Position numbers and translations under genes: made by a program. Source: an uncultured Poribacteria bacterium (GTDB lineage Bacteria > Poribacteria > WGA-4E > WGA-3G). Taken from it: a DNA stretch of 64,000 nt. Numbering within the stretch: the stretch's first letter is position 1; every line of letters starts with the position of its first letter. Under the pieces are notes generated by a model. It was not told where the DNA came from, made no database searches, and saw only the letters and a list, made by a program, of their open reading frames with translations. The stretch is from the NCBI GenBank assembly GCA_958296135.2, contig CATQHZ020000001.1, positions 224,001 through 288,000 on the forward strand. Reading direction: 5' to 3'. Positions 1-64,000 of this stretch are shown in pieces.

Positions 1-300
1 GGGTATCGGGACCAGATGTCCCTCTTACTGAGTTGTGGGCGGGCTGGTGTGCCTGCCCGTGTGTTGCGTCTCATCTTGGACAGATTGTAGCAGCTGCCGC
101 GTTTTTTTTGTCAACGTATTTTTGAGAACAATCGAAAACCGCCGCTTTCACCGTAGGGCGAGGGAAAACCCGGCGCGCGCGAATCGGCGCGGGTTCCCCC
201 CGCGAACGCCCGACCTGCCCGGAAAACGCCTGCAGCCCCGCGGCCGCGAAGGCTTTCTGATGCGACCGATGCCTGGCGAGGGACAGGCCCTCGCCCTACG
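1..300 (-). repeat. Near-identical copy of the upstream/promoter region of the WD40 gene (matches 3139-3437)
   Basis: Direct comparison: gggtatcgggaccagatgtccctcttactgag...cctacgg occurs at 1 and at 3139. Confidence 0.9.
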
Positions 301-562
301 GGCTGCGGGGCGATTTGCCTCTCACTACCGTAGCGCGAGGGCCGTCACGCCGAAACGCTATCATCTCTGCAGCCTCGCTGCAGAGATGTCCACTGTCCCT
401 CGCGATCCCTCAACGAAACGGAAACCGTCCCTTTCACCGTAGCGCGGTGGCCTGTCCGCCGCGATCCCTCGACCTGAACGAAAAACGCCCGCAACCCTGA
501 GGCCGCGGACGCTTTCTGATGCGATCGATGCATGGCGAGGCACAGGACCTCGCCCTACGGTA
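145..562. repeat. Cluster of GTAG-type REP-like palindromes
   Basis: Repeated ccgtagcgcgaggg...ccctcgcga and ggcgagg.acagg.cctcgccctacgg hairpins. Confidence 0.85.
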
Positions 563-576
563 ACAGTGGCGTTTTC

Positions 577-3123
577 CTACTTCCGTATCACCATCTTTCG
601 CGTCGCCGAGAAATCACCCGCGGACAGCGTGTAGAAATACACGCCACTCGCAACCGGCTCTCCCTGCGCATTGCGGCCATCCCAATACGCGGCGCGGGAC
701 TTGCCCGAATATACGCCAGCCGGAACTTGGCCCACCTCCAAGGTGCGTACCAGTTTCCCATCCGATGCGTGAATCCTGACGGTGACCTCTGCGGCCTGTG
801 CCAATGCATACGGTATCCACGTTTCCGGGTTGAACGGATTCGGATAGTTGGCAAGCAATGCGGTTTGTTTCGGCGTTAGACTTGCGAGGAGCTGCTGCAG
901 CACGGCAATGCCGCGTTGATACGCAGGGTTTGCGAGATCTAGCCGTTGCGCCTGCGCGAGCCACTGTTGCACATCCGCCGCCCGTAGGAGAGACCTCCCG
1001 GTCTCGATTTCCCCTTGTAGGAGAGCCCTCCCTGTCTCGATGCTCCCTGTCCCGATATGCCCCTGCGCGAACCCCGGCGCGCCAGCTGCCTCCCCAAAGG
1101 CCCCCGCCACCAACACCAGATCCTGAATGTTGACAACGCCATCGCCGTTGACATCGGCCGGATTGTCTGCACTTGTCTGTCCGAACTGCGCGGCGACAAG
1201 CGTTAAGTCCAGAATGTCCACCACGCCATCGCCGTTGATATCTGCGGCGATTTGCACCGGTGTGGGTGCAGACGGTGCAATGTCCCAGAGGAGCACGGTG
1301 CCATCATCACTGCTACTGGCGAGTGTGTTTCCATCGGGGCTGAACGCAACGCTCCAGACATAGTGCGTATGTCCGGTGAGTGTGTTTAGTGTGTCGCCGG
1401 TGACCACATCCCACAGCCGGACGGTGTCGTCCTCACTCGCACTGGCGAGCGTGTTTCCATCGGGGCTGAACGCAACGCTAAAGACATTGTCCGTATGTCC
1501 GGTGAGTGTGTTTAGTGTGTCGCCGGTGACGACATCCCACAGACGGACGGTGCTCCCACTCCCACTTGCGAGCGTGTTTCCATCTGGGCTGAACGCAACG
1601 CTATTGACACTAGAGGTATGTCCGGTGAGTGTTTGGCGTGTGTCGCCGGTGGCGACATCCCACAGACGGACGGTGGTGTCCCTACTCGCACTTGCGAGTG
1701 TGTTTCCATCCGGGCTGAACGCAACGCTCCTGACATTGCCCGTATGTCCGGTGAGTGTTTGGCGTGTATTGCCGGTGGCGATATCCCACAGACGGAGGGT
1801 TTCGTCCGAACTCGCACTGGCGAGCGTGTGTCCATCAGGGCTGAACGCAACGCTCCTGACACCGCCCGTATGGCCGGTGAGTGTGTTTAGTGTGTCGCCG
1901 GTGGCCACATCCCACAGCCGGACGGTGTCGTCCCAACTGCCACTTGCGAGTGTGTTTCCATCTGGGCTGAACGCAACGCTCCAGACATAGTGCGTATGGC
2001 CGGTGAGTGTGTTTAGTGTGTCGCCGGTGGCGACATCCCACAGCCGGACGGTGTTGTCCTCACTCCCATCACTTGCGAGTGTGTTTCCATCCGGGCTGAA
2101 CGCAACGCTCCAGACCCAGCGCGTATGGCCGGTGAGTGTTTGGCGTGTTTCACCGGTGGCCACATCCCACAGCCGGACGGTGGTGTCAAAACTCCTACTT
2201 GCGAGTGTGTTTCCATCGGGGCTGAACGCAACGCTAATGACATTGTCCGTATGGCCGGTGAGTGTTTGGCGTGTCTCGCCGGTGACCACATCCCACAGCC
2301 GGACGGTGTAGTCCGCACTCGCACTTGCGAGTGTGTTTCCATCCGGGCTGAACGCAACGCTATAGACATTCAAGGTATGTCCGGTGAGTGTGTTTAGTGT
2401 GTCGCCGGTGGCGACATCCCACAGACGGACGGTGGTGTCCCTACTCGCACTTGCGAGTGTGTTTCCATCCGGGCTGAACGCAACGCTATAGACCCAGTGC
2501 GTATGTCCGGTGAGTGTTTGGCGTGTATCGCCGGTGGCGACATCCCACAGACGGATGGTTTCGTCCCAACTGCCACTTGCGAGTGTGTTTCCATCGGGAC
2601 TGAACGCAACGCTAGAGACCACCCAGGTATGTCCGGCGAGTGTGTTTAGTGTGTCGCCGGTGGCCACATCCCACAGCCGGACGGTGTCAAAACTCCCACT
2701 TGCGAGCGTGTTTCCATCCGGGCTGAACGCAACGCTAATGACATTGTCCGTATGGCCGGTGAGTGTTTGGCGTGTGTCGCCGGTGGCGACATCCCACAGC
2801 CGGACGGTGTTGTCATCACTCGCACTTGCGAGCGTGTTTCCATCCGGGCTGAACGCAACGCTCAAGACAACGCCCGTATGCCCAGTGAGCAGTGCCACTT
2901 CTTGGTAAGTTGCGGTATCGTAGAGCCAAATCCCGATGGAACTCGCAACCGCTAGCAGGGTGCCATCGGGAGAATACGCAATCTCGCGGATGCGGCCTTT
3001 GCCGAGGCGTAAGGTGGCCCCTTCGGGTAAGTGCCACTGTGGAGAATCTTGGGCGGTGGCGGGTGTCAGTGCCATCGCGGCGGTTAATAGCAGGGTTAAG
3101 GTTAAAAGCGTTAATGTTTTCAT
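577..3123 (-). CDS. Secreted WD40-repeat protein (14 blades) with dockerin-like and C-terminal FlgD-Ig/T9SS-like domain
   Basis: Signal peptide; 13 near-identical GH..V.SVAFSPDG..LAS....TVRLWD repeats plus one divergent repeat; DINGDGVVDILD/DVNGDGVVNIQD dockerin; NYPNPFNPETWIPY...WDGRN..GE.VASGVYFY tail. Confidence 0.95.
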   Translation of the reverse strand: MKTLTLLTLTLLLTAAMALTPATAQDSPQWHLPEGATLRLGKGRIREIAYSPDGTLLAVASSIGIWLYDTATYQEVALLTGHTGVVLSVAFSPDGNTLASASDDNTVRLWDVATGDTRQTLTGHTDNVISVAFSPDGNTLASGSFDTVRLWDVATGDTLNTLAGHTWVVSSVAFSPDGNTLASGSWDETIRLWDVATGDTRQTLTGHTHWVYSVAFSPDGNTLASASRDTTVRLWDVATGDTLNTLTGHTLNVYSVAFSPDGNTLASASADYTVRLWDVVTGETRQTLTGHTDNVISVAFSPDGNTLASRSFDTTVRLWDVATGETRQTLTGHTRWVWSVAFSPDGNTLASDGSEDNTVRLWDVATGDTLNTLTGHTHYVWSVAFSPDGNTLASGSWDDTVRLWDVATGDTLNTLTGHTGGVRSVAFSPDGHTLASASSDETLRLWDIATGNTRQTLTGHTGNVRSVAFSPDGNTLASASRDTTVRLWDVATGDTRQTLTGHTSSVNSVAFSPDGNTLASGSGSTVRLWDVVTGDTLNTLTGHTDNVFSVAFSPDGNTLASASEDDTVRLWDVVTGDTLNTLTGHTHYVWSVAFSPDGNTLASSSDDGTVLLWDIAPSAPTPVQIAADINGDGVVDILDLTLVAAQFGQTSADNPADVNGDGVVNIQDLVLVAGAFGEAAGAPGFAQGHIGTGSIETGRALLQGEIETGRSLLRAADVQQWLAQAQRLDLANPAYQRGIAVLQQLLASLTPKQTALLANYPNPFNPETWIPYALAQAAEVTVRIHASDGKLVRTLEVGQVPAGVYSGKSRAAYWDGRNAQGEPVASGVYFYTLSAGDFSATRKMVIRK

Positions 3124-3279
3124 TGGATTTCTCCTTTTGGGTATCGGGACCAGATGTCCCTCTTACTGAGTTGTGGGCGGGCTGGTGTGCCTGCCCGTGT
3201 GTTGCGTCTCATCTTGGACAGATTGTAGCAGCTGCCGCGTTTTTTTGTCAACGTATTTTTGAGAACAATCGAGAACCGC

Positions 3280-3790
3280 CGCTTTCACCGTGGGGCGAGG
3301 GGAAACCCGGCGCGCGCGAATCGCCGAGGGTTCCCCCCGCGAACGCCCGACCTGCCCGGAAACCGCTTACAACCCCGCGGCCGCGAAGGCTTTCTGATGC
3401 GATCGAGCCTGGCGAGGCACAGGACCTCGCCCTACGGTTTGAGCGGCATTTTTAGTCCCCGTAGCGCGAGGGCCGTTACGCCGAAACGTTGTCCTCTCTG
3501 CCGCCTCGCTGCAGAGATGTCCACTGTCCCTCGCGATCCCTCGACCTGAACGAAAAACGCCCGCAGCCCAGCGGCCGCGAACGTTTTTTGATGCGATCGC
3601 TGCACGGCGAGGCACAAGACCTCGCCCTACGGTTTGAGCGGCATTTTTAGTCCCCGTAGCGCGAGGGCCTGTCCCTCGCGATCCTCCGACCTGACTGGAA
3701 AACGGCCTTTTCACCGTAGCGCGAGGGAAAACCCGGCGATCGCGAATCGCCGAGGGTTCCCCCCGCGAACGCCCGACCGGCACGAAAAAC
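3280..3790. repeat. Cluster of GTAG-type REP-like palindromes
   Basis: Same hairpin units as 145-562, several copies. Confidence 0.85.
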
Positions 3791-3858
3791 GTCCGAAGCC
3801 CAAGACTCTTGAACGTAGTTGTTCAGGGCTAAGTCACGGTGCTCGGCCCTGAAATTAC

Positions 3859-5277
3859 CTACCCATCCAGATGGAAAATCGCCATCTTCACCTCGGTCAT
3901 CTCCTCAATCGCGTACTTCGGACCCTCTTTGCCCATCCCGCTCTCTTTGATACCGCCATACGGCATCAAATCGGCGCGCCACTGCGTACCCCAGTTTACC
4001 ATCAAGTTGCCAGACTCTACCTCGCGCACGAACCGCATCGCCCAATCGACGTTCTGCGTGAAAATCGCCGCGCTCAACCCGTAATGCGTATCGTTGGCGA
4101 GGGCAATCGCCTCGTCGATATCGTTGACGCGCGTCACGCCGACAGCCGGCCCGAAGACTTCATCGCAGGAAATTTTCATCTCCGGTTTAACGTTGGCGAG
4201 GATAGCGGGGGTGACAAACTGAGCCTGCTTCTCGCCGCCGGTGAGCAGTTCAGCACCGTCAGAGACTGCTTCCTGAATCCATTCGCTGACGCGCGCCGCG
4301 TCCGTTTCGCGAATCATCGGCCCCATGCGGACACCCTCCTCCAACGGGTTACCGATGCCGATTTGCGCAACTTCGGCTTGGAACGCATCCAAGAAATCAC
4401 CGTAGATTTTCTCGTGCGCGATGACGCGCTGCGTTGAGATACACACCTGTCCAGCGTTAGAATAGCCGGATGCTGCAGCAGCGCGGGCAACCTTCCCCGG
4501 GTCCGCGTCCGGCATCACGATGAGCGGCGAATTGGAACCGAGCTCCATCGTGACGCGCTTCAACCCGGCAGTGTGACAGATGCGTTCGCCGATGTCGCGG
4601 CTGCCCGTGAAGGTAATCTTTCGGACGCGCCGATCGGCACAGAGGGCATCGCCGATGTCGCCGCCGGGGCCCGTCAAACACTGAATCGCCTCGGGCGGCG
4701 TGCCTGCCTCTAAAAAGAGTTCTACCAATTTCAACGCCGAGAGCGGGGTATCGGTGGCAGGTTTGATGATAATCGCGTTGCCGCCGGCGATGGCCGGACC
4801 CGCTTTGTGGCAGACGAGATGCAGTGGGAAGTTGAACGGGCTAATCCCGACGACGATGCCGCACGGCACTCGCACGGTGAAGCCGAGTCTGCCTTTCACG
4901 CCAGGCGCGCCTTCAAGCGGAATCGTTTCGCCGGTTAAGCGTTTTGATTCTTCGGCCGAGAGCGCGATGATCTCCGACGCGCGCGTCGCCTCAATCGTCG
5001 CTTCTGCCAATATCTTGCCCTCTTCCCGGGTGATGACTTCGGCGAGCTCCGCAGAACGTGCCACCATCAAGTCAGCGACTTTGCGCAGGATTTCATACCG
5101 TTCATAGCCGGTTAACCCTGCCATGATTTTCGCGCCGCGCTCAGCGGTTTGAAGCGCAGTCTCCACGTCACCTGCATCGCCACGCGGGACAGTATCGACA
5201 ACCGAGCCGTCAAAAGGACTCAGGACATCAATTTTATTGGATTTGTCAATCCATTCTCCACCTACATGCATTCGCAT
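3859..5277 (-). CDS. Aldehyde dehydrogenase family protein
   Basis: PFNFP, FTGS, ELGSNSP, catalytic GQVC, EVFGP, PYGGIKESG motifs; start moved to the ATG behind a GGAGG site. Confidence 0.95.
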   Translation of the reverse strand: MRMHVGGEWIDKSNKIDVLSPFDGSVVDTVPRGDAGDVETALQTAERGAKIMAGLTGYERYEILRKVADLMVARSAELAEVITREEGKILAEATIEATRASEIIALSAEESKRLTGETIPLEGAPGVKGRLGFTVRVPCGIVVGISPFNFPLHLVCHKAGPAIAGGNAIIIKPATDTPLSALKLVELFLEAGTPPEAIQCLTGPGGDIGDALCADRRVRKITFTGSRDIGERICHTAGLKRVTMELGSNSPLIVMPDADPGKVARAAAASGYSNAGQVCISTQRVIAHEKIYGDFLDAFQAEVAQIGIGNPLEEGVRMGPMIRETDAARVSEWIQEAVSDGAELLTGGEKQAQFVTPAILANVKPEMKISCDEVFGPAVGVTRVNDIDEAIALANDTHYGLSAAIFTQNVDWAMRFVREVESGNLMVNWGTQWRADLMPYGGIKESGMGKEGPKYAIEEMTEVKMAIFHLDG

Positions 5278-5394
5278 AATTCCGTTTTCCTCCGTTTTTG
5301 GTCTGGACAGACACATACACACATACTGCCAGTATGTGTGGTAGACGCGGTTTCCAACCGCGCCTACTGAGGTGCTGCGTCGGCCCTTTTGGTT

Positions 5395-6162
5395 TCAATT
5401 TCTCGTTTTCAGCGCCGCCCAAGTTGTCGCCGCTTTTCCTGCGGCGGTGACAGCGGCGTAACCTGCCAACCCGTTGTCCATCACATCGTTCAAGTCAGCT
5501 TCAGAGAGTGCTTCTGTGAAGAATCCGACTTCGTCAAAGAGTCCAGTGGCGGCAACATCGCCAGGGCGCGCCCCGAGCCAGATTGGGCTTTCACTTGTAT
5601 CCAGCGTGCCACCGCTTGGTTGCTCACCATCAAGTTCGCCATCGATGAACATCTGCACATTCTTGCCATCGTAGACTTTGGCGATGTGATGCCACTCGCC
5701 ATCAGCAACCGGCGTCTGTCCATCAATGCGGCCGACGGTGCCTTTGACGTGCCACATGAAGACAGGGTAGTCGGCATCATGGATCCAGATATCGAGATGC
5801 CGCACCTCTTCTGCCTCCGGCCAGACATCGCCGTTGCGCCAGACGACATACTGCCACGAGGCTTCTTCCAATTTTACCCACGCGACGAACGTGTAGGCAT
5901 CGGCGTTGAAAACATCATCGTGCTCAATGCGGACGTAACTATCGCCTTGCCCTGGGAATGCCAACGCGCCGCCAAATTTACCGTCGCGCACCCATTTCAG
6001 AGCCCCTTTGATGTCGCCATCGTGCCCACTGACGATGTCGCGGGCAACCTTGCCGCTATTCTCTTCAAACAGCCATGCACTGGCTAGACCGAGTTCTGCG
6101 GCATCAATCGGCACGCATGCACCGATGATGAGAATGCTTAAAATCAAGAGCATTGTTTTCAT
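5395..6162 (-). CDS. Secreted LamG-like jellyroll protein
   Basis: Signal peptide, W.F.E..G, GKFGGAL.F, WHHIA..YDG...FIDG, DEV..F; C-terminal GKAATTWAALK tail. Confidence 0.9.
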   Translation of the reverse strand: MKTMLLILSILIIGACVPIDAAELGLASAWLFEENSGKVARDIVSGHDGDIKGALKWVRDGKFGGALAFPGQGDSYVRIEHDDVFNADAYTFVAWVKLEEASWQYVVWRNGDVWPEAEEVRHLDIWIHDADYPVFMWHVKGTVGRIDGQTPVADGEWHHIAKVYDGKNVQMFIDGELDGEQPSGGTLDTSESPIWLGARPGDVAATGLFDEVGFFTEALSEADLNDVMDNGLAGYAAVTAAGKAATTWAALKTRN

Positions 6163-6280
6163 TCGGTTTCTCCTTAGGATACCAAATTCCTGTCTGTCGT
6201 TCGGACGAACCCCATAGGCGCGCCCACGGTGGATTACACGGTTTCAAACCGCGCACACAGTTACGTGTGGGTTTTCGCTA

Positions 6281-6763
6281 TTACTCGTCCCGGCGGATCC
6301 AACTGACTACGTCTTCTGCCTCCCCGGTGCCGCCTTCAAGCCCATCGCTACCGAAGGACAGAAGGTCATAACCGTAAGAGTCATGCACACCGGGCCGGAT
6401 GTAGACGTAGGGGTTGCCCCAAGGATCTACCGTAATCGGGATGTTGATGTAGGGCTCAGTCCAGTTGACCGGGAGTGGCGATGCTTCAGGTTTCTCCCAA
6501 AGGGCATTAAGCCCCTGTTCAGTTGAGGGATAATCGCCGTTATCTTTGGCGTATCGATCGAGCGCGATGCCGAGCGTCTCGATTTCTTCAGCGGCCTGTG
6601 CTTGGAGAGCGCGGCCCGCTTGTCCTAGCAACCGAGGTGCCAACAGCACCGCCGCAATAATTCCGATGATGGCAACGACAACGATGATTTGGACAGATGT
6701 TAAGCCGGCTTGACTCCGCAATAGCGGCTTGCAAACTGCGTCTTTAAAATCAATTTGTTTCAC
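6281..6763 (-). CDS. gspG: Type II secretion major pseudopilin GspG-like
   Basis: Hydrophobic N-terminal helix, ALDRY..DNG.YP.TEQGL.AL, DPWGNPY.Y..PG, YDLLSFG.DG.EGG; GTG start after GGAGG. Confidence 0.85.
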   Translation of the reverse strand: MKQIDFKDAVCKPLLRSQAGLTSVQIIVVVAIIGIIAAVLLAPRLLGQAGRALQAQAAEEIETLGIALDRYAKDNGDYPSTEQGLNALWEKPEASPLPVNWTEPYINIPITVDPWGNPYVYIRPGVHDSYGYDLLSFGSDGLEGGTGEAEDVVSWIRRDE

Positions 6764-7066
6764 GTATGTGCCTCCGCTAATCTGTTTCACCCGCCTCTCA
6801 TATCGGGCGGTTTCAAAAAATTGTATCATATCTCGCGAATTGTGTCAAGGCGAAAATCTGAATATCTCTCGTTTAATTGTTGACACAATTTGCATTCTTA
6901 ACTATAATAAATGAAGAGGGACGCAACCTCAAGCCGGAGGCGCGCTTTGTAAGCGCGCAACGTAGTTCGTGCGCGGTTGCAAACCGCGCCTACCGGTGGA
7001 GGATGAGCGCACTTGCGTGTGTCCTGAAAGGCTATAGTCTCAAAACAGGAGAGGAGGAACCCCACA

Positions 7067-8278
7067 ATGGCGAAAACGGTGTGCATTGTCGGGACGATGG
7101 ATACAAAAGGACTTGAATTTGCATTCATCAAAACGCAAATCGAATCAAGCGGTGTCTCAACGTGCGTTGTGAATACCGGGATTATGGGCGAACCGCAGCT
7201 GGAGCCAGATGTCCCAGCTGATGAAGTCGCGCGGAAGGCAGGCTCATCGCTGCAAGTACTGCGCAACGAAGGCGACCGGGGCAATAGCGTCGCTGTCATG
7301 GCACAGGGCGCAGCGGCAATCGTTGCAGAAAAACAGACAGCAGGCGAAATCGATGGCATCATCTCACTAGGCGGCTCCGCAGGAACAACTATCGGGACAA
7401 CAGCGATGCAGGCACTGCCGGTGGGCGTTCCGAAAATAATGGTGTCTACCCTCGCATCGGGCGATACAAGCCCTTATGTGCAGTCCAAAGATATTTGTAT
7501 GATGTATTCGGTGGTAGACATTGCCGGCATCAACCGCTTATCGAGACAGATTTTGGCGAACGCCGCCGGCGCAATCGTCGGAATGGTGAACGCAGCAGCA
7601 CCCGCTGCAGCAGAAGCCGATAAACCCCTCATCGCCGCCACCATGTTCGGCGTAACCACGCCGTGCGTCACGAAAGCGCGCGAAATTCTTGAAGCCGCCG
7701 GCTACGAAGTACTCGTTTTTCATGCTACCGGCACCGGCGGACAGGCGATGGAAGACCTGGGCAAAGGCGGCTTCCTCGCCGGCGTGTTAGACGTGACAAC
7801 AACAGAACTCGCCGACGAACTCGTCGGCGGTGTCCTCAGCGCAGGACCGGATAGACTGGAAGCCGCAGGACAAGCCGGATTACCGCAAGTCATCGCGCCC
7901 GGCGCACTAGATATGGTGAATTTCGGACCGCGGGATACCGTACCTGAGAAATTCCGCGACCGGCTGTTCTATCAGCACAACCCAACGGTGACGTTGATGC
8001 GGACAACCACAGAAGAAATGGCCGAATTAGGGAGAATCATGGCGCGCAAACTGAACCAAGCGCGGGGGACCACGACGGTTATCATTCCGACACGAGGCGT
8101 ATCCGCAATTGACATGACAGAACAACCTTTCGATGCTCCCGAAGCGCGCGCTGCATGGCGCGAGAATTTGAAGGCGCACATCGGAAGCAACGTTACCGTC
8201 ATTGAGATGGACGCGCACATCAACGATGATGCGTTCGCAACGAAACTCGCGGAGACATTGTTGGAGAGTCTGCAATAA
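7067..8278 (+). CDS. Tm-1-like ATP-binding domain protein (UPF0261)
   Basis: GTMDTKG.E, GGSAGT, MFGVTTPCV, FHATG.GG, GALDMVNFG motifs. Confidence 0.9.
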   Translation: MAKTVCIVGTMDTKGLEFAFIKTQIESSGVSTCVVNTGIMGEPQLEPDVPADEVARKAGSSLQVLRNEGDRGNSVAVMAQGAAAIVAEKQTAGEIDGIISLGGSAGTTIGTTAMQALPVGVPKIMVSTLASGDTSPYVQSKDICMMYSVVDIAGINRLSRQILANAAGAIVGMVNAAAPAAAEADKPLIAATMFGVTTPCVTKAREILEAAGYEVLVFHATGTGGQAMEDLGKGGFLAGVLDVTTTELADELVGGVLSAGPDRLEAAGQAGLPQVIAPGALDMVNFGPRDTVPEKFRDRLFYQHNPTVTLMRTTTEEMAELGRIMARKLNQARGTTTVIIPTRGVSAIDMTEQPFDAPEARAAWRENLKAHIGSNVTVIEMDAHINDDAFATKLAETLLESLQ

Positions 8279-8325
8279 CGGACGGATAGGGACATCCGCC
8301 CTGACGCGCTTTTTGGAGGAAACCA

Positions 8326-9216
8326 ATGGAGACTAAAACGGACAAAACCCTTACCGAAGCAGAGATTAACCATTTCATTGAGAAAGGGCATATTATCCTG
8401 AGAGACTGCTTCCCGCAGGAATTGGCAGAAAAGTGGAGAACGTTCGCCTATAAACGGCTCGGTTATTCTCCAGACGATTCGGCGACGTGGGAGATGCCGC
8501 GCATCCACCTGCCTTCAATGAATCGGGTGCCGATTAAAGACGTGGCACCGCGGGCGTGGCGTGCTATCTGTGAACTGCTCGGCGGCGAAGAGCGCATCGC
8601 CGGTTCCGAACCGTCGTGGGGCGATGGATTTATCATCAACTTCTCACTCGGCGCGGATTCGCCGTGGCAACCGCCTTCTCCAGAAGTCGGCGGTTGGCAT
8701 AAAGATGGCGATTTCTTCCGCCATTTCTTGGATAGCCCCGAGCAAGGGCTCCTGACGATTGTCGCCTGGTCGGATATTTATCCGAAGAGTGGGGGAACCT
8801 TTGTGGCCTGCGATTCTGTCCAGCACGTCGCGCGGCGGTTGTCCGAGCATCCGGAAGGATTGCTCCCAAGCGGGTTTGGCGGGCTCATTGAGAAGTGCAA
8901 GGATTTCGTCGAAATCACGGGGAAAGCCGGGGATGTTGTCCTCTTGCATCCGTTCATCTTACACGCCGCGTCGCAGAATCCGTCGAAACGCGCCCGGTTT
9001 ATCACGAATCCGCCTGTCCATCTCAAAGAGCCGATGAATTTCAACCGCGAGCATCCAGACGATTTTTCGCCGGTGGAATTAGGGGTGTTACGCGGGTTGG
9101 GGAAGAGCCGTCTGGATTTCAAACCGACTGCACCGCGGGAACGTTTGGTGCCAGAGCGCGTCAAACGCCAGCAGAAAATGTTGGAGGAGCAGAAAAAGCG
9201 GCTGGCGGTGGCGTAA
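8326..9216 (+). CDS. Phytanoyl-CoA dioxygenase-like (Fe/2OG) protein
   Basis: F.EKG.I.L, WHKDG (HxD), G..GDVVLLHP...HA..N. Confidence 0.8.
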   Translation: METKTDKTLTEAEINHFIEKGHIILRDCFPQELAEKWRTFAYKRLGYSPDDSATWEMPRIHLPSMNRVPIKDVAPRAWRAICELLGGEERIAGSEPSWGDGFIINFSLGADSPWQPPSPEVGGWHKDGDFFRHFLDSPEQGLLTIVAWSDIYPKSGGTFVACDSVQHVARRLSEHPEGLLPSGFGGLIEKCKDFVEITGKAGDVVLLHPFILHAASQNPSKRARFITNPPVHLKEPMNFNREHPDDFSPVELGVLRGLGKSRLDFKPTAPRERLVPERVKRQQKMLEEQKKRLAVA

Positions 9217-9227
9217 TTTTTCACTAA

Positions 9228-9445
9228 GCGGCCCCGCAGCCCGTAGTGCGCGGTCCTGTGCCGCGCCATATCTTCACGGTTCCCGTAGAGCGCGGTCCTG
9301 TGCCGCGCCATATCTTCACGGTTCCCGTAGGGCGCGGTCCTGTGCCGCGCCATGCCACAAGCGGCCCCGCAGCCCGTAGTGCGCGGTCCTGTGCCGCGCC
9401 ATATCTTCACGGTTCCCGTAGGGCGCGGTCCTGTGCCGCGCCATG
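9228..9445. repeat. Tandem REP array (ccgtag.gcgcggtcctgtgccgcgccat) x5
   Basis: Five directly visible copies with alternating short linkers. Confidence 0.9.
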
Positions 9446-9466
9446 CCTGCTGACGTGAGGAAAGCT

Positions 9467-9674
9467 ATGCAATTTCAAGACATCGCGAACACCTATTGGC
9501 GAAACATTCAGCAAACCCGACGCGAAGCTGAGGCAACCACAGAACTCTCTTTGCATACGCATCTCAAGACGTTTTTGGAACAAGCCGCGGCGCACTTAGG
9601 AGCACTATCGGAGCATGTTGGTTGCAATCGCAGAGACGCTCAGCATCATGGCAAAATTGGATACGGCTTGCTAG
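9467..9674 (+). pseudogene. Deletion remnant of a type ISP-like restriction-modification gene (N- and C-terminus fused out of frame)
   Basis: MQFQDIANTYW...TTELSLHTHLKTFLE resembles type ISP N-termini; a shifted frame gives EHYRSMLVAIAETLSIMAKLDTAC*, resembling their C-termini. Confidence 0.6.
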
Positions 9675-9727
9675 GGCCCGACCGGTCGCGAACGGACAAA
9701 GAAGAGGCACTGCCCGGAAGGGCTCTC

Positions 9728-10081
9728 CTACCGGTGTTCTTCATCGTAGATGAGAAATTCGATAACCTTCTCCGCGGTTTGGGGGGTTAAGCCGGAGCCC
9801 GGTTTTCGCATCATTTTGTAGACGTAGGTTCGCCATTCCTCTGGTTCAAAATCAGAGTTAATCGGGCGCGCAAGAGTGTGGCATCGGCTACACTTGCGCG
9901 CAAATACCTCGTAGGCAGCCTGCATTTTCTGCGGATAGGCGGAAACGTCAATGAAGTTCGGGCCTTTATCCGCCGGATAGGTTTTCAGCACAGCGCGCGG
10001 GGCACGCAGCGCGAAGATTATCCCGATGCCAACCAGCACGATGACACCGAGGACGACTATCCAAACAATTGCGCGTTGCAT
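9728..10081 (-). CDS. Membrane-anchored monoheme c-type cytochrome
   Basis: N-terminal TM helix, CSRCH heme motif, W..YV.KMMRKPGSG axial Met region. Confidence 0.85.
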   Translation of the reverse strand: MQRAIVWIVVLGVIVLVGIGIIFALRAPRAVLKTYPADKGPNFIDVSAYPQKMQAAYEVFARKCSRCHTLARPINSDFEPEEWRTYVYKMMRKPGSGLTPQTAEKVIEFLIYDEEHR

Positions 10082-10186
10082 CTGTGCGTAAACTCCATTC
10101 TCTTCTCCGGGCCGGGTTTACGGAAGCCTGTCAATCGTCACACGCCCACCCGTTACAACGTCTAACGTCACAGCCCCGCCATGGAA

Positions 10187-10456
10187 TCATGATGTCGGTG
10201 CTGAAATCCTAAAGCCGATTCGATGAACGGATCGGGCTCCTATGCGGAGACTGTAGATGACTGCTACGGGACGTTTTTCGAGCAGACTCGTCATGGAAGT
10301 CAACTCGTCATCGTCAATTTCGTAGTCACCTGTTTCAATATCGAGCGCAAGAAACCTGCCTTTATGCTGAGGTTCAACTTTGGCGCGGAGTTGCTGCCGA
10401 TAAAGTTCTTCTCCCTTGCTTCCGACAGTTTCGGAGGTATAATTGGCATACGCCAT
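10187..10456 (-). CDS. Small conserved hypothetical protein
   Basis: G.F.A.DIETGDYE.D.D pattern typical of small DUF5678-like proteins; RBS AGGAG. Confidence 0.65.
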   Translation of the reverse strand: MAYANYTSETVGSKGEELYRQQLRAKVEPQHKGRFLALDIETGDYEIDDDELTSMTSLLEKRPVAVIYSLRIGARSVHRIGFRISAPTS

Positions 10457-10542
10457 GCTCATTCTCCTATTTGCAACAAGACTGACGCAAATTCTTTTCC
10501 GCCGGTAGGCGCGCTTTGCTGTCCTGAGCGGTGAATTGGGTG

Positions 10543-12390
10543 TCAGATAATCGCCTTTATCTTCCGCACGATAGCGTCCGCACTGATGCCATGGCGTTCA
10601 AGCAGTTCCTCTGGTTTGCCAGAACGCGGCATCCCCGTGACTGCAAGTTTGTGGACGCGAATACCTGCCGTTGCAACAGCATCTAGCACAGCATCGCCGA
10701 GCCCGCCTTCCGGATAATGGTCTTCAACGGTGACGAGGGTGCCGTTCGTATCTGCAGCTGCTTTGCGGAGTGCCGCCGCGTCAATCGGCTTCACAGAGTA
10801 TACGTCTATCACGCGGATAGAGATGCCCTCATCGCGAAGCGCATCGTGTGCCTTTAACGCCTCGTGAAGCGTCACACCAGCCGCGACAACGGTGACGCTG
10901 TCGTTTTCACACTCGCGCACCACCTTGCTGCCGCCGATGGAGAACTGTGCCTCGTTTCTATAGAGTATCGCCGTTTTCGGACGCGACGTGCGGATGTAAA
11001 CAATGCCTTCATGCGCAGCGGCTTCGGCGACGAGACGTTCGGCGGAGACTGCATCACTCGGATACAGCACCACTGAACCCGGAATCGCACGGAACATGGC
11101 GATGTCCTCTAAGCCCATCTGCGAAGGACCATCTTCGCCGATGGAGACACCGCAATGTGAGCCGACGTACTTAATGTTCGCCTGAGAAATGGCGGACATC
11201 CGAACCTGATCATAGGCACGGGACAAAAACGCCGCAAATGTCGAGACGAACGGAATCTTACCGCGCTTGGCTAACCCAATCCCCGTCCCTACCAAATTCT
11301 GCTCGGCGATGAACATCTCAAAATACCGGTTAGGATAGAGTGCCATGAATTGCTCGGCATAGGTGGAGTTTTTGGTATCGCCATCTAAAGCGACAACGTT
11401 GAGATTCGCGCCGCCGACTTTGGCGAGGCCGGTGCCGTAGCCGCCCCGCGTCGCAACCTCTTCATCGGGTTGGTAGGCAGGTGGTTCGCACGGGCTCGGT
11501 TGCAAACCACGGCTACCGTCTGTGTTCACGGGCGTAGGTGCTTCAATCTGGACGTTGCCGTTTGTTTGCAGCGGCTCGAGTTCAGCCAACGCTTTGTCCA
11601 ATTCTTCGCCTTTGGCGAGAGCCTTTCCGTGCCAGCCATCTGCGTTTTCAAGGAAAGAAACGCCTTTGCCCTTGAAAGTCTTCGCGACTATCATCGTCGG
11701 TTTATCGGCGGATGCTTTCGCCTGCGCCAGCGCGGGCAAGATGTCGTCAAAATCGTGCCCATCAATGCCGATGGCGTTCCAGCCGAACGCTTCAAAACGG
11801 CGGCAGTACGTCTCGATATCAAACGCGTACATGGTGCGTTGACTCTGCCCGAGCGCGTTGACATCGACAATCCCGATGAGGTTGTTGAGTTGGTAATGCG
11901 ATGCCAGTGCTGCCGCTTCCCACACGCTCCCCTCCGCGATTTCGCCATCGCCGAGGAGGACGTAGACGCGGTAATCGGCGTTGTCGAGGTATTTGCAGCT
12001 GAGTGCCATGCCGAGGCCGAGCGACAATCCCTGTCCGAGTGAACCTGTCGCCACTTCTGTCCAATCAAACCTCGGGGTAGGATGTCCTTCAAGGATACTG
12101 TCGATTTGGCGCAGCGTGAGCAACGCTTCGGGGGCAAGGATGCCGGCCTCCGCGTAGGCGGCGTAAAGCAGTGGGGCGGCGTGTCCCTTGGATAAGATGA
12201 ACCTATCGTTGTTCGGGTGCTGTGCATCGCCCGGTTCATAGCGCATCGCGTGAAAGAAGAGCGCGGAAACGATGTCCGCGGACGAGAGGCACGTCGTCGG
12301 ATGCCCAGAGCCTGCCTCCGCTGTGGAGACAAGCGAGTGGATGCGTAAGTTAGTCGCTTTCTGTGTTAGAAAATGTTTCAGGTTTTCCAC
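10543..12390 (-). CDS. tkt: Transketolase
   Basis: GSGHPT, DRFILSKGHA, TGSLGQGL, GDGE..EG..WEA, IAEQN, GEDGPSQ motifs. Confidence 0.95.
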   Translation of the reverse strand: MENLKHFLTQKATNLRIHSLVSTAEAGSGHPTTCLSSADIVSALFFHAMRYEPGDAQHPNNDRFILSKGHAAPLLYAAYAEAGILAPEALLTLRQIDSILEGHPTPRFDWTEVATGSLGQGLSLGLGMALSCKYLDNADYRVYVLLGDGEIAEGSVWEAAALASHYQLNNLIGIVDVNALGQSQRTMYAFDIETYCRRFEAFGWNAIGIDGHDFDDILPALAQAKASADKPTMIVAKTFKGKGVSFLENADGWHGKALAKGEELDKALAELEPLQTNGNVQIEAPTPVNTDGSRGLQPSPCEPPAYQPDEEVATRGGYGTGLAKVGGANLNVVALDGDTKNSTYAEQFMALYPNRYFEMFIAEQNLVGTGIGLAKRGKIPFVSTFAAFLSRAYDQVRMSAISQANIKYVGSHCGVSIGEDGPSQMGLEDIAMFRAIPGSVVLYPSDAVSAERLVAEAAAHEGIVYIRTSRPKTAILYRNEAQFSIGGSKVVRECENDSVTVVAAGVTLHEALKAHDALRDEGISIRVIDVYSVKPIDAAALRKAAADTNGTLVTVEDHYPEGGLGDAVLDAVATAGIRVHKLAVTGMPRSGKPEELLERHGISADAIVRKIKAII

Positions 12391-12468
12391 AAATGCTTTC
12401 CTATCGGTTCTTCAGAACAGACGCAGACGTGTGGGAAGGCTTTTCTGCATCCATCCTGCAAAAGATTG

Positions 12469-13098
12469 TCATTCGCGCCGTGTTTTCAACGTTTCAAGGC
12501 GCCGTTGCGCAGCGACAACGAGGTAATGCCCGCCGCCTCGGTTTGCGAAGAGGGCGATGAGGGATTCAAGCACTTCAGCCGCCTGCTGGAAATCCTCGGT
12601 TTTGACGTAGGACTCCGCCTGCCAATACATTGATTTTGCAATAATTGCGTTCGGCGCACCGGTGCCGCGTCTCCGCTCGTTTTCGATGGCAGCTTGGAAT
12701 TTCCCGATTGCCTCTTCGTAATTTTTCTCTTCGTAATAGGCGGTGACCGCGTCGGCATAGGCGAAGTTACCTATTTCACGTGGCCGAAACTGCTGAATTT
12801 CAACAGGCGGTTCTTCTACCGGCGGAGAGAAATCGTCTTCCGCTGCCTCTACCGATTCGCTGTAGGCATCGTCTTCGTCCTCCTCGTCCTCTTCATCCTC
12901 TTCGTCCTCTTCATCGTCCCCGTAGGGGTAGTCCGGTTCTTCCTCGTCGTCTTCGTCCCCAAAGTCGGCGAGTTCTTCGGGGGGGATGGAAGGATCGAAT
13001 ATCACCTCAGGCGGCAGGAGTGATTTCTCTTTATCTGCCTCGCGCGGATGCTCGATGTTATCGAATTCTTTGATGAGTTCACCAAAGTTGCGTGCCAT
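12469..13098 (-). CDS. TPR-containing protein with acidic low-complexity N-terminal region
   Basis: D/E-rich tract; Y..A...YY.EKNYEEAI..F and YWQAESY TPR-like helices. Confidence 0.75.
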   Translation of the reverse strand: MARNFGELIKEFDNIEHPREADKEKSLLPPEVIFDPSIPPEELADFGDEDDEEEPDYPYGDDEEDEEDEEDEEDEDDAYSESVEAAEDDFSPPVEEPPVEIQQFRPREIGNFAYADAVTAYYEEKNYEEAIGKFQAAIENERRRGTGAPNAIIAKSMYWQAESYVKTEDFQQAAEVLESLIALFANRGGGHYLVVAAQRRLETLKTRRE

Positions 13099-13450
13099 TT
13101 GAGTGCCTTTCCTATTTTACCCTACCGGCAGTTTTGAAAACGTCCAGGCGGGCTGCTAATACCAAATGAGGTTGATGCGTCTCGCCTCAAATGGTGTAAG
13201 TCAACGTCATTCGCCAATAAGCCGTTGAACAACGCGTTGCGAACAACAAAACATCGTGCTGCGTCAAACTCGCCGGTGGTTAAGTGCCGACGAGAGTGAC
13301 ACAGTCAGATACGGCGGCCGCTGGGAGGTTGGAACTCCACTTTGCGGCCGCGCAGAAAATTTCATCAGGACTTATGCAAACGCCTAAAACACCTGTCCGG
13401 TAGCCATGTTTTGTAAGCGCGCCTACAGGGTTTGTTCTGCGTCTGTCCTA

Positions 13451-14263
13451 TTAATACTTGACTTTTACGTCTGCCCAGGTGGTAGTCATTTTGTCGGCCG
13501 GCTCGACTGCCAGCACGGCGAAATAGAGTCCATCTTTCATGAGTTTCTGGATATCCTCTTCCGCGAGAGCGACGCTGAAGATTGCGACTTCGTCGATGAG
13601 GACTTCCCCGAACCGCGCACCGCCGCAGCAATCGTCAAAGCCGATATTGACGGGGCCGGAATCCAGATCGATCGGATTTTTGGCGAGATCCATCGCGCTC
13701 GCCTCTTCCCCATCGATGTAGATATACCACTCGCCGGTTTTGCTATTAAACGTAGTGGTATACATGTGCCATTCGGTAATATCTTTGGGGCCGATTTCGC
13801 CATCGCGCCAGCCGCCGGGTTTATTCCAGCATCCGCCATTGCAAATCGGCCAGGAAACGTTTTTGGTGCCCTGGTTCGGATGAATGATGTAGGCGTTCCG
13901 TTTTTCCACCATAAATCCGTGCTGATTCCAGGTATCGGTGAGGCTTTTCACCCAGATAGATACCGTAATCTCTGCAGTGGAGTTCTCGTGGTCTGGAATT
14001 TGAACGTAGGCACCTTGGCCATCGAGTTCAAGGCCTTCGCCAAACTTGCCCTTCACCCATTTCGGCTTGCCTTGGAGCTCACCGTCGAGGCCATTTCCGG
14101 ACGCATCCGTGGCGATTTTGCCTTGGCCTTCATCGAAAAGCCAGAGGCCGACGACGGTATCCGCATCGATGGCGGCGGGTGCGTTCGCGGTGAACCAAAT
14201 GCCTCCGCCTGCAAAAATGATGCCGATGCAGGCGAGAAAAACGCTTTTAACGCTAAAGTTCAT
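13451..14263 (-). CDS. Secreted LamG-like jellyroll protein
   Basis: Signal peptide, GLWLFDEG.G, GKFGEGLE.DG, IDEVAIF; C-terminal AVEPADKMTTTWADVK. Confidence 0.9.
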   Translation of the reverse strand: MNFSVKSVFLACIGIIFAGGGIWFTANAPAAIDADTVVGLWLFDEGQGKIATDASGNGLDGELQGKPKWVKGKFGEGLELDGQGAYVQIPDHENSTAEITVSIWVKSLTDTWNQHGFMVEKRNAYIIHPNQGTKNVSWPICNGGCWNKPGGWRDGEIGPKDITEWHMYTTTFNSKTGEWYIYIDGEEASAMDLAKNPIDLDSGPVNIGFDDCCGGARFGEVLIDEVAIFSVALAEEDIQKLMKDGLYFAVLAVEPADKMTTTWADVKVKY

Positions 14264-14380
14264 TCTAATGTTACCTCCTGTTCGCGCTTATTTCTCAGGA
14301 CGATTCAGTTTTCAAATGTGCGCCAGTTCTTGCCGCACTACATAACCTATGAGAATCTCGTCAAATGTAGACTTATCTGC

Positions 14381-15596
14381 CTATGCAAAGTCTACGAGTC
14401 TCTGTTCGGTCAGCGGTTTCCTGCTTCTTCCGCGCACACGCGGGTTCTGATGCCAGCCTACCAAAGTAGGTGTTACAGCATCTCCACAGGCGTTTTGGCT
14501 CTCCTCAGTGCTTGAGGCGAGCTGTCGAAGGTTTATAGCGGCGTTAACGTCTCTGTCCTCTACCAATCCGCAGATACCGCAGTGATATTCTCTGTCCTTG
14601 AGCGTCAGTTTGAATTCGCCACGTTTGACGTAGCCACAGGAACTGCATCGCTGTGTTGACGGCCAGAACTTATCTGCCGACACAATGCGGATGCCGCGCC
14701 ACACCGCCTTGTATTTGAGTTTGACGAGGAAGCCGCCAAGACTTGCATCGGCGAGTGCCTTGCTCAGCTTGCGGTTCTTCATCAAACCTTTCACGGTGAG
14801 GCTTTCAATGCCAAGTGCCGAGATGCCTTGCAGGATGCGATGTGTCACCTGATGATGGGCATCGGTTCTCACATTGGCGATACGGGCATGCAGGCGGGCG
14901 AGGCGTTCCTTCGCCTTCCACCAGTTTTTGCTCATGAACGTCTTGCGGGCGAGTGCCTTATTTGCACGGCGTAGTTTGCGTTCATTGACACGCAAGGCAC
15001 GCGGATTTTCGTAGACAGTGCCATCGTCCATCGTAGCGAGGGCAGAGATGCCGACATCACAACCTGCAGGGGGCAGTGCTGACGTGTCGGGCGGTTCCGG
15101 TTCATTAACTTCGACAAGGATGCTGAGATACCATCGATGTGCGATTCGCTTAACGAAAGCACGGCGAACTTCACCTGTCCATCGAGGGTTTTCATGCAAC
15201 CTAACCTGTCCAATTATCGGAAGGACGACGTGTTTACCGTCCGCCGTCATTTTGACAGTATTGACACCATTATCAATCTGGAACGCAGGGGCAGACTTAT
15301 GCGTCTTCCGTTTGGGCGCACCATTCTGTCCCGATTTGTATCTGGCGATAGCATCACCGAAAGCGTGGATAGCAGTCTTGCCTGCGTTTTGAGAACACGC
15401 GGCGAATTCGGGGAACACCTCGCGCTTCCGTGAGTTGAAGATTTTCTTCAAATCGTAGAGAGAGTTACGGCGGTCGGCGTTCCAATCAGAATGTGCGGCA
15501 TTATATGCAACACGGGCGAAATCCACGTGACGACAGAACATCGCAACTTGTTCCTCGCTAGGGTTGAGTGCTATCTTCTGGGCTCGTAGTGCCATA
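14381..15596 (-). CDS. tnpB: RNA-guided endonuclease TnpB
   Basis: N-terminal HTH (KIALNP..EQ), RuvC residues GCDVG / GIESL / DRDVNAA, Zn ribbon CSSC..CGIC; start may be the GTG at 15622. Confidence 0.93.
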
Positions 15597-15696
15597 GAGT
15601 CACCGTTCCCGTTGGGTGTCACCTGCTGCTAGATAGGTGGGGCGAGAGACACGGCGGGAAGCCGCGCCTAGCAGTCTCGCCCCCAACGGTAACTAT

Positions 15697-15725
15697 ATTA
15701 TACCACAAAATCAAGCGGAATGCAA
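15697..15725 (-). promoter_or_regulatory. Sigma70-type promoter for tnpB
   Basis: Minus strand TTGCAT-17 nt-TATAAT with extended TG. Confidence 0.65.
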
Positions 15726-15897
15726 GTCAAAATGCACACTGTTAGATTAGGGCAGATACTCCTAGTATCTCATAGAGTTATCGTCACTGCACCGAGCCCT
15801 ATTGAACGTGCCCGATGCCGATACGATGACAGTTGAGCGAACTGAATCGTTCTGGGCTTATCTATAGAAAATCTGCCAACAACATTTCAATACGTCT

Positions 15898-15974
15898 ATG
15901 ATAACAAATTTTCAGAAATATGTCAAGAGAAAAAAACGAAAAAAGTTGACAGCAAATCGATTTCTGTCTATAAT
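15898..15974. promoter_or_regulatory. Divergent sigma70 promoter pair
   Basis: Minus TTGACA-17-TATCAT (15926-15898); plus TTGACA-17-TATAAT (15946-15974). Confidence 0.6.
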
Positions 15975-16064
15975 AAATGATAAAGGCATGATACGAGAAG
16001 TTCCAAGTTTTAAAAGGAGCAGATTTGCCGTATTTTCAGGAAAGGACACACGCTTAACAGGGAT

Positions 16065-17117
16065 ATGAAGCGAATAGGACTGATTTTTTTATTTTTGATG
16101 CTCTGTGGGAGTGCCGCGCGCGCGCGCGGCGAAACTGTCTTTATTGCGCAGGCGGAACCACAGGCGGTAACCGAACCGGCAGTGCAAACGCCCCACACGG
16201 TGCCAAAGCTGGAGACAGAAGAAACGGCGGAAGTCAGCGGCGCGCCGGTGGAGACTTCGGCCGCGATGCCGCCGGCAGTTGAAGAACCTGTCGCAACAGA
16301 ACCGCCGTGGGAGGGAAAGCGGCGTGTGCTAAAAATCGTTAACGATTATCGGTTGGCGGCGGACGAAGTGGTGACGACGCTCATCATCATCGCCGGGAAC
16401 GCGACGCTACACGGGACAGTCACCGGGAATGTGCTGGTGCTTGGCGGCGATGTGGCACTCGCACCGATGGCACAGATACATGGGACGCTGCGCGTTATCG
16501 GTGGGCAAGTGAGTGGCGGCACCGGAATGGAGCGGCATATCTACGTCCACAACGGCTGGCGCGCGGTGCCGGCGGGAACGCGTCTCCTCATGCAGCCGCA
16601 CACTGTCTGGGGAATTAGCAAGCGCGGCAACTTGTGGTTAACCATCGCAAAGTTTGCGATTTCCACGCTTACCTATCTGCTATTGGCAATCGTTTTCTCA
16701 CGGCAGGTTCAGCGAATGGAGAGGCGGATGAGCGAACATCCCATCGGGACAGTGCTGTTTGGCATCCTGATGCTCGTCTTTATGCCAGTGCTGCTCGCTG
16801 TGTTGACGCTATCAATTGTCGGCATCCCATGCCTGTTCCTGGTTTTAGGCGTGTTGTTTAGCCTAGCGATTTACGGGAAGACAGCAATTTTCCTCTTGAT
16901 AGGGGGCACCTTGCTGTCGGGACGTTTGAAACCGCTCGCTGTCATTTTCGGCTACCTCCTCTATTTTATGGCGACTTCGGTGCCTTATATTGATTGGGTA
17001 ACGTTTCTGGTTGTCAATTCCATCGCAATCGGCAGCTGCTTGCTGAGTGGTGCTGGAAAAAACGCACCGCGGCTGAGCAGGCATGCTTATACGCCTCAAA
17101 CGGCTGTCCATTACTAG
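16065..17117 (+). CDS. Membrane protein with bactofilin-like beta-helix and multi-TM C-terminus
   Basis: Signal peptide, IAGNATLHGTVTGNVLVLGGDV repeats, several hydrophobic helices. Confidence 0.75.
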   Translation: MKRIGLIFLFLMLCGSAARARGETVFIAQAEPQAVTEPAVQTPHTVPKLETEETAEVSGAPVETSAAMPPAVEEPVATEPPWEGKRRVLKIVNDYRLAADEVVTTLIIIAGNATLHGTVTGNVLVLGGDVALAPMAQIHGTLRVIGGQVSGGTGMERHIYVHNGWRAVPAGTRLLMQPHTVWGISKRGNLWLTIAKFAISTLTYLLLAIVFSRQVQRMERRMSEHPIGTVLFGILMLVFMPVLLAVLTLSIVGIPCLFLVLGVLFSLAIYGKTAIFLLIGGTLLSGRLKPLAVIFGYLLYFMATSVPYIDWVTFLVVNSIAIGSCLLSGAGKNAPRLSRHAYTPQTAVHY

Positions 17118-17217
17118 CTGCATGGGATTTCTCCCACAGAAACGTAACGTCAAGACAGCCTGATAGACGAAGTTGCCATCACAGACGTTGTGGAACAACG
17201 CGCCGCGAACAACAAAA

Positions 17218-18219
17218 ATGGGATTCAAGACACCTCTTTTTTTAACGCTGCTCATTGTATTGCCGGTGTTGGGCGGCTATTTGTGGTGGATGCGCCGTGG
17301 CAGGCGTGCCATCGCGCCGATGCGCATGAATTTTTCGGACATTGGCGCAATGCAGCAACTACCGAAAACGGTGGCTGTGAAAGCACTCCCACTACTGAAG
17401 GTGCTCAGATTGAGTGCCGTGGCACTACTCATCTGTGCCCTCGCGCAACCGCAGCTCTCGCAAAGCCGTGAACAGAAATTCTATGAGGGCATTGATATTT
17501 TACTCGTGCTTGACATCTCGGAGAGCATGCGCGCCGAGGATTTTCAAAACGCGAATAGAATCCAGACTGCGAAAACTGTCATCACCGATTTCTTGGAAAA
17601 CCGCAAAAATGACCGGATTGGGTTAGTCGTTTTCTCCGGTGAAAGTTTCACGCTGTGTCCGTTAACGCTGGATTATCCAATACTAATCGAACTGCTCCGC
17701 GAAGTGAAAATCGGGCAACTGGCAGATGGCACCGCCATCGGCGATGCAATTGCGACTGCCACGCATCGGCTCCGCACCTCCGATGCAAAGAGCAAAATCG
17801 TCATCCTGTTAACGGATGGAGAAAACAACGCCGGCACAATTCAGCCGAATGCAGCAGCAGAACTGGCGGCATCCCTCGGCATTAAAGTCTATACTATTGG
17901 CATGGGCAAGGAGGGCGGCGCGCTGATTCCTTATGAGGATACCACCTTCGGCAAACGCTACCGCGAGGTATTGACGTATCTTGACGAGGATACCCTCACA
18001 CAGATTGCTGGCATGACACGCGGCCGCTATTTTCGTGCCACCGACACGCAATCGCTGACAAATATATACGCCGAGATTGATAGGTTTGAGAAGACGAAGT
18101 TTGAGGTTGTCACATCGGTAGACTACAAAGCACTCGCGCCCTATTTCTTAATGCCGGCAGTGTTGCTGTTGGGTTTGGAGATGCTGCTGAGCAACACGGT
18201 GCTGCGGAAAATTCCGTAA
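17218..18219 (+). CDS. batA: BatA-like VWA domain protein
   Basis: DISESM MIDAS, DRIGLVVF, GTAIGDA, LLTDGENN, GRYFRAT, flanking TM helices. Confidence 0.88.
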   Translation: MGFKTPLFLTLLIVLPVLGGYLWWMRRGRRAIAPMRMNFSDIGAMQQLPKTVAVKALPLLKVLRLSAVALLICALAQPQLSQSREQKFYEGIDILLVLDISESMRAEDFQNANRIQTAKTVITDFLENRKNDRIGLVVFSGESFTLCPLTLDYPILIELLREVKIGQLADGTAIGDAIATATHRLRTSDAKSKIVILLTDGENNAGTIQPNAAAELAASLGIKVYTIGMGKEGGALIPYEDTTFGKRYREVLTYLDEDTLTQIAGMTRGRYFRATDTQSLTNIYAEIDRFEKTKFEVVTSVDYKALAPYFLMPAVLLLGLEMLLSNTVLRKIP

Positions 18220-18314
18220 CCCACTGGTGTCCGTAGGACGAGGGCTGCTCACCTGCTGATGTCCGTAGGACGAGGGCCTGTCCCTCGTCATGCCCCGTGT
18301 TTAGGAGAGAAAAT

Positions 18315-19076
18315 ATGAAAAATATCATTGCATGCAATTTAGGAAGTTACAGACAGTTTCGCGAGCGTGCCTATCCGCACTTGGCTGAAATCGGGCTCAC
18401 CAATGTGGAAATCGGCGTGCCTTCCGCCGATGCGGTAGCGGCCGTCCAATCGGAATTGGACGCGCATGGACTGACTGCCACCAGCCTGCTCGGCAGTTGT
18501 GATGTGCAGTCAGAAACGGTTGTCTCGGATTTTCAGACGACGCTGGAAATCGCCGATAAGATGGACGTGAAGGTTATCTTCGTGAGCGTCCATGCCGGCG
18601 AGACTGCCCGGCACGTTGTCTATGAACGCCTCCGCGCCATCGGTGAGAATGCCGCGCCATCGGGCATTAAGGTGTGCCTGGAGACGCACCCAGATCTGGC
18701 GCACAACGGCGACATCGCGCTGGAGACGATGAAGGCCGTCGGGCAGCCAAACATCTGCCTCAATTTTGACACCGGAAACGTCTATTACTACAACCACAAC
18801 GTGACAGCGACTACGGAAGTTCAGAAAGTGCTCCCGCACGTCGGTGCCGTGCATCTGAAGGATACGAACGGCGGCTACCGGACGTGGCATTTCCCAACGC
18901 TCGGCGAAGGCGTTGTCGCTTTCAAAGCCGTATTCCAAACGCTCAACGATGCAGGTTTCTACGGGCCCTTCACTATGGAATTAGAAGGGGTTGAGGGTGA
19001 AAACCTTAACGAAGCCGGTGCAAAAGCGCGCATCGCCGATTCGCTGCAACACCTCAAAGATATCGGAGTGATATAA
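18315..19076 (+). CDS. Sugar phosphate isomerase/epimerase (xylose isomerase-like TIM barrel)
   Basis: LETH, NFDTGN, HLKD, G.G.V.F, GPFTMELE. Confidence 0.88.
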   Translation: MKNIIACNLGSYRQFRERAYPHLAEIGLTNVEIGVPSADAVAAVQSELDAHGLTATSLLGSCDVQSETVVSDFQTTLEIADKMDVKVIFVSVHAGETARHVVYERLRAIGENAAPSGIKVCLETHPDLAHNGDIALETMKAVGQPNICLNFDTGNVYYYNHNVTATTEVQKVLPHVGAVHLKDTNGGYRTWHFPTLGEGVVAFKAVFQTLNDAGFYGPFTMELEGVEGENLNEAGAKARIADSLQHLKDIGVI

Positions 19077-19435
19077 TGGATACGAACGCGTGTATTATCA
19101 GACTGGGTGCGGGGGAACGCGTCAGCGAAGCACTCGGAAAAATGTTAGATACGCCGGATATGACGACGATAGGGGCCTTCGCCGTTTCCAAGGAAAACCC
19201 TACCGAACTTCACTATCACGACTACGATGAGTATTGGTATTTTACCGAAGGGACGACAACGGTAACACTCCGTACGGCTGAGGGACAGCGCGCCTCTTAC
19301 CGCATCGGCGCGGGCGAGCTGGTTGTCACGCCCAAGGGGATTGAGCATGGGCATGTGCCGGACGATGTCGTGAAAGGCGTGCAGTGGGTGAGCGTGATTC
19401 ACCCGGCGGCACGCCGCGGGCATTTATATCGATAA
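19076..19435 (+). CDS. Cupin domain protein
   Basis: HYHDYDEYWYF.EG and G..V.TPKG.EHG cupin motifs; TAATG coupling to the upstream gene. Confidence 0.85.
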   Translation: MDTNACIIRLGAGERVSEALGKMLDTPDMTTIGAFAVSKENPTELHYHDYDEYWYFTEGTTTVTLRTAEGQRASYRIGAGELVVTPKGIEHGHVPDDVVKGVQWVSVIHPAARRGHLYR

Positions 19436-19537
19436 GAGGCGCGAGCTCCCCACGGGCCTGTAAAAATAGGCCCTCGCGAAACTCACCCGGGCGGCGCGGT
19501 CTTGAACCGCGCCGACTAGACAGAAGGAGATGAGACG

Positions 19538-20443
19538 ATGGCAACACAAACAACCTTGATGCCGATGCGGCGGTTGGGAAGAACCGACTTGAAAATCACA
19601 TGCCTCGGCATGGGCGGTGCAGGCATCGGCCGTGCCGATGTCACGGATGACGAGGCGGTTGAAGCTGTTCGCCGCGCGATTGAACTCGGCATCAACTACC
19701 TGGACACCGCGCCGCTCTACGGTGAAAGTGAACGGCGCGTCGGGCTCGCACTGGCAGACGGCTGGCGCGAGAAGATTTTTCTCGCCACCAAAACTGGCAC
19801 ACACCCCGAATGGCGCGGCGACTTCAGCGGTGCCGGCACCCGCCGAAGTGTCGAAAATAGCCTCCAACTGTTAGGCACGGATACCCTCGATGTCTGCCTC
19901 GTGCATGACCCGGGGAGTATGGCACCGGTCGTTGCGAAAGGCGGCGCGTTGGATGAACTGCAACGGATGCGCGAGGAAGGATTAGTCCAATTCATCGGAC
20001 TCGGCGTGCGGCAACACGAATTCCATAAAATCGCCATCCAGACCGGCGTGGTAGACGTGATTTTGACGTATCTCGATTACACGCTACTTAGCCAAACCGC
20101 CGATGAATGGTTGCTGCTGCTTGCAGCGAAGAACGACATCGGCGTTATCAACGGAAGCCCCATCGCAATGGGGCTGCTTGCCGGCGGGGAACCTGATGTA
20201 GCGAAAACTTTGCAGAACGTCCATATTGCAACGGAGGGCGAAAAGGCGCATCGCTTGTGGGAGTGGGCGGTAAAAAATGATTTGAATCTGCTGAACCTCG
20301 CCATCCAATTCTGTATCCGGCAACCGCGCATCGCAATGAATCTGACAGGTGCCAAGAATGCAACGGAGGTGGAGCAGAATTTCGCCGCCGCGACGACACC
20401 GGTACCGGCCGAAGTGTGGGAATTATTGAGTGAGCTGAAGTGA
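19538..20443 (+). CDS. Aldo/keto reductase
   Basis: LGRT, GINYLDTAPLYGESE, ATK, SL..LGTD.LD...VHD. Confidence 0.92.
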   Translation: MATQTTLMPMRRLGRTDLKITCLGMGGAGIGRADVTDDEAVEAVRRAIELGINYLDTAPLYGESERRVGLALADGWREKIFLATKTGTHPEWRGDFSGAGTRRSVENSLQLLGTDTLDVCLVHDPGSMAPVVAKGGALDELQRMREEGLVQFIGLGVRQHEFHKIAIQTGVVDVILTYLDYTLLSQTADEWLLLLAAKNDIGVINGSPIAMGLLAGGEPDVAKTLQNVHIATEGEKAHRLWEWAVKNDLNLLNLAIQFCIRQPRIAMNLTGAKNATEVEQNFAAATTPVPAEVWELLSELK

Positions 20444-20618
20444 TACCCAATGACGTTGATTTGTCAGCACGGATGTCTATATCCTCTGTTGCGAGTGGAT
20501 AGGGCAGTATCTACGCCCAGGGGACGGCTTAAGTCCCCACCTACCCTGTGGAGGAAGAAACTGGCTAAGGTTTCTGCCGAGTTTCCTGAAGGAAACCTGG
20601 GTTTCTTAAACTTATCTG

Positions 20619-21368
20619 ATGAAATTTGAGGGAAGAATCGCGTTGGTAACCGGCGCGAGCCGCGGCATCGGCAAAGCAACCGCGCTGAAACTGGCCAGCG
20701 AAGGCGCAAACGTCGCCGTGCATTACATGAACTCTTCGGACAAAGCCGCGGCGGTATGCGAACAAATTCGGGCCCTTGGCCGGAACGCAATCCCAATTCA
20801 GGCGGATATCGCCGAACGAGCCGCTGTCAACCGAATGGTAACGCAGGTTACCGAAGAACTCGGAACAATTGAGTTGCTCGTCAACAACGCCGGTGATGTC
20901 GGAGCCGTAGCATTTGCGGCACTCACACCGGCACACTGGGATAGGATTGTCGCCGTGAACTTGACAGGCCCGTTTAACGTGCTGTGGGCTGTGAAGCCGG
21001 GGATGATTGCGCAGCGGTTTGGACGCATCGTCAACGTTGCGTCCATCGCCGCGTTGGCGGTGCGCCCAACTCAGATGCCTTATGCAGCGGCGAAAGCCGG
21101 GGTTATCTCACTGACGAAGTCGTGTTGCGGGCCGCTTGCACCGCACAACATCCGAGTCAATTCGGTGGCACCTGGCGCCATCGCCACGGATATGCTCGGT
21201 GAAGTCACGCCGGAATTCGCTGAACAACTTCGGGCCACTACGCCCCTCGGCCGGCTCGGGGAACCGGAAGAGATGGCGAATGTCATCGCGTTTTTGCTGA
21301 GCGAGGAATCGAGTTATATGACTGGCGCGACGGTGATTGCTAGCGGGGGACGAATTCTCATTCCGTAA
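20619..21368 (+). CDS. SDR family oxidoreductase (FabG-like)
   Basis: TGASRGIG, NNAG, Y.AAK, NSVAPG. Confidence 0.93.
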   Translation: MKFEGRIALVTGASRGIGKATALKLASEGANVAVHYMNSSDKAAAVCEQIRALGRNAIPIQADIAERAAVNRMVTQVTEELGTIELLVNNAGDVGAVAFAALTPAHWDRIVAVNLTGPFNVLWAVKPGMIAQRFGRIVNVASIAALAVRPTQMPYAAAKAGVISLTKSCCGPLAPHNIRVNSVAPGAIATDMLGEVTPEFAEQLRATTPLGRLGEPEEMANVIAFLLSEESSYMTGATVIASGGRILIP

Positions 21369-21403
21369 ACGGGCAGAAACCAGAGAAATATGCCCTTACA
21401 GCG

Positions 21404-24065
21404 TTACACTTCATACACCTTCAGCACCTCATCGCCGTAATGGTTAATCACCTTCACGGCGATTTTGCCACCTGCAGGACGCGCAAACGGCAGACTCGCT
21501 GTCCGATACAGACTTGCCCACGCAGATGCGTCAATATCGTCACCCAACGTCTGCTGCAGTTTCTTGTAGGGCTCATCCGTGCCCGTGAAATAAGCGTGAC
21601 GCACGAAGAACGCCTCCTCGTCGTAGTTCGTGTCGATGAACCAACAGGCGATTGCGCCCGGGTTATCGGAACGCACCAAGCCTTGCCGCGCATCAAACAC
21701 ATCTACGCCGAGCAGTGTCACGACAAGCGTGTCGTCAGGCTGACGGTGAATCTTGATATCGGGTTCGCCGAAGTTCATGAAGAGGTTGCCCGCGCCGGTG
21801 TTTTTGAGTTCGCCTATCATTAATTCAGGACTCATCTTGATAGGGAGGATGGGGAGGCTGCCCATGCGTGTTCGCGCATCCGCCGTGTAACCTTCAAAGG
21901 TGAAACCGAGGACAATCAGTAGATCGAACTTGGAAAGGCACCGCGCGGCTTCTTTGACAGCAGCACCCATCCACTGCCGGCCGACTGTCTCATACTGCGG
22001 CCCGATGCTAATTGCGACGCGCTGTGAGTCGCCATTTTCATCGGTGTACGCACCCTCGGCGTGGAGATATTCGCCGGGGAAGGACGATATCCAGTCGAAC
22101 GTGAGGCGGTGTTGCACGCCGGCTGTTTTCAGATGTTCCAAGATGTGCGTGTGAAAGTTTTGGGACGCATCGGGCCCGGCGGGCTCTCCGACTGTATCTT
22201 GCACGCGGTGCGGCGATAAACTCTCAACGGTAAACGGACCCGTCACGCGCGTCCGCTTCCGCACTTCACGCGGCTGATCGTGGAGGATTTCGTTAGTCGC
22301 GCGACGTGCAGTGGAGGCATCCATCTCCGCCTGCCGCTCGCGCATGAGGGAAAGCCACTGCTGGTGCAACCGCTGCGTCTCCACGCTCCACGAAGGCTCT
22401 GTTTCTTGAGGGATGTCCCATTCTTCCCACTTTCGCCCCCCCCCAACTTACGTTAAGTTTTTTACGAATCTCGTCTAACCTCGGCGCATACGCGGCATGG
22501 ATGTCGTCAATCTCAAGGTTGTTCGCCATATCCGAGAGGCTGATATAGGGCGCGGTTTTGTAGACAAATCCCTGCTTGATGTCCGCTGCATCCTGCAACT
22601 GATAATAGGGATACACAGCAGACATGAGTCGGGTGCGCGCCAAGGCGAGCGCAACACGGGAGGTATCTATCGTTATCCATCGTCTGCCCCACTGTTCAGC
22701 AACGTAAGCGGTGGTGCCGCTGCCGCACGTCGGATCGAGGACGAGCTCGCCCGGGTCGCTTGTCATCAGCATACATCGTTGGATGACTTTCGGCTGAGTT
22801 TCAACGACGTAGGTTTTCCCCGAGCGTCCGCCGGCGGTATCTGTCCAAAGGTTGGTAATCGCGCGGCCGGGAGAGTCAGTGGCGTATCGAATATAGCGCA
22901 AAGATGTCCCTGGCGCAAAAAGTCTGCCTTGCTTTGCGAGTCTGTCTAATCCTTCGCGACTTGTTGCCCAACCTCTATCGCTTGTCGGCGTGAAAGGTTT
23001 GCCTTCAAACTCATATACGTAAGTGGCACTGCCTCCCGTCTGAGAGGTGACTGAATAATCGACAAATCGTCGACTGCCTTCAGGCAGGAGAGCTGGATTT
23101 TCTTTTTCAAGGTTTGTCATCCGACGGTGTGTTCCATCCGGCAGTTTGACCCGCGTATAAGATTCAAGGAGCGGGTCTGGTTGACGTTCGTCCCATTTGA
23201 TGTGGAGTGGCCGATACTTCATTCGTCCCCGGTCTTTGGCATACCAGAGGAGATAGTCAAATACCGACGAGATGGAGGTGGTAGAAGAAGTCATCTCCCC
23301 GCGAGTCCATGCAATTGTAGAGACGAAGTTGGCACTGCCGAAAACCTCGTCTAACAGCGACCGGACGAGGTGGACGTTCTCATCGCTGATTTGGACGAAG
23401 ATGCTGCCGCTGTCGGTGAGCAGCTCGCTGGCGACGGTGAGCCGGTCGCGCAGGTACGCCAAGTAGGAGTGAATGCCGAGCTCCCACGTATCGCGGAACG
23501 CGCGAATCTGTTCCGGTTGGAGCGTCACGTCTTCCGTTTTCGTATCACCGACGTTCGGTTTGCGCGTGCTGACTTGCCAGTTGCTCCCGAATTTGATGCC
23601 GTAGGGCGGATCGAAGTATATCGTCTGCACTTGGCTTTTGAGCCCCTCTTTCTCAGCGAGGGAATTCATGACGAGGAGGGAATCGCCCAGGATAAAGCGG
23701 TTGTGCCAGTTCTGTTCGTGCTGATAGAACTCGACCCGGGCCTCCAGTGCAAGGGTACTGAATTCTTCAAAGAGCAGTTCGGTCTGGCTGTTTTCCTCTG
23801 TCGCCTTTTTGCGAAGTGTTTGGATGATGGCTTCGGATTGGATGTGTTCCTGTGCGTAAATCGGCACGGCGTGAACGCCGAGGGCATCGCTATTCTGTTC
23901 GTCTTTGCCTTTCCAGACGAGCTGCGGATCCAGCGCGATATCGCGCGGGTAGCGGGTGGTGTCGGGTTGCGTTTCCGCGTCTGCCGCCAGCCCGCTGAGT
24001 TCCTGGGTAGGGATGTTGGTGCGTTTATGGGGGTGTTGATAATGGTCTGTCGATTTTTTTGGCAT
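21404..24065 (-). pseudogene. mod: Type III RM Mod-like DNA methyltransferase, frameshifted at a G9 tract (22436-22444)
   Basis: DPPYG and DPTCGSGTT motifs in the 5' ORF; C-terminal GPFTVESLSP...IAVKVINHYGDEVLKV in the 3' ORF; removing one G joins them (..SWGGRKWEEWDIPQ..). Confidence 0.85.
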
Positions 24066-24144
24066 CGTATGTCTCCTATCAACGGTGAAGGTGCCGTGCG
24101 GCGCGAAGTTAGGCGCGCCGCACGGCACTGACGCGTCTTGCGGC

Positions 24145-24480
24145 TTATTGCGACTCGTTCTCATTCTGCTGCGCCTTCTGGTTTTCCAGTTCGGCGATGC
24201 GCTCAACTAGCCGCTCGCTTGCTTTATCGCGTGCTTCAAGTTCAGCGATGCGCGATGTCTTTTCTGCATCACGTGCTTCGAGTTCGATGATGCGCTCGAT
24301 TAACCGTTCGCGTTCTCTGATTCTGAACAACACTTTTTGAGTCCCCCAGTGTATGAGTGCGGCGAGTAAAGTGCGAGTAGCGGGCCGCCACTGCTCTCTA
24401 AGTATCGCCCACTTGCCCCGGGCTTTTCTGTTTGCTGCATCGTCTCCCCCAATGGTTTCTTTTCCGCTTTTCGTGGCCAT
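24145..24480 (-). pseudogene. Internally deleted duplicate of the 24552-25028 gene
   Basis: Near-identical DNA lacking about 139 bp that encodes the TM region. Confidence 0.7.
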
Positions 24481-24551
24481 TCCCCTGAACGGTGAAGGTG
24501 CCGTGCGGCGCGAAGTTAGGCGCGCCGCACTTTACCGATGCGTCTTTCGGC

Positions 24552-25028
24552 TTATTGCGGCTCGTTCTCCTTCTGCTGCGCCTGTTGGTTTTCCAGTTCG
24601 GCGATGCGCGATGTCTGTTCGGCAATGCGCGATGTCTGTTCGGCGATGCGCGCAGTCTTTTCTGCATCACGTGCCTCGAGTTCGGTGATGCGATGGGCTA
24701 ACTGCTCGCGCTCTCTATCGCGTGTTTCAAGTTCGATGATGCGCTCGATTAACCGTTCGCGTTCTCTGATTTTGAACAACACTTTTTGAGTCCCCCAGTG
24801 TATGAGTGCGGCGAGTAAGACGGCTGCAATAGAGACAGCTTGCGCCGCGCTGCTGTGCTTCTGCAGGGTGTCAACGAGGGTGACACTCGTCTGGGTGGTA
24901 ATGTTTTCTTGATGATGGACATAAGCCAGATACCCGATAAAGGTAAGCAGTCCGATGAGTGCGAGTAGCGGGCCGCCACTGCTCTCTAAGTATCGCCCAC
25001 TTGCCCCGGGCTTTTCTGTTTGCTGCAT
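24552..25028 (-). CDS. Small two-TM protein with C-terminal coiled coil
   Basis: GGAG RBS, two hydrophobic helices, RI.ELE/RIAEQTS heptads (21-bp tandem repeat); upstream TTGACA-17-TATCAT. Confidence 0.65.
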   Translation of the reverse strand: MQQTEKPGASGRYLESSGGPLLALIGLLTFIGYLAYVHHQENITTQTSVTLVDTLQKHSSAAQAVSIAAVLLAALIHWGTQKVLFKIRERERLIERIIELETRDREREQLAHRITELEARDAEKTARIAEQTSRIAEQTSRIAELENQQAQQKENEPQ

Positions 25029-25313
25029 CGTCTCCCCCAATGGTTTCTTTTCCGCTTTTCGTGGCCATTCCCCTGAACGGTGAAAGCGCAGCTCAACGCA
25101 TCGCGCTTGTGTCTTTAATGATACCACACATCCACCGAAATGTCAAATTGACCGGGGGGGGGACCCGGAGGTTAACACCCTCCGGCTATAGAAATCCGCC
25201 CTTACAGGTGAGCGCGATGGCCGCAGCGTTGCCGCAGGCGGGCTGCCCGGAAAAATTGTCCGATTTCATACTGAAACTTCAGGCGAGCCCGAACGACAGA
25301 AGTTCATTTGGGA

Positions 25314-26438
25314 TTACACACAAAACCTATCAACAAAACGGCTGAAAATGGTAACGCCTTTGTCAAACTGGTCCAACGCCATCCACTCATCAACGGTATG
25401 TGCTTGTAGAATGCTCCCCGGCCCGATGATGACAATTTCCATGTGCTGCGCGAAGGCGGTAGCATCCGTGCCGTAGGCGACAGTACGCGGGGCCGTCTCG
25501 CCGGTAATCTCAAGGGCGGCTTGGATAATCTCCGCATCGGGCTCGGTGCGCACCGGTGGCCCCCCGATTAACATCTCAAAATCTAACCCGTGTCGTTCGG
25601 CGGACTCGCGCGCGCGGTTCACCCACGCCTGCGTATCGTGCCCCGGCATCGGACGGTAGTTGATATTGCACACACTGCGCGGCGCAGTGATGTTCGCCGC
25701 ACACTCGCCATCGCTGAGCGTGATGTTCCAATCCGTAAAAGGCGGCGAGAATTCGGAATTGAAATACCGCGAATCCGTAGTCAATTCGTGATAAATCTCA
25801 CGCATTTCGGCGAGGAACGGAATCATCTTGAGATTGGCATTGTCGCCTTTGCCGGTGCTGCTGTGCGCGGCGTATCCGTGCGCAGTAACAGTAAAGCGGC
25901 AGACCCCTTTGTGCCCATACACGGCGTGCAGCTCCGTCGGTTCGCCGACAACGCCATAGCAGGGGAACCCATGCCGTTTGAACATCTCCGATTTTTCGAC
26001 AACCGCTGTCGCACCGAGATAGCCTACCTCTTCATCGGCGGTGATGACGACATACAACGGCGCGGTGAGTTCTGACGCTGCGTATCGGGACGCTACTTCT
26101 ATCATACAGGCGACGCTCCCTTTCATATCGCAACTACCGCGCCCATACATCTTTCCATCGATAATCCGCGCCTCAAACGGATTTTCCGACCAGGCGATAG
26201 CGGGCACCGTGTCTATATGCCCAAGCAGGGCCAGCCCGCGTTCACCTGTGTTCGTTCGTCCCTTGCGCCCAATCAGATTCACCTTCAGCACACCACCCGG
26301 GTCGGTGTAGGCCACCCGTTCCACTTCGCAACCGATAGATTCCAGCGTTTCTGTCAGGAAATCCATCACCTCAACGTTGCTCCGCGTGCTGACCGTATTG
26401 TAACTAATGAGGGTTTTCGTCAGTTCTTTTGCATCCAT
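25314..26438 (-). CDS. argE: M20 family acetylornithine deacetylase-like enzyme
   Basis: GHIDTVP, GRGSCDMKG, DEEVG, GEPT, HSS, GPG...AH..DE. Confidence 0.85.
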   Translation of the reverse strand: MDAKELTKTLISYNTVSTRSNVEVMDFLTETLESIGCEVERVAYTDPGGVLKVNLIGRKGRTNTGERGLALLGHIDTVPAIAWSENPFEARIIDGKMYGRGSCDMKGSVACMIEVASRYAASELTAPLYVVITADEEVGYLGATAVVEKSEMFKRHGFPCYGVVGEPTELHAVYGHKGVCRFTVTAHGYAAHSSTGKGDNANLKMIPFLAEMREIYHELTTDSRYFNSEFSPPFTDWNITLSDGECAANITAPRSVCNINYRPMPGHDTQAWVNRARESAERHGLDFEMLIGGPPVRTEPDAEIIQAALEITGETAPRTVAYGTDATAFAQHMEIVIIGPGSILQAHTVDEWMALDQFDKGVTIFSRFVDRFCV

Positions 26439-26687
26439 GTGATTTATTTTACAACAAGCGGCGAATTTTGTCAAGGCCCTTTCGTTTCCGGCCCAAGAAC
26501 GATTCAGTTATCCGTTTTTGACATCACCCGTGAAAATGAACAACGCGCCTCTCCCGATGCCCCAGTAGGAGAGCCCTCCCGGGCTCGATACCCCGGTAGG
26601 AGAGCCCTCCCGGTCTCGACACTCAATCCTCCTACAAAACGTAACCCAAATTTGATAAAACGCCGAAAACCATTAAAATTATATTTT

Positions 26688-26783
26688 AATTTGACATAAC
26701 GCGCGTAAATGTGGTATAATTTTGTTTAGTAATGATAATTTGACATAACGCGCGTAAATGTGGTATACTGTTTAGTAATGATT
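26688..26783 (+). promoter_or_regulatory. Tandemly duplicated sigma70 promoter (49-bp period)
   Basis: aatttgacataacgcgcgtaaatgtggtata(a/c)t...tttagtaatgat occurs twice. Confidence 0.8.
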
Positions 26784-26924
26784 AGTGATCCCATTACGGG
26801 CACTGTCAAACTGTTTTTAGTCTCGGCGTATGGCTACACTACCGCCATCGTCCCCAAAAATGATGATTGGTTCGCGGAGGACGCGCGATGCGTCCCCCGC
26901 ATCTTAACATAGGAGGTTTTTGAA

Positions 26925-27290
26925 ATGAACGAAACGCAAACTGGTGACGTTTTAGCCGGCGGCGACATGAGCGATTTGTATAAAGCTGAGCTGTTGGGCA
27001 AGACAGAAGCATCGCGATATAATCGGTTCTGGTGGTTTTTCTGGGGGGTGTTCACCGGGTTTTTCGCTATCCCGTTCGTCTACTGGGTGCGAGTCAAACC
27101 CAAGGGCCGCCATTCCAGCTATCAGGAGCTTGACAACGAGATGACGAAGCACGCCTATCTCAATGGTTACCAAGCCGAGGTGAAAAGACGCCGGCTATGG
27201 GCGAGTCTCTTGGGGAGCGTGTGTGCACTCGTTGTGATACCCGGGATGGTTCTTCTCGTGTTGCTCATTGCCGGCATGGTAGCTGGATAA
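26925..27290 (+). CDS. Small membrane protein (2 TM)
   Basis: AGGAGG RBS, two hydrophobic segments. Confidence 0.7.
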   Translation: MNETQTGDVLAGGDMSDLYKAELLGKTEASRYNRFWWFFWGVFTGFFAIPFVYWVRVKPKGRHSSYQELDNEMTKHAYLNGYQAEVKRRRLWASLLGSVCALVVIPGMVLLVLLIAGMVAG

Positions 27291-27548
27291 GCGGCGCAAC
27301 TGGCTGAGAACCACTGGAGGGGGATGCGCGGATGCATCCCCCAAACTCAGCGGCATTCCGTTTTCTATGGGGTGCTTGCTGGGCAGTGACGAACGCTTCT
27401 GATTCATTTCGTATCACGCAATTTTTAAAATTGTGTGAGAATAGGCGCGGTTTCAAACCGCGCCTACCGTCACGTCTCTTGCCAACTGCCTGCGTTGCAT
27501 CGCAAAAACAGCATACCTATGAAAGTGTTTCTGTGTCAGGCATGCTGC

Positions 27549-29906
27549 CTAAAAATTAACTTTATACAGCAACTTAACATTCCGACCCGGGGCCGGCATC
27601 ACCGATTTAATGCGCGAGAGATGCTCGTGATAGGCGCTATCCAAGAGGTTCTCAATCTCAAAGACTACCAAATGTTGCAGTTCCCACCACGGTAGACTGA
27701 GATACCCCCCTGCATCATAGATGAGATACCCGTCTGTCGGTTCTTCAAATTCACCGAGCCGCGTTTGGCCCGCGGAAAAGCGGGTTGTGAAGTGGATATC
27801 AACATCAAGCGTTTCGCGCGCGAATAACTCGCCGCGCACGCGGCATTTGCCATTGAGCGGCGGCATCCGCTCCAACGGCTGTCCACTCGCAACAATTGTG
27901 CCGTTGACATAACTTATATCTAGCTGCGCATGAAGGCGAGGTAGCACTTCGGCCTCAAGGCGCATTTCCACGCCATCCATGATAACATCGTGTCCCATGT
28001 ATTGATAAATCCACAGCCATCCTGCTGCGCCGCTGCCCCATTCTTTCTCGCCGGTGTTCATCGGGATGAGATACCCTTGAATCTGGTTTCGGAAAAGCGC
28101 GAGGTTCAGTTTCAGTCTGTCGGCGGCATACCGCGCGAACACTTCGCTGCCGTAACCGTGCTCCGCTTCAAGCACCGCATTGCCGATTTCATAAGAATAG
28201 ACTGCGAGATGTGGGCCATCGGAGAAGAGCTCCTCTATGCCGGGCGCGCGAAACGTCTTCATTAACGTCACGCCGGTGCTGAACCTGTCATGCCAATGGT
28301 AAATCCCGGAAGCCGCGCCGGATCCCCCGTGAAAATCGCGCCGTTTCACAAGTCCCGCACGGATGACTGTGCCGGGCCGGAACGGCTCCGCGCGCCTGAT
28401 GTCGTAACGGATAGCACCTTGCAAGGTAAACCGGGCGAAGTTTCGTTGGTTCAGATAGAAGCCGGCGAGCGCGAATTCGCGGGTGTGCGGTGTCCAATAA
28501 AACCCGCCGGTAGCGTGGTCCCGATATTCTCCCCACACGCCCGCGATAGCACTGTCTAGCATGTAAGCCATCACCGAAACGTTATAGGTAAGCACGCCGA
28601 ATTCCACGCCGAGGTTGCCATTGGATTCCAACTCTTGATGCTGATAACGGGTGTAGGCAGTCTGGAGTTTTATCTTCTTAATCCACGCAGGCGAAGAGAG
28701 ACGTTTCACAGCCTCGGCACCCTCACCCGCTGAAGGGGCAGTGCCAAAATTGTATGCTAATTGCCCTTCATACCGCTGCCGGTTCAACGCGATGTTCACA
28801 CCGCTGAGATGCCCTTCAGGCGAACCGGGGATGCCGTAAGCTGAACGGTAACTGCCGCCCGAGATGCCAGCATATCCCCACGGCTTAACGAACGATGCCC
28901 CTGTCGAGAAATTGAGATTGGAGAGGGACGTGTTCTCCAACGTGCCGAGGGGGGTTTGTGTATCCGCCGCAATCCGTCGGTTCCACGCTAATGCCCCGAC
29001 AAAATCGCCGAGCGGCACAACGAAACCGGTGTTGGCAGTTTTCCCAGAATTGACAGATTCTCCTTGGAAGGTGAGGCGGATATCGGCGCGTTTCGGCACA
29101 ACATCAGGAATGCTGTTGTGTTTGACATTGACAACGCCGCCGAGGGTGCTAGAGCCGTAGATGAGAGAGGCAGGACCGCGCGTAATCTCAACGCGCGCGG
29201 CAGAAACCGGGTCAAATGCGACGGCGTGGTCTGCGCTAGAAGCCGATTTGTCGCCGGTGCGTGCACCGTTTTCAAGGATGAGCAGCCTATCGCCGCCCAA
29301 TCCGCGGATGACCGGGCGCGCGACGGCACGTCCCATCGTCCGTTGCGCGATGCCGACTTCGTCTGCCAGCGTATCCGCCAAGGTCATCCCTAGTTGTCTC
29401 TGGAGAGATACCTCACTCAACTCCAGATCAGTTGTCTTCTCAAACTGCGAAGTATCACCGCGTGAACCGGAAACCTGCACCCTCTCCAACTGAAAAGGGG
29501 CTCGCTTTAACGCAATCTGGATTTCAGGCGTAGCCTCACCGACATCAACTCCCTGCTCAAACTCCTGATAGTCATGCAGTGCGAACTGGAGCGTCTGTTG
29601 TCCTTCTGGAACGTCGCCAAGTTGGAATCTGCCACCCGCGTTGGTGTGTGTCGTCATTGGCGGGCTGCGCCTGCCGTTCCTGACGCTAACGGTAACCCCG
29701 GCGAGAGGTTCGCGGCTCCGTTCGTCAAGCACCTGCCCGTGAAGCGTCCACGTTTTCACCTCACTGCCTTGGGCGTTCCTGAGGTAGCAGAGCAGACACA
29801 CTATCCCCAAGCCGAGCAAAAATCGCCGCCAATGGGACCAAGCGCAAGTGCAGAAGGAGGCGCGCCGGCAAGGCACGCCTCCCGAAAACGGAAAATGATT
29901 TCGCAT
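27549..29906 (-). CDS. TonB-dependent receptor, ZnuD-like metal uptake, with N-terminal carboxypeptidase-regulatory-like domain
   Basis: RPVIRGLGGDR, S.DHA plug, RGPASLIYGS, R.P..EELFS.GPH.A, NLLD..Y.EHLS, terminal F. Confidence 0.9.
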   Translation of the reverse strand: MRNHFPFSGGVPCRRASFCTCAWSHWRRFLLGLGIVCLLCYLRNAQGSEVKTWTLHGQVLDERSREPLAGVTVSVRNGRRSPPMTTHTNAGGRFQLGDVPEGQQTLQFALHDYQEFEQGVDVGEATPEIQIALKRAPFQLERVQVSGSRGDTSQFEKTTDLELSEVSLQRQLGMTLADTLADEVGIAQRTMGRAVARPVIRGLGGDRLLILENGARTGDKSASSADHAVAFDPVSAARVEITRGPASLIYGSSTLGGVVNVKHNSIPDVVPKRADIRLTFQGESVNSGKTANTGFVVPLGDFVGALAWNRRIAADTQTPLGTLENTSLSNLNFSTGASFVKPWGYAGISGGSYRSAYGIPGSPEGHLSGVNIALNRQRYEGQLAYNFGTAPSAGEGAEAVKRLSSPAWIKKIKLQTAYTRYQHQELESNGNLGVEFGVLTYNVSVMAYMLDSAIAGVWGEYRDHATGGFYWTPHTREFALAGFYLNQRNFARFTLQGAIRYDIRRAEPFRPGTVIRAGLVKRRDFHGGSGAASGIYHWHDRFSTGVTLMKTFRAPGIEELFSDGPHLAVYSYEIGNAVLEAEHGYGSEVFARYAADRLKLNLALFRNQIQGYLIPMNTGEKEWGSGAAGWLWIYQYMGHDVIMDGVEMRLEAEVLPRLHAQLDISYVNGTIVASGQPLERMPPLNGKCRVRGELFARETLDVDIHFTTRFSAGQTRLGEFEEPTDGYLIYDAGGYLSLPWWELQHLVVFEIENLLDSAYHEHLSRIKSVMPAPGRNVKLLYKVNF

Positions 29907-29918
29907 GCGGAGTTCTCC

Positions 29919-30515
29919 CTATTCCACCGTTATCGGAATCGGGAGTGCGGCGGTGAAATCGGCGTGAGCACCATGAAAAAGTTGAAGTGTGATGTGCGTC
30001 GTGCCGGCTTTCACCCCAACGACTTCAAAAGTCCACCCTTCACCTTCCTCATGCGCGTCCGCCTCGGGCTCACCGTGCGCGTCCTCTTCATGTGCTACCT
30101 CATGAAGATGGACCTCGGCGATGGCGGTATCGTAGCCGGTTAAACCCAAGACGAACATCTCTTCCTCGGCGTGTTCATGGCTGTCGGCTTCCTCTTCCTC
30201 AGCCGGTGCCGGTGTGAATACCGCGCCATCGGGATTGAGAAATTCGACATGCACCTCAATCTCCTCGCCAACTCCGACGGTGATGCCGCCGGTATGAGCA
30301 CCTTGGAACTGCCGGTAGACTGCCACGCCATCCACCTCTAGGACAAAACCGTCGGCATCGGCGTGATAAGGTGCCTGTTCTTCGTCTTCAGATGTGTCAA
30401 TAATAGGGTTATCCTCTTCGCCGCAACCGCCGAAAAACAGTGCAGCGGCAAAAGCGACGAGTGTCAGTGCAACAAATGCGACAGAAGTGTCGCGGCTCAA
30501 AAATTTCGTAAACAT
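29919..30515 (-). CDS. His/Glu-rich lipoprotein, putative metal-binding partner of the TBDR
   Basis: Lipobox FGGC, HEHAEEE/HEEDAH tracts, H..HADF motif. Confidence 0.8.
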   Translation of the reverse strand: MFTKFLSRDTSVAFVALTLVAFAAALFFGGCGEEDNPIIDTSEDEEQAPYHADADGFVLEVDGVAVYRQFQGAHTGGITVGVGEEIEVHVEFLNPDGAVFTPAPAEEEEADSHEHAEEEMFVLGLTGYDTAIAEVHLHEVAHEEDAHGEPEADAHEEGEGWTFEVVGVKAGTTHITLQLFHGAHADFTAALPIPITVE

Positions 30516-30732
30516 CGTATCCTCCAAAATGACGTTGATGCGTTTCTCCGGTAGGCGCGGTTGCAAACCACACCTACGGAAGTGCTAAAGGCGCGCAAAG
30601 ACAAGCGGCAACGTTACGTCTATCGCCGTTCCGGTGTTTTAGGCCCATTCAGGGCGGCATGTTAAAGGCGCGCCGAAAAGCCGGACATGCGCAAAAAAAG
30701 GATTTTCCGCGCAAAACAGAAATGAATATGCG

Positions 30733-31029
30733 TTAGGAGGAGACGGGGGGCGCGCGAATGAGCGTGTTCTGCGGAAGTCTCAAAGGAAGGATGACTACCT
30801 CATAACGCCGCGGGGGAGCGAAGGAAATGGCAGGAGAAACGAGCGCGAAGGTTTGGATTTCAACGCCGACGGCATGCGCGTTGTAAAAGCAAGCCGAGCA
30901 CCTACTTTCCGAATGGAATGGCGCGTCAACGCTATAGATATGCGCTAGCGCGGTAAGACTGAGCACCACGACATACCCACAGATGCCTAATAAGATGAGC
31001 AGGCGAGTCAAAATTTTATCGTTTTTCAC
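30733..31029 (-). CDS. DUF2946/CruR-like leader peptide (signal anchor, CxxC, C-terminal RAPP)
   Basis: Hydrophobic N-terminus, H...CSAC, Pro-rich linker, ends in IRAPPVSS; lies upstream of the TBDR operon. Confidence 0.75.
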   Translation of the reverse strand: MKNDKILTRLLILLGICGYVVVLSLTALAHIYSVDAPFHSESRCSACFYNAHAVGVEIQTFALVSPAISFAPPRRYEVVILPLRLPQNTLIRAPPVSS

Positions 31030-31189
31030 AATTCCAAGAATCCTCTTCGCGCAACCCGAGATGATTGGTAGTCAACTTGCAAAATATTATACCACACTTT
31101 TGCGTTAATGTCAAGAAAATTTTTGCGGTTGACATTCGTTTGCGTTTTCGTTTATACTTAAACTTAAATAACATAGATGGAGAACCTGA

Positions 31190-31624
31190 ATGACATTCAC
31201 CTATCGATTCTATCTGCGCGGTGGCGTGACGTTCGCCAGCCTGCTTATCATCGCAGCGTTACTCATCGGGTGCAGCACGAAAACTGGGACGCAGGAAAGT
31301 GCCGCTATGCAGCAGCTTTCTGCCACCCTCACTGAAATCGATGACCACGGTAACGCTGTCACCGGTCTGCTCAGTGAGGCGTTCACCGCGCGCGGGTGGC
31401 AACTCGGCGACACGCTGGAGGCAACATTTGCAACCGGACAGACAATCCAGCTCAAGTTCGTTGAGAACTACGGCGACGTCCCAGTCGGCAACTACTTGGG
31501 CCGATTTTCTACCTCCACGGGCCGGTTTAAGATTGCGATTAACCGTGGTGACATCGCTGAAACGTTGCAGCTAAAAAGCGCGAGCAAAGTGACGCTCCGA
31601 AAAGTAGCGCAACCGGCGCAGTAA
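31190..31624 (+). CDS. Lipoprotein resembling the C-terminal domain of SAM hydroxide/halide adenosyltransferases (DUF62)
   Basis: Lipobox LIGC; IDDHGN, YGDVP.G......S.G...IAIN.G..A..L. Confidence 0.7.
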   Translation: MTFTYRFYLRGGVTFASLLIIAALLIGCSTKTGTQESAAMQQLSATLTEIDDHGNAVTGLLSEAFTARGWQLGDTLEATFATGQTIQLKFVENYGDVPVGNYLGRFSTSTGRFKIAINRGDIAETLQLKSASKVTLRKVAQPAQ

Positions 31625-31663
31625 GCAGAACTTCCATCTCATTTGGAGGCGAAAGGACCGGAA

Positions 31664-33244
31664 ATGCTTCTCACACTGAAACAGGCAAGCGAATGGGCAT
31701 CGCAACACCTACGGAAAAACGTCACACCCGCAAACATCACCTATCTTATCCAATACGGACGGATTGAATCTGTTGTTGAAAACGGCGTAACGTTGATTCC
31801 CAAGGAAAGCCTCGTCGGTTACTACAACGCTTCCCTCAAACAGCGAAAGGCACGCTGGAAAACCGAACTCGGCGATGACTTGAACTGGGCGTTGTCCTTT
31901 GAACAGGTAAAGGAAGCGGAAACCACGAAGCATGTCCATCGACTGCACCCCTACAAAGGAAAATTCATCCCGCAACTGGTAGCGTATTTTTTGGACACGC
32001 ACACCGACGAATTTAAACGGGATACGTGTTTTCAACCCGGCGACATTGTCCTCGACCCGTTTTGTGGGAGCGGGACAACGCTCGTTGAAGCAAACGAGCG
32101 TGGCATGCACGCAATCGGCATTGATATTTCGGCATTTAACGCTTTCATCGGAAATGCCAAAGTTGCCACCTACGATTTCCTTCAACTCTGGGAGGCCAGC
32201 AGGGAAATTACGGCGGCACTCCGGCACTTTTACTCACGCAACGGTGCCCCCGCGTTTGAAGAAGCACTTGCAGAAAGGCTCGCGCACTTCAACAAACAGT
32301 ATTTCTCCGTTTCTTTCAAAAGCAAAGTCAGAACCGGAGAGACAGACCAGAAGTGTTACGGTGCCGAAAAGGAATCCGAATTTCTGAAAACGTATCGCCA
32401 ACTCGTCGCCGATTACGATGTTGACTTACAGATGCCAACTGATTCTGCACGTTTTATCAAGCAATGGTATCTTCCCGGCATCCGGGCAGAAATCGATTTC
32501 GTCCACAGCCTGATTCACAAAGTGGCAGAGAGCGGCACACGCAGTGCCCTGATGCTCATCTTAAGCCGGACGCTCCGCTCATGCCGCGCCACGACACACG
32601 CCGATTTAGGCACGTTGCGCAAACCCGTAACGACACCCTATTATTGCCGAAAACACGGAAAAATCTGCAAACCGCTATTCTCCATCTTGCGGTGGTGGGA
32701 GCGATATAGCAAGGATAGCATCCAACGCTGGCGTGATTTCAGCCGGTTGAGAACGGACACGTTTCAGCACTGCTTAACCGGGGATTCGCGGACAATGAAC
32801 ATCTTCGCGATGCTCCAGCAAACACATCCGCAGCTCGCGGAGCTTGCCCAAACGCAGCGGATTAAGGGCATTTTCACCAGTCCGCCTTATGTCGGCTTAA
32901 TCAACTATCACGAGCAACACGCTTACGCCTATGACATTTTCGGATTCAAGCGGCTTGATGAATTAGAGATTGGCCCGCTTTTCAGAGGAAAAGGGCGCGA
33001 GGCACGGGAATCCTATATTCACGGTGTGTCGGAAGTGCTGAAAAACTGCAAACGATTTCTGGCAGCGGATTACGATGTCTTTGTCGTCGCAAATGATAAG
33101 TTTAATATGTACCCGACTATCGCGGAAACAGCGGGAATGCACATCGTTAAGCAGTATAAGCGGCCCGTCTTAAACCGGACAGAGAAAAATCGAGGCTCGG
33201 CGTATTCCGAAACGATATTCCACCTCAAAGAGAAAACGAGTTGA
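31664..33244 (+). CDS. Type II DNA methyltransferase (N4-C/N6-A) with N-terminal HTH
   Basis: HPYKGKFIPQL, DPFCGSGTT, TSPPY. Confidence 0.9.
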   Translation: MLLTLKQASEWASQHLRKNVTPANITYLIQYGRIESVVENGVTLIPKESLVGYYNASLKQRKARWKTELGDDLNWALSFEQVKEAETTKHVHRLHPYKGKFIPQLVAYFLDTHTDEFKRDTCFQPGDIVLDPFCGSGTTLVEANERGMHAIGIDISAFNAFIGNAKVATYDFLQLWEASREITAALRHFYSRNGAPAFEEALAERLAHFNKQYFSVSFKSKVRTGETDQKCYGAEKESEFLKTYRQLVADYDVDLQMPTDSARFIKQWYLPGIRAEIDFVHSLIHKVAESGTRSALMLILSRTLRSCRATTHADLGTLRKPVTTPYYCRKHGKICKPLFSILRWWERYSKDSIQRWRDFSRLRTDTFQHCLTGDSRTMNIFAMLQQTHPQLAELAQTQRIKGIFTSPPYVGLINYHEQHAYAYDIFGFKRLDELEIGPLFRGKGREARESYIHGVSEVLKNCKRFLAADYDVFVVANDKFNMYPTIAETAGMHIVKQYKRPVLNRTEKNRGSAYSETIFHLKEKTS

Positions 33245-33248
33245 AGCG

Positions 33249-34019
33249 ATGCAGTCACAACGACAGACGATGATTAAAGAGAGGCTTATAGAGTGCATCC
33301 AGACTAAATTCCGCACCTATACGCCTGAAACGAACTATATGCCGTTCCACCACCGCTTAATTGGTAAAGATAGGATGGCATTATTTTCTTTTATCCAGTC
33401 CTTGAATACGACATTTGGAGTGTCCATTTACGAGCCAGTCGCTCTTGAACTAGCACGTAACCGATTTCGGGTCGCGGAGACACAGGTTAAACCTGCCGGG
33501 ACAATTAGCACCGAGGCACACCGGCAAATCCAAACTATCATCAATGGGTTGGTGAGCACAACGAGAGAACCTGACAGAACCGTCGAAACGGAAGAAATTA
33601 GAGCGGTTTGCCAAGTCGGAGAGCTCAACAGTGTGAAACTAACCCGGGTCGACATTTGGCTGGAAAACCACGAAGGCGAGTTGTTTTTAATTGATCTGAA
33701 GACTGTCAAACCTAACGTGAAGGGGTTTGAGTCATACAAACGAACGCTCCTAGAGTGGACTGCGGCAGAACTCGCGCGCAACCCAGATGCTGTTATCAAA
33801 ACAATAATTGGCATTCCCTACAACCCTTACGAACCCGGACCGTATCGCCGGTGGACGATGAGAGGGATGTTTGACATGCAAAACGAAATCTTGGTAGCAG
33901 CAGAACTCTGGGATTTTATCGGTGGAGAAGGCAGCTACGCAGAACTGCTGGCCGCCTTTGAACTCGCCGGTGTTGAACTGCGCCCTGAAATTGATAACTA
34001 TTTTGAGCAATTCAAATAG
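33249..34019 (+). CDS. TdeIII/MjaII-family type II restriction endonuclease
   Basis: MPFH.RL.GKDRMALFSFIQSLNT.FG.SI.EP, D....IDLK..KPN, PYNPY; adjacent to the MTase. Confidence 0.85.
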   Translation: MQSQRQTMIKERLIECIQTKFRTYTPETNYMPFHHRLIGKDRMALFSFIQSLNTTFGVSIYEPVALELARNRFRVAETQVKPAGTISTEAHRQIQTIINGLVSTTREPDRTVETEEIRAVCQVGELNSVKLTRVDIWLENHEGELFLIDLKTVKPNVKGFESYKRTLLEWTAAELARNPDAVIKTIIGIPYNPYEPGPYRRWTMRGMFDMQNEILVAAELWDFIGGEGSYAELLAAFELAGVELRPEIDNYFEQFK

Positions 34020-34065
34020 CCTCACGTCGCCGAAGGTAAGCACCTTATGCGTAACGCCCTCTCTT

Positions 34066-35151
34066 TTAAAACCGATAGAAAGCCCGCGCGTTTTCCGCCA
34101 TGATTTTCTGCTTTAACGCCGGCGCGAGACTTTTCGGCAAGGCATGCGCCGGCGAATCAAAATCCCAATGCGGATAGTCGGTTGCAAACATCAACTTCTC
34201 ATCCACGTCAAGTTGCGCGAGCAATTGGTGAAAGTATTCTTGCTTCGGCGGCTCCTCAATCGGCTGTGTCGTAATCCAGAAATGCTCACGGATATACGCC
34301 GAAGGCAACCGCTTCACGTCAGGCACTTCCTCGCGTAACTTTTTCCAAGCGCGGTCCAGCCGCCACATCAATGGCGGTAGCCAAGCAAATCCACCTTCAA
34401 TGAGAACCACCCTGAGCATCGGAAAGTGTTCAAAGACGCCTTCACAAACGAGGCTGGTAACTTGTGTTTGGAAAGCCTGTGTCATGCCACCGTGGTCTTC
34501 GATGTAGTGCGATGGCCTGCCGACTGCAGTAATCGGTCCCGCGCCAACGCCGGTGAAGTGGATGCCAATCGGAAGGTTATGCTTCGCTGCAGTCTCATAC
34601 ATCTGCCAATATTTACGTCGTCCCAACGGTTCCATCGTGCGCGCAAGCAGCAACACTTGCACGAACCCCGGATGGTTTGCAAGCCGCTCAATCTCGGCGG
34701 TTGCGAACGCTGCGTCGTCACAAGCCACGATAATTGAGGCGCGCAGTCGCGGTTCAGGTTCAAGCCAATTCTCGATTTGCCAGTCGTTTACGGCGCGTGC
34801 AAACGCGGCAGCATACGCAAGGTTCGGCATCTCACAGACAGGCGTTAAGCAGTTGAGGATGCCGTATTCAATGTGCCATGCGTCAAGCAGCTGCTCCCGC
34901 AGAAAATCCAACTCTGAGCCGGGGCGTTGCCCGGAAGGGGGCCATGCATCGTACCGGGCCCCATACAGATGCGCGCGAGGGATGTAGGCCCCGACGCGGT
35001 CTGGTGTCCCCACCATCTCGTGATGTCTCCGCCAGCGTTTGGAAAGATACGGATACAACACCCTTTCTGAAGCCAGCGTGTTATGCACATCACAGTCAAT
35101 AATTGGCAGTTTCTGCCGTTTGGGTTCTTCAAGCGTTCGTGTTTCTACCAT
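34066..35151 (-). CDS. Amidohydrolase_2 family protein
   Basis: IDCDVH, NDWQ...WL, EGVF..FP.L.VV.IEGG..W, TDYPHWD. Confidence 0.9.
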   Translation of the reverse strand: MVETRTLEEPKRQKLPIIDCDVHNTLASERVLYPYLSKRWRRHHEMVGTPDRVGAYIPRAHLYGARYDAWPPSGQRPGSELDFLREQLLDAWHIEYGILNCLTPVCEMPNLAYAAAFARAVNDWQIENWLEPEPRLRASIIVACDDAAFATAEIERLANHPGFVQVLLLARTMEPLGRRKYWQMYETAAKHNLPIGIHFTGVGAGPITAVGRPSHYIEDHGGMTQAFQTQVTSLVCEGVFEHFPMLRVVLIEGGFAWLPPLMWRLDRAWKKLREEVPDVKRLPSAYIREHFWITTQPIEEPPKQEYFHQLLAQLDVDEKLMFATDYPHWDFDSPAHALPKSLAPALKQKIMAENARAFYRF

Positions 35152-35246
35152 TTTTATTTTCCCTTATCCGTAATTAATCGATGTAGAAATAGGGCAAGCC
35201 CAGGCGAGCTCCATCTACCACGCTCGCCCTACAGCCGCGAGACGCA

Positions 35247-36350
35247 TCAACGTAATTTGGGATAAAATTCCCTCGCATTTTCAGCCAAAATCCTGCGGGC
35301 AAGGGATGTCGGCAGCCCTGCGGGGAACGCCTCTTCAGCCGAATCAAAGCACCAATGAGGATAGTCAGTTGAAAACATCAGCAAGTCTTCCGAATCTAGC
35401 TGCCCGACAATCTGGAGCAATTCCGCCGCGGTGGGCGGTGCGTCAATCGGTTGGAGCGTCATCCGGACATGCTGCCGGATATACGCCGAGGGCGGCTGTT
35501 TGACCCAAGGCGTAAGCCCTCGCAACCCGCGCCACTCCTTATCAAACCGCCACATGAGCGACGGCATCCAGGTGACACCGGTTTCTATGAGCACAACGCG
35601 TAAATCCGGAAACTGATCAAAAGCTCCCTCCGAAACGAGACTGAGCACCTGCGCCTGAAATACCTGCGCCATGCCGACATATTCCTCTAAATACGTCGAA
35701 GGCCACCCGACAGAAGTCGGCGGAAGTCCCGGCGCACCGCCGTAATGGATGCCGACTACCAATTGATGCCGCACAGCAGCTGCGTAAATCGGATGATACC
35801 GGCGATTGCCGTAGGGTGCCTGTGAACGTGCCGGCAGCATCACTTGGACAAACCCCGGATGCCCCCCGAGACGCTCAATTTCTCTGGCTGCGAGCGCGGG
35901 ATTTTGGCTCGGCACAATCAGCGAACCGCGGAGGCGCGGCTCCCGGTCCAACCAATGTTCAATCTGCCAATCATTGACAGCGGAAGCCAATGCCGCCGCC
36001 AAGTCTTCGTTATGGACGCTCTGCACGCGATACGCACACGTCAGGATGCCGTACTCAACGTCCCAGACATCAAGCGCGTGCCCGCGGAGCAGTGCCAAAT
36101 CGGAGGCCGGACGATTTTCCGAAGGAAGTGTGAGCCCCGGGCGGATGGATAGCGGCACACCACTGGGGTAATCGTTCGCATCGGGCCCAGGGAAGCCGGA
36201 CTCTTCGCAATAGTCACACCAATAATCCGGCAGATACGGGTAGAGCATTTCAAGCGACGGTAAGCGGTTGTGCAAGTCACAATCTATCACAGCGAGGCCC
36301 GCCTGAACGAAACCCTGTCTCCGATTTTCTGTTTCTGTCTGTCTGTTCAT
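35247..36350 (-). CDS. Amidohydrolase_2 family protein (paralogue)
   Basis: IDCDLH, NDWQ, STDYPHW. Confidence 0.9.
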   Translation of the reverse strand: MNRQTETENRRQGFVQAGLAVIDCDLHNRLPSLEMLYPYLPDYWCDYCEESGFPGPDANDYPSGVPLSIRPGLTLPSENRPASDLALLRGHALDVWDVEYGILTCAYRVQSVHNEDLAAALASAVNDWQIEHWLDREPRLRGSLIVPSQNPALAAREIERLGGHPGFVQVMLPARSQAPYGNRRYHPIYAAAVRHQLVVGIHYGGAPGLPPTSVGWPSTYLEEYVGMAQVFQAQVLSLVSEGAFDQFPDLRVVLIETGVTWMPSLMWRFDKEWRGLRGLTPWVKQPPSAYIRQHVRMTLQPIDAPPTAAELLQIVGQLDSEDLLMFSTDYPHWCFDSAEEAFPAGLPTSLARRILAENAREFYPKLR

Positions 36351-36571
36351 GCAAATCTCTTTCCGATGCATCGAGTCAAGTTCAAATTTTTGCGCAGCGG
36401 GTTTCAGTTTGTTATGGCGAACATTTGAGAACTGAACGGCTCTGAATTTTTCATAGACAACTGATACGAAAAATGCTATACTTTGCAATGGCACCCTTAA
36501 AGCAGCGGCGCGCCTCCACGATAGGCTATGATACACTAAAACCCGCTTTCGCGCAAGAGAAATGAAAACTC

Positions 36572-37621
36572 ATGAAAGTTGACAACACTTTTGACAAAAC
36601 CAAATTAAAAAACCTGCTCAACGCAGCATACGCCCTCAATCTACACGCCTTAACTTTTCTACCGGAAGGCGAAGATAGTTACGGCTACATCGCCACGGCA
36701 GAAACATCTGGTAGACGCAATCTTCCGGGCGCGACAGGGAAGTATTTTGCCAAAGCCGCAACTTCCGTGTCGGAGGCATCTTTGCGCATCGCATCGCACT
36801 TGCGAGAGCGGTGCGGCATCTCCGAAGTGGTTGCGCCTTTGAAAACGCAAAACGGCGCGCTGAGTCTCGCGTGGCACGATTTCCGCGTCTCCCTGTTTCC
36901 GTTCATTGAGGGCAAAAGCCGATGGGAACTGTGGAAAATCGGAGAAGATTTTGCGGATACCGAATTGGCAAAATGTGGCGAATTGCTCGCCAAGGTTCAC
37001 GGCAGCACAGCGGCAATCGAACCTGAACCCCAGGGGCCCGTCCCTCCGCTCACCCTAGCAACGTATGACTTGCCCCTACGACACGAACTCTTCGCCGTGC
37101 TCAAGGCCGCCGAGAAAGGAGCACCGTGTCAAAACCGATACCAACGCCAACTGCTTGAAGCAATCTCTCAGCATCGCGCCGCTGTCCTGCAAACCCTGGC
37201 GAGATACGACAGCCTCGGGCGTTCAGCAGAAGCACTGCAAACGCCTTTTTGCATCACACACGGCGACGCGACACCGGGGAATCTCATTCTTGATGCTGAC
37301 AATCGATTGCACCTGATTGACTGGGATGGCGCATGCCTCGGCCCACCTGAGAAGGACCTGGTTTCTTTCACAGGCGAACGGTTTGAGATAGTTTTGGACG
37401 CATATTTGAAACGCCATCCCGCAACGCTACACGCCGATATTTTCGGACTCTATATCTACGAATGGACGCTCAACGAAATCCGAGACTACGGCACCAAAAT
37501 CCTGTTCAAAAACAGCGACACACAGCAGAACGAATATGACTGGGAAAGCCTGCAGGAATACCTGCCGCCAGCCCAGGATGCGATGGAGGTAGGCATCGCG
37601 GCTATCCGTAAAATGTTGTAA
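36572..37621 (+). CDS. Aminoglycoside phosphotransferase-like kinase (APH(9)-like)
   Basis: FLP.GED, HGD...GN, IDWD....P.E.DL. Confidence 0.8.
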   Translation: MKVDNTFDKTKLKNLLNAAYALNLHALTFLPEGEDSYGYIATAETSGRRNLPGATGKYFAKAATSVSEASLRIASHLRERCGISEVVAPLKTQNGALSLAWHDFRVSLFPFIEGKSRWELWKIGEDFADTELAKCGELLAKVHGSTAAIEPEPQGPVPPLTLATYDLPLRHELFAVLKAAEKGAPCQNRYQRQLLEAISQHRAAVLQTLARYDSLGRSAEALQTPFCITHGDATPGNLILDADNRLHLIDWDGACLGPPEKDLVSFTGERFEIVLDAYLKRHPATLHADIFGLYIYEWTLNEIRDYGTKILFKNSDTQQNEYDWESLQEYLPPAQDAMEVGIAAIRKML

Positions 37622-37699
37622 GGACAGATTCTCATTAACAGTATGTTTATAGGGTGGATTTCTAGAGCCACCCGCGCCCCCGATAATGGAGGACAAACC

Positions 37700-38428
37700 A
37701 TGTCTCACATCAAATCCGTGCTCCTGTGGGAAAACCAACGCCGTTATATCCGCGAGGCACTCGATGCCGGCACCCTCAAAGGCGCGATTATTCCCACCGG
37801 CAGCACAGAGCAACACAACGAACATCTCGCGATGTATCACGATACGCAAAGCGCCGTCTACGTCTCCAGATTGGCGGCGGAGAAGCTGTTTCCGCAGGTT
37901 ATCGTCACAACACCGCTGGCGATTGGCGTATCCGAACATTGGATGGAACACAAGGGCACACTGACGCTGCGCCCCGAAGTCTTCGGCGAAGTGCTCTACG
38001 ATGTCGCCGACAGCATGCGCCGGCACGGCATCCATAATATCTTAATTGTCAACGGACACGCCGGCAATTCGGCACCCGTGCAGGAACGCTTGGACGGTTT
38101 CCGCCAGAGACTCGGCATTAACCTCGCGTATCACTCCTACTGGGAAGCATACAGCGAGGAGCTGGTGCAGGAACAGATGGAATCCGGCATCTGCCCTGGG
38201 CATGCAGCGGAGTTCGAGACAGCGTTCGCACTCGCCGCCTTCCCCGAAAATGTGGATTGGAACGACGTGGCTTACGACAGCGCGAAACTCACCATCTCCG
38301 ATACCGGGCAAGCCACGGCAGACCGGGAGTATCATCACCAAGCCAAGGTAGCAACCGCCGAAAAGGGCCAGGCGATGATTGATGTCGCCGTGGCATGGGT
38401 TGCAGAACGGATGCAGGCGATGCTGTAG
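37700..38428 (+). CDS. Creatininase family protein
   Basis: P.GS.EQH..HL...D, G.SEHW, NGHAGN, HAAEFET. Confidence 0.9.
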   Translation: MSHIKSVLLWENQRRYIREALDAGTLKGAIIPTGSTEQHNEHLAMYHDTQSAVYVSRLAAEKLFPQVIVTTPLAIGVSEHWMEHKGTLTLRPEVFGEVLYDVADSMRRHGIHNILIVNGHAGNSAPVQERLDGFRQRLGINLAYHSYWEAYSEELVQEQMESGICPGHAAEFETAFALAAFPENVDWNDVAYDSAKLTISDTGQATADREYHHQAKVATAEKGQAMIDVAVAWVAERMQAML

Positions 38429-38489
38429 GCGCGCTGATACACCACGGGCCGTTAGGCGCGCGTTGAAAGCGCGCCTAACGGTTTTGGGG

Positions 38490-39278
38490 TTAGTGGCCCT
38501 CAAGTGCCTTCCGCAACCCATCGCCGTGCTCGCGCCACCAACTGTAGAGAATCGAGATATCGGTGCCGATGCAGAAATGCCGCACGCCCATATCCAAATA
38601 CTGCCGCGCGCCATCGGCACTGCCAATCTCCGCGCGCGGCGGAACACCCATCTTTATCGCTGTCTCAAAGACTTTTCGCTCCGCCGCCCGGATTTCCGGC
38701 GCGCCGCGCTGGCCCGCCATACCGATGCTCATCGAATAATCCGCGCCGCCCCACTGGATCATGTCAACACCTTCAACCGACAGCACCTCCTCAAGGTTCT
38801 CAACAGTGCCGCTCTTCTCAATCATGATGACGACGACAACATCGCGCAGGGCCTGAATGTAATCCAGACTGCCGCCGTATCCCATATAAGAAAATCGGCG
38901 CGTTGCGACACCATAACTGCCGCCATCCTCGGGTGTATCGGCACGCGTAATGCGAACGCACTCCTTCACATCTGCAACGTTTTGGCAATCCGCGTAAAGC
39001 ACACTCTGGAAGCCGGAGCCGATAGCGCGTTGCGCGATGAAGCCGCGCGGCTCCTGGTCTACTTTAATCATCGTCGAAATGTTATGCAGCTCCGCCGCCC
39101 TGCACAAGTTGTCCAAATCATGCAGGTCAAACGGACCATATTCACCGACGAATTCAACGTAATCATACATCCCCGTGTGGCCAATCGCCTCCACGATGGA
39201 GGGCCACGTCGTGTGGATGTGCGTGCCGACAGTAGGTTTATCGGCGTTCAATAACTCTCGAAAGGTATTTTTTCTCAT
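38490..39278 (-). CDS. HpcH/HpaI aldolase family protein
   Basis: DYVEF..E, MIE, VEGVD....G.ADYS.S.G. Confidence 0.88.
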   Translation of the reverse strand: MRKNTFRELLNADKPTVGTHIHTTWPSIVEAIGHTGMYDYVEFVGEYGPFDLHDLDNLCRAAELHNISTMIKVDQEPRGFIAQRAIGSGFQSVLYADCQNVADVKECVRITRADTPEDGGSYGVATRRFSYMGYGGSLDYIQALRDVVVVIMIEKSGTVENLEEVLSVEGVDMIQWGGADYSMSIGMAGQRGAPEIRAAERKVFETAIKMGVPPRAEIGSADGARQYLDMGVRHFCIGTDISILYSWWREHGDGLRKALEGH

Positions 39279-39544
39279 CAATTTCACCTTTTGTCTAAAT
39301 CAGGATTTGCAGGATGAGAGGATTTACGGCATTACAAAGGATTACAGACCGCGGTGCCTCTGTCAAACCTAAACGCCTCTATATTAGCAAAGACCGGAGT
39401 TTTTTTCAACTGATTTCTGGATTGCATTGCAATGCGATTTGACGACGATGCACGGGACAAGCACGCGCCAAAAGCGCGATATGTATACTTTTTGCCGAAA
39501 AGTATACATATCGGATGATTATCTTAATGCCCTATAGCCATTTT

Positions 39545-40370
39545 ACCGTCGCGCGAAAAAGGCCCCTTTCACCGTCGCGCGAGGGAAAACCCGGCGATCG
39601 CGAATCGCCGAGGGTGCCCCTCGCGATCTACCGACCTCCCAAACAGCCCCTTTTACCGTAGCGCGAGGGCCTGTCCCTCGCGATCTACCGACCTACACGA
39701 AAAACGGCCGAAGCCCCGGGACTTCGGCCCTCTTCTCTACAGACCGATGCATGGCGCGGCACAGGACCGCGCCCTACGGTTTAAGAAGCGTTTTTAGTCA
39801 CCGTAGCGCGAGGGCCTGTCCCTCGCGAAGCCCCGCGCAACAAGAAAGGCCCTTTTACCGTAGCGCGAGGGCCCGGCGAGCGCGAATCGCCGAGGGTTCC
39901 CCTCGCGATCTACCGACCTACACAAAAAACGACAGAAGCCCCGGGACTTCGGCCCTCTTCTCTACAGACCGGTGCCTGGCGCGGCACAGGACCGCGCCCT
40001 ACGGACTAAGGGCCTTTTAACCGCAGCATGGCGCGGCACAGGACCGCGCCCTACGGACTAAGGGCCTTTTCACTGACGGGCCCTTTTCACCGTAGCGCGA
40101 GGGCCGTCACGCCGAAACTTTGTCATCTCTGCCGCCTCGCTGCAGAGATGTCCACTGTCCCTCGCGATCTCTCTCGATTGACCGATGCATGGCGCGGCAC
40201 AGGACCGCGCCCTACGGACTAAGGGGCCCTTTTAACCGCAGCATGGCGAGGGACAGGCCCTCGCCCTACGGTAGAAGGGGCCCTTTTTACCATCGCGCAC
40301 GAAAAAACAGCCGCAGCCCCAAGGGGCCACGGCCGTTTTCTACATGGCGAGGGACAACCCCCGCCCTCCA
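39545..40370. repeat. Large REP/BIME-like mosaic cluster
   Basis: More than 10 GTAG palindromes (ggcgcggcacaggaccgcgccctacgg; gtagcgcgaggg..ccctcgcga) with duplicated linkers. Confidence 0.9.
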
Positions 40371-40371
40371 T

Positions 40372-43300
40372 CTATTTCGCCTGCTTTTTCAGAGCACCGA
40401 ACGTCGTCAGCATCCGATTTGCCGCAGAGACAGGCCCCCGCAACATACGCATCGCTAACGTCGCCGGCCGCCCATCAAACGCGACCTCCTCGATCTGGTA
40501 GTAGTACTCAACACCCGGCTTCGCCGACGTATCCGTAAACGTATACGTCTGACGTTCACCCGTTGTGCCAGCACCCGCAATCAACGCAGCATTCAGCAGC
40601 GTGAAACCACTGTCACGTTTTTCGCTGCGGCGCAGGTTAAAACCAGCGTTGTCGACTTCGGACTCCGTCGTCCACGTCACGACAACCGCACCTGCCTCCG
40701 TGCGCGCCACGGTGAAACTTGACAATTCCACCGGCAAGGCACCGCCAGCGCGATACCCCGGCGTGCCGATATCCTCAGCATGCCCATAGTGGAGGTCTGA
40801 CACAGCGAGTCGCTTGACGTTCGCCGCTAGAGCCCAACTTGCACGCTCCTTCCCTTTCCGCGCCACGCCGTTGTCGTAACGCCGAATCAGCGAACTCCGA
40901 ACACCTTCCTCGGCACTCACCGGTAACGCCCACGCCGGCGCATCTTTCGTCCGACGATTGCCATCAGTGTTGCCGACTTCGTCTACGAGGTTACCGTTGC
41001 TATCTGTCAACTTCAGGTAGAACCCTTCCGCGCTCAGGAACGTATCCTGCGCACGCTTGATACGCAGGTTCCGCTGATGCAATGCCAACAGGTTGTAAAC
41101 CCTATCGGCCGGGAAAACATCCGCCGACGATGCACGCGCCGGCCCCGCAACAATCAGCAGCGTCTGATTCGGTTGAATCACCTTCTCTTGCAGCGTCAAC
41201 GCCACAATCGGCCGCCCTACCAAATCTTCCGAATCCACATTCTGGAACTCCAGTTCCCACCGGTTCAGATTGAGTGCCTCGGTTTTAGATTTATTATACA
41301 GCTCTATCCACTGCGGCAATCTCCGATCACCCGAATCAAACATGATTTCGCTGATAGTGATACTGCCTTTCGGCGTGGCTGCTGCCGTTTTCACGGCACC
41401 ATTCGGATACCCCGGCGTGCCAGCGGTGGCAGCAGACTTGGAAACATTCCTATCATAGCCGATACCGGTGAAGGCCGCTTCTGCCCAGGCATCTTTGTGG
41501 TAACCCACAATATCCGCTTTCGCGCGCTGCCAGACCTTACCAGAGCCGAGGGCCCCTTCGGTATCACCACCGGGAGCTTGTAGCACTTGCAACGGCCACA
41601 CGTATGTATCATAGTCACCCGTCTGCTCGCGAACGAACGCATCCGTGTCACTGCCACCGCCACCGGCGACATCAACAAATGCCTCGTTCATACCGAGTTT
41701 CTCCTTCGCGTTCCGCAGAATCAACAGGAACTGCCCATCATCCGGCAACGCGAGGCCCGAGGCAACGAGATACTGATGCGGCGAACCTTTGTGCTCTACA
41801 TCGGAAGTGGCAATATCATCGCCACCAGCGAGAGACGTTTTGTCCGGCGAGGTACTCACCAGCAACAGCAGCCCATTCGCCGGCACGCTCACATCCGCGA
41901 AAACGACAAGCGATGTATCTTCCTTTTCCCCATCGGCCACAACCGAGAGCTCATAGTCTTTCAGGGATACCGCCGAACCCGTGACATTGCGGAGTTCCAG
42001 CCAGTCATTTGCAGCACCGCTGCCATTGCCGAACTCGTTAAAAACAATCGGACTGCGAGGCACCTCGGAGGCAGCAGCCTTCGGCGAAGTCTCCTCGGGG
42101 AAAAACGGCACAAACGGTATAACCGGTGTCTCCCGGACGACAGGCGAACCCCCCGGGGCCGCCGCCGGCACCGAGGCCGGCGCAGCACCAGAACCCATCG
42201 CGGGCACTGCTGTCCCAGACTGCCGCTGTTGCTCAGACAGCAACGTCGTCCCTTCCGGCACCTGTATCTCGACAGAGGGAGCACGCACTGTCTCTGCCAC
42301 CGTGTCCGTGGCTGCCACCGTATACGCAAACGTCACTTTCGTCGAATTCGTGTCTTCCGCCGCTGTCCAAACAGCATGCCGCGCATTCGCTAACACCTGT
42401 TCACCCAGATACACCACCAGATACGGCAGGTTGGCCCCTTCATACCGCAGATTCTCCTGGGTATATGTCACCGACACTTCAATCTTATCTCCGGCGGTAT
42501 AGACACCCGCGGGGGGCGCAACAATCTCCGGCGTACCCACCACGCTGTCCACCGGCACTGTTAACGTATTCGATACCAGATTCCCGTTGCCCGCAATGTC
42601 CTGCGTGGCACCCGCGGGCACCTGAATCGTCACATCGCCCCTAAAACCAGCGGCGGGCGTAATCCGCGCTTTGTAAACCAAGAACGATGCCGAATTCTTC
42701 GCATCACCGGGACTGTGCCCAGCGTCTCCGGAGTAATTCTGTAATGCACGATGGTCGAGCCCAATGTAAACCGGGGCATCAACCGTCCAATCCAGCGAAT
42801 TTCCATCGGCATCGCTGAAGACAATGTCCTCCGCGCCAAACGTCGTACCGATTTCCTCGGCGATGGCACCCGTCTCAGAGTGATGGTTCGTAAAGCGGAA
42901 TTCAACTTCAAACGCACCGCCCTGCGACACCGATTCCGTAGTCCCTGCCGCAAAATCTGTCACAGGCAACCCAGATGCACTGGAATCCAGGTTGACTATC
43001 GCGTTGAGTCGATCCTCGGTGTGCGTCTCCCCATTCTTTATCAAGCCGGGAATCCACACCGTCGGCGGAAGGGTATCCACAAGGTGCCTGACGACTGCCT
43101 GGGCGTAGGCAGCGGCCTTCGCACCGGCAAGAGGGAGGGGCCGCTCCCAACTTCGATAACTCGTAATCGTTCTCCAATTGTTGGGGCCTTGCCACGTGTT
43201 GTCAATTGAATCATCCTGAATCAGAAACCTCCGAAACTCCAATTCAATATCGTGCTGAAACCACGTACCATAATCAAAAGTGTAGCCAGCCGCGTTTTTT

Positions 43301-44538
43301 ATGTGCTTCTGCTGCGCTGCGGGAAGCCACTGACCCTGACCATTTACCTCCCACTTACCGGAACGGGCATTATGCCACATACTGTCGTCAAGATAGATGC
43401 CATCGAACACCCGATCTCCCACTTGCACGGTGTATTGGAAGGTGAGCATTGCATCTCCAGTCAGATCCGCATTGGTGAGTGTAAACAGCGTTTCCGGTCC
43501 GCTTCCGGTTCCGGTTTTGAACGACTGGTGCGTCTTCAGCGTCACACCTGCGTCGGCAATGACGTTTTCATCAAACGTCATCCGAATTTGCATGACATCG
43601 CCTGCCCTGTAATAGCCGACGGTCGGACTATTCGCCAAAGTCACAGGGTTAGCCCCGGTAGGAAGGGCCCAGCCATCAGTTCCCACCAAATCGCAGTATC
43701 CCGTGTACTCGGCACCGTAGTGATTGTGATAGCGGAGACAATCTTGGCGCACCTTGTGATAGCGGGACTTGCCGGTCTGGGGCGCGGTACCAGGAACAAA
43801 CTGCACCGCGTAAGTGCTTGTCGATGCATCTGTTGTTATCAGTGCCGGGCGCTTCCCGTACACTACGGGATAATTGACACCTGTAGTGTCAAACGCGATC
43901 GTCCCTTGATTCTGCACTGGCCATCGGTTATTAGAAAAAGGGGTAGCCGTTGTTGAAGACTCAAGCCACCCACCGTCGGTATCAATGTCGCCATTCTTCA
44001 CCTCATAGACGTAGACAGCGGTAGCATTTGCAAGTACTGGACTGAGCCAACTCTGTGAGCTGCCTTCCAAGTAGACGTTAGGAGTCGGTGACTGTTTAAT
44101 CCCGCCTGGGTTATTTGTCAGATCCGTTGGTACTGCCAACCCGGCCGCATCAAAACCAGGGAAGTTTAACGTTGCGAACCAGATCCTTACATTCTGTAGA
44201 TGAAGCGCAATCGCGATGATATCCCCCGCACGCGCCGTGACTGGGGTTGCGCTATCGTGGTCGTTGGAGTCAGTAATCTCGGTACCGCCGCTCAGCGTGC
44301 CGTGGCTCGTACCGAGTTTCGCGTACGGCCCCCCCCACACGGTACCCCGTATCGGCGTATGCGACGACACCTCGGTTGGATAGTTAGCATCGGCGATGCT
44401 GGTTACCATATCTGGGTTCACGTAGATTTTAATGCCAGCTACTGATTCTACGGCTTGTGCGTCTATCGGTATGCCGAGCATCGAAACTATCCCGACGACG
44501 AGCAGCAAACATAAGAAAAAAATGGAATGCCTTTTCAT
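40372..44538 (-). CDS. Large secreted surface protein with Ig-like (Big) domains and two lamin-tail domains
   Basis: Signal peptide; D.AGNGN; IVFNE..DWLELRN; ITISEIM..QWIELYN; LPVELSSF..W.TESE.DNAGFN; tail NRMLTTFGALK. Confidence 0.88.
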   Translation of the reverse strand: MKRHSIFFLCLLLVVGIVSMLGIPIDAQAVESVAGIKIYVNPDMVTSIADANYPTEVSSHTPIRGTVWGGPYAKLGTSHGTLSGGTEITDSNDHDSATPVTARAGDIIAIALHLQNVRIWFATLNFPGFDAAGLAVPTDLTNNPGGIKQSPTPNVYLEGSSQSWLSPVLANATAVYVYEVKNGDIDTDGGWLESSTTATPFSNNRWPVQNQGTIAFDTTGVNYPVVYGKRPALITTDASTSTYAVQFVPGTAPQTGKSRYHKVRQDCLRYHNHYGAEYTGYCDLVGTDGWALPTGANPVTLANSPTVGYYRAGDVMQIRMTFDENVIADAGVTLKTHQSFKTGTGSGPETLFTLTNADLTGDAMLTFQYTVQVGDRVFDGIYLDDSMWHNARSGKWEVNGQGQWLPAAQQKHIKNAAGYTFDYGTWFQHDIELEFRRFLIQDDSIDNTWQGPNNWRTITSYRSWERPLPLAGAKAAAYAQAVVRHLVDTLPPTVWIPGLIKNGETHTEDRLNAIVNLDSSASGLPVTDFAAGTTESVSQGGAFEVEFRFTNHHSETGAIAEEIGTTFGAEDIVFSDADGNSLDWTVDAPVYIGLDHRALQNYSGDAGHSPGDAKNSASFLVYKARITPAAGFRGDVTIQVPAGATQDIAGNGNLVSNTLTVPVDSVVGTPEIVAPPAGVYTAGDKIEVSVTYTQENLRYEGANLPYLVVYLGEQVLANARHAVWTAAEDTNSTKVTFAYTVAATDTVAETVRAPSVEIQVPEGTTLLSEQQRQSGTAVPAMGSGAAPASVPAAAPGGSPVVRETPVIPFVPFFPEETSPKAAASEVPRSPIVFNEFGNGSGAANDWLELRNVTGSAVSLKDYELSVVADGEKEDTSLVVFADVSVPANGLLLLVSTSPDKTSLAGGDDIATSDVEHKGSPHQYLVASGLALPDDGQFLLILRNAKEKLGMNEAFVDVAGGGGSDTDAFVREQTGDYDTYVWPLQVLQAPGGDTEGALGSGKVWQRAKADIVGYHKDAWAEAAFTGIGYDRNVSKSAATAGTPGYPNGAVKTAAATPKGSITISEIMFDSGDRRLPQWIELYNKSKTEALNLNRWELEFQNVDSEDLVGRPIVALTLQEKVIQPNQTLLIVAGPARASSADVFPADRVYNLLALHQRNLRIKRAQDTFLSAEGFYLKLTDSNGNLVDEVGNTDGNRRTKDAPAWALPVSAEEGVRSSLIRRYDNGVARKGKERASWALAANVKRLAVSDLHYGHAEDIGTPGYRAGGALPVELSSFTVARTEAGAVVVTWTTESEVDNAGFNLRRSEKRDSGFTLLNAALIAGAGTTGERQTYTFTDTSAKPGVEYYYQIEEVAFDGRPATLAMRMLRGPVSAANRMLTTFGALKKQAK

Positions 44539-45299
44539 AGGAAAATTCTCCTCTTGGAAAAATGAAATAAAATGAATAGGGGGTTTCCGCCGCACCGATT
44601 GCGGCGGAAACATGAAGAGTAGGAGGGACATCGGGTCCCGATAATACCGTCTCCGCCCCACCGATTGCAGTGGAGCGCAGCAGGTGTCGCAGTCTCGGAG
44701 AAAACAGGGTAACCGTGGGCGAATGCCCACGGCTATCCTGCCCCTTTATATCCCTAGTGGGGACAGAAATTTCCCCGGAACAACGCTGGTGGCCCTCGAC
44801 GTTGCAGCCATCGGTGCAACGCGAAGAGCCCCGTGGCAGCCGCGTCCACGCGAACGTGAGCGGTTGCCACGGAGCAATGTGAGTCGCGCGCATGCACCGC
44901 GCGGTTTTTTATGTTGGAATTGCGAGCAAGGATATCCCCCCGGAGCCCCTTCCTGCCGAGTTTATCAAGGGTTAACCGGTGTAAAGTGAAGGGGGGGGGT
45001 AATCCGGTCTAGGGCATCATCAACGGGAGGCGCAAACGCAAACGTGGATACGGCGCGCAGCCGCGGTGGCTGCTGCGTCGCTTTCACAGATATCTGCAGG
45101 CGAATCGGGTGATCCGCGCGGAATAGAGTGTTCACGTTCGTGCTCCTTTATTAGTTGCGTTAAATTTCGTGCCCTAAATTAATGACATAAATATTATACC
45201 ACATTTTTGCGCGATTGTCAAATTAAAAATGTGAATTCTTTTAGATGCTATCATTTTTTAACGTTTTTGTCAAGGTTTAGGTTACAACATCCAGGTCCA

Positions 45300-45720
45300 G
45301 AGCGGCCCTTTTCACCGTAGCGCGAGGGAAAACCCGGCGATCGCGAATCGCCGAGGGGTCCCCTCGCGAAGCTCTTATTAACCGTAGCGCGAGGGCCGTC
45401 ACGGTCACGCCTACAGAAAACGTGCGTGTGTCGCCCCGCGTAAGCACGCTACCTTTAACTTTGTCATCTCTGCCGCCTCGCTGCAGAGATGTCCACTGTC
45501 CCTCGCGATCTCTCGACCTACATCAAAATCGCCGAAACCCAGTACACCGCTATCTCCTCTTCAGACCGCGGCCTGGCGCGGCACAGGACCGCGCCCTACG
45601 GACTAAGGGGCTTTTCACCGCGGCCTGGCGCAGCACAGGACCGCGCCCTACGGACTAAGGGGCCTTTTCACCGCGGCCTGGCGCGGCACCGGCCCGCGCC
45701 CTACGGACGAAGGGCATTTT
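45300..45720. repeat. REP cluster
   Basis: Same palindrome families as the other clusters. Confidence 0.85.
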
Positions 45721-45838
45721 AACTGACTGAGCGAAAAATATCCTCTTGATTTCCACGTTGCAATCAGGTATAATAAAATTGTTTAACTTCCAGAGTGCGT
45801 GAGGCATACGTAAAATGAAAATGAAGAGGTGCAGTGCT

Positions 45839-45924
45839 TGCACATAGATATCAATCCCTACCAGTTCTCGCAGTGTGACAAAATCCTCGGCATCCTCGCC
45901 TGCATGGTGGCACAAAAAGTCTGA
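45839..45924 (+). pseudogene. 3' remnant of a fourth PD-(D/E)xK paralogue
   Basis: 86 bp nearly identical to 46460-46545, including the stop codon. Confidence 0.8.
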
Positions 45925-45939
45925 TTTGGAGATGAACCC

Positions 45940-46545
45940 ATGGCGTACAGCAATTTTACCTTAGAGTCGGTGGAAGCAGCGTTTCAGTTAGAAGTCGTTG
46001 AGTCGGCAGGCCTCTTTGCCGCCACAGTCCCTGTCGCTCCGAGTCCCCATCTCACCACGGCGTTGGCGAAGAAGACTGCATTAGCCACCGCTATTGGCAC
46101 CGAGAAAGCCCGGTCGGAACTCATTGTCGCCGACATTCTCGTCGAACTGCGGGAACATTTTGATTGCCGCATCAGTTTCTTTTCCGGCATCGACTTCAAC
46201 GTGGATGCGGCCAACGAACTCACCGGTGTCTGCGATTTCTTAGTGAGTCTGTCGCCGAGGCAATCGCTTTTAAAGGCACCCGTCATCGCCCTGGTGGAAG
46301 CGAAGAATGTTGACGTGAGACAAGGACAAGGGCAATGTGTTGCAGAGATGATTGCCGCCCAACGCTTTAATGCCGAGAGAGGCAATGACATCCCGCGCAT
46401 TTACGGGGCTTCCACTACCGGCACCGAGTGGCTGTTCCTCAAATTAGAGGCGCAGTCCCTGCACATAGATATCAATCCCTACCAGCTCTCGCAGTGTGAC
46501 AAAATCCTCGGCATCCTCGCCGCCATGGTAGAACAAAAAGCATGA
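45940..46545 (+). CDS. PD-(D/E)xK-like putative nuclease, paralogue 1 (201 aa)
   Basis: TEKARSE, G.CDF, VEAK, GQC.AEM.AAQ.FN, YG..TTG..W.F. Confidence 0.8.
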   Translation: MAYSNFTLESVEAAFQLEVVESAGLFAATVPVAPSPHLTTALAKKTALATAIGTEKARSELIVADILVELREHFDCRISFFSGIDFNVDAANELTGVCDFLVSLSPRQSLLKAPVIALVEAKNVDVRQGQGQCVAEMIAAQRFNAERGNDIPRIYGASTTGTEWLFLKLEAQSLHIDINPYQLSQCDKILGILAAMVEQKA

Positions 46546-46619
46546 CAAGTCAGAGGCGGTGAATAGGATTTCCGCTGTCACCGCTGTCACCGCTGTCACC
46601 GCAGCAAAAGGATTTCATC

Positions 46620-47225
46620 ATGGCGTACAGCAACTTTACCCTAGAAACCGCGCGGAAGACGTTTCACCTTGAAGAAACTCAGTCTATCGGCATCTTTGCC
46701 GACATAGAGCCCGTGACACCGCGTGCCCACTTTATCACAGAGTTCGCGGATAGAGTGGCAATAGCCGCCGCGATAAACACCGAGAAGGCAAAGTCGGAAC
46801 TCCTTGTCGCCGAAGTGCTGTTTGAACTCCGCGCGCACTGCACCCGGCAGATTAGTTTTTTTTCGGGGATTGACTTCAACGTCAATGCGGACGATGAGCT
46901 CACCGGTGTCTGCGACTTTCTCGTGAGTCTGTCGCCGAACCAATTTGATTTAGAAGCACCTGTCATCATTCTTGTAGAGGCAAAGAGGGATGCACCGGCA
47001 TTCGGCCTGGGGCAGTGTGTGGCGGAGATGATTGCCGCCCAACGCTTTAATACCGAGAGAGGCAATGACATCCCCCGCATTTATGGTGCCGCCACCACCG
47101 GCACCGAGTGGCTCTTCCTCAAATTGGAGGAACGGCACCTGCAAATTGACAGGGATATCTACCACATCAAGCAGTGCGGCGCAATCCTCGGCATCCTCGC
47201 CCGCATGGTGGAACAAAAAGCGTGA
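46620..47225 (+). CDS. PD-(D/E)xK-like putative nuclease, paralogue 2 (201 aa)
   Basis: Same motifs as paralogue 1. Confidence 0.8.
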   Translation: MAYSNFTLETARKTFHLEETQSIGIFADIEPVTPRAHFITEFADRVAIAAAINTEKAKSELLVAEVLFELRAHCTRQISFFSGIDFNVNADDELTGVCDFLVSLSPNQFDLEAPVIILVEAKRDAPAFGLGQCVAEMIAAQRFNTERGNDIPRIYGAATTGTEWLFLKLEERHLQIDRDIYHIKQCGAILGILARMVEQKA

Positions 47226-47296
47226 GTCAATCGGCGACACGCTGAAGGCAACGAATGGCGGCTACGATTGCCGCAGGAACAGCGAGGTGATTTCAG

Positions 47297-47902
47297 ATGG
47301 CCTATAGCAGCTTTACGTTAGATTCGGCAGTGAAAGCGTTTCACCTAGAAATCGTTGAATCCGCCGACCTTTTTCAGCAAATAGAGCCAATAGTACCGCG
47401 GCCCCATTTTATAACGGAACTGGCGAAAAAGGCCAAGGTCGCGGCCGCCATCGGCACAGAAAAGGCGAAGTCCGAACTCATTGTCGCCAGCGTGCTGTTT
47501 GAACTCCTCGAGAACACTGATTACTGCATCAGTCTGTTTTCGGGGATTGAATTCAACGTCGATGCCCAAAGTGGTTTGAGCGGCGTGTGTGATTTTCTCG
47601 TCAGTTTGTCGCCGGTGCAATATCTCTTACAGGCACCTATTATTGCCCTCGTTGAAGCGAAGAAAGATAATGTGAGAGATGGGCTCGGGCAGTGCATCGC
47701 CGAAATGGTGGCCGCCCAACGCTTTAACACGGAAATGGAGAATGACATCCCCCGTGTTTATGGTGCTGCCACGACAGGCAGAGATTGGCAATTCCTCAGA
47801 TTGGCGGGAAGGAAGTTGCACCTGGATAGGGAGATTTACCAGGTCTCGCAGTGTGACAAAATCCTCGGCATCCTCGCCGCCATGGTAAAACAAAAAGTCT
47901 GA
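47297..47902 (+). CDS. PD-(D/E)xK-like putative nuclease, paralogue 3 (201 aa)
   Basis: Same motifs as paralogue 1. Confidence 0.8.
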   Translation: MAYSSFTLDSAVKAFHLEIVESADLFQQIEPIVPRPHFITELAKKAKVAAAIGTEKAKSELIVASVLFELLENTDYCISLFSGIEFNVDAQSGLSGVCDFLVSLSPVQYLLQAPIIALVEAKKDNVRDGLGQCIAEMVAAQRFNTEMENDIPRVYGAATTGRDWQFLRLAGRKLHLDREIYQVSQCDKILGILAAMVKQKV

Positions 47903-47903
47903 T

Positions 47904-48087
47904 ATTGAATTCAACGTCGATGCCCAAAGTGGTTTGAGCGGCGTGTGTGATTTTCTCGTCAGTTTGTCGCCGGTGCAATATCTCTTACAGGCACCTATTA
48001 TTGCCCTCGTTGAAGCGAAGCCGGGTGTTGCGTATTACTATCAGATCGAGGAAGTGGCGTTTGATGGGCGGCGACGTTGGCGATGCG
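47904..48087 (+). pseudogene. Chimeric scar: exact copy of 47546-47662 fused to a fragment of a lamin-tail gene 3' end
   Basis: 117-bp identity; 48015-48087 resembles the reverse complement of 40448-40524; junction microhomology GCGAAG. Confidence 0.8.
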
Positions 48088-48094
48088 GCGGTGA

Positions 48095-48680
48095 AAAGGC
48101 CCCTTAGTCCGTAGGGCGCGGTCCTGTGCTGCGCCGTGCGATGGTGAAAGGGCCCCTTAGTCCGTAGGGCGCGGTCCTGTGCTGCGCCGTGCCTTGCGCG
48201 AACGATTTCTGGCGCGATGGTAAAAAGGGGTCTTTCTTGTCGCGTGAACGCTCGCGAGGGCCAGGCCCTCGCGCTACGGTTAAAAGGGCCCGTCAGTAAA
48301 AATGCCTTAGTCCGTAGGGCGCGGTCCTGTGCTGCGCCATGCTTCGGTCTATCAAGGGGCTTCGCGAGGGCCAGGCCCTCGCGCTACGGTGAAAAGGGCC
48401 CGTCAGTAAAAATGCCCCTTAGTCCGTAGAGCGCGGTCTTGTGCCTCGCCATGCCTCGGTCTATCAAGGGGCTTCGCGAGGGACATGTTTTCCCTCGCGC
48501 GATGGTGAAATGGGCGGTTTCGTGTGGTTCGGACGCTCGCGAGGGGAACCCTCGGCGATTAGTGATCGCCGGGCCCTCGCGCTACGGTGAAAAGGGCCCG
48601 TCAGTTAAAATGCGCCTTCGTCCGTAGGGCGAGGGCCGTTACGCCGAAACTTTGTCATCTCTGCAGCGAGGCTGTGGAAC
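48095..48680. repeat. REP cluster
   Basis: Multiple gtagggcgcggtcctgtgctgcgcc and gcgagggccaggccctcgcgctacgg units. Confidence 0.85.
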
Positions 48681-48852
48681 AAAAGGCGTGATAGCACGAA
48701 TTGAAAATAAATTTGCAATTCCCACACAAATAGGGTATAATTAGAGGAATAAGGATGGATGCGTTTTATCACGCTTCAGTTTCGCAGCGCAGCAGATGTG
48801 ACATACGGCGCAATCGCGTCAGAAACCTCACAATGCTGAGTCATCCAAATGA

Positions 48853-48886
48853 CCTTTTTAATCCCATCCGGAGAGGTGGAAAAAGG
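48853..48886 (+). promoter_or_regulatory. PyrR-binding RNA element
   Basis: CCUUUUUAA-UCCCAUCCGGAGAGGUGG-AAAAAGG matches the PyrR loop consensus (CUUUAA...UCCNGNGAGG); upstream of pyrR. Confidence 0.8.
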
Positions 48887-49076
48887 ATGTTCAGTCACAC
48901 TTCGGGAGCCGGAGCTCCTTCGCATTGCCAGCCAAACGTGCGCGCTGCCCTCGCGCATCACCCGAAATCGCACGCGTGCAGCAGCGCGCCGCGCACCATT
49001 GCATCCAAACCCACCACCTTTCAAAAGGGTATGTGCTGGCACGCCGCCGCTATTGAACAGAAACCTACCCAATTCT

Positions 49077-49113
49077 GCCTTTCTCATCGCTTTTTGATGA
49101 GGGAGGCTTTTTT
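49077..49113 (+). terminator. Attenuator terminator hairpin overlapping the pyrR RBS
   Basis: gcctttctcatc/gatgagggaggc stem followed by T6; contains GGAGG. Confidence 0.7.
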
Positions 49114-49115
49114 AC

Positions 49116-49664
49116 GTGGACAAACAGATGCACGAAAAAGCACAAGTCATGAACGCCGAAGACATCCGGCGCGCCTTAATGAGAATCGCCCATGAAATCT
49201 TGGAGCGGAATCACCAGCACATCGCCGATTTGGTGCTGGTAGGCGTGAAAAGCCGCGGGGACATCCTCGCGCACCGAATCGCGGCGAACCTCGAACGAAT
49301 CGAAAACGTGGACATCGCCGTCGGCGCGATTGATGTCACACTCTATCGTGACGACATCAACCTCCACGAAACGCAGATTCGGGTGAACAGCACGGAATTG
49401 CCCTTTGACATCACCGGCAAACGAGTCATTCTCGTAGATGAAGTGCTTTATACGGGACGCACGACTCGCGCCGCCATGGACGCACTCATGGACTTCGGCC
49501 GCCCCGCCGCCATACAACTCGCCGCACTCGTCGATAGAGGACACCGAGAACTGCCCATCTCCGCGGATTACATCGGCAAAAACGTACCGACTGCCCGCAA
49601 AGAGTTCGTTCGAGTGCAACTCGTTGAAGAACACGGCGTAGATTCCGCCATGATTTGCGAATAG
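49116..49664 (+). CDS. pyrR: Bifunctional pyr operon regulator/uracil phosphoribosyltransferase
   Basis: [47 protein letters not shown]. Confidence 0.95.
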
Positions 49665-49674
49665 GAACAACAAA

Positions 49675-50982
49675 ATGCTTATCCACAACGGACGCATCAT
49701 CGATGCCGCCAACAACATTGATGAAATCGGCGACATCCTTATCGTTGATGGAAAAATCGCGCAAGTCGGTGGCCAACCACCCACAGAGAAACGTCACTGC
49801 ACAGAGAAACGTCACTGCACAGAGAAACGTCACTGCACAGAGAAACGTCACTGCATTGACGCAACCGGTATGGTTGTCACACCGGGGTTAATTGATATGC
49901 ACGTCCACCTGCGCGAACCGGGATTTGAGCATAAAGAGACGATTGCCACCGGTACGGACGCAGCCCGCGCGGGCGGGTTCACCTCTGTCGCCTGCATGGC
50001 GAATACGTCCCCGGTGACAGATTCACCCGAACGGATTCGGCATCTCCACAGCATCGTGCAAAAGCGTGCGACAGCGAACGTCTTCCCGGTGGGGAGCATC
50101 ACGAAAAATCTCGCCGGCGAGGCGTTAACCGACATCCGCGGCATGCTTGCCGCCGGGGCCGTCGGCATCAGCGATGATGGCGTTACCGTCATGAACGCCG
50201 AGCTCATGCGCAAGGCGTTGGAACTGAGCGCGGAACTCAATTTCCCTGTCCTAGTCCACTGCGAAGAGCATCACCTCAACGCCGGTGCCGTGATGAACCT
50301 AGGAGAGACATCAAAAAAACTGAAGTTAAAGGGAAGTCCAAACGCCGCCGAGGACATCATCGTCGCGCGCGACATTCTACTGGCGGAGCTGACCGGCGGA
50401 CATGTCCACATCCTGCATGTCAGCACAGCAGGCGCAGTTGAACTCGTGCGGCAAGGAAAACAGCGCGGCGTGCATGTCACAGCCGAAGCATGCCCACACC
50501 ACTGGCTCCTCACCGATGCAGAAGTGGAAAAACAGGGAACGAACGCCAAGATGCACCCGCCCCTGCGCACGCAAACCGATAGTGACGCAGTGATTGAAGG
50601 GCTACGCGACGGCACAATCGATGCGATTGCAACAGACCACGCCCCGCACACACCCGAAGAAAAGGCACTCGGCATGGAAGAAGCACCCAACGGGATTATC
50701 GGTTTGGAAACGTGTGTGCCGCTCGTTTTAACGCATCTCGTTGATGCAGGACATCTCACGTTATCGGAGGCGATTGCGAAACTTACCTGCATCCCTGCGA
50801 AGATCCTCGGTATCGAACGGGGCACGCTTTCCATCGGTGCAGTAGCGGATGTTACCATCATCGATCTGGATAAAGTCGCAAAAGTGGACACAGCGACATC
50901 CCGTTCCAAAAGCCGAAATACACCTTTTGGAGGATGGGAATTGAAGGGGTGGCCCCAACTCACCCTCCGGGAAGGCAGATAG
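49675..50982 (+). CDS. pyrC: Dihydroorotase
   Basis: DMHVHLREPG, MANT.P, HCEE, ATDHAPH, SRNTPF. Confidence 0.95.
   Translation: MLIHNGRIIDAANNIDEIGDILIVDGKIAQVGGQPPTEKRHCTEKRHCTEKRHCTEKRHCIDATGMVVTPGLIDMHVHLREPGFEHKETIATGTDAARAGGFTSVACMANTSPVTDSPERIRHLHSIVQKRATANVFPVGSITKNLAGEALTDIRGMLAAGAVGISDDGVTVMNAELMRKALELSAELNFPVLVHCEEHHLNAGAVMNLGETSKKLKLKGSPNAAEDIIVARDILLAELTGGHVHILHVSTAGAVELVRQGKQRGVHVTAEACPHHWLLTDAEVEKQGTNAKMHPPLRTQTDSDAVIEGLRDGTIDAIATDHAPHTPEEKALGMEEAPNGIIGLETCVPLVLTHLVDAGHLTLSEAIAKLTCIPAKILGIERGTLSIGAVADVTIIDLDKVAKVDTATSRSKSRNTPFGGWELKGWPQLTLREGR
49782..49853 (+). repeat. 18-bp in-frame tandem repeat x4 (TEKRHC) inside pyrC
   Basis: cacagagaaacgtcactg occurs four times. Confidence 0.95.
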
Positions 50983-51095
50983 GAGTCACCGTAAACTGAC
51001 CGCGGCCCCGTAGCGCGAGGGTTTCCCTCGCGACAGCTTCCCTGCGGCATGCAGCGCGAGGGCCGTCACGCCGAGAACAGCAGAAGGAACACTTT

Positions 51096-52232
51096 ATGAA
51101 AGCAATTTTGGCATTAGCAGACGGAACCGTTTTCGAGGGACAACCCTTTGGCGCGATGGGCGAAACCGTCGGCGAAGTTGTCTTCAATACCAGCATGACG
51201 GGCTATCAGGAAGTCCTCACCGATCCCTCTTATAAAGGGCAAATCGTCACGATGACTTATCCGTTAATCGGCAATTACGGATGCAACGAAACGGACATTG
51301 AATCCAGCCGGCCGCAGGTGGAAGGGTTTGTCGTTCGGGAATACAGCGCGTATCCGAGCAATTGGCGTTCACAATGGAGCTTAGATGCCTACTTGGCGGA
51401 GCACGGCATCATCGGCATTCAGGGAATTGACACCCGCGCGCTCACCCGTCGCCTCCGCATCCACGGCGTGATGAACGCCTGTCTCTCCTCGGAAGAACTC
51501 AACCCAGAATCTCTAGTTGCCAAAGCCAAAGCGTGGCACGGCTTAGCCGGGCGCGATTTAGTGCAGCGCGTCACGTGCCCGAATCCTTACGCATGGAATG
51601 GACATCCGGGCTCTTATAGTCATGAACAGGGACAGGGACAGGTGTCCACTTCGCGCGGGACATATCGCGTCGTCGCCATCGATTTCGGCGTGAAATATAA
51701 CATGCTGCGGCAACTTGCGGCGCACGGATGCGCCGTGCAGGTTGTCCCAGCGACAACGACAGCGGAAGCGGTGCTGTCCGCTGAGCCAGATGGCGTGTTT
51801 CTCTCCAACGGCCCCGGCGACCCGAGCCCGTTAGACTATGCCATCAAGACGATACAGAGATTGATAGGTAAAAAGCCGCTCTTCGGCATCTGTTTAGGGC
51901 ACCAACTGCTGTCACTCGCCCTCGGCGGGAAAACCTATAAATTGAAGTTTGGGCATCGCGGCGCGAATCAACCCGTCCAACAGGTAGAGACCGGACACGT
52001 GGAAATCACCGCCCAAAACCATGGATTCTGCGTGGATATCGATTCGCTACCGAGCAACGTTGACGTGACGCATATCAATCTAAACGATGACACGCTTGAG
52101 GGAATACGGCATCGGGACGCGCCGATGTTCTCGGTGCAGTATCACCCTGAAGCCGCCCCCGGGCCGCACGATGCAAGTTATCTGTTTTCAAAGTTTACGC
52201 AGATGATGGAGGATAGCCGCGCCGGCACGTAG
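51096..52232 (+). CDS. carA: Carbamoyl-phosphate synthase small subunit
   Basis: [34 protein letters not shown]. Confidence 0.97.
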
Positions 52233-52390
52233 CTTGTAGGAGAGACCTCCCGGTCTCGATGCCGCCGCGCCGGCACGTAGCGCGAGGGCCCGGCGATCAC
52301 TAATCGCCGAGGGTTCCCCTCGCGAGCCGCTGCGCACCTACGGCACGTAGATGGACTAAGGGCATCCTTTGAGGATAAACATAACACAAA

Positions 52391-55300
52391 ATGCCAAAAC
52401 GGACAGACATCCAAAAAATCTTAATTATCGGTTCCGGTGCGATTATCATCGGGCAGGCATGCGAATTTGACTACTCCGGCACGCAGGCGTGTAAGGCACT
52501 CAAAGAGGAAGGCTACCAGCTCGTGCTAGTCAACAGCAACCCTGCAACAATCATGACAGACCCGGACTTCGCCGATCGCACCTACATTGAACCTATCACC
52601 GCTGACACCGTGGCGCTCGTCATCGCGAAGGAACGGCCGCAGGCGTTGCTGCCGACGTTAGGCGGGCAAACCGCGCTCAACGTCTCTGTCGAACTCGCCG
52701 AAGCCGGCGTGCTGGATAAATACGGCGTAGAACTCATCGGCGCAAAATTGCCAGCCATTCAGAAAGCGGAAGACCGGGCACTCTTCAAGAAGGCGATGCA
52801 AAAGATCGGGTTAGAGGTACCACAAAGCGGCATCGCGCGCACCGTTGCAGAGGCGTTAACCCTCGTGGAGAAAATCGGCTTCCCGGCAATCATCCGGCCC
52901 GCGTTTACCCTCGGCGGCACCGGCGGCGGCATCGCCTATAACATTGAAGAATACCAGAAAATGGTAGCCGCCGGCATCGCACTCAGCCCGATTAACGAAC
53001 TCCTCATCGAAGAATCTGTCATCGGTTGGAAGGAATTTGAGTTGGAGGTAATGCGGGACGGTGCCGACAACGTCGTTATTATCTGCTCCATTGAAAACGT
53101 CGATGCTATGGGTGTCCACACCGGCGATAGCATCACCGTCGCACCCATCCAAACGCTGACAGACCGGGAATATCAGCAAATGCGGGATGCCGCCATCAAA
53201 ATCATCCGGGAAATCGGGGTAGACACGGGCGGCTCTAATATCCAATTCGCTGTGAATCCGCGCACCGGACAACAAGTCGTCATTGAAATGAACCCGCGCG
53301 TCTCGCGCAGCTCCGCACTGGCATCCAAAGCCACCGGGTTCCCAATCGCCAAAATCGCCGCGAAACTCGCTGTCGGCTATACCCTCGACGAAATTCCAAA
53401 CGATATTACTGCTGAAACACCCGCCTGCTTTGAACCTACCATCGATTACGTCGTCGTCAAAATCCCGCGGTGGGCATTTGAGAAATTCCAAGGCACCGAT
53501 GAGACCTTGACAACACAGATGAAATCGGTAGGCGAGGCGATGTCCATCGGCAGCACTTTCAAAGAGGCACTCCAGAAAGGACTGCGTTCGTTGGAGAACG
53601 GCTGGCACGGGTTTGACAACCACCCGCTTGAGAAACTCCCGCTCTCCGAGCTCTCTAGCAAATTAACGGTGCCGAACGTCGAGCGCATCTTTTACATCAA
53701 ATCCGCGCTCAAACACGGGATGAGCCTCGAAGAAATCCACGCTTATACCCACATCGATCTGTTTTTCCTTTACAACCTCAAGGAAATCGTCGATTTTGAG
53801 CAGGAGTTAACCCAAAATGCATCGCGGAACGGCGGACGAGGGCCCGCCTCGCGCTACGGGGAATATGACGTAACGCTGCTCCGTCGCGCCAAACAATTCG
53901 GATTTTCCGACCGGCAGCTCGCCGACATCTACGACAGCACAGAACACGAAATCCGTCACATCCGTAAGCAACTCGGGGTGGAGGCAACCTTCAAGACTGT
54001 GGATACCTGCGCAGCCGAATTTGAGGCACAAACCCCTTACTACTATTCCACTTGTGCAAGTGAAGATGAGGTGCATCCCACGGACAAACCGAAAATCATG
54101 ATCCTCGGTGGCGGACCCAACCGCATCGGACAAGGCATCGAATTTGACTACTGCTGTGTCCACGCCGCAATGGCACTCAAAGCCGATGGCTACGAAACCA
54201 TCATGGTGAACAGCAACCCCGAAACCGTCAGCACCGATTACGACACCTCCGACCGGCTCTACTTTGAGCCCCTCACCTGTGAAGATGTGCTGAATATCTA
54301 TGACAAGGAGAAACCGATAGGGGTTATCGTCCAGTTCGGCGGACAGACACCGTTGAACCTCGCGATGGCACTGAAAGCCGCAGGCGTGCCGATAATCGGA
54401 ACAAGCCCCGAAGACATCGCCCGTTCGGAAGACCGGCGGCTCTTCAAAGAGGTGCTAGACACCATCAGGCTCAAGCAGCCGCCGAACGGCACGGCGACTT
54501 CTAGCGCGGAAGCTGCACCTATCGCCGCCGCACTCGGCTATCCAGTCATCGTCAGGCCCTCGTATGTGCTGGGCGGCCGCGCCATGCAGATTGTTTACGA
54601 TGAAGAACTGCTTCAGGACTATATGCACTCCGCCGTGCAAGCCTCGCCGGAGCATCCCGTGCTAATCGACAAATACCTTGAGGACGCGATTGAAGTGGAC
54701 GTGGATGCCATCTCCGACGGAAACCGCACCGTCATCGGCGGGATAATGGAGCATATTGAAGAAGCGGGTGTCCACTCCGGCGACAGCGACTGCGTGCTGC
54801 CCCCCCACACCCTCGTCGATGAGCAGATTATGCAACTCAAGGAGTACACCTACTCCCTCGCCAAGGCACTCCGCGTGCGCGGCCTGATGAACGTGCAATA
54901 CGCCATCAAAAACGATGAGATTTATGTATTGGAGGTGAATCCGCGCGCCTCGCGCACCATCCCGTTCGTGAGCAAAGCCATCGGGGTGCCGCTGGCGAAA
55001 TTGGCGGCGCGCGTGATGGCGGGCAAAACGCTAGACGCGCTCGGGTTCACGCAGGAAATTGAGCCGACTTATTTCAGCGTGAAGGTCCCTGTCTTCCCTT
55101 TCAACCGCTTCCCCGGCGCGAACTCTCGCCTCGGGCCAGAAATGAAGTCCACGGGGGAAGTCATGGGCATCGATACCGATGTCTCGCGTGCGTTCGCGAA
55201 AGCACAAAAGGCGTGCGGCTACACGCTCCCGCTCGCCGGCAAGGTGTTTATCAGTGTGCGGAATAAGGACAAACGCGCGATTATTTTCATCGCCAAAAAG

Positions 55301-55630
55301 TTGTATGATATGGGGTTCGAGCTCATCGCGACACACGGCACAGCGAAAGTGCTGCTCCGCAACGGCATGGCGGCAGAGCTCGTCTTCAGCATCGGCAAAG
55401 GGCGGCCGACAATTCACGATTATATCAAAAACCACGCCGTCGCACTGATTATCAACACGCCTACCGGCGATTTGCACCGGCCGAACGAACTGCTCATCCG
55501 GCAGATGGCCATAGAACACGACATCCCGATTTTCTCTACCGTTCCCGGCGCAGCGGCAGCGGTAAACGCGATTGATGCCCTGCAACGCGGCGATATTTCT
55601 GTCGCACCCCTGCAGGATTATTATTTATAG
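52391..55630 (+). CDS. carB: Carbamoyl-phosphate synthase large subunit
   Basis: [44 protein letters not shown] domain. Confidence 0.98.
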
Positions 55631-55732
55631 CACGCATCCCGTACGCGCGGTTGCAAACCGCGCCTACCGGCACATTTTGATAAGGCATTTGTCTCCCGTA
55701 TACGGGAGATTCATGTCGAGAGGAAACACACC

Positions 55733-56536
55733 ATGGCAAACGATGCAAGCCTTGAAAGAAATACCCGCTGGGTCCAAGCACTTGACAGAATTCTCGAAGT
55801 GCTCAACCTTGACATCGAACATCCTATCCGATTTTTGCAAATCGAAGATGGCCGGGAGGTAATTATCGTCCAACCGAACGCCTTCACCGTCTCGCGTGTT
55901 TACGCTACCGGCCGCCCCGATGGACTGCGGCCACACGGCAAAGATTCCTACTACGAGCACTTTCGCGCGAAGTTGGAGGCACATGAAGAAGAACACGGCA
56001 CCGGCGAGGGATTTGAACTGGAACCTGAAGAATGGCAGACGCTCTTCGAGGAATCTTTCTTCCGCTATAACCGCTATTTGCTGTTCGCCGGCATCAAACG
56101 GTGGGAGAATGTCAAACGCGACACCGACACAAACCTCGCCGTTACGATGATGGCGCGCGAATACGCACCACCCGAAATCGCATGGCAGAGCTATCAGTAT
56201 AAAGGCTACATGCTGATGATGAACAGCATCGCCAAAGCCGAGCTAAGCCTGCAACAGGACGATACGGCGGCGGCGTTGCAGCACATCGACGCAGGCATCC
56301 AGAAAATGGGCGAATTTTGCGGCGAATGTCTCCGCGAAGAACACGCCGACGCAGAGAACGTCACGCGCGAACGCTACCTCAGCAACCTCCTTGATTTCCG
56401 CGCCGACATGGAATCTCTCAACACCGGCGAAAACGCAGCGGATAGCGATGCCGATGCCGATGCCGATGACAGCGTGGATAGCGATGAAGCTGACATCTTG
56501 GCGGAGTTAGAACGGCTCCTCAACGACGAAGATTAG
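55733..56536 (+). CDS. Conserved hypothetical protein (GRPDG.RPHG family) with acidic tail
   Basis: Motif recalled from Planctomycete UvrB/UvrC-motif proteins; RBS GAGG. Confidence 0.65.
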   Translation: MANDASLERNTRWVQALDRILEVLNLDIEHPIRFLQIEDGREVIIVQPNAFTVSRVYATGRPDGLRPHGKDSYYEHFRAKLEAHEEEHGTGEGFELEPEEWQTLFEESFFRYNRYLLFAGIKRWENVKRDTDTNLAVTMMAREYAPPEIAWQSYQYKGYMLMMNSIAKAELSLQQDDTAAALQHIDAGIQKMGEFCGECLREEHADAENVTRERYLSNLLDFRADMESLNTGENAADSDADADADDSVDSDEADILAELERLLNDED

Positions 56537-56611
56537 GCAGCACCGGTAGAGGTGAATTGGGTCCCAGGGCCCTGAGCCGTAGGCGCGCTTTGAAAGCACG
56601 CCTACCGCCGG

Positions 56612-57280
56612 TTAGAGTTCCACCGAACCCAACTCATCGTCATCGTCCACCTGTGTGGCACGCCAGAGGACACCCCCGAAGAAAATAAACGCAACGCCGC
56701 GGATAAGCACGTGCAACTCAATGGCCAGTCCAAGCAAGGCACCGATTGGAAACGCAATCGCGCAGAGGAGGAAGAGATACGCGGCAACAGCATTCCCCCA
56801 CGTCCTGAGCGCGAGCCCGTAGCAGAACGTTGTCAAAACGCACAAGAAGGTGCCTGTCATCAGGAGTGCCTCTGCCCATTCTGCCCAGAGCGCGTAGAGA
56901 GCCTGCCCTATTGATTCGGTTTCCGGGGCCGCCATGAATTCCGCTAACGTCTGAAGCGGTGCCGTCAACGCGCAGTGGCCTAACAACTCAACACCCAGCC
57001 AGAGCAACGCGAACAGCGTTCCTAGCAGACTTTGGACGTACGCTTCAGAACGGAGAAGCACATACCCTGCCGCGACCGGCGGCACAAGCAACATCAGCGT
57101 CACGACATCAATACCGTGCAAAACGCTGAGCGTGCCATCAAGCACCTGCCCCGCCTCCAGAGAGGGGAAACCAGACACGCCGTTAAAGTGAATCCAACAA
57201 CTTGCGAGCACCACGAGGAGCCCACTCAAGATACTCGTGATACTGCCGAGTCTATATAGCGACTTTCGTTTATTCTCCAT
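56612..57280 (-). CDS. Multi-pass membrane protein
   Basis: About six hydrophobic helices. Confidence 0.75.
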   Translation of the reverse strand: MENKRKSLYRLGSITSILSGLLVVLASCWIHFNGVSGFPSLEAGQVLDGTLSVLHGIDVVTLMLLVPPVAAGYVLLRSEAYVQSLLGTLFALLWLGVELLGHCALTAPLQTLAEFMAAPETESIGQALYALWAEWAEALLMTGTFLCVLTTFCYGLALRTWGNAVAAYLFLLCAIAFPIGALLGLAIELHVLIRGVAFIFFGGVLWRATQVDDDDELGSVEL

Positions 57281-57541
57281 CAATCACCTTCCTTATGAAC
57301 CTCCATAATACCAATCTGTAGGGGGAACGCCCCTGAGTTGGGTCTGCAGAAGCACCGGCTCCTGCCAATCATGCCTGTCAAGGCCTTAGAAAAATCGTCT
57401 CATGTTAGCGCGTTAGCAGCGCATCCTCAAATCTTTCTTAGAGTCTACGCAAATTCACAATTTTAAGCAAGATTTTCCTTGACACGCCGTAATAGATAGC
57501 GTATAATGTCCTTATCATCATGAGATAAAGGCAACAGAAAC

Positions 57542-58975
57542 ATGAACGCTCAGAAAACCGTGCTGATAGTCGATGCAGACCGGCGGCAGCGCGCCCAAGT
57601 CTGTCAAACGCTCAGCGGTGAAGGACTTCGCCTCATTGTCAAAGACAACATGTATCAGGCGTTTCACCAAATCGAATACCAAAAAATAGATATCCTCATC
57701 GCACCACTGAAGGCAGAACGGATTGACGGCTTGGCTCTCTTGGAAGCCGCAACGCAGCAACACCCCGATGTCGGTATCCTTTTCATTACCGCACCAAATG
57801 TGTTGGAAACCGACATCGGCATCAAGGCGATGACAGCACACGAAGGCACCTACTTCCTGCCGAAGCCTGTCAATCCGGTTCACTTGAAAGCACTGCTACA
57901 GCGAACGCTTCAAAACCAACAACTCGCATTTGAAAACCGGCAGCTGCAATCGCAAATCGACGAACAGGAAGGCCTGCGCCGCATGACAGGAAAATCGCCG
58001 CAAATCAGCCGCGTCCGCGAGATGATTACCCAAATCGCACCGACAAGCGCGACGGTGATGATCTACGGTGCGCGCGGCACCGGCAAGGAGCTCGTCGCAC
58101 GGGCAGTACACCATCGCAGCCTGCGCCGCGGTTCACTCATCGCCTTTAACTGCGCAACACTCAACGAAAACCTCGCCGAATCGGAACTCTTTGGACACGA
58201 ACGCGGCTCGTTTAGCGGCGCATATTATCAACGGAAAGGACGATTTGAACTCGCACACGGCGGAACACTGTTCCTTGACGAAATCTCAAAACTGAGTTTA
58301 TCCAATCAGGCGCGCCTCCTACGCGTCCTCGAAGAACGCGAATTTGAACGCGTCGGCGGCTCAAAAATAATCAAAGTTGACGTGCGAGTCGTCTGTGCAA
58401 CCAACAGCGATTTGGAACGCGCCTGCGAAGAGGGATACTTCCTACCAGACCTTTACGACAGGCTCAACGTCATCCCTATTCATCTACCGACACTGCAGGA
58501 ACGGATGGAGGATATCCCGCTGCTAGTGAAGGATTTCCTTCAGGAATTTTGCCGACAAAACAAGAAACCGCGGATAACACTCACGCCAGAGGCCATCCGA
58601 ACCTTGATGAAATACGACTGGCCCGGCAACGTGCGCGAATTGAAAAATTGCATTGAGGGACTCGTCGTCATGTCCACGCACACCCGCTTGCAACAGGCAG
58701 ACCTGCCGGAACGCATCCTCAAGGCGACGGGCGTGATGATGTCAAACATCGTCTCCGTGCCGACGCTGCAGACAGCAGCGCGCTCGCACACCGGCGGCCC
58801 GCCCAGTCTCAACGTAGAAATCGGCATGTCCCTTGACGAGATTAACCGGGAAGTGCTCCGCGCCACGCTGGAATATGTGGATAATAATAAGGTCAAGGCG
58901 GCGAAAATCCTCCAAATCAGCCGGCGAACAATCCAACGGAAGGCGAAAGAATATGGACTCTGCAATGACGATTAG
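57542..58975 (+). CDS. NtrC-family sigma54 activator with atypical receiver domain
   Basis: REC-AAA+-Fis HTH layout; GTGKE, ESELFGH, LFLDEI, WPGNVRELKN. Confidence 0.9.
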   Translation: MNAQKTVLIVDADRRQRAQVCQTLSGEGLRLIVKDNMYQAFHQIEYQKIDILIAPLKAERIDGLALLEAATQQHPDVGILFITAPNVLETDIGIKAMTAHEGTYFLPKPVNPVHLKALLQRTLQNQQLAFENRQLQSQIDEQEGLRRMTGKSPQISRVREMITQIAPTSATVMIYGARGTGKELVARAVHHRSLRRGSLIAFNCATLNENLAESELFGHERGSFSGAYYQRKGRFELAHGGTLFLDEISKLSLSNQARLLRVLEEREFERVGGSKIIKVDVRVVCATNSDLERACEEGYFLPDLYDRLNVIPIHLPTLQERMEDIPLLVKDFLQEFCRQNKKPRITLTPEAIRTLMKYDWPGNVRELKNCIEGLVVMSTHTRLQQADLPERILKATGVMMSNIVSVPTLQTAARSHTGGPPSLNVEIGMSLDEINREVLRATLEYVDNNKVKAAKILQISRRTIQRKAKEYGLCNDD

Positions 58976-59564
58976 AAAGAAACTTGTAAACCCATATCTG
59001 GCACTCGTCGGGTTTCAGACGCAAGCCGCAGGCGACACTGGGCATCTTGCAGGCTTCCCGTTTCATCTCTCAGACATCTTCGGACCGGTTTTCGGAGTGC
59101 TGCTGCCGACGCTCATCCTCGTTTTCGTTGCGACGGCCGTCTATGCATGGGCGCGGCACAGAAACCGAAGACAGGAGCCCTCGCGATTTGAGGGGCGCGT
59201 TCCTCAACCGCGGCGCGCGCACACGCAGGCGGACACCCCGGAAGCAAGCGCGTTAGAAGCGTTAGAGTTTGCCCTCTACAAGCGCGCCGATACTGCGATT
59301 CGTGATTACTATGCCAGCATTGCGTGCCTGATGCTGCAGTATCTCGGCGAGAAATACCAGATAAAGGTGCATGAGACGACAACGGCAAAGATCTTAGCCG
59401 ATGTCGCAGCCGCGCTCACCGATAGCCAGCTCGACTACATCGGCGAAATTCTTCATACGTGTGATATGGTGCAGCTCACCCGGCATCATCCCACGCGTTC
59501 GGAACAAGACGATATTTACGAAACCGCGCGAGATTTTCTCGAAGGGCAGGCGAAAGGTTTATAG
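58965..59564 (+). CDS. Single-TM hypothetical protein (Bat-operon accessory-like)
   Basis: TM helix, then a YY......YL......E.TT..I pattern. Confidence 0.6.
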   Translation: MTIRKKLVNPYLALVGFQTQAAGDTGHLAGFPFHLSDIFGPVFGVLLPTLILVFVATAVYAWARHRNRRQEPSRFEGRVPQPRRAHTQADTPEASALEALEFALYKRADTAIRDYYASIACLMLQYLGEKYQIKVHETTTAKILADVAAALTDSQLDYIGEILHTCDMVQLTRHHPTRSEQDDIYETARDFLEGQAKGL

Positions 59565-59678
59565 CCACATTTCGCGGGAAGCACGTTCATTTGACTTGAC
59601 AAGTGCTTTTGAAATATGTTATCATAACTATTGTTTCTTACAGTTCAAGTCTAATCTGTCACAAATGAAGGTGTCTAC

Positions 59679-60302
59679 ATGAAAATAGCTGAGTTTCAAG
59701 GAAGCGGAATCGTGGAGGCACCGGAACTCCCCGGTATTTACGCGTGGTATTATCGTCCACAAGCATCTGGAAACAACGTCCCTGCCATTCTTGGACATTT
59801 GATAAAGACTCCGTTTCGCGTGAAAACCGAAATTGCTATGCGATATCGGGTAATCTGGACAGCGGAATCCGAGGTTGATGTTCTCCACGGGGCCGAACGC
59901 CAACCTGCAGACCAGGTTGTTGCAAAGATAGTTACCGATGGCGGCGAACTCATCAAATCCTTGCTTCAAAATGCGATGGTGCCCTACTTTGCAACACCTC
60001 TCTATATCGGAATTTCCCGAAACTTATCTCGGAGGGTGAAGGAACACTACGATGCCTTGACGCAACTCTGGGAAACAGATGCGCAGGTAAGCAGCTACCT
60101 TGAACAGCATCCCGATGCAGCAGTGGAGGAAGGGCAAGATCAGTGTGATTTAAACCATTCGTTTCCACTCAACGCAAGAGTCAAGGGCATCGCACCAAAC
60201 GAACTAGTAGTTTGTGTTTTTCCAATTGAGGCTCCGGATAACCTGCGAGACTTGGAACAAATTCTTCAGATCCTTGCCGATCCAATTTGCGGTAGGAGAT
60301 AA
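59679..60302 (+). CDS. GIY-YIG nuclease domain protein
   Basis: PGIYAW...LYIGIS.NL..R..EH...LE motifs. Confidence 0.75.
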   Translation: MKIAEFQGSGIVEAPELPGIYAWYYRPQASGNNVPAILGHLIKTPFRVKTEIAMRYRVIWTAESEVDVLHGAERQPADQVVAKIVTDGGELIKSLLQNAMVPYFATPLYIGISRNLSRRVKEHYDALTQLWETDAQVSSYLEQHPDAAVEEGQDQCDLNHSFPLNARVKGIAPNELVVCVFPIEAPDNLRDLEQILQILADPICGRR

Positions 60303-60306
60303 ACCG

Positions 60307-62613
60307 ATGTCAACAATGTTCAGCGTCCCAAAAACTCCCGTTTTCGGATCCTTTGGGGAATTTACAATTGGGGAGGGCTCAAATACCCTTCGTGCCAGAT
60401 ATCTTCTCACGAAAATCAGGCCCGGGAACGATGGCACGTGGGAATGCGAGTTGGCATCCCAAATGAAGCCTTGGCGCGAGGTCTTCAATGTTGAAGAATT
60501 GAGTTTTGATGAACTCTTACAACGAGAGCTGGACGACTCGCGCGTCGCGCAAGACCTCATCCCCTATCTGCTTGGCGAATCCGGAAATAGGGCAAAGTTC
60601 TTTCCACCGATTCTCGCCGTAATTGTCCCGCGACAGCAGGTTGGATCCGGAATTGAAGCCTTTTATCCCGCTCGGGCGGCTCAAGGCGCATCGGTTGAGC
60701 ATTACGGCAATCTGTTTGATTTTGAACGGATTGAATGGGGTGGCGAACTTACCCCACTAGCGCGTCTTAACTATAATCGGCAACGCGCCGCGTTCATTAT
60801 TGTTGACGGCCAACACCGCGCCATGGCTGTGCTCGCGCTGCACAGACAGCTGAACGATAATTGGGGTGATAACGCCTTCGCCTCTTACTACGAGCACATC
60901 CAGGTGACTCCCGAACAAGTCAAAAGCATTGAATTGCCGACATGTATCATCTATTTCCCAGATTTACATGATGACAATCCGCAGCCGCGAGAACAGGGGC
61001 TCGATTTAAACTCTGTTTGTCGGGAGATATTCCTGGTTGTCAATCGGAGTGCTAAGCATGTGAGCGAAGCGCGGGAACTTTTGCTAGACGACGAGGATAT
61101 CGCCGCACGCCTGATGCGCCGAACCCTCTCAACGCTGAAAAACCGCGGCGAAGAACAAGCTGACTTAGCCCGACTTTATTCAATTGCTTATGGGGATTCA
61201 GACACTGAAGCCGGACAAAAAGAGGTAGTCACAGGACAACTTGAATACAGCAGTGCCATTGCGATTCACAAAGTCCACAGCGCGATTGCTTTTGGTGCTA
61301 ACGAAGGGTTTAAGTTAAAAAATCCTCAGGACATTTCGGGCGGACGCGCGACTCAGAACAAGAACCGTCCGGCCGAGATATTACTAGGAACGAGTGTGGA
61401 AGACTACCGAATACTCGCGCGCAATTCGGGGAAAACACTCCCCACCGCCGAAGTCGACGTAGTCGTCGAAAAACTGGGCGACTTGGCGGACACTGCCTTG
61501 GTGCGACTTTTCGACCTGTTTCGTCCGTTTCAGATTCATAATGACGAGCTCCGAGAATTGAGACTGCGGCTTTCAGACGTTCAAGCTGACGCTCGGTTTG
61601 AACAGAAGAAAGCGTATACGCTGATTTCTGAGGGAAGCGGGGTGCGGAACGTCTTTGACTCACATTTCAGGCGGCTGAGTGAGGAGAAGTATGAACGCGA
61701 GCGCGAGGGGCAAACAATCCCACAACACATCCTGAATCAGATTGACTTCTGCAGAACTGTTAAGCAGGCACTCGGTGAGCACGAACGCGACTTCCATCGC
61801 CGCCGCGCTTGCAACTTCTTCGGGATAAACCGTGCCCTATTTGATAGTGCCGCTTATCGGGAAGAACGGGTATTCCTGAGTGACAAGGCACAAAAACTCT
61901 TCCATACTGTGTCAACCCAAGCGTTTCAGTTGGGTTACGCCATGGCGATTTTCACCGTCGTTGAAGAGTTGAAACGCGGCAGACCGGATGCCTCGCCCTT
62001 GCTGTATCACAACAGGCTGAAACTTGTCGAATTCGTGACAGAGGCATATCTCGCCGCGCTCAACACTTACTTTTCCCCCAAGGACAATACGATTCATCAG
62101 ACACTCACTGGCTACATCAGCGAGCCGCGGGCATCAGTTTTTGACGCAAATTCTCCGGGGCTCCGTGGACTCTTGGCGATGAGCGTCAATGAGCTCAACG
62201 AACGCCAATGGCGATTTTTCCGCTACGCCATTTTAGAGATTGTCCACTCGCCGTTTTGCTGGCATGCTGCTCAAAAAAAAATGAAGCAGATGGACTGCAA
62301 ATGGGCATTAACGTGGTATAAAGAAGCCATCCCCAAACTCGTAGATGGCCTGATGTCCGAACGTGCAAAGTATGTTGAGGATGCCGTTGAAGCGGCTGTA
62401 AGAGGCCGCGAATTTGAGTCGCTGAAAATGCAAACGGAATCTGAAGCGAGAGATGCCGGCAAAAGCGAAGAACGCCTCCGGCAACTTGTAGAAGAACTTC
62501 AGCATTCCCACCGGACAGCAGCGAAGCAAAACGCGCTTAGCCACCTCAAAGCAAGTTTGGAAACGGTTGAATCCACATCGGCAATCATCCAACGCTTACG
62601 CGCTAACCTGTAG
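60307..62613 (+). CDS. Large DGQHR (DndB/ParB-like) domain protein
   Basis: QR.LD..RV...I..YL, FFPPI, IIVDGQHR, F..VN..A..V; long helical C-terminus. Confidence 0.8.
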   Translation: MSTMFSVPKTPVFGSFGEFTIGEGSNTLRARYLLTKIRPGNDGTWECELASQMKPWREVFNVEELSFDELLQRELDDSRVAQDLIPYLLGESGNRAKFFPPILAVIVPRQQVGSGIEAFYPARAAQGASVEHYGNLFDFERIEWGGELTPLARLNYNRQRAAFIIVDGQHRAMAVLALHRQLNDNWGDNAFASYYEHIQVTPEQVKSIELPTCIIYFPDLHDDNPQPREQGLDLNSVCREIFLVVNRSAKHVSEARELLLDDEDIAARLMRRTLSTLKNRGEEQADLARLYSIAYGDSDTEAGQKEVVTGQLEYSSAIAIHKVHSAIAFGANEGFKLKNPQDISGGRATQNKNRPAEILLGTSVEDYRILARNSGKTLPTAEVDVVVEKLGDLADTALVRLFDLFRPFQIHNDELRELRLRLSDVQADARFEQKKAYTLISEGSGVRNVFDSHFRRLSEEKYEREREGQTIPQHILNQIDFCRTVKQALGEHERDFHRRRACNFFGINRALFDSAAYREERVFLSDKAQKLFHTVSTQAFQLGYAMAIFTVVEELKRGRPDASPLLYHNRLKLVEFVTEAYLAALNTYFSPKDNTIHQTLTGYISEPRASVFDANSPGLRGLLAMSVNELNERQWRFFRYAILEIVHSPFCWHAAQKKMKQMDCKWALTWYKEAIPKLVDGLMSERAKYVEDAVEAAVRGREFESLKMQTESEARDAGKSEERLRQLVEELQHSHRTAAKQNALSHLKASLETVESTSAIIQRLRANL

Positions 62614-62624
62614 GTGCCTGAAAA

Positions 62625-63512
62625 GTGGACAGAAAGCAAATTATCCAAAAATTTCAGACCTTGAATTTGTGGAAAAGAGGCGGAGAAAGGGCACCCCACA
62701 AACCTCTGTTGGTTCTGTATGCTATCGGGAAATTGCTGCGCGGTGAGGACAGGCTCATTCCGTACTCCGATGTAGAGAAAAATTTCAAAAATTTACTGAG
62801 CGAGTTTGGCCCGAGGCGCAACTTTTATCTCGCCCAATTCCCGTTTTGGCGGTTGCAAAATGACGGAGTTTGGGAGGTATCCGATGCCGACAAAATTGGG
62901 CAAAGTTCCAGTGGCGATGCCTACATAACCGATTTGCGACGTTATGATGTCACTGGTGGATTTCTTGAACCTATCGCCAACCAACTTCTGAACGACGCGA
63001 AACTGGCTTTTGAAATCGTTCAGAACTTGCTAGACGCTCATTTCCCGTCAACTCTCCATGAGGACATTCTTCAAACCGTGGGGATCGAGTTGCCTCTTCA
63101 AGTTTCGCCGCGGCAAACGCGCGATCCGCACTTCCGAGAGAACGTCTTAAAAGCGTATGAGTATAAATGCGCAGTCTGCGGCTTCGACGTGAAGTTGCGC
63201 CATCAGCCAGTTGCGTTAGAAGCCGCCCATATCAAATGGCATCAGGCAGGCGGTCCCGATATCGAAGTGAACGGACTGGCACTCTGCTCGCTGCACCATA
63301 AGTTGTTCGACCGTGGGGTTTTCACGCTATCCGAGCATTTGGAAGTGCTAGTATCCGAGTATGCCAACGGATCCGTGGGGTTTGAGGAATGGCTGATGCG
63401 GTTTCACGGTAGAACCATCAACTTTCCACAGCGGCACTCATATTATCCGCAAGGGAATTTCATCGGTTGGCACATGAAAGAGGTATTTAAAGGTGCTTCT
63501 CGCGAATTGTGA
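62625..63512 (+). CDS. SBD-HNH phosphorothioate-dependent restriction endonuclease-like protein
   Basis: RAPHKPLL.L and PFWRL..DG.W sulfur-binding domain; RD..FR..VL.AY...CAVCG, EAAHI, NGL.LC.LHH..FD. Confidence 0.88.
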   Translation: MDRKQIIQKFQTLNLWKRGGERAPHKPLLVLYAIGKLLRGEDRLIPYSDVEKNFKNLLSEFGPRRNFYLAQFPFWRLQNDGVWEVSDADKIGQSSSGDAYITDLRRYDVTGGFLEPIANQLLNDAKLAFEIVQNLLDAHFPSTLHEDILQTVGIELPLQVSPRQTRDPHFRENVLKAYEYKCAVCGFDVKLRHQPVALEAAHIKWHQAGGPDIEVNGLALCSLHHKLFDRGVFTLSEHLEVLVSEYANGSVGFEEWLMRFHGRTINFPQRHSYYPQGNFIGWHMKEVFKGASREL

Positions 63513-64000
63513 CCGGCGATATCCGCTTGACTTTTCGGTGAGTCACTTTTTCCTTGACAGTGCTTTTCAAATATGATATAATTTTATTGTTCCTTAATTT
63601 GATTCCACCGGGCGACGTTTCGACGGTTGCTGTCCAGCCAGACGAGACGTTGAAAATGGATTCTCGGTTTGGAAGATTTTGACGCAAACGGTGTTGAGAA
63701 ACTGAAAGGACAGTGGGCGAATTTCCTTACGCCGTCGCAAACTGAAGAAGAGCGCGACCGGATGTGGAAGCAGATTGAATCGAAGAAAGCCGCCATATCC
63801 GGGTAGTTCGATTTGAGTGGATGCCCTATTACGAGGTTCTGAGAGATAACTATGTTCATCTGCTGAACCTACGCGAATGCTATAATTGCCGGTAGGCGCG
63901 CTTTTTAAGTGTGCACGAACCACAAAGTACACGGTTACAAACCGCACCTACTGCTGCATCGTAGCAGAATCAAAATATGTTAACAAATGAGGTTAAGAAA

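What the first reader, a model, noticed from the sequence alone, without database searches (positions are those of the whole stretch)
59596..63582. Candidate new defence cassette: GIY-YIG nuclease + large DGQHR protein + sulfur-binding HNH nuclease
Seen: three co-oriented genes separated by 4 and 11 bp, under one promoter. They encode a GIY-YIG nuclease, a ~770-aa protein with an N-terminal DGQHR motif and a long unannotated helical C-terminus, and an SBD-HNH protein. Known: DGQHR domains are ParB-like nucleotide-binding modules (DndB, PbeD-type neighbours of phosphorothioate systems), and SBD-HNH enzymes (ScoMcrA-like SBD) cut phosphorothioated DNA. No dndACDE or sspBCD genes are in the window. 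Inference: a modification-independent anti-phage or anti-plasmid module in which the DGQHR protein senses nucleotides or DNA and licenses the GIY-YIG nuclease, with a PT-targeting nuclease alongside. I do not recognise this trio as a named system.
Basis: partly seen in the sequence, partly recalled or inferred. Interest (0 to 1): 0.8.

Follow-up and report, generated by a model that had tools for sequence, protein, structure and literature searches.

The report
Stranded phosphorothioate-system gene pair plus PT nuclease
The three genes are real, but they are a widespread, uncharacterised two-gene accessory of DNA-sulfur (Ssp phosphorothioate) defence systems, found here without its modification genes, followed by an ordinary nuclease that cuts sulfur-modified DNA.

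Summary
Three co-oriented genes lie behind one strong promoter: g1 59679-60302, g2 60307-62613 and g3 62625-63512, with gaps of 4 and 11 nt. g1 is a divergent GIY-YIG nuclease. g2 is a 768-aa DndB-family DGQHR protein with a C-terminal helical half that matches nothing known. g3 is a clear SBD-HNH enzyme (NF045808, 358.6 bits).

The trio is not a conserved system. Across 58 related loci from more than ten bacterial lineages:
- g1 sits directly upstream of g2 in 46 of 53 testable loci.
- The pair lies among the phosphorothioate (PT) modification genes sspB/C/D in 45 of 58 loci, typically as sspB-sspC-sspD-g1-g2.
- A full-length SBD-HNH occurs in only 3 of 58.

In the closest relative, a syntenic Poribacteria chromosome, sspC and sspD lie between g2 and an only 61%-identical SBD-HNH. 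The window has no ssp or dnd gene, but it ends 488 bp after g3.

Best reading: g1-g2 is an undescribed Ssp-associated sensor and nuclease module. It resembles SspE in logic but not in family. Here it is stranded beside an independently acquired type IV PT-dependent nuclease. I found no PADLOC model or paper describing the pair. Its mechanism is inferred, not shown.

The parts
59596..59625 (+). Sigma-70-type promoter of the operon: TTGACA, 18 nt, TATCAT, with TG before the -10 hexamer
   Evidence: 11 of 12 positions match. A similar TTGACA-N17-TATCAT sits upstream of g1 in L001 (read by eye from the sequence; aligned).
59679..60302 (+). g1: 207-aa divergent GIY-YIG nuclease with an insertion of about 85 residues between the GIY and YIG strands
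   Evidence: Invariant in 44 homologues: G19 Y21 Y24, P107 Y109 I110 G111, R119, H123, E193. AF2 model pLDDT 84.9. The best PDB fold hits are the GIY-YIG enzymes R.Eco29kI and UvrC-N, but only at E=0.06-0.6 with prob up to 0.96. Pfam GIY-YIG is sub-threshold in 11 of 44 members. The family has 965 clusters at E<=0.001, and the 150 listed members are 152-334 aa.
60307..62613 (+). g2: 768-aa DndB-family (DGQHR, ParB-like) protein with an all-helical C-terminal half of about 430 aa that matches no known family
   Evidence: DGQHR at residues 167-171 is invariant in 49 homologues. 49 of 49 members hit Pfam DndB at E<=0.01. hhalign against a 420-aa DndB-like neighbour gives prob 93%, E=3.5e-7 over residues 47-331. 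AF2 pLDDT 84.1, helices from about residue 317 to 765. No PDB match by sequence or fold. No ESM Atlas hit reached 0.9.
62625..63512 (+). g3: 295-aa SBD-HNH type IV restriction endonuclease dependent on phosphorothioated (PT) DNA
   Evidence: NF045808 at 1.9e-107 (358.6 bits, cut-off 180) and HNH_2 at 3.4e-11. N-terminal residues 21-152 match ScoMcrA 5zmm/5zmo and the 7cc9 family; the HNH part matches TagI. 5848 homologues.
63554..63582 (+). Second promoter, a near duplicate of the first, pointing towards the window end. It is not part of the operon but lies inside the reported interval.
   Evidence: 12 of 12 positions; repeat family D3, 88% over 24 nt; 0 chance matches; alignment. Downstream there is only a 45-aa ORF at 63669-63806, with no family hit.

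Best explanation
The interval holds two separate things transcribed from one promoter.

(1) g1-g2 is a conserved two-gene module that normally belongs to Ssp-type (SspABCD) DNA phosphorothioate (PT) systems, usually placed directly after sspD. g2 is a long DndB-family DGQHR (ParB-like) protein. I infer that it binds a nucleotide and reads DNA or PT status. g1 is a GIY-YIG nuclease with an intact catalytic set. I infer that it is the DNA-nicking or DNA-cutting effector gated by g2. This would be a split-gene counterpart in logic, though not in family, of SspE and DndI, in which a PT-stimulated NTPase controls a nickase.

(2) g3 is a stand-alone SBD-HNH type IV enzyme that binds PT DNA through its sulfur-binding domain and cuts it with its HNH domain. 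It was acquired separately.

In this genome the pair is locally stranded. The sspC-sspD genes that sit between g2 and the SBD-HNH gene in the syntenic sister genome are missing, and no ssp or dnd gene occurs in the 59.6 kb upstream.

Shown: gene identities, conservation of the pair, linkage to Ssp, non-conservation of the trio, synteny, and purifying selection.
Inferred: physical g1-g2 complex, NTP/PT sensing by g2, nuclease gating, and an anti-phage role.
For: Pair conservation:
- A g1 homologue lies immediately upstream of g2 in 46 of 53 loci that have at least 700 nt upstream.
- The g1 stop is 0-4 nt from the g2 start in 23 of 23 loci where both ends could be placed.
- The linkage persists down to about 21-27% identity, across Poribacteria, Cyanobacteria, Alpha-, Beta- and Gammaproteobacteria, Actinobacteria, Planctomycetes, Myxococcota, Gemmatimonadetes and Clostridia among others.

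Ssp linkage:
- The neighbour clusters are SspC (PADLOC E=0, 1112 bits), SspD (3.7e-116), SspB (2.3e-101; Pfam DUF4007 1e-94) and SspA/DndA.
- At least one of SspB/C/D is present in 45 of 58 loci, and in 32 of the 37 loci with at least 5 kb on both flanks.
- sspD lies directly upstream of g1 in 26 of 47 loci where g1 is adjacent to g2.

Synteny with L001, a Poribacteria chromosome:
- The carB...sigma-54 regulator...g1-g2 region is 84-90% nt identical.
- L001 then continues with sspC, sspD, an SBD-HNH and a CBASS pair.

g3 acquired separately:
- It is only 61% identical to L001's copy and synonymous sites are saturated (pS 0.77). g1 and g2 are 86% identical with dS about 0.34.

Functional integrity:
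- dN/dS is 0.21 for both g1 and g2.
- The residues I take (recalled I-TevI numbering) to be the GIY-YIG catalytic set are invariant in g1, and DGQHR is invariant in g2.

Complex prediction: weak support.
- Median score 0.57 (runs 0.71, 0.57, 0.00); best of 3 controls 0.00.
- The mark was reached by 116 of 157 solved complexes and 2 of 215 mismatched pairs. At 0.60 or under it was reached by only 18 of those 157 and by both passing mismatches.
- The runs agree in at least 0% of contacts, and the partner's pLDDT is at least 72.

Literature:
- SspE has a DUF262 N-terminal domain whose DGQQR motif is essential for PT-stimulated GTP hydrolysis. That hydrolysis controls a C-terminal HNH nickase (PMC9646914, passages).
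- DndI behaves likewise (PMC11662687, abstract).
- 2,211 of 2,678 sspBCD clusters have neither sspE nor sspFGH, and the authors suggest further restriction partners (PMC8092258, passages).
Against: - No experiment or structure bears on g1-g2, so the sensor and nuclease roles rest on analogy.
- g2 shows no detectable similarity to SspE (hhalign prob 1.3%; no PADLOC SspE hit).
- DndB, the family g2 does resemble, is described as a transcriptional regulator of modification rather than an effector (PMC4507180 abstract; PMC10853773 passages).
- Many pair-bearing loci also carry other candidate restriction modules. These are a PbeA-like helicase with an MzaB-like ATPase and a PLD nuclease, a conserved 817-aa protein in Poribacteria, and SspE in L011 and L045. 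The pair is therefore not needed as 'the' nuclease.
- g2 occurs without g1 in 7 of 53 loci. In L011 it follows SspE. In four Hormoscilla loci it is solitary.
- The domain scores of the window's g1 and g2 are below the curated cut-offs.
- The fold matches for g1 have E>=0.06.
- The complex score is weak, and one of the three runs gave 0.00.
- Whether this genome has sspBCD elsewhere is unknown.
Confidence: 0.6

Rival explanations
1. g2 is the Ssp-system counterpart of DndB. It would be a regulator, transcriptional or NTP-dependent, that limits or targets PT modification. g1 would be a helper nickase for sulfur insertion or repair. Under this reading the pair is part of the modification side rather than a restriction effector, and in this window it is a relic or has been re-used.
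For: - g2's only recognisable domain is DndB/DGQHR: 49 of 49 members hit Pfam DndB and hhalign gives 93%.
- The pair sits directly after sspD, on the modification side of the cluster, in 26 of 47 loci, and before the helicase/ATPase/PLD or c9 modules.
- DndB is reported as a negative regulator of PT modification (PMC4507180 abstract; PMC10853773 passages).
- The pair co-occurs with SspE in L011 and L045.
Against: - A regulator of ssp transcription has no obvious use in a locus without ssp genes, yet g1 and g2 here are intact with dN/dS of 0.21.
- g2 is twice the length of DndB and carries a large extra helical domain.
- An invariant GIY-YIG catalytic set suggests DNA cutting.
- At least seven well-flanked loci (L015, L020, L021, L035, L038, L041, L058) show no other conserved accessory gene next to sspBCD.
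Confidence: 0.25
2. One reading: g1-g2-g3 is one new, modification-independent three-gene defence system.
For: The three genes share one promoter, with gaps of 4 and 11 nt. No ssp or dnd gene is present in the window. PADLOC has no model for g1 or g2.
Against: - The trio is not seen in this arrangement in any of the 58 loci. A full-length SBD-HNH occurs in 3 of 58, each in a different arrangement.
- Apart from the window's own contig, none of the 120 listed g3 relatives shares a contig length with the 120 listed g2 relatives.
- g3 has a different evolutionary history from g1 and g2: 61% against 86% identity to L001.
- The g3 family has 5848 members against 273 for g2.
- The pair is embedded in PT-modification clusters in 45 of 58 loci.
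Confidence: 0.05
3. The operon has been re-purposed as a whole into an anti-PT (type IV) cassette. In a host that makes no PT, the PT-reading g2 would direct g1 against incoming PT-marked DNA, of the Ssp type that is common in neighbouring Poribacteria. SBD-HNH would cover PT in other sequence contexts.
For: - Ssp genes are absent from the window.
- g1-g2 is co-transcribed with a PT-dependent nuclease.
- SspC is very common in related bacteria: 1413 hits, several of the few named ones being Poribacteria.
- SBD-HNH is more frequent among Ssp-less pair loci. Among loci of at least 6 kb it occurs in 2 of 9 Ssp-less loci against 1 of 42 with Ssp (Fisher p=0.077). Counting the window gives 3 of 10 against 1 of 42 (p=0.019). 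This test is post hoc and the loci are not independent.
Against: - The numbers are tiny.
- L001 carries sspC and sspD together with an SBD-HNH, so co-residence with Ssp is tolerated.
- No evidence shows that g2 reads PT at all.
- The rest of the genome may hold sspBCD.
Confidence: 0.1

Closest known systems
SspE of the SspABCD-SspE PT-sensing defence system
   Same: SspE is linked to sspBCD and usually sits right after sspD. It combines a ParB-superfamily NTPase module carrying a DGQxR motif with a DNA nickase, and its total size (771 aa in the PMC9646914 passages) is close to g2's 768 aa. The proposed logic is the same: a nucleotide switch gates a nuclease.
   Different: - SspE is a single polypeptide with a DUF262 (DGQQR) domain and a DUF1524 HNH-type nickase.
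- Here the nuclease is a separate GIY-YIG protein, and the DGQHR protein carries a helical C-terminus of no known family.
- No sequence similarity is detectable: hhalign against the SspE of L011 gives prob 1.3%, and g2 has no PADLOC SspE hit.
- The pair co-occurs with true SspE in L011 and L045.
DndB (DGQHR protein of DndABCDE systems)
   Same: g2 shares the same domain family: Pfam PF14072 in 49 of 49 members, TIGR03187, and an invariant DGQHR motif. Both are associated with a PT-modification gene cluster.
   Different: - DndB models are 338-356 positions long, whereas g2 is 768 aa with an extra helical half of about 430 aa.
- The window protein scores 15 bits on the DndB equivalog TIGR03233, whose cut-off is 328.
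- The partner genes are ssp, not dndCDE.
- g2 is paired with a GIY-YIG gene, which DndB is not. This last point is recalled and was not tested here.
ScoMcrA-type SBD-HNH type IV restriction enzymes (for g3)
   Same: g3 has a sulfur-binding domain followed by an HNH domain. It is a full-length match to NF045808, and it shows sequence homology to the solved ScoMcrA SBD.
   Different: g3 is the short, 295-aa two-domain form, whereas the solved ScoMcrA chain is 561 aa. The PT sequence context it recognises is unknown.
SspFGH and DndFGH restriction modules
   Same: These are alternative partners of PT-modification clusters. SspFGH is a module found next to sspBCD (PMC8092258).
   Different: They are three-gene ATPase/translocase-type modules with no similarity to g1 or g2. 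No PADLOC hit was found.

Membership tests
GIY-YIG nuclease superfamily (g1) | GIY and YIG motifs together with the catalytic Arg, His and Glu | tested here: met
   G19/Y21/Y24, Y109/I110/G111, R119, H123 and E193 are invariant in 44 homologues. The assignment of these residues to catalytic roles is by recalled analogy with I-TevI and UvrC.
GIY-YIG nuclease superfamily (g1) | Score above the Pfam PF01541 gathering cut-off | tested here: not met
   15 bits against a cut-off of 22.6. Eleven of 44 family members match at E<=0.05, the best at 7.6e-4. The roughly 85-residue insertion between the two motifs probably breaks the profile match.
GIY-YIG nuclease superfamily (g1) | GIY-YIG fold | tested here: inconclusive
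   The AF2 model has pLDDT 84.9. The top PDB fold hits are R.Eco29kI (E=0.062, prob 0.96) and the UvrC N-terminal domain (TM-score normalised to the target 0.64-0.68), but no hit reaches E<=0.001.
DndB / DGQHR domain family (g2) | DGQHR motif and a ParB-like domain matching PF14072 / TIGR03187 | tested here: inconclusive
   The motif is invariant. The window protein scores below both cut-offs, 22.4 against 29.1 and 34.6 against 58.85. However, 49 of 49 relatives match PF14072 at E<=0.01, most database relatives carry a precomputed PF14072 label, and hhalign against a DndB-like protein gives prob 93%. g2 is a member of the superfamily but not of DndB proper.
DndB equivalog (TIGR03233) | Full-length match above cut-off, about 360 aa, within a dndBCDE context | tested here: not met
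   15.1 bits against a cut-off of 328. The protein is 768 aa, and its neighbours are ssp genes rather than dnd genes.
SspE | DUF262 (DGQQR) N-terminal domain plus DUF1524 HNH C-terminal domain | tested here: not met
   g2 has no PADLOC SspE hit, no GmrSD_N or GmrSD_C hit, and hhalign against the SspE of L011 gives prob 1.3%.
SspABCD-linked system (the cassette as it stands in this window) | sspB, sspC and sspD adjacent to the accessory genes | tested here: not met
   No Ssp homologue is found anywhere in the 64-kb window. Only 488 bp downstream of g3 could be seen. Among the 120 listed SspC relatives of L001, out of 1413, none lies on a contig of the window's contig length. That is weak negative evidence only.
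SBD-HNH PT-dependent restriction endonuclease, NF045808 (g3) | Full-length score above the curated cut-off, with a sulfur-binding domain and an HNH motif | tested here: met
   358.6 bits against a cut-off of 180, covering profile positions 2-284 of 284. HNH_2 scores 43.3 bits against a cut-off of 21. The SBD region matches ScoMcrA 5zmm_A at 4.2e-12.
SBD-HNH PT-dependent restriction endonuclease (g3) | PT-dependent DNA binding and cleavage | not testable with these tools
   This requires biochemistry.

The most novel reading that the evidence does not exclude
g1-g2 is a third, widespread and so far unnamed class of effector partner for Ssp PT systems, after SspE and SspFGH. It would be built from a long DndB-like nucleotide/PT sensor and a GIY-YIG nuclease. 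In this Poribacteria-like genome it has been cut loose from the modification genes and wired into one operon with an SBD-HNH enzyme. PT-reading parts that normally mark 'self' would then be turned against PT-marked invaders coming from Ssp-positive neighbours.
Probability: 0.12. Interest if true: 0.75.

Novelty: new variant of a known kind. Interest (0 to 1): 0.55.

Why it matters
Most sspBCD clusters, 2,211 of 2,678 in PMC8092258, have no known restriction partner, so how they defend the cell is an open question. A conserved GIY-YIG plus long-DGQHR pair sits directly after sspD in lineages from Cyanobacteria to Actinobacteria, which makes it a concrete and testable candidate for that missing partner. 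Alternatively it may be the missing DndB-like controller of Ssp modification. The g1 family has 965 clusters at 50% identity. The listed g2 relatives include cultured Nostoc, Scytonema and Limnospira strains, and the fetched loci include Arthrospira, Azospirillum, Sphingomonas and Pseudomonas isolates, so the experiments are feasible. The window itself adds a natural 'stranded' copy under purifying selection, which hints that the pair may work without adjacent modification genes. The three-gene cassette as proposed is not a system, so the value lies in the pair rather than the trio.

Tried and rejected
- **Whole-protein fold search of g2 against the PDB.** Nothing reached E<=0.001. The top hits were unrelated helical or membrane proteins, and a ParB-CDP dimer appeared only at rank 45 with E=1.4.
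- **Profile search of g2 against PDB sequences.** It returned only coiled-coil noise such as polycystin-2 and Cas12m, at E>=0.016.
- **ESM Atlas search with the g2 C-terminal half.** The best score was 0.84, below the 0.9 level at which a hit is more than a lead.
- **Rfam scan of 59000-64000.** No match at E<=1.
- **tRNA scan of the window.** None found, so there is no tRNA-linked island boundary.
- **Fused forms.** I looked for g1-g2 fusions or nuclease-fused g2 proteins. The 120 listed g2 relatives are 597-806 aa and the 150 listed g1 relatives are 152-334 aa, so none was seen. The 'longer' length class was not searched.
- **Does this genome carry SspC elsewhere?** I tried to answer this by comparing contig lengths in the search tables. 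None of the 120 listed SspC hits lies on a contig of 5,011,778 nt. The follow-up look-up of four multi-contig clusters could not be made, so the question stays open.
- **HEPN domain in g2.** A Makarova 2013 passage says DndB carries a HEPN domain. No Pfam hit appears in the C-terminal half of any of the 49 members. The conserved FFRYAILEIVHS stretch has R-x7-H spacing, not what I recall as the canonical R-x4-6-H HEPN motif, and it is not invariant in distant members. I left this as a lead.
- **Closed collections.** That includes the 85-88% identical g2 relatives P0002-P0005.

Full report
**1. What is in the sequence**

Three co-oriented ORFs occupy the interval:
- g1, 59679-60302, 207 aa.
- g2, 60307-62613, 768 aa counted from the ATG that matches the conserved N-terminus.
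- g3, 62625-63512, 295 aa with a GTG start.

The gaps are 4 and 11 nt, as reported. The only strong promoter-like site in front of them is TTGACA-18-TATCAT at 59596-59625, which matches 11 of 12 positions and has an extended -10 TG. No promoter or terminator site lies in either intergenic gap. One weak internal promoter-like match (9 of 12) lies inside g2, and a few terminator-like hairpins lie inside the genes.

This second promoter is a near copy of the first. A 24-nt stretch is 88% identical, and the similarity extends over roughly 40 nt by eye in the alignment. The 26-nt consensus had no chance match in 100 shuffles. The second promoter faces the window end. Only a 45-aa ORF (63669-63806) follows it before the window stops at 64000.

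**2. Gene identities**

g3 is unambiguous:
- It hits NF045808 'phosphorothioated DNA-binding restriction endonuclease' at 1.9e-107 (358.6 bits, cut-off 180), covering the full profile.
- It hits HNH_2 at 3.4e-11.
- Its residues 21-152 match the solved ScoMcrA chains 5zmm and 5zmo (4.2e-12 and 1.2e-8), and its HNH part matches TagI.

g1 is sub-threshold for Pfam GIY-YIG (E=0.031), but other evidence supports the assignment:
- In an alignment of 44 homologues the invariant residues are G19, Y21, Y24, P107, Y109, I110, G111, L116, R119, H123, F162, L176, E193, P202 and G205.
- These include both tyrosines and the Arg, His and Glu of the GIY-YIG active site. That role assignment is by recalled analogy with I-TevI and UvrC.
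- An insertion of about 85 residues separates the GIY and YIG strands.
- The AF2 model has pLDDT 84.9. Its best PDB matches are the GIY-YIG enzymes R.Eco29kI (E=0.062, prob 0.96) and the UvrC N-terminal domain. No match reaches E<=0.001.

g2 has DGQHR at residues 167-171:
- The window protein falls below the curated cut-offs for Pfam DndB and TIGR03187.
- All 49 of 49 aligned relatives match Pfam DndB at E<=0.01.
- A profile comparison with a 420-aa DndB-like protein from L006 gives probability 93% and E=3.5e-7 over residues 47-331.
- The remaining roughly 430 residues are predicted to be all-helical at good confidence (pLDDT 84.1).
- That half matches nothing in Pfam, in the PDB by sequence or fold, or in the ESM Atlas, where the best score was 0.84.
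- PADLOC v2 has no significant model for g1 or g2.

**3. Context in the window**

Upstream lie pyrimidine biosynthesis genes (a PyrR-like protein, dihydroorotase, carA, and carB at 52391-55630), a sigma-54 response regulator (57542-58975) and unannotated ORFs. The window has no tRNA.

No Ssp or Dnd protein is encoded anywhere in the 64 kb:
- tblastn with SspA, B, C, D and E representatives found nothing at E<=0.01.
- A PADLOC scan of 47 further ORFs found no Dnd or Ssp hit at E<=1e-5.

**4. Relatives and their neighbourhoods**

g2 has 273 relatives at E<=0.001 among the 8000 candidates scored. Almost all of the 120 listed are about 760-806 aa (four are shorter, 597-731 aa). They come from sponge-associated MAGs labelled Poribacteria, Gemmatimonadetes and Gammaproteobacteria, and from many Cyanobacteria. 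A scan of one genome per species returned 58 distinct loci.

I called ORFs in each locus, clustered them and annotated representatives. The results were:
- **g1 adjacency.** A g1 homologue lies immediately upstream of g2 in 46 of 53 loci that have at least 700 nt upstream and the g2 N-terminus. The g1 stop is 0-4 nt from the g2 start in 23 of 23 loci where both could be placed.
- **Identity of the neighbours.** The recurrent neighbours are SspC (PADLOC E=0, 1112 bits), SspD (3.7e-116), SspB (2.3e-101; DUF4007 1e-94) and SspA/DndA (about 1e-144).
- **Ssp presence.** At least one of SspB/C/D is present in 45 of 58 loci, and in 32 of the 37 loci with at least 5 kb on both flanks.
- **Gene order.** sspD lies directly upstream of g1 in 26 of 47 loci where g1 is adjacent to g2. 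The usual order is sspB-sspC-sspD-g1-g2.
- **Depth of the linkage.** It holds in the distant branch of the family, at 21-27% identity to the window proteins. That branch includes Sphingomonas, Brevundimonas, Mycolicibacterium, Antrihabitans and Pirellulales.
- **Other modules downstream of g2.** Several loci carry a PbeA-like SF2 helicase, an MzaB-like GHKL ATPase and a PLD nuclease. Five Poribacteria loci carry a conserved 817-aa protein of unknown family. Some carry a TIGR04096 'DNA phosphorothioation-associated putative methyltransferase'. L011 and L045 carry true SspE.
- **Exceptions.** Seven of the 53 testable loci lack g1. In L011, SspE takes g1's place. In L012, g2 follows sspD directly. 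Three Hormoscilla loci of these (and a fourth, L039, not among the 53) have a solitary g2 beside a PIN-domain gene, with no ssp genes. L031 and L053 also lack g1.

**5. The trio is not conserved**

A full-length g3-like gene occurs in only 3 of 58 loci, each in a different arrangement:
- L001: 5 kb downstream of g2, behind sspC and sspD.
- L031: adjacent to g2 but divergent, with no g1.
- L055: 7 kb upstream.

The g3 family is far larger than the g2 family, with 5848 hits against 273. Apart from the window's own contig, none of the 120 listed g3 relatives shares a contig length with the 120 listed g2 relatives. Two do share one with listed SspC relatives, at 16203 and 5907 nt. This is a crude indicator only.

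**6. The sister genome**

L001, a Poribacteria chromosome, is syntenic with the window from carB through the sigma-54 regulator to g1-g2, at 84-90% nt identity over most blocks (one divergent block at 76%). After g2 it continues with sspC (28 nt downstream), sspD, an SBD-HNH, and then a CBASS pair consisting of a DncV-like cyclase and a patatin. No sspB is present in that 18-kb stretch.

In the window, g3 follows g2 directly. The divergence between the two genomes is uneven:
- g1 and g2 are 86% identical to L001's copies, with dN/dS of 0.21 and dS of about 0.34.
- g3 is only 61% identical to L001's SBD-HNH, and its synonymous sites are saturated (pS 0.77).

The region downstream of g2 has therefore been exchanged. 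g3 does not share the history of the pair.

Whether this genome keeps sspBCD elsewhere could not be settled. None of the 120 listed SspC relatives, out of 1413, lies on a contig of the window's contig length. The cluster look-up that could have tightened this was unavailable.

**7. How it most likely works**

Shown:
- g1 is an intact GIY-YIG catalytic module.
- g2 has an intact DGQHR module joined to a large domain of unknown family.
- Their genes abut, which suggests translational coupling, across deep divergence.
- They belong with Ssp PT-modification genes.
- g3 is an independent SBD-HNH enzyme.

Inferred:
- g1 and g2 form a complex. The complex prediction gave weak support. The median score was 0.57 (runs 0.71, 0.57 and 0.00) and the best of 3 controls was 0.00. 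The mark was reached by 116 of 157 solved complexes and 2 of 215 mismatched pairs. At 0.60 or under it was reached by only 18 of those 157 and by both passing mismatches. The runs agree in at least 0% of contacts, and the partner's pLDDT is at least 72.
- The DGQHR domain binds or hydrolyses a nucleotide in response to DNA or PT status and thereby gates the GIY-YIG nuclease.

The model is borrowed from two characterised proteins:
- In SspE, a DUF262 domain with a DGQQR motif carries PT-stimulated GTPase activity that controls a C-terminal HNH nickase (PMC9646914, passages read).
- DndI behaves similarly (PMC11662687, abstract read).

The main rival reading is that g2 is the Ssp counterpart of DndB, a regulator of modification (PMC4507180 abstract; PMC10853773 passages), with g1 as a helper nickase. 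Three observations favour an effector role:
- The nuclease active site is invariant.
- At least seven well-flanked sspBCD loci (L015, L020, L021, L035, L038, L041, L058) have the pair as their only conserved accessory.
- The pair here is intact and under purifying selection without adjacent ssp genes.

Three observations favour the regulator role:
- g2's domain family is DndB.
- The pair sits on the modification side of the cluster.
- It co-occurs with other restriction-like modules and with SspE.

**8. Comparison with what is known**

- The pair works like SspE or DndI only by hypothesis, and it is not a member of either family. hhalign against SspE gives probability 1.3%, and g2 has no PADLOC SspE hit.
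- g2 belongs to the DndB/DGQHR superfamily but is not DndB. It scores 15 bits on TIGR03233 against a cut-off of 328, is twice the length, and sits in an Ssp context.
- g3 is an ordinary member of the ScoMcrA-type SBD-HNH family.

**9. Is it in print?**

Full-text searches returned no paper describing a GIY-YIG plus long-DGQHR pair in Ssp loci:
- 'SspABCD' or 'DGQHR'.
- 'sspBCD' with 'GIY-YIG'. The single hit, a defence-system survey preprint, was seen only in the listing.
- 'phosphorothioate', 'DndB-like', 'Ssp' and 'GIY-YIG'.
- 'DGQHR' alone, which returned 8 papers.
- 'sspBCD' from 2022 onwards, which returned 44 papers, 30 of them listed.

Term searches inside three papers found no mention either:
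- The comparative-genomics reappraisal of Dnd systems (PMC10853773).
- The SspFGH paper (PMC8092258).
- The BREX type 4 PT paper (PMC12914056).

I did not open the supplementary tables of these papers, which hold gene-neighbourhood lists, and they could contain the pair unnamed. Subscription-only papers are outside the searched library. The SspFGH paper states that 2,211 of 2,678 sspBCD clusters lack sspE and sspFGH, and it raises the possibility of further restriction partners.

**10. Verdict**

The interpretation as a new three-gene, modification-independent system is not supported. What is there is:
- a widespread, uncharacterised Ssp-associated gene pair, present here as a locally stranded copy;
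- an unrelated, well-known type of PT-dependent nuclease sharing its promoter.

The pair is a new variant within a known kind of system, PT-based defence. It is of moderate interest, mainly because it is a concrete candidate for the missing partner of the many 'orphan' sspBCD clusters.

Noticed in passing
window 63554-63582 and 63669-63806: A near-identical duplicate of the operon promoter (12 of 12 consensus positions) sits 42 bp after g3 and faces the window end. Only a 45-aa ORF with no family hit follows it. A third partial copy of the -10-proximal motif (AAATATGTTAACA) lies at 63973-63985.
   Followed up: partly
window 45940-46542, 46620-47222, 47297-47899 (+): Three tandem 201-aa paralogues each match the CRISPR-associated PD-DExK model PDLC01472 at about 1e-46. 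None has a Pfam hit.
   Followed up: no
window 21407-22384 and 22296-24206 (-): A type III methyltransferase appears split into two overlapping ORFs. They match consecutive parts of one PADLOC profile, positions 57-612 and 632-982 of 983. This may be a frameshift or a genuinely split gene.
   Followed up: no
window 31643-33241 and 33249-34016 (+): A type II restriction-modification pair: a methyltransferase at 3.7e-224 and a restriction enzyme at 4.5e-14.
   Followed up: no
window 14384-15622 (-): A TnpB/Cas12f-like protein (Cas12u4 model at 9.6e-69), probably an IS200/IS605-type element.
   Followed up: no
L003, L004, L006, L008, L042 (for example L004:10332-12782): In five Poribacteria loci a conserved protein of about 817 aa follows g2 directly. 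It has no PADLOC hit and only a marginal HATPase_c_3 match at E=8.7e-4. It may be a third component in that lineage, and it is absent from the window and from L001.
   Followed up: partly
L001:15196-18131: In the syntenic sister genome an SBD-HNH gene sits 16 nt after sspD and is followed by a CBASS pair, a DncV-like cyclase and a patatin. A PT-dependent nuclease therefore sits right beside PT-modification genes, which implies different PT sequence contexts or a decaying Ssp system, since no sspB is present in the 18-kb stretch.
   Followed up: partly
L023, L028, L029, L039 (Hormoscilla): g2 homologues occur alone, without g1 and without ssp genes. In L028, L029 and L039 they lie directly downstream of a small ORF and a PIN-domain gene, next to coaBC.
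   Followed up: no
window 57542-62613 compared with L001: Synonymous divergence of g1 and g2 (dS about 0.34) is lower than that of the flanking sigma-54 regulator (dS 0.56). This could mean more recent exchange of the pair between the two lineages, or different codon constraints.
   Followed up: no
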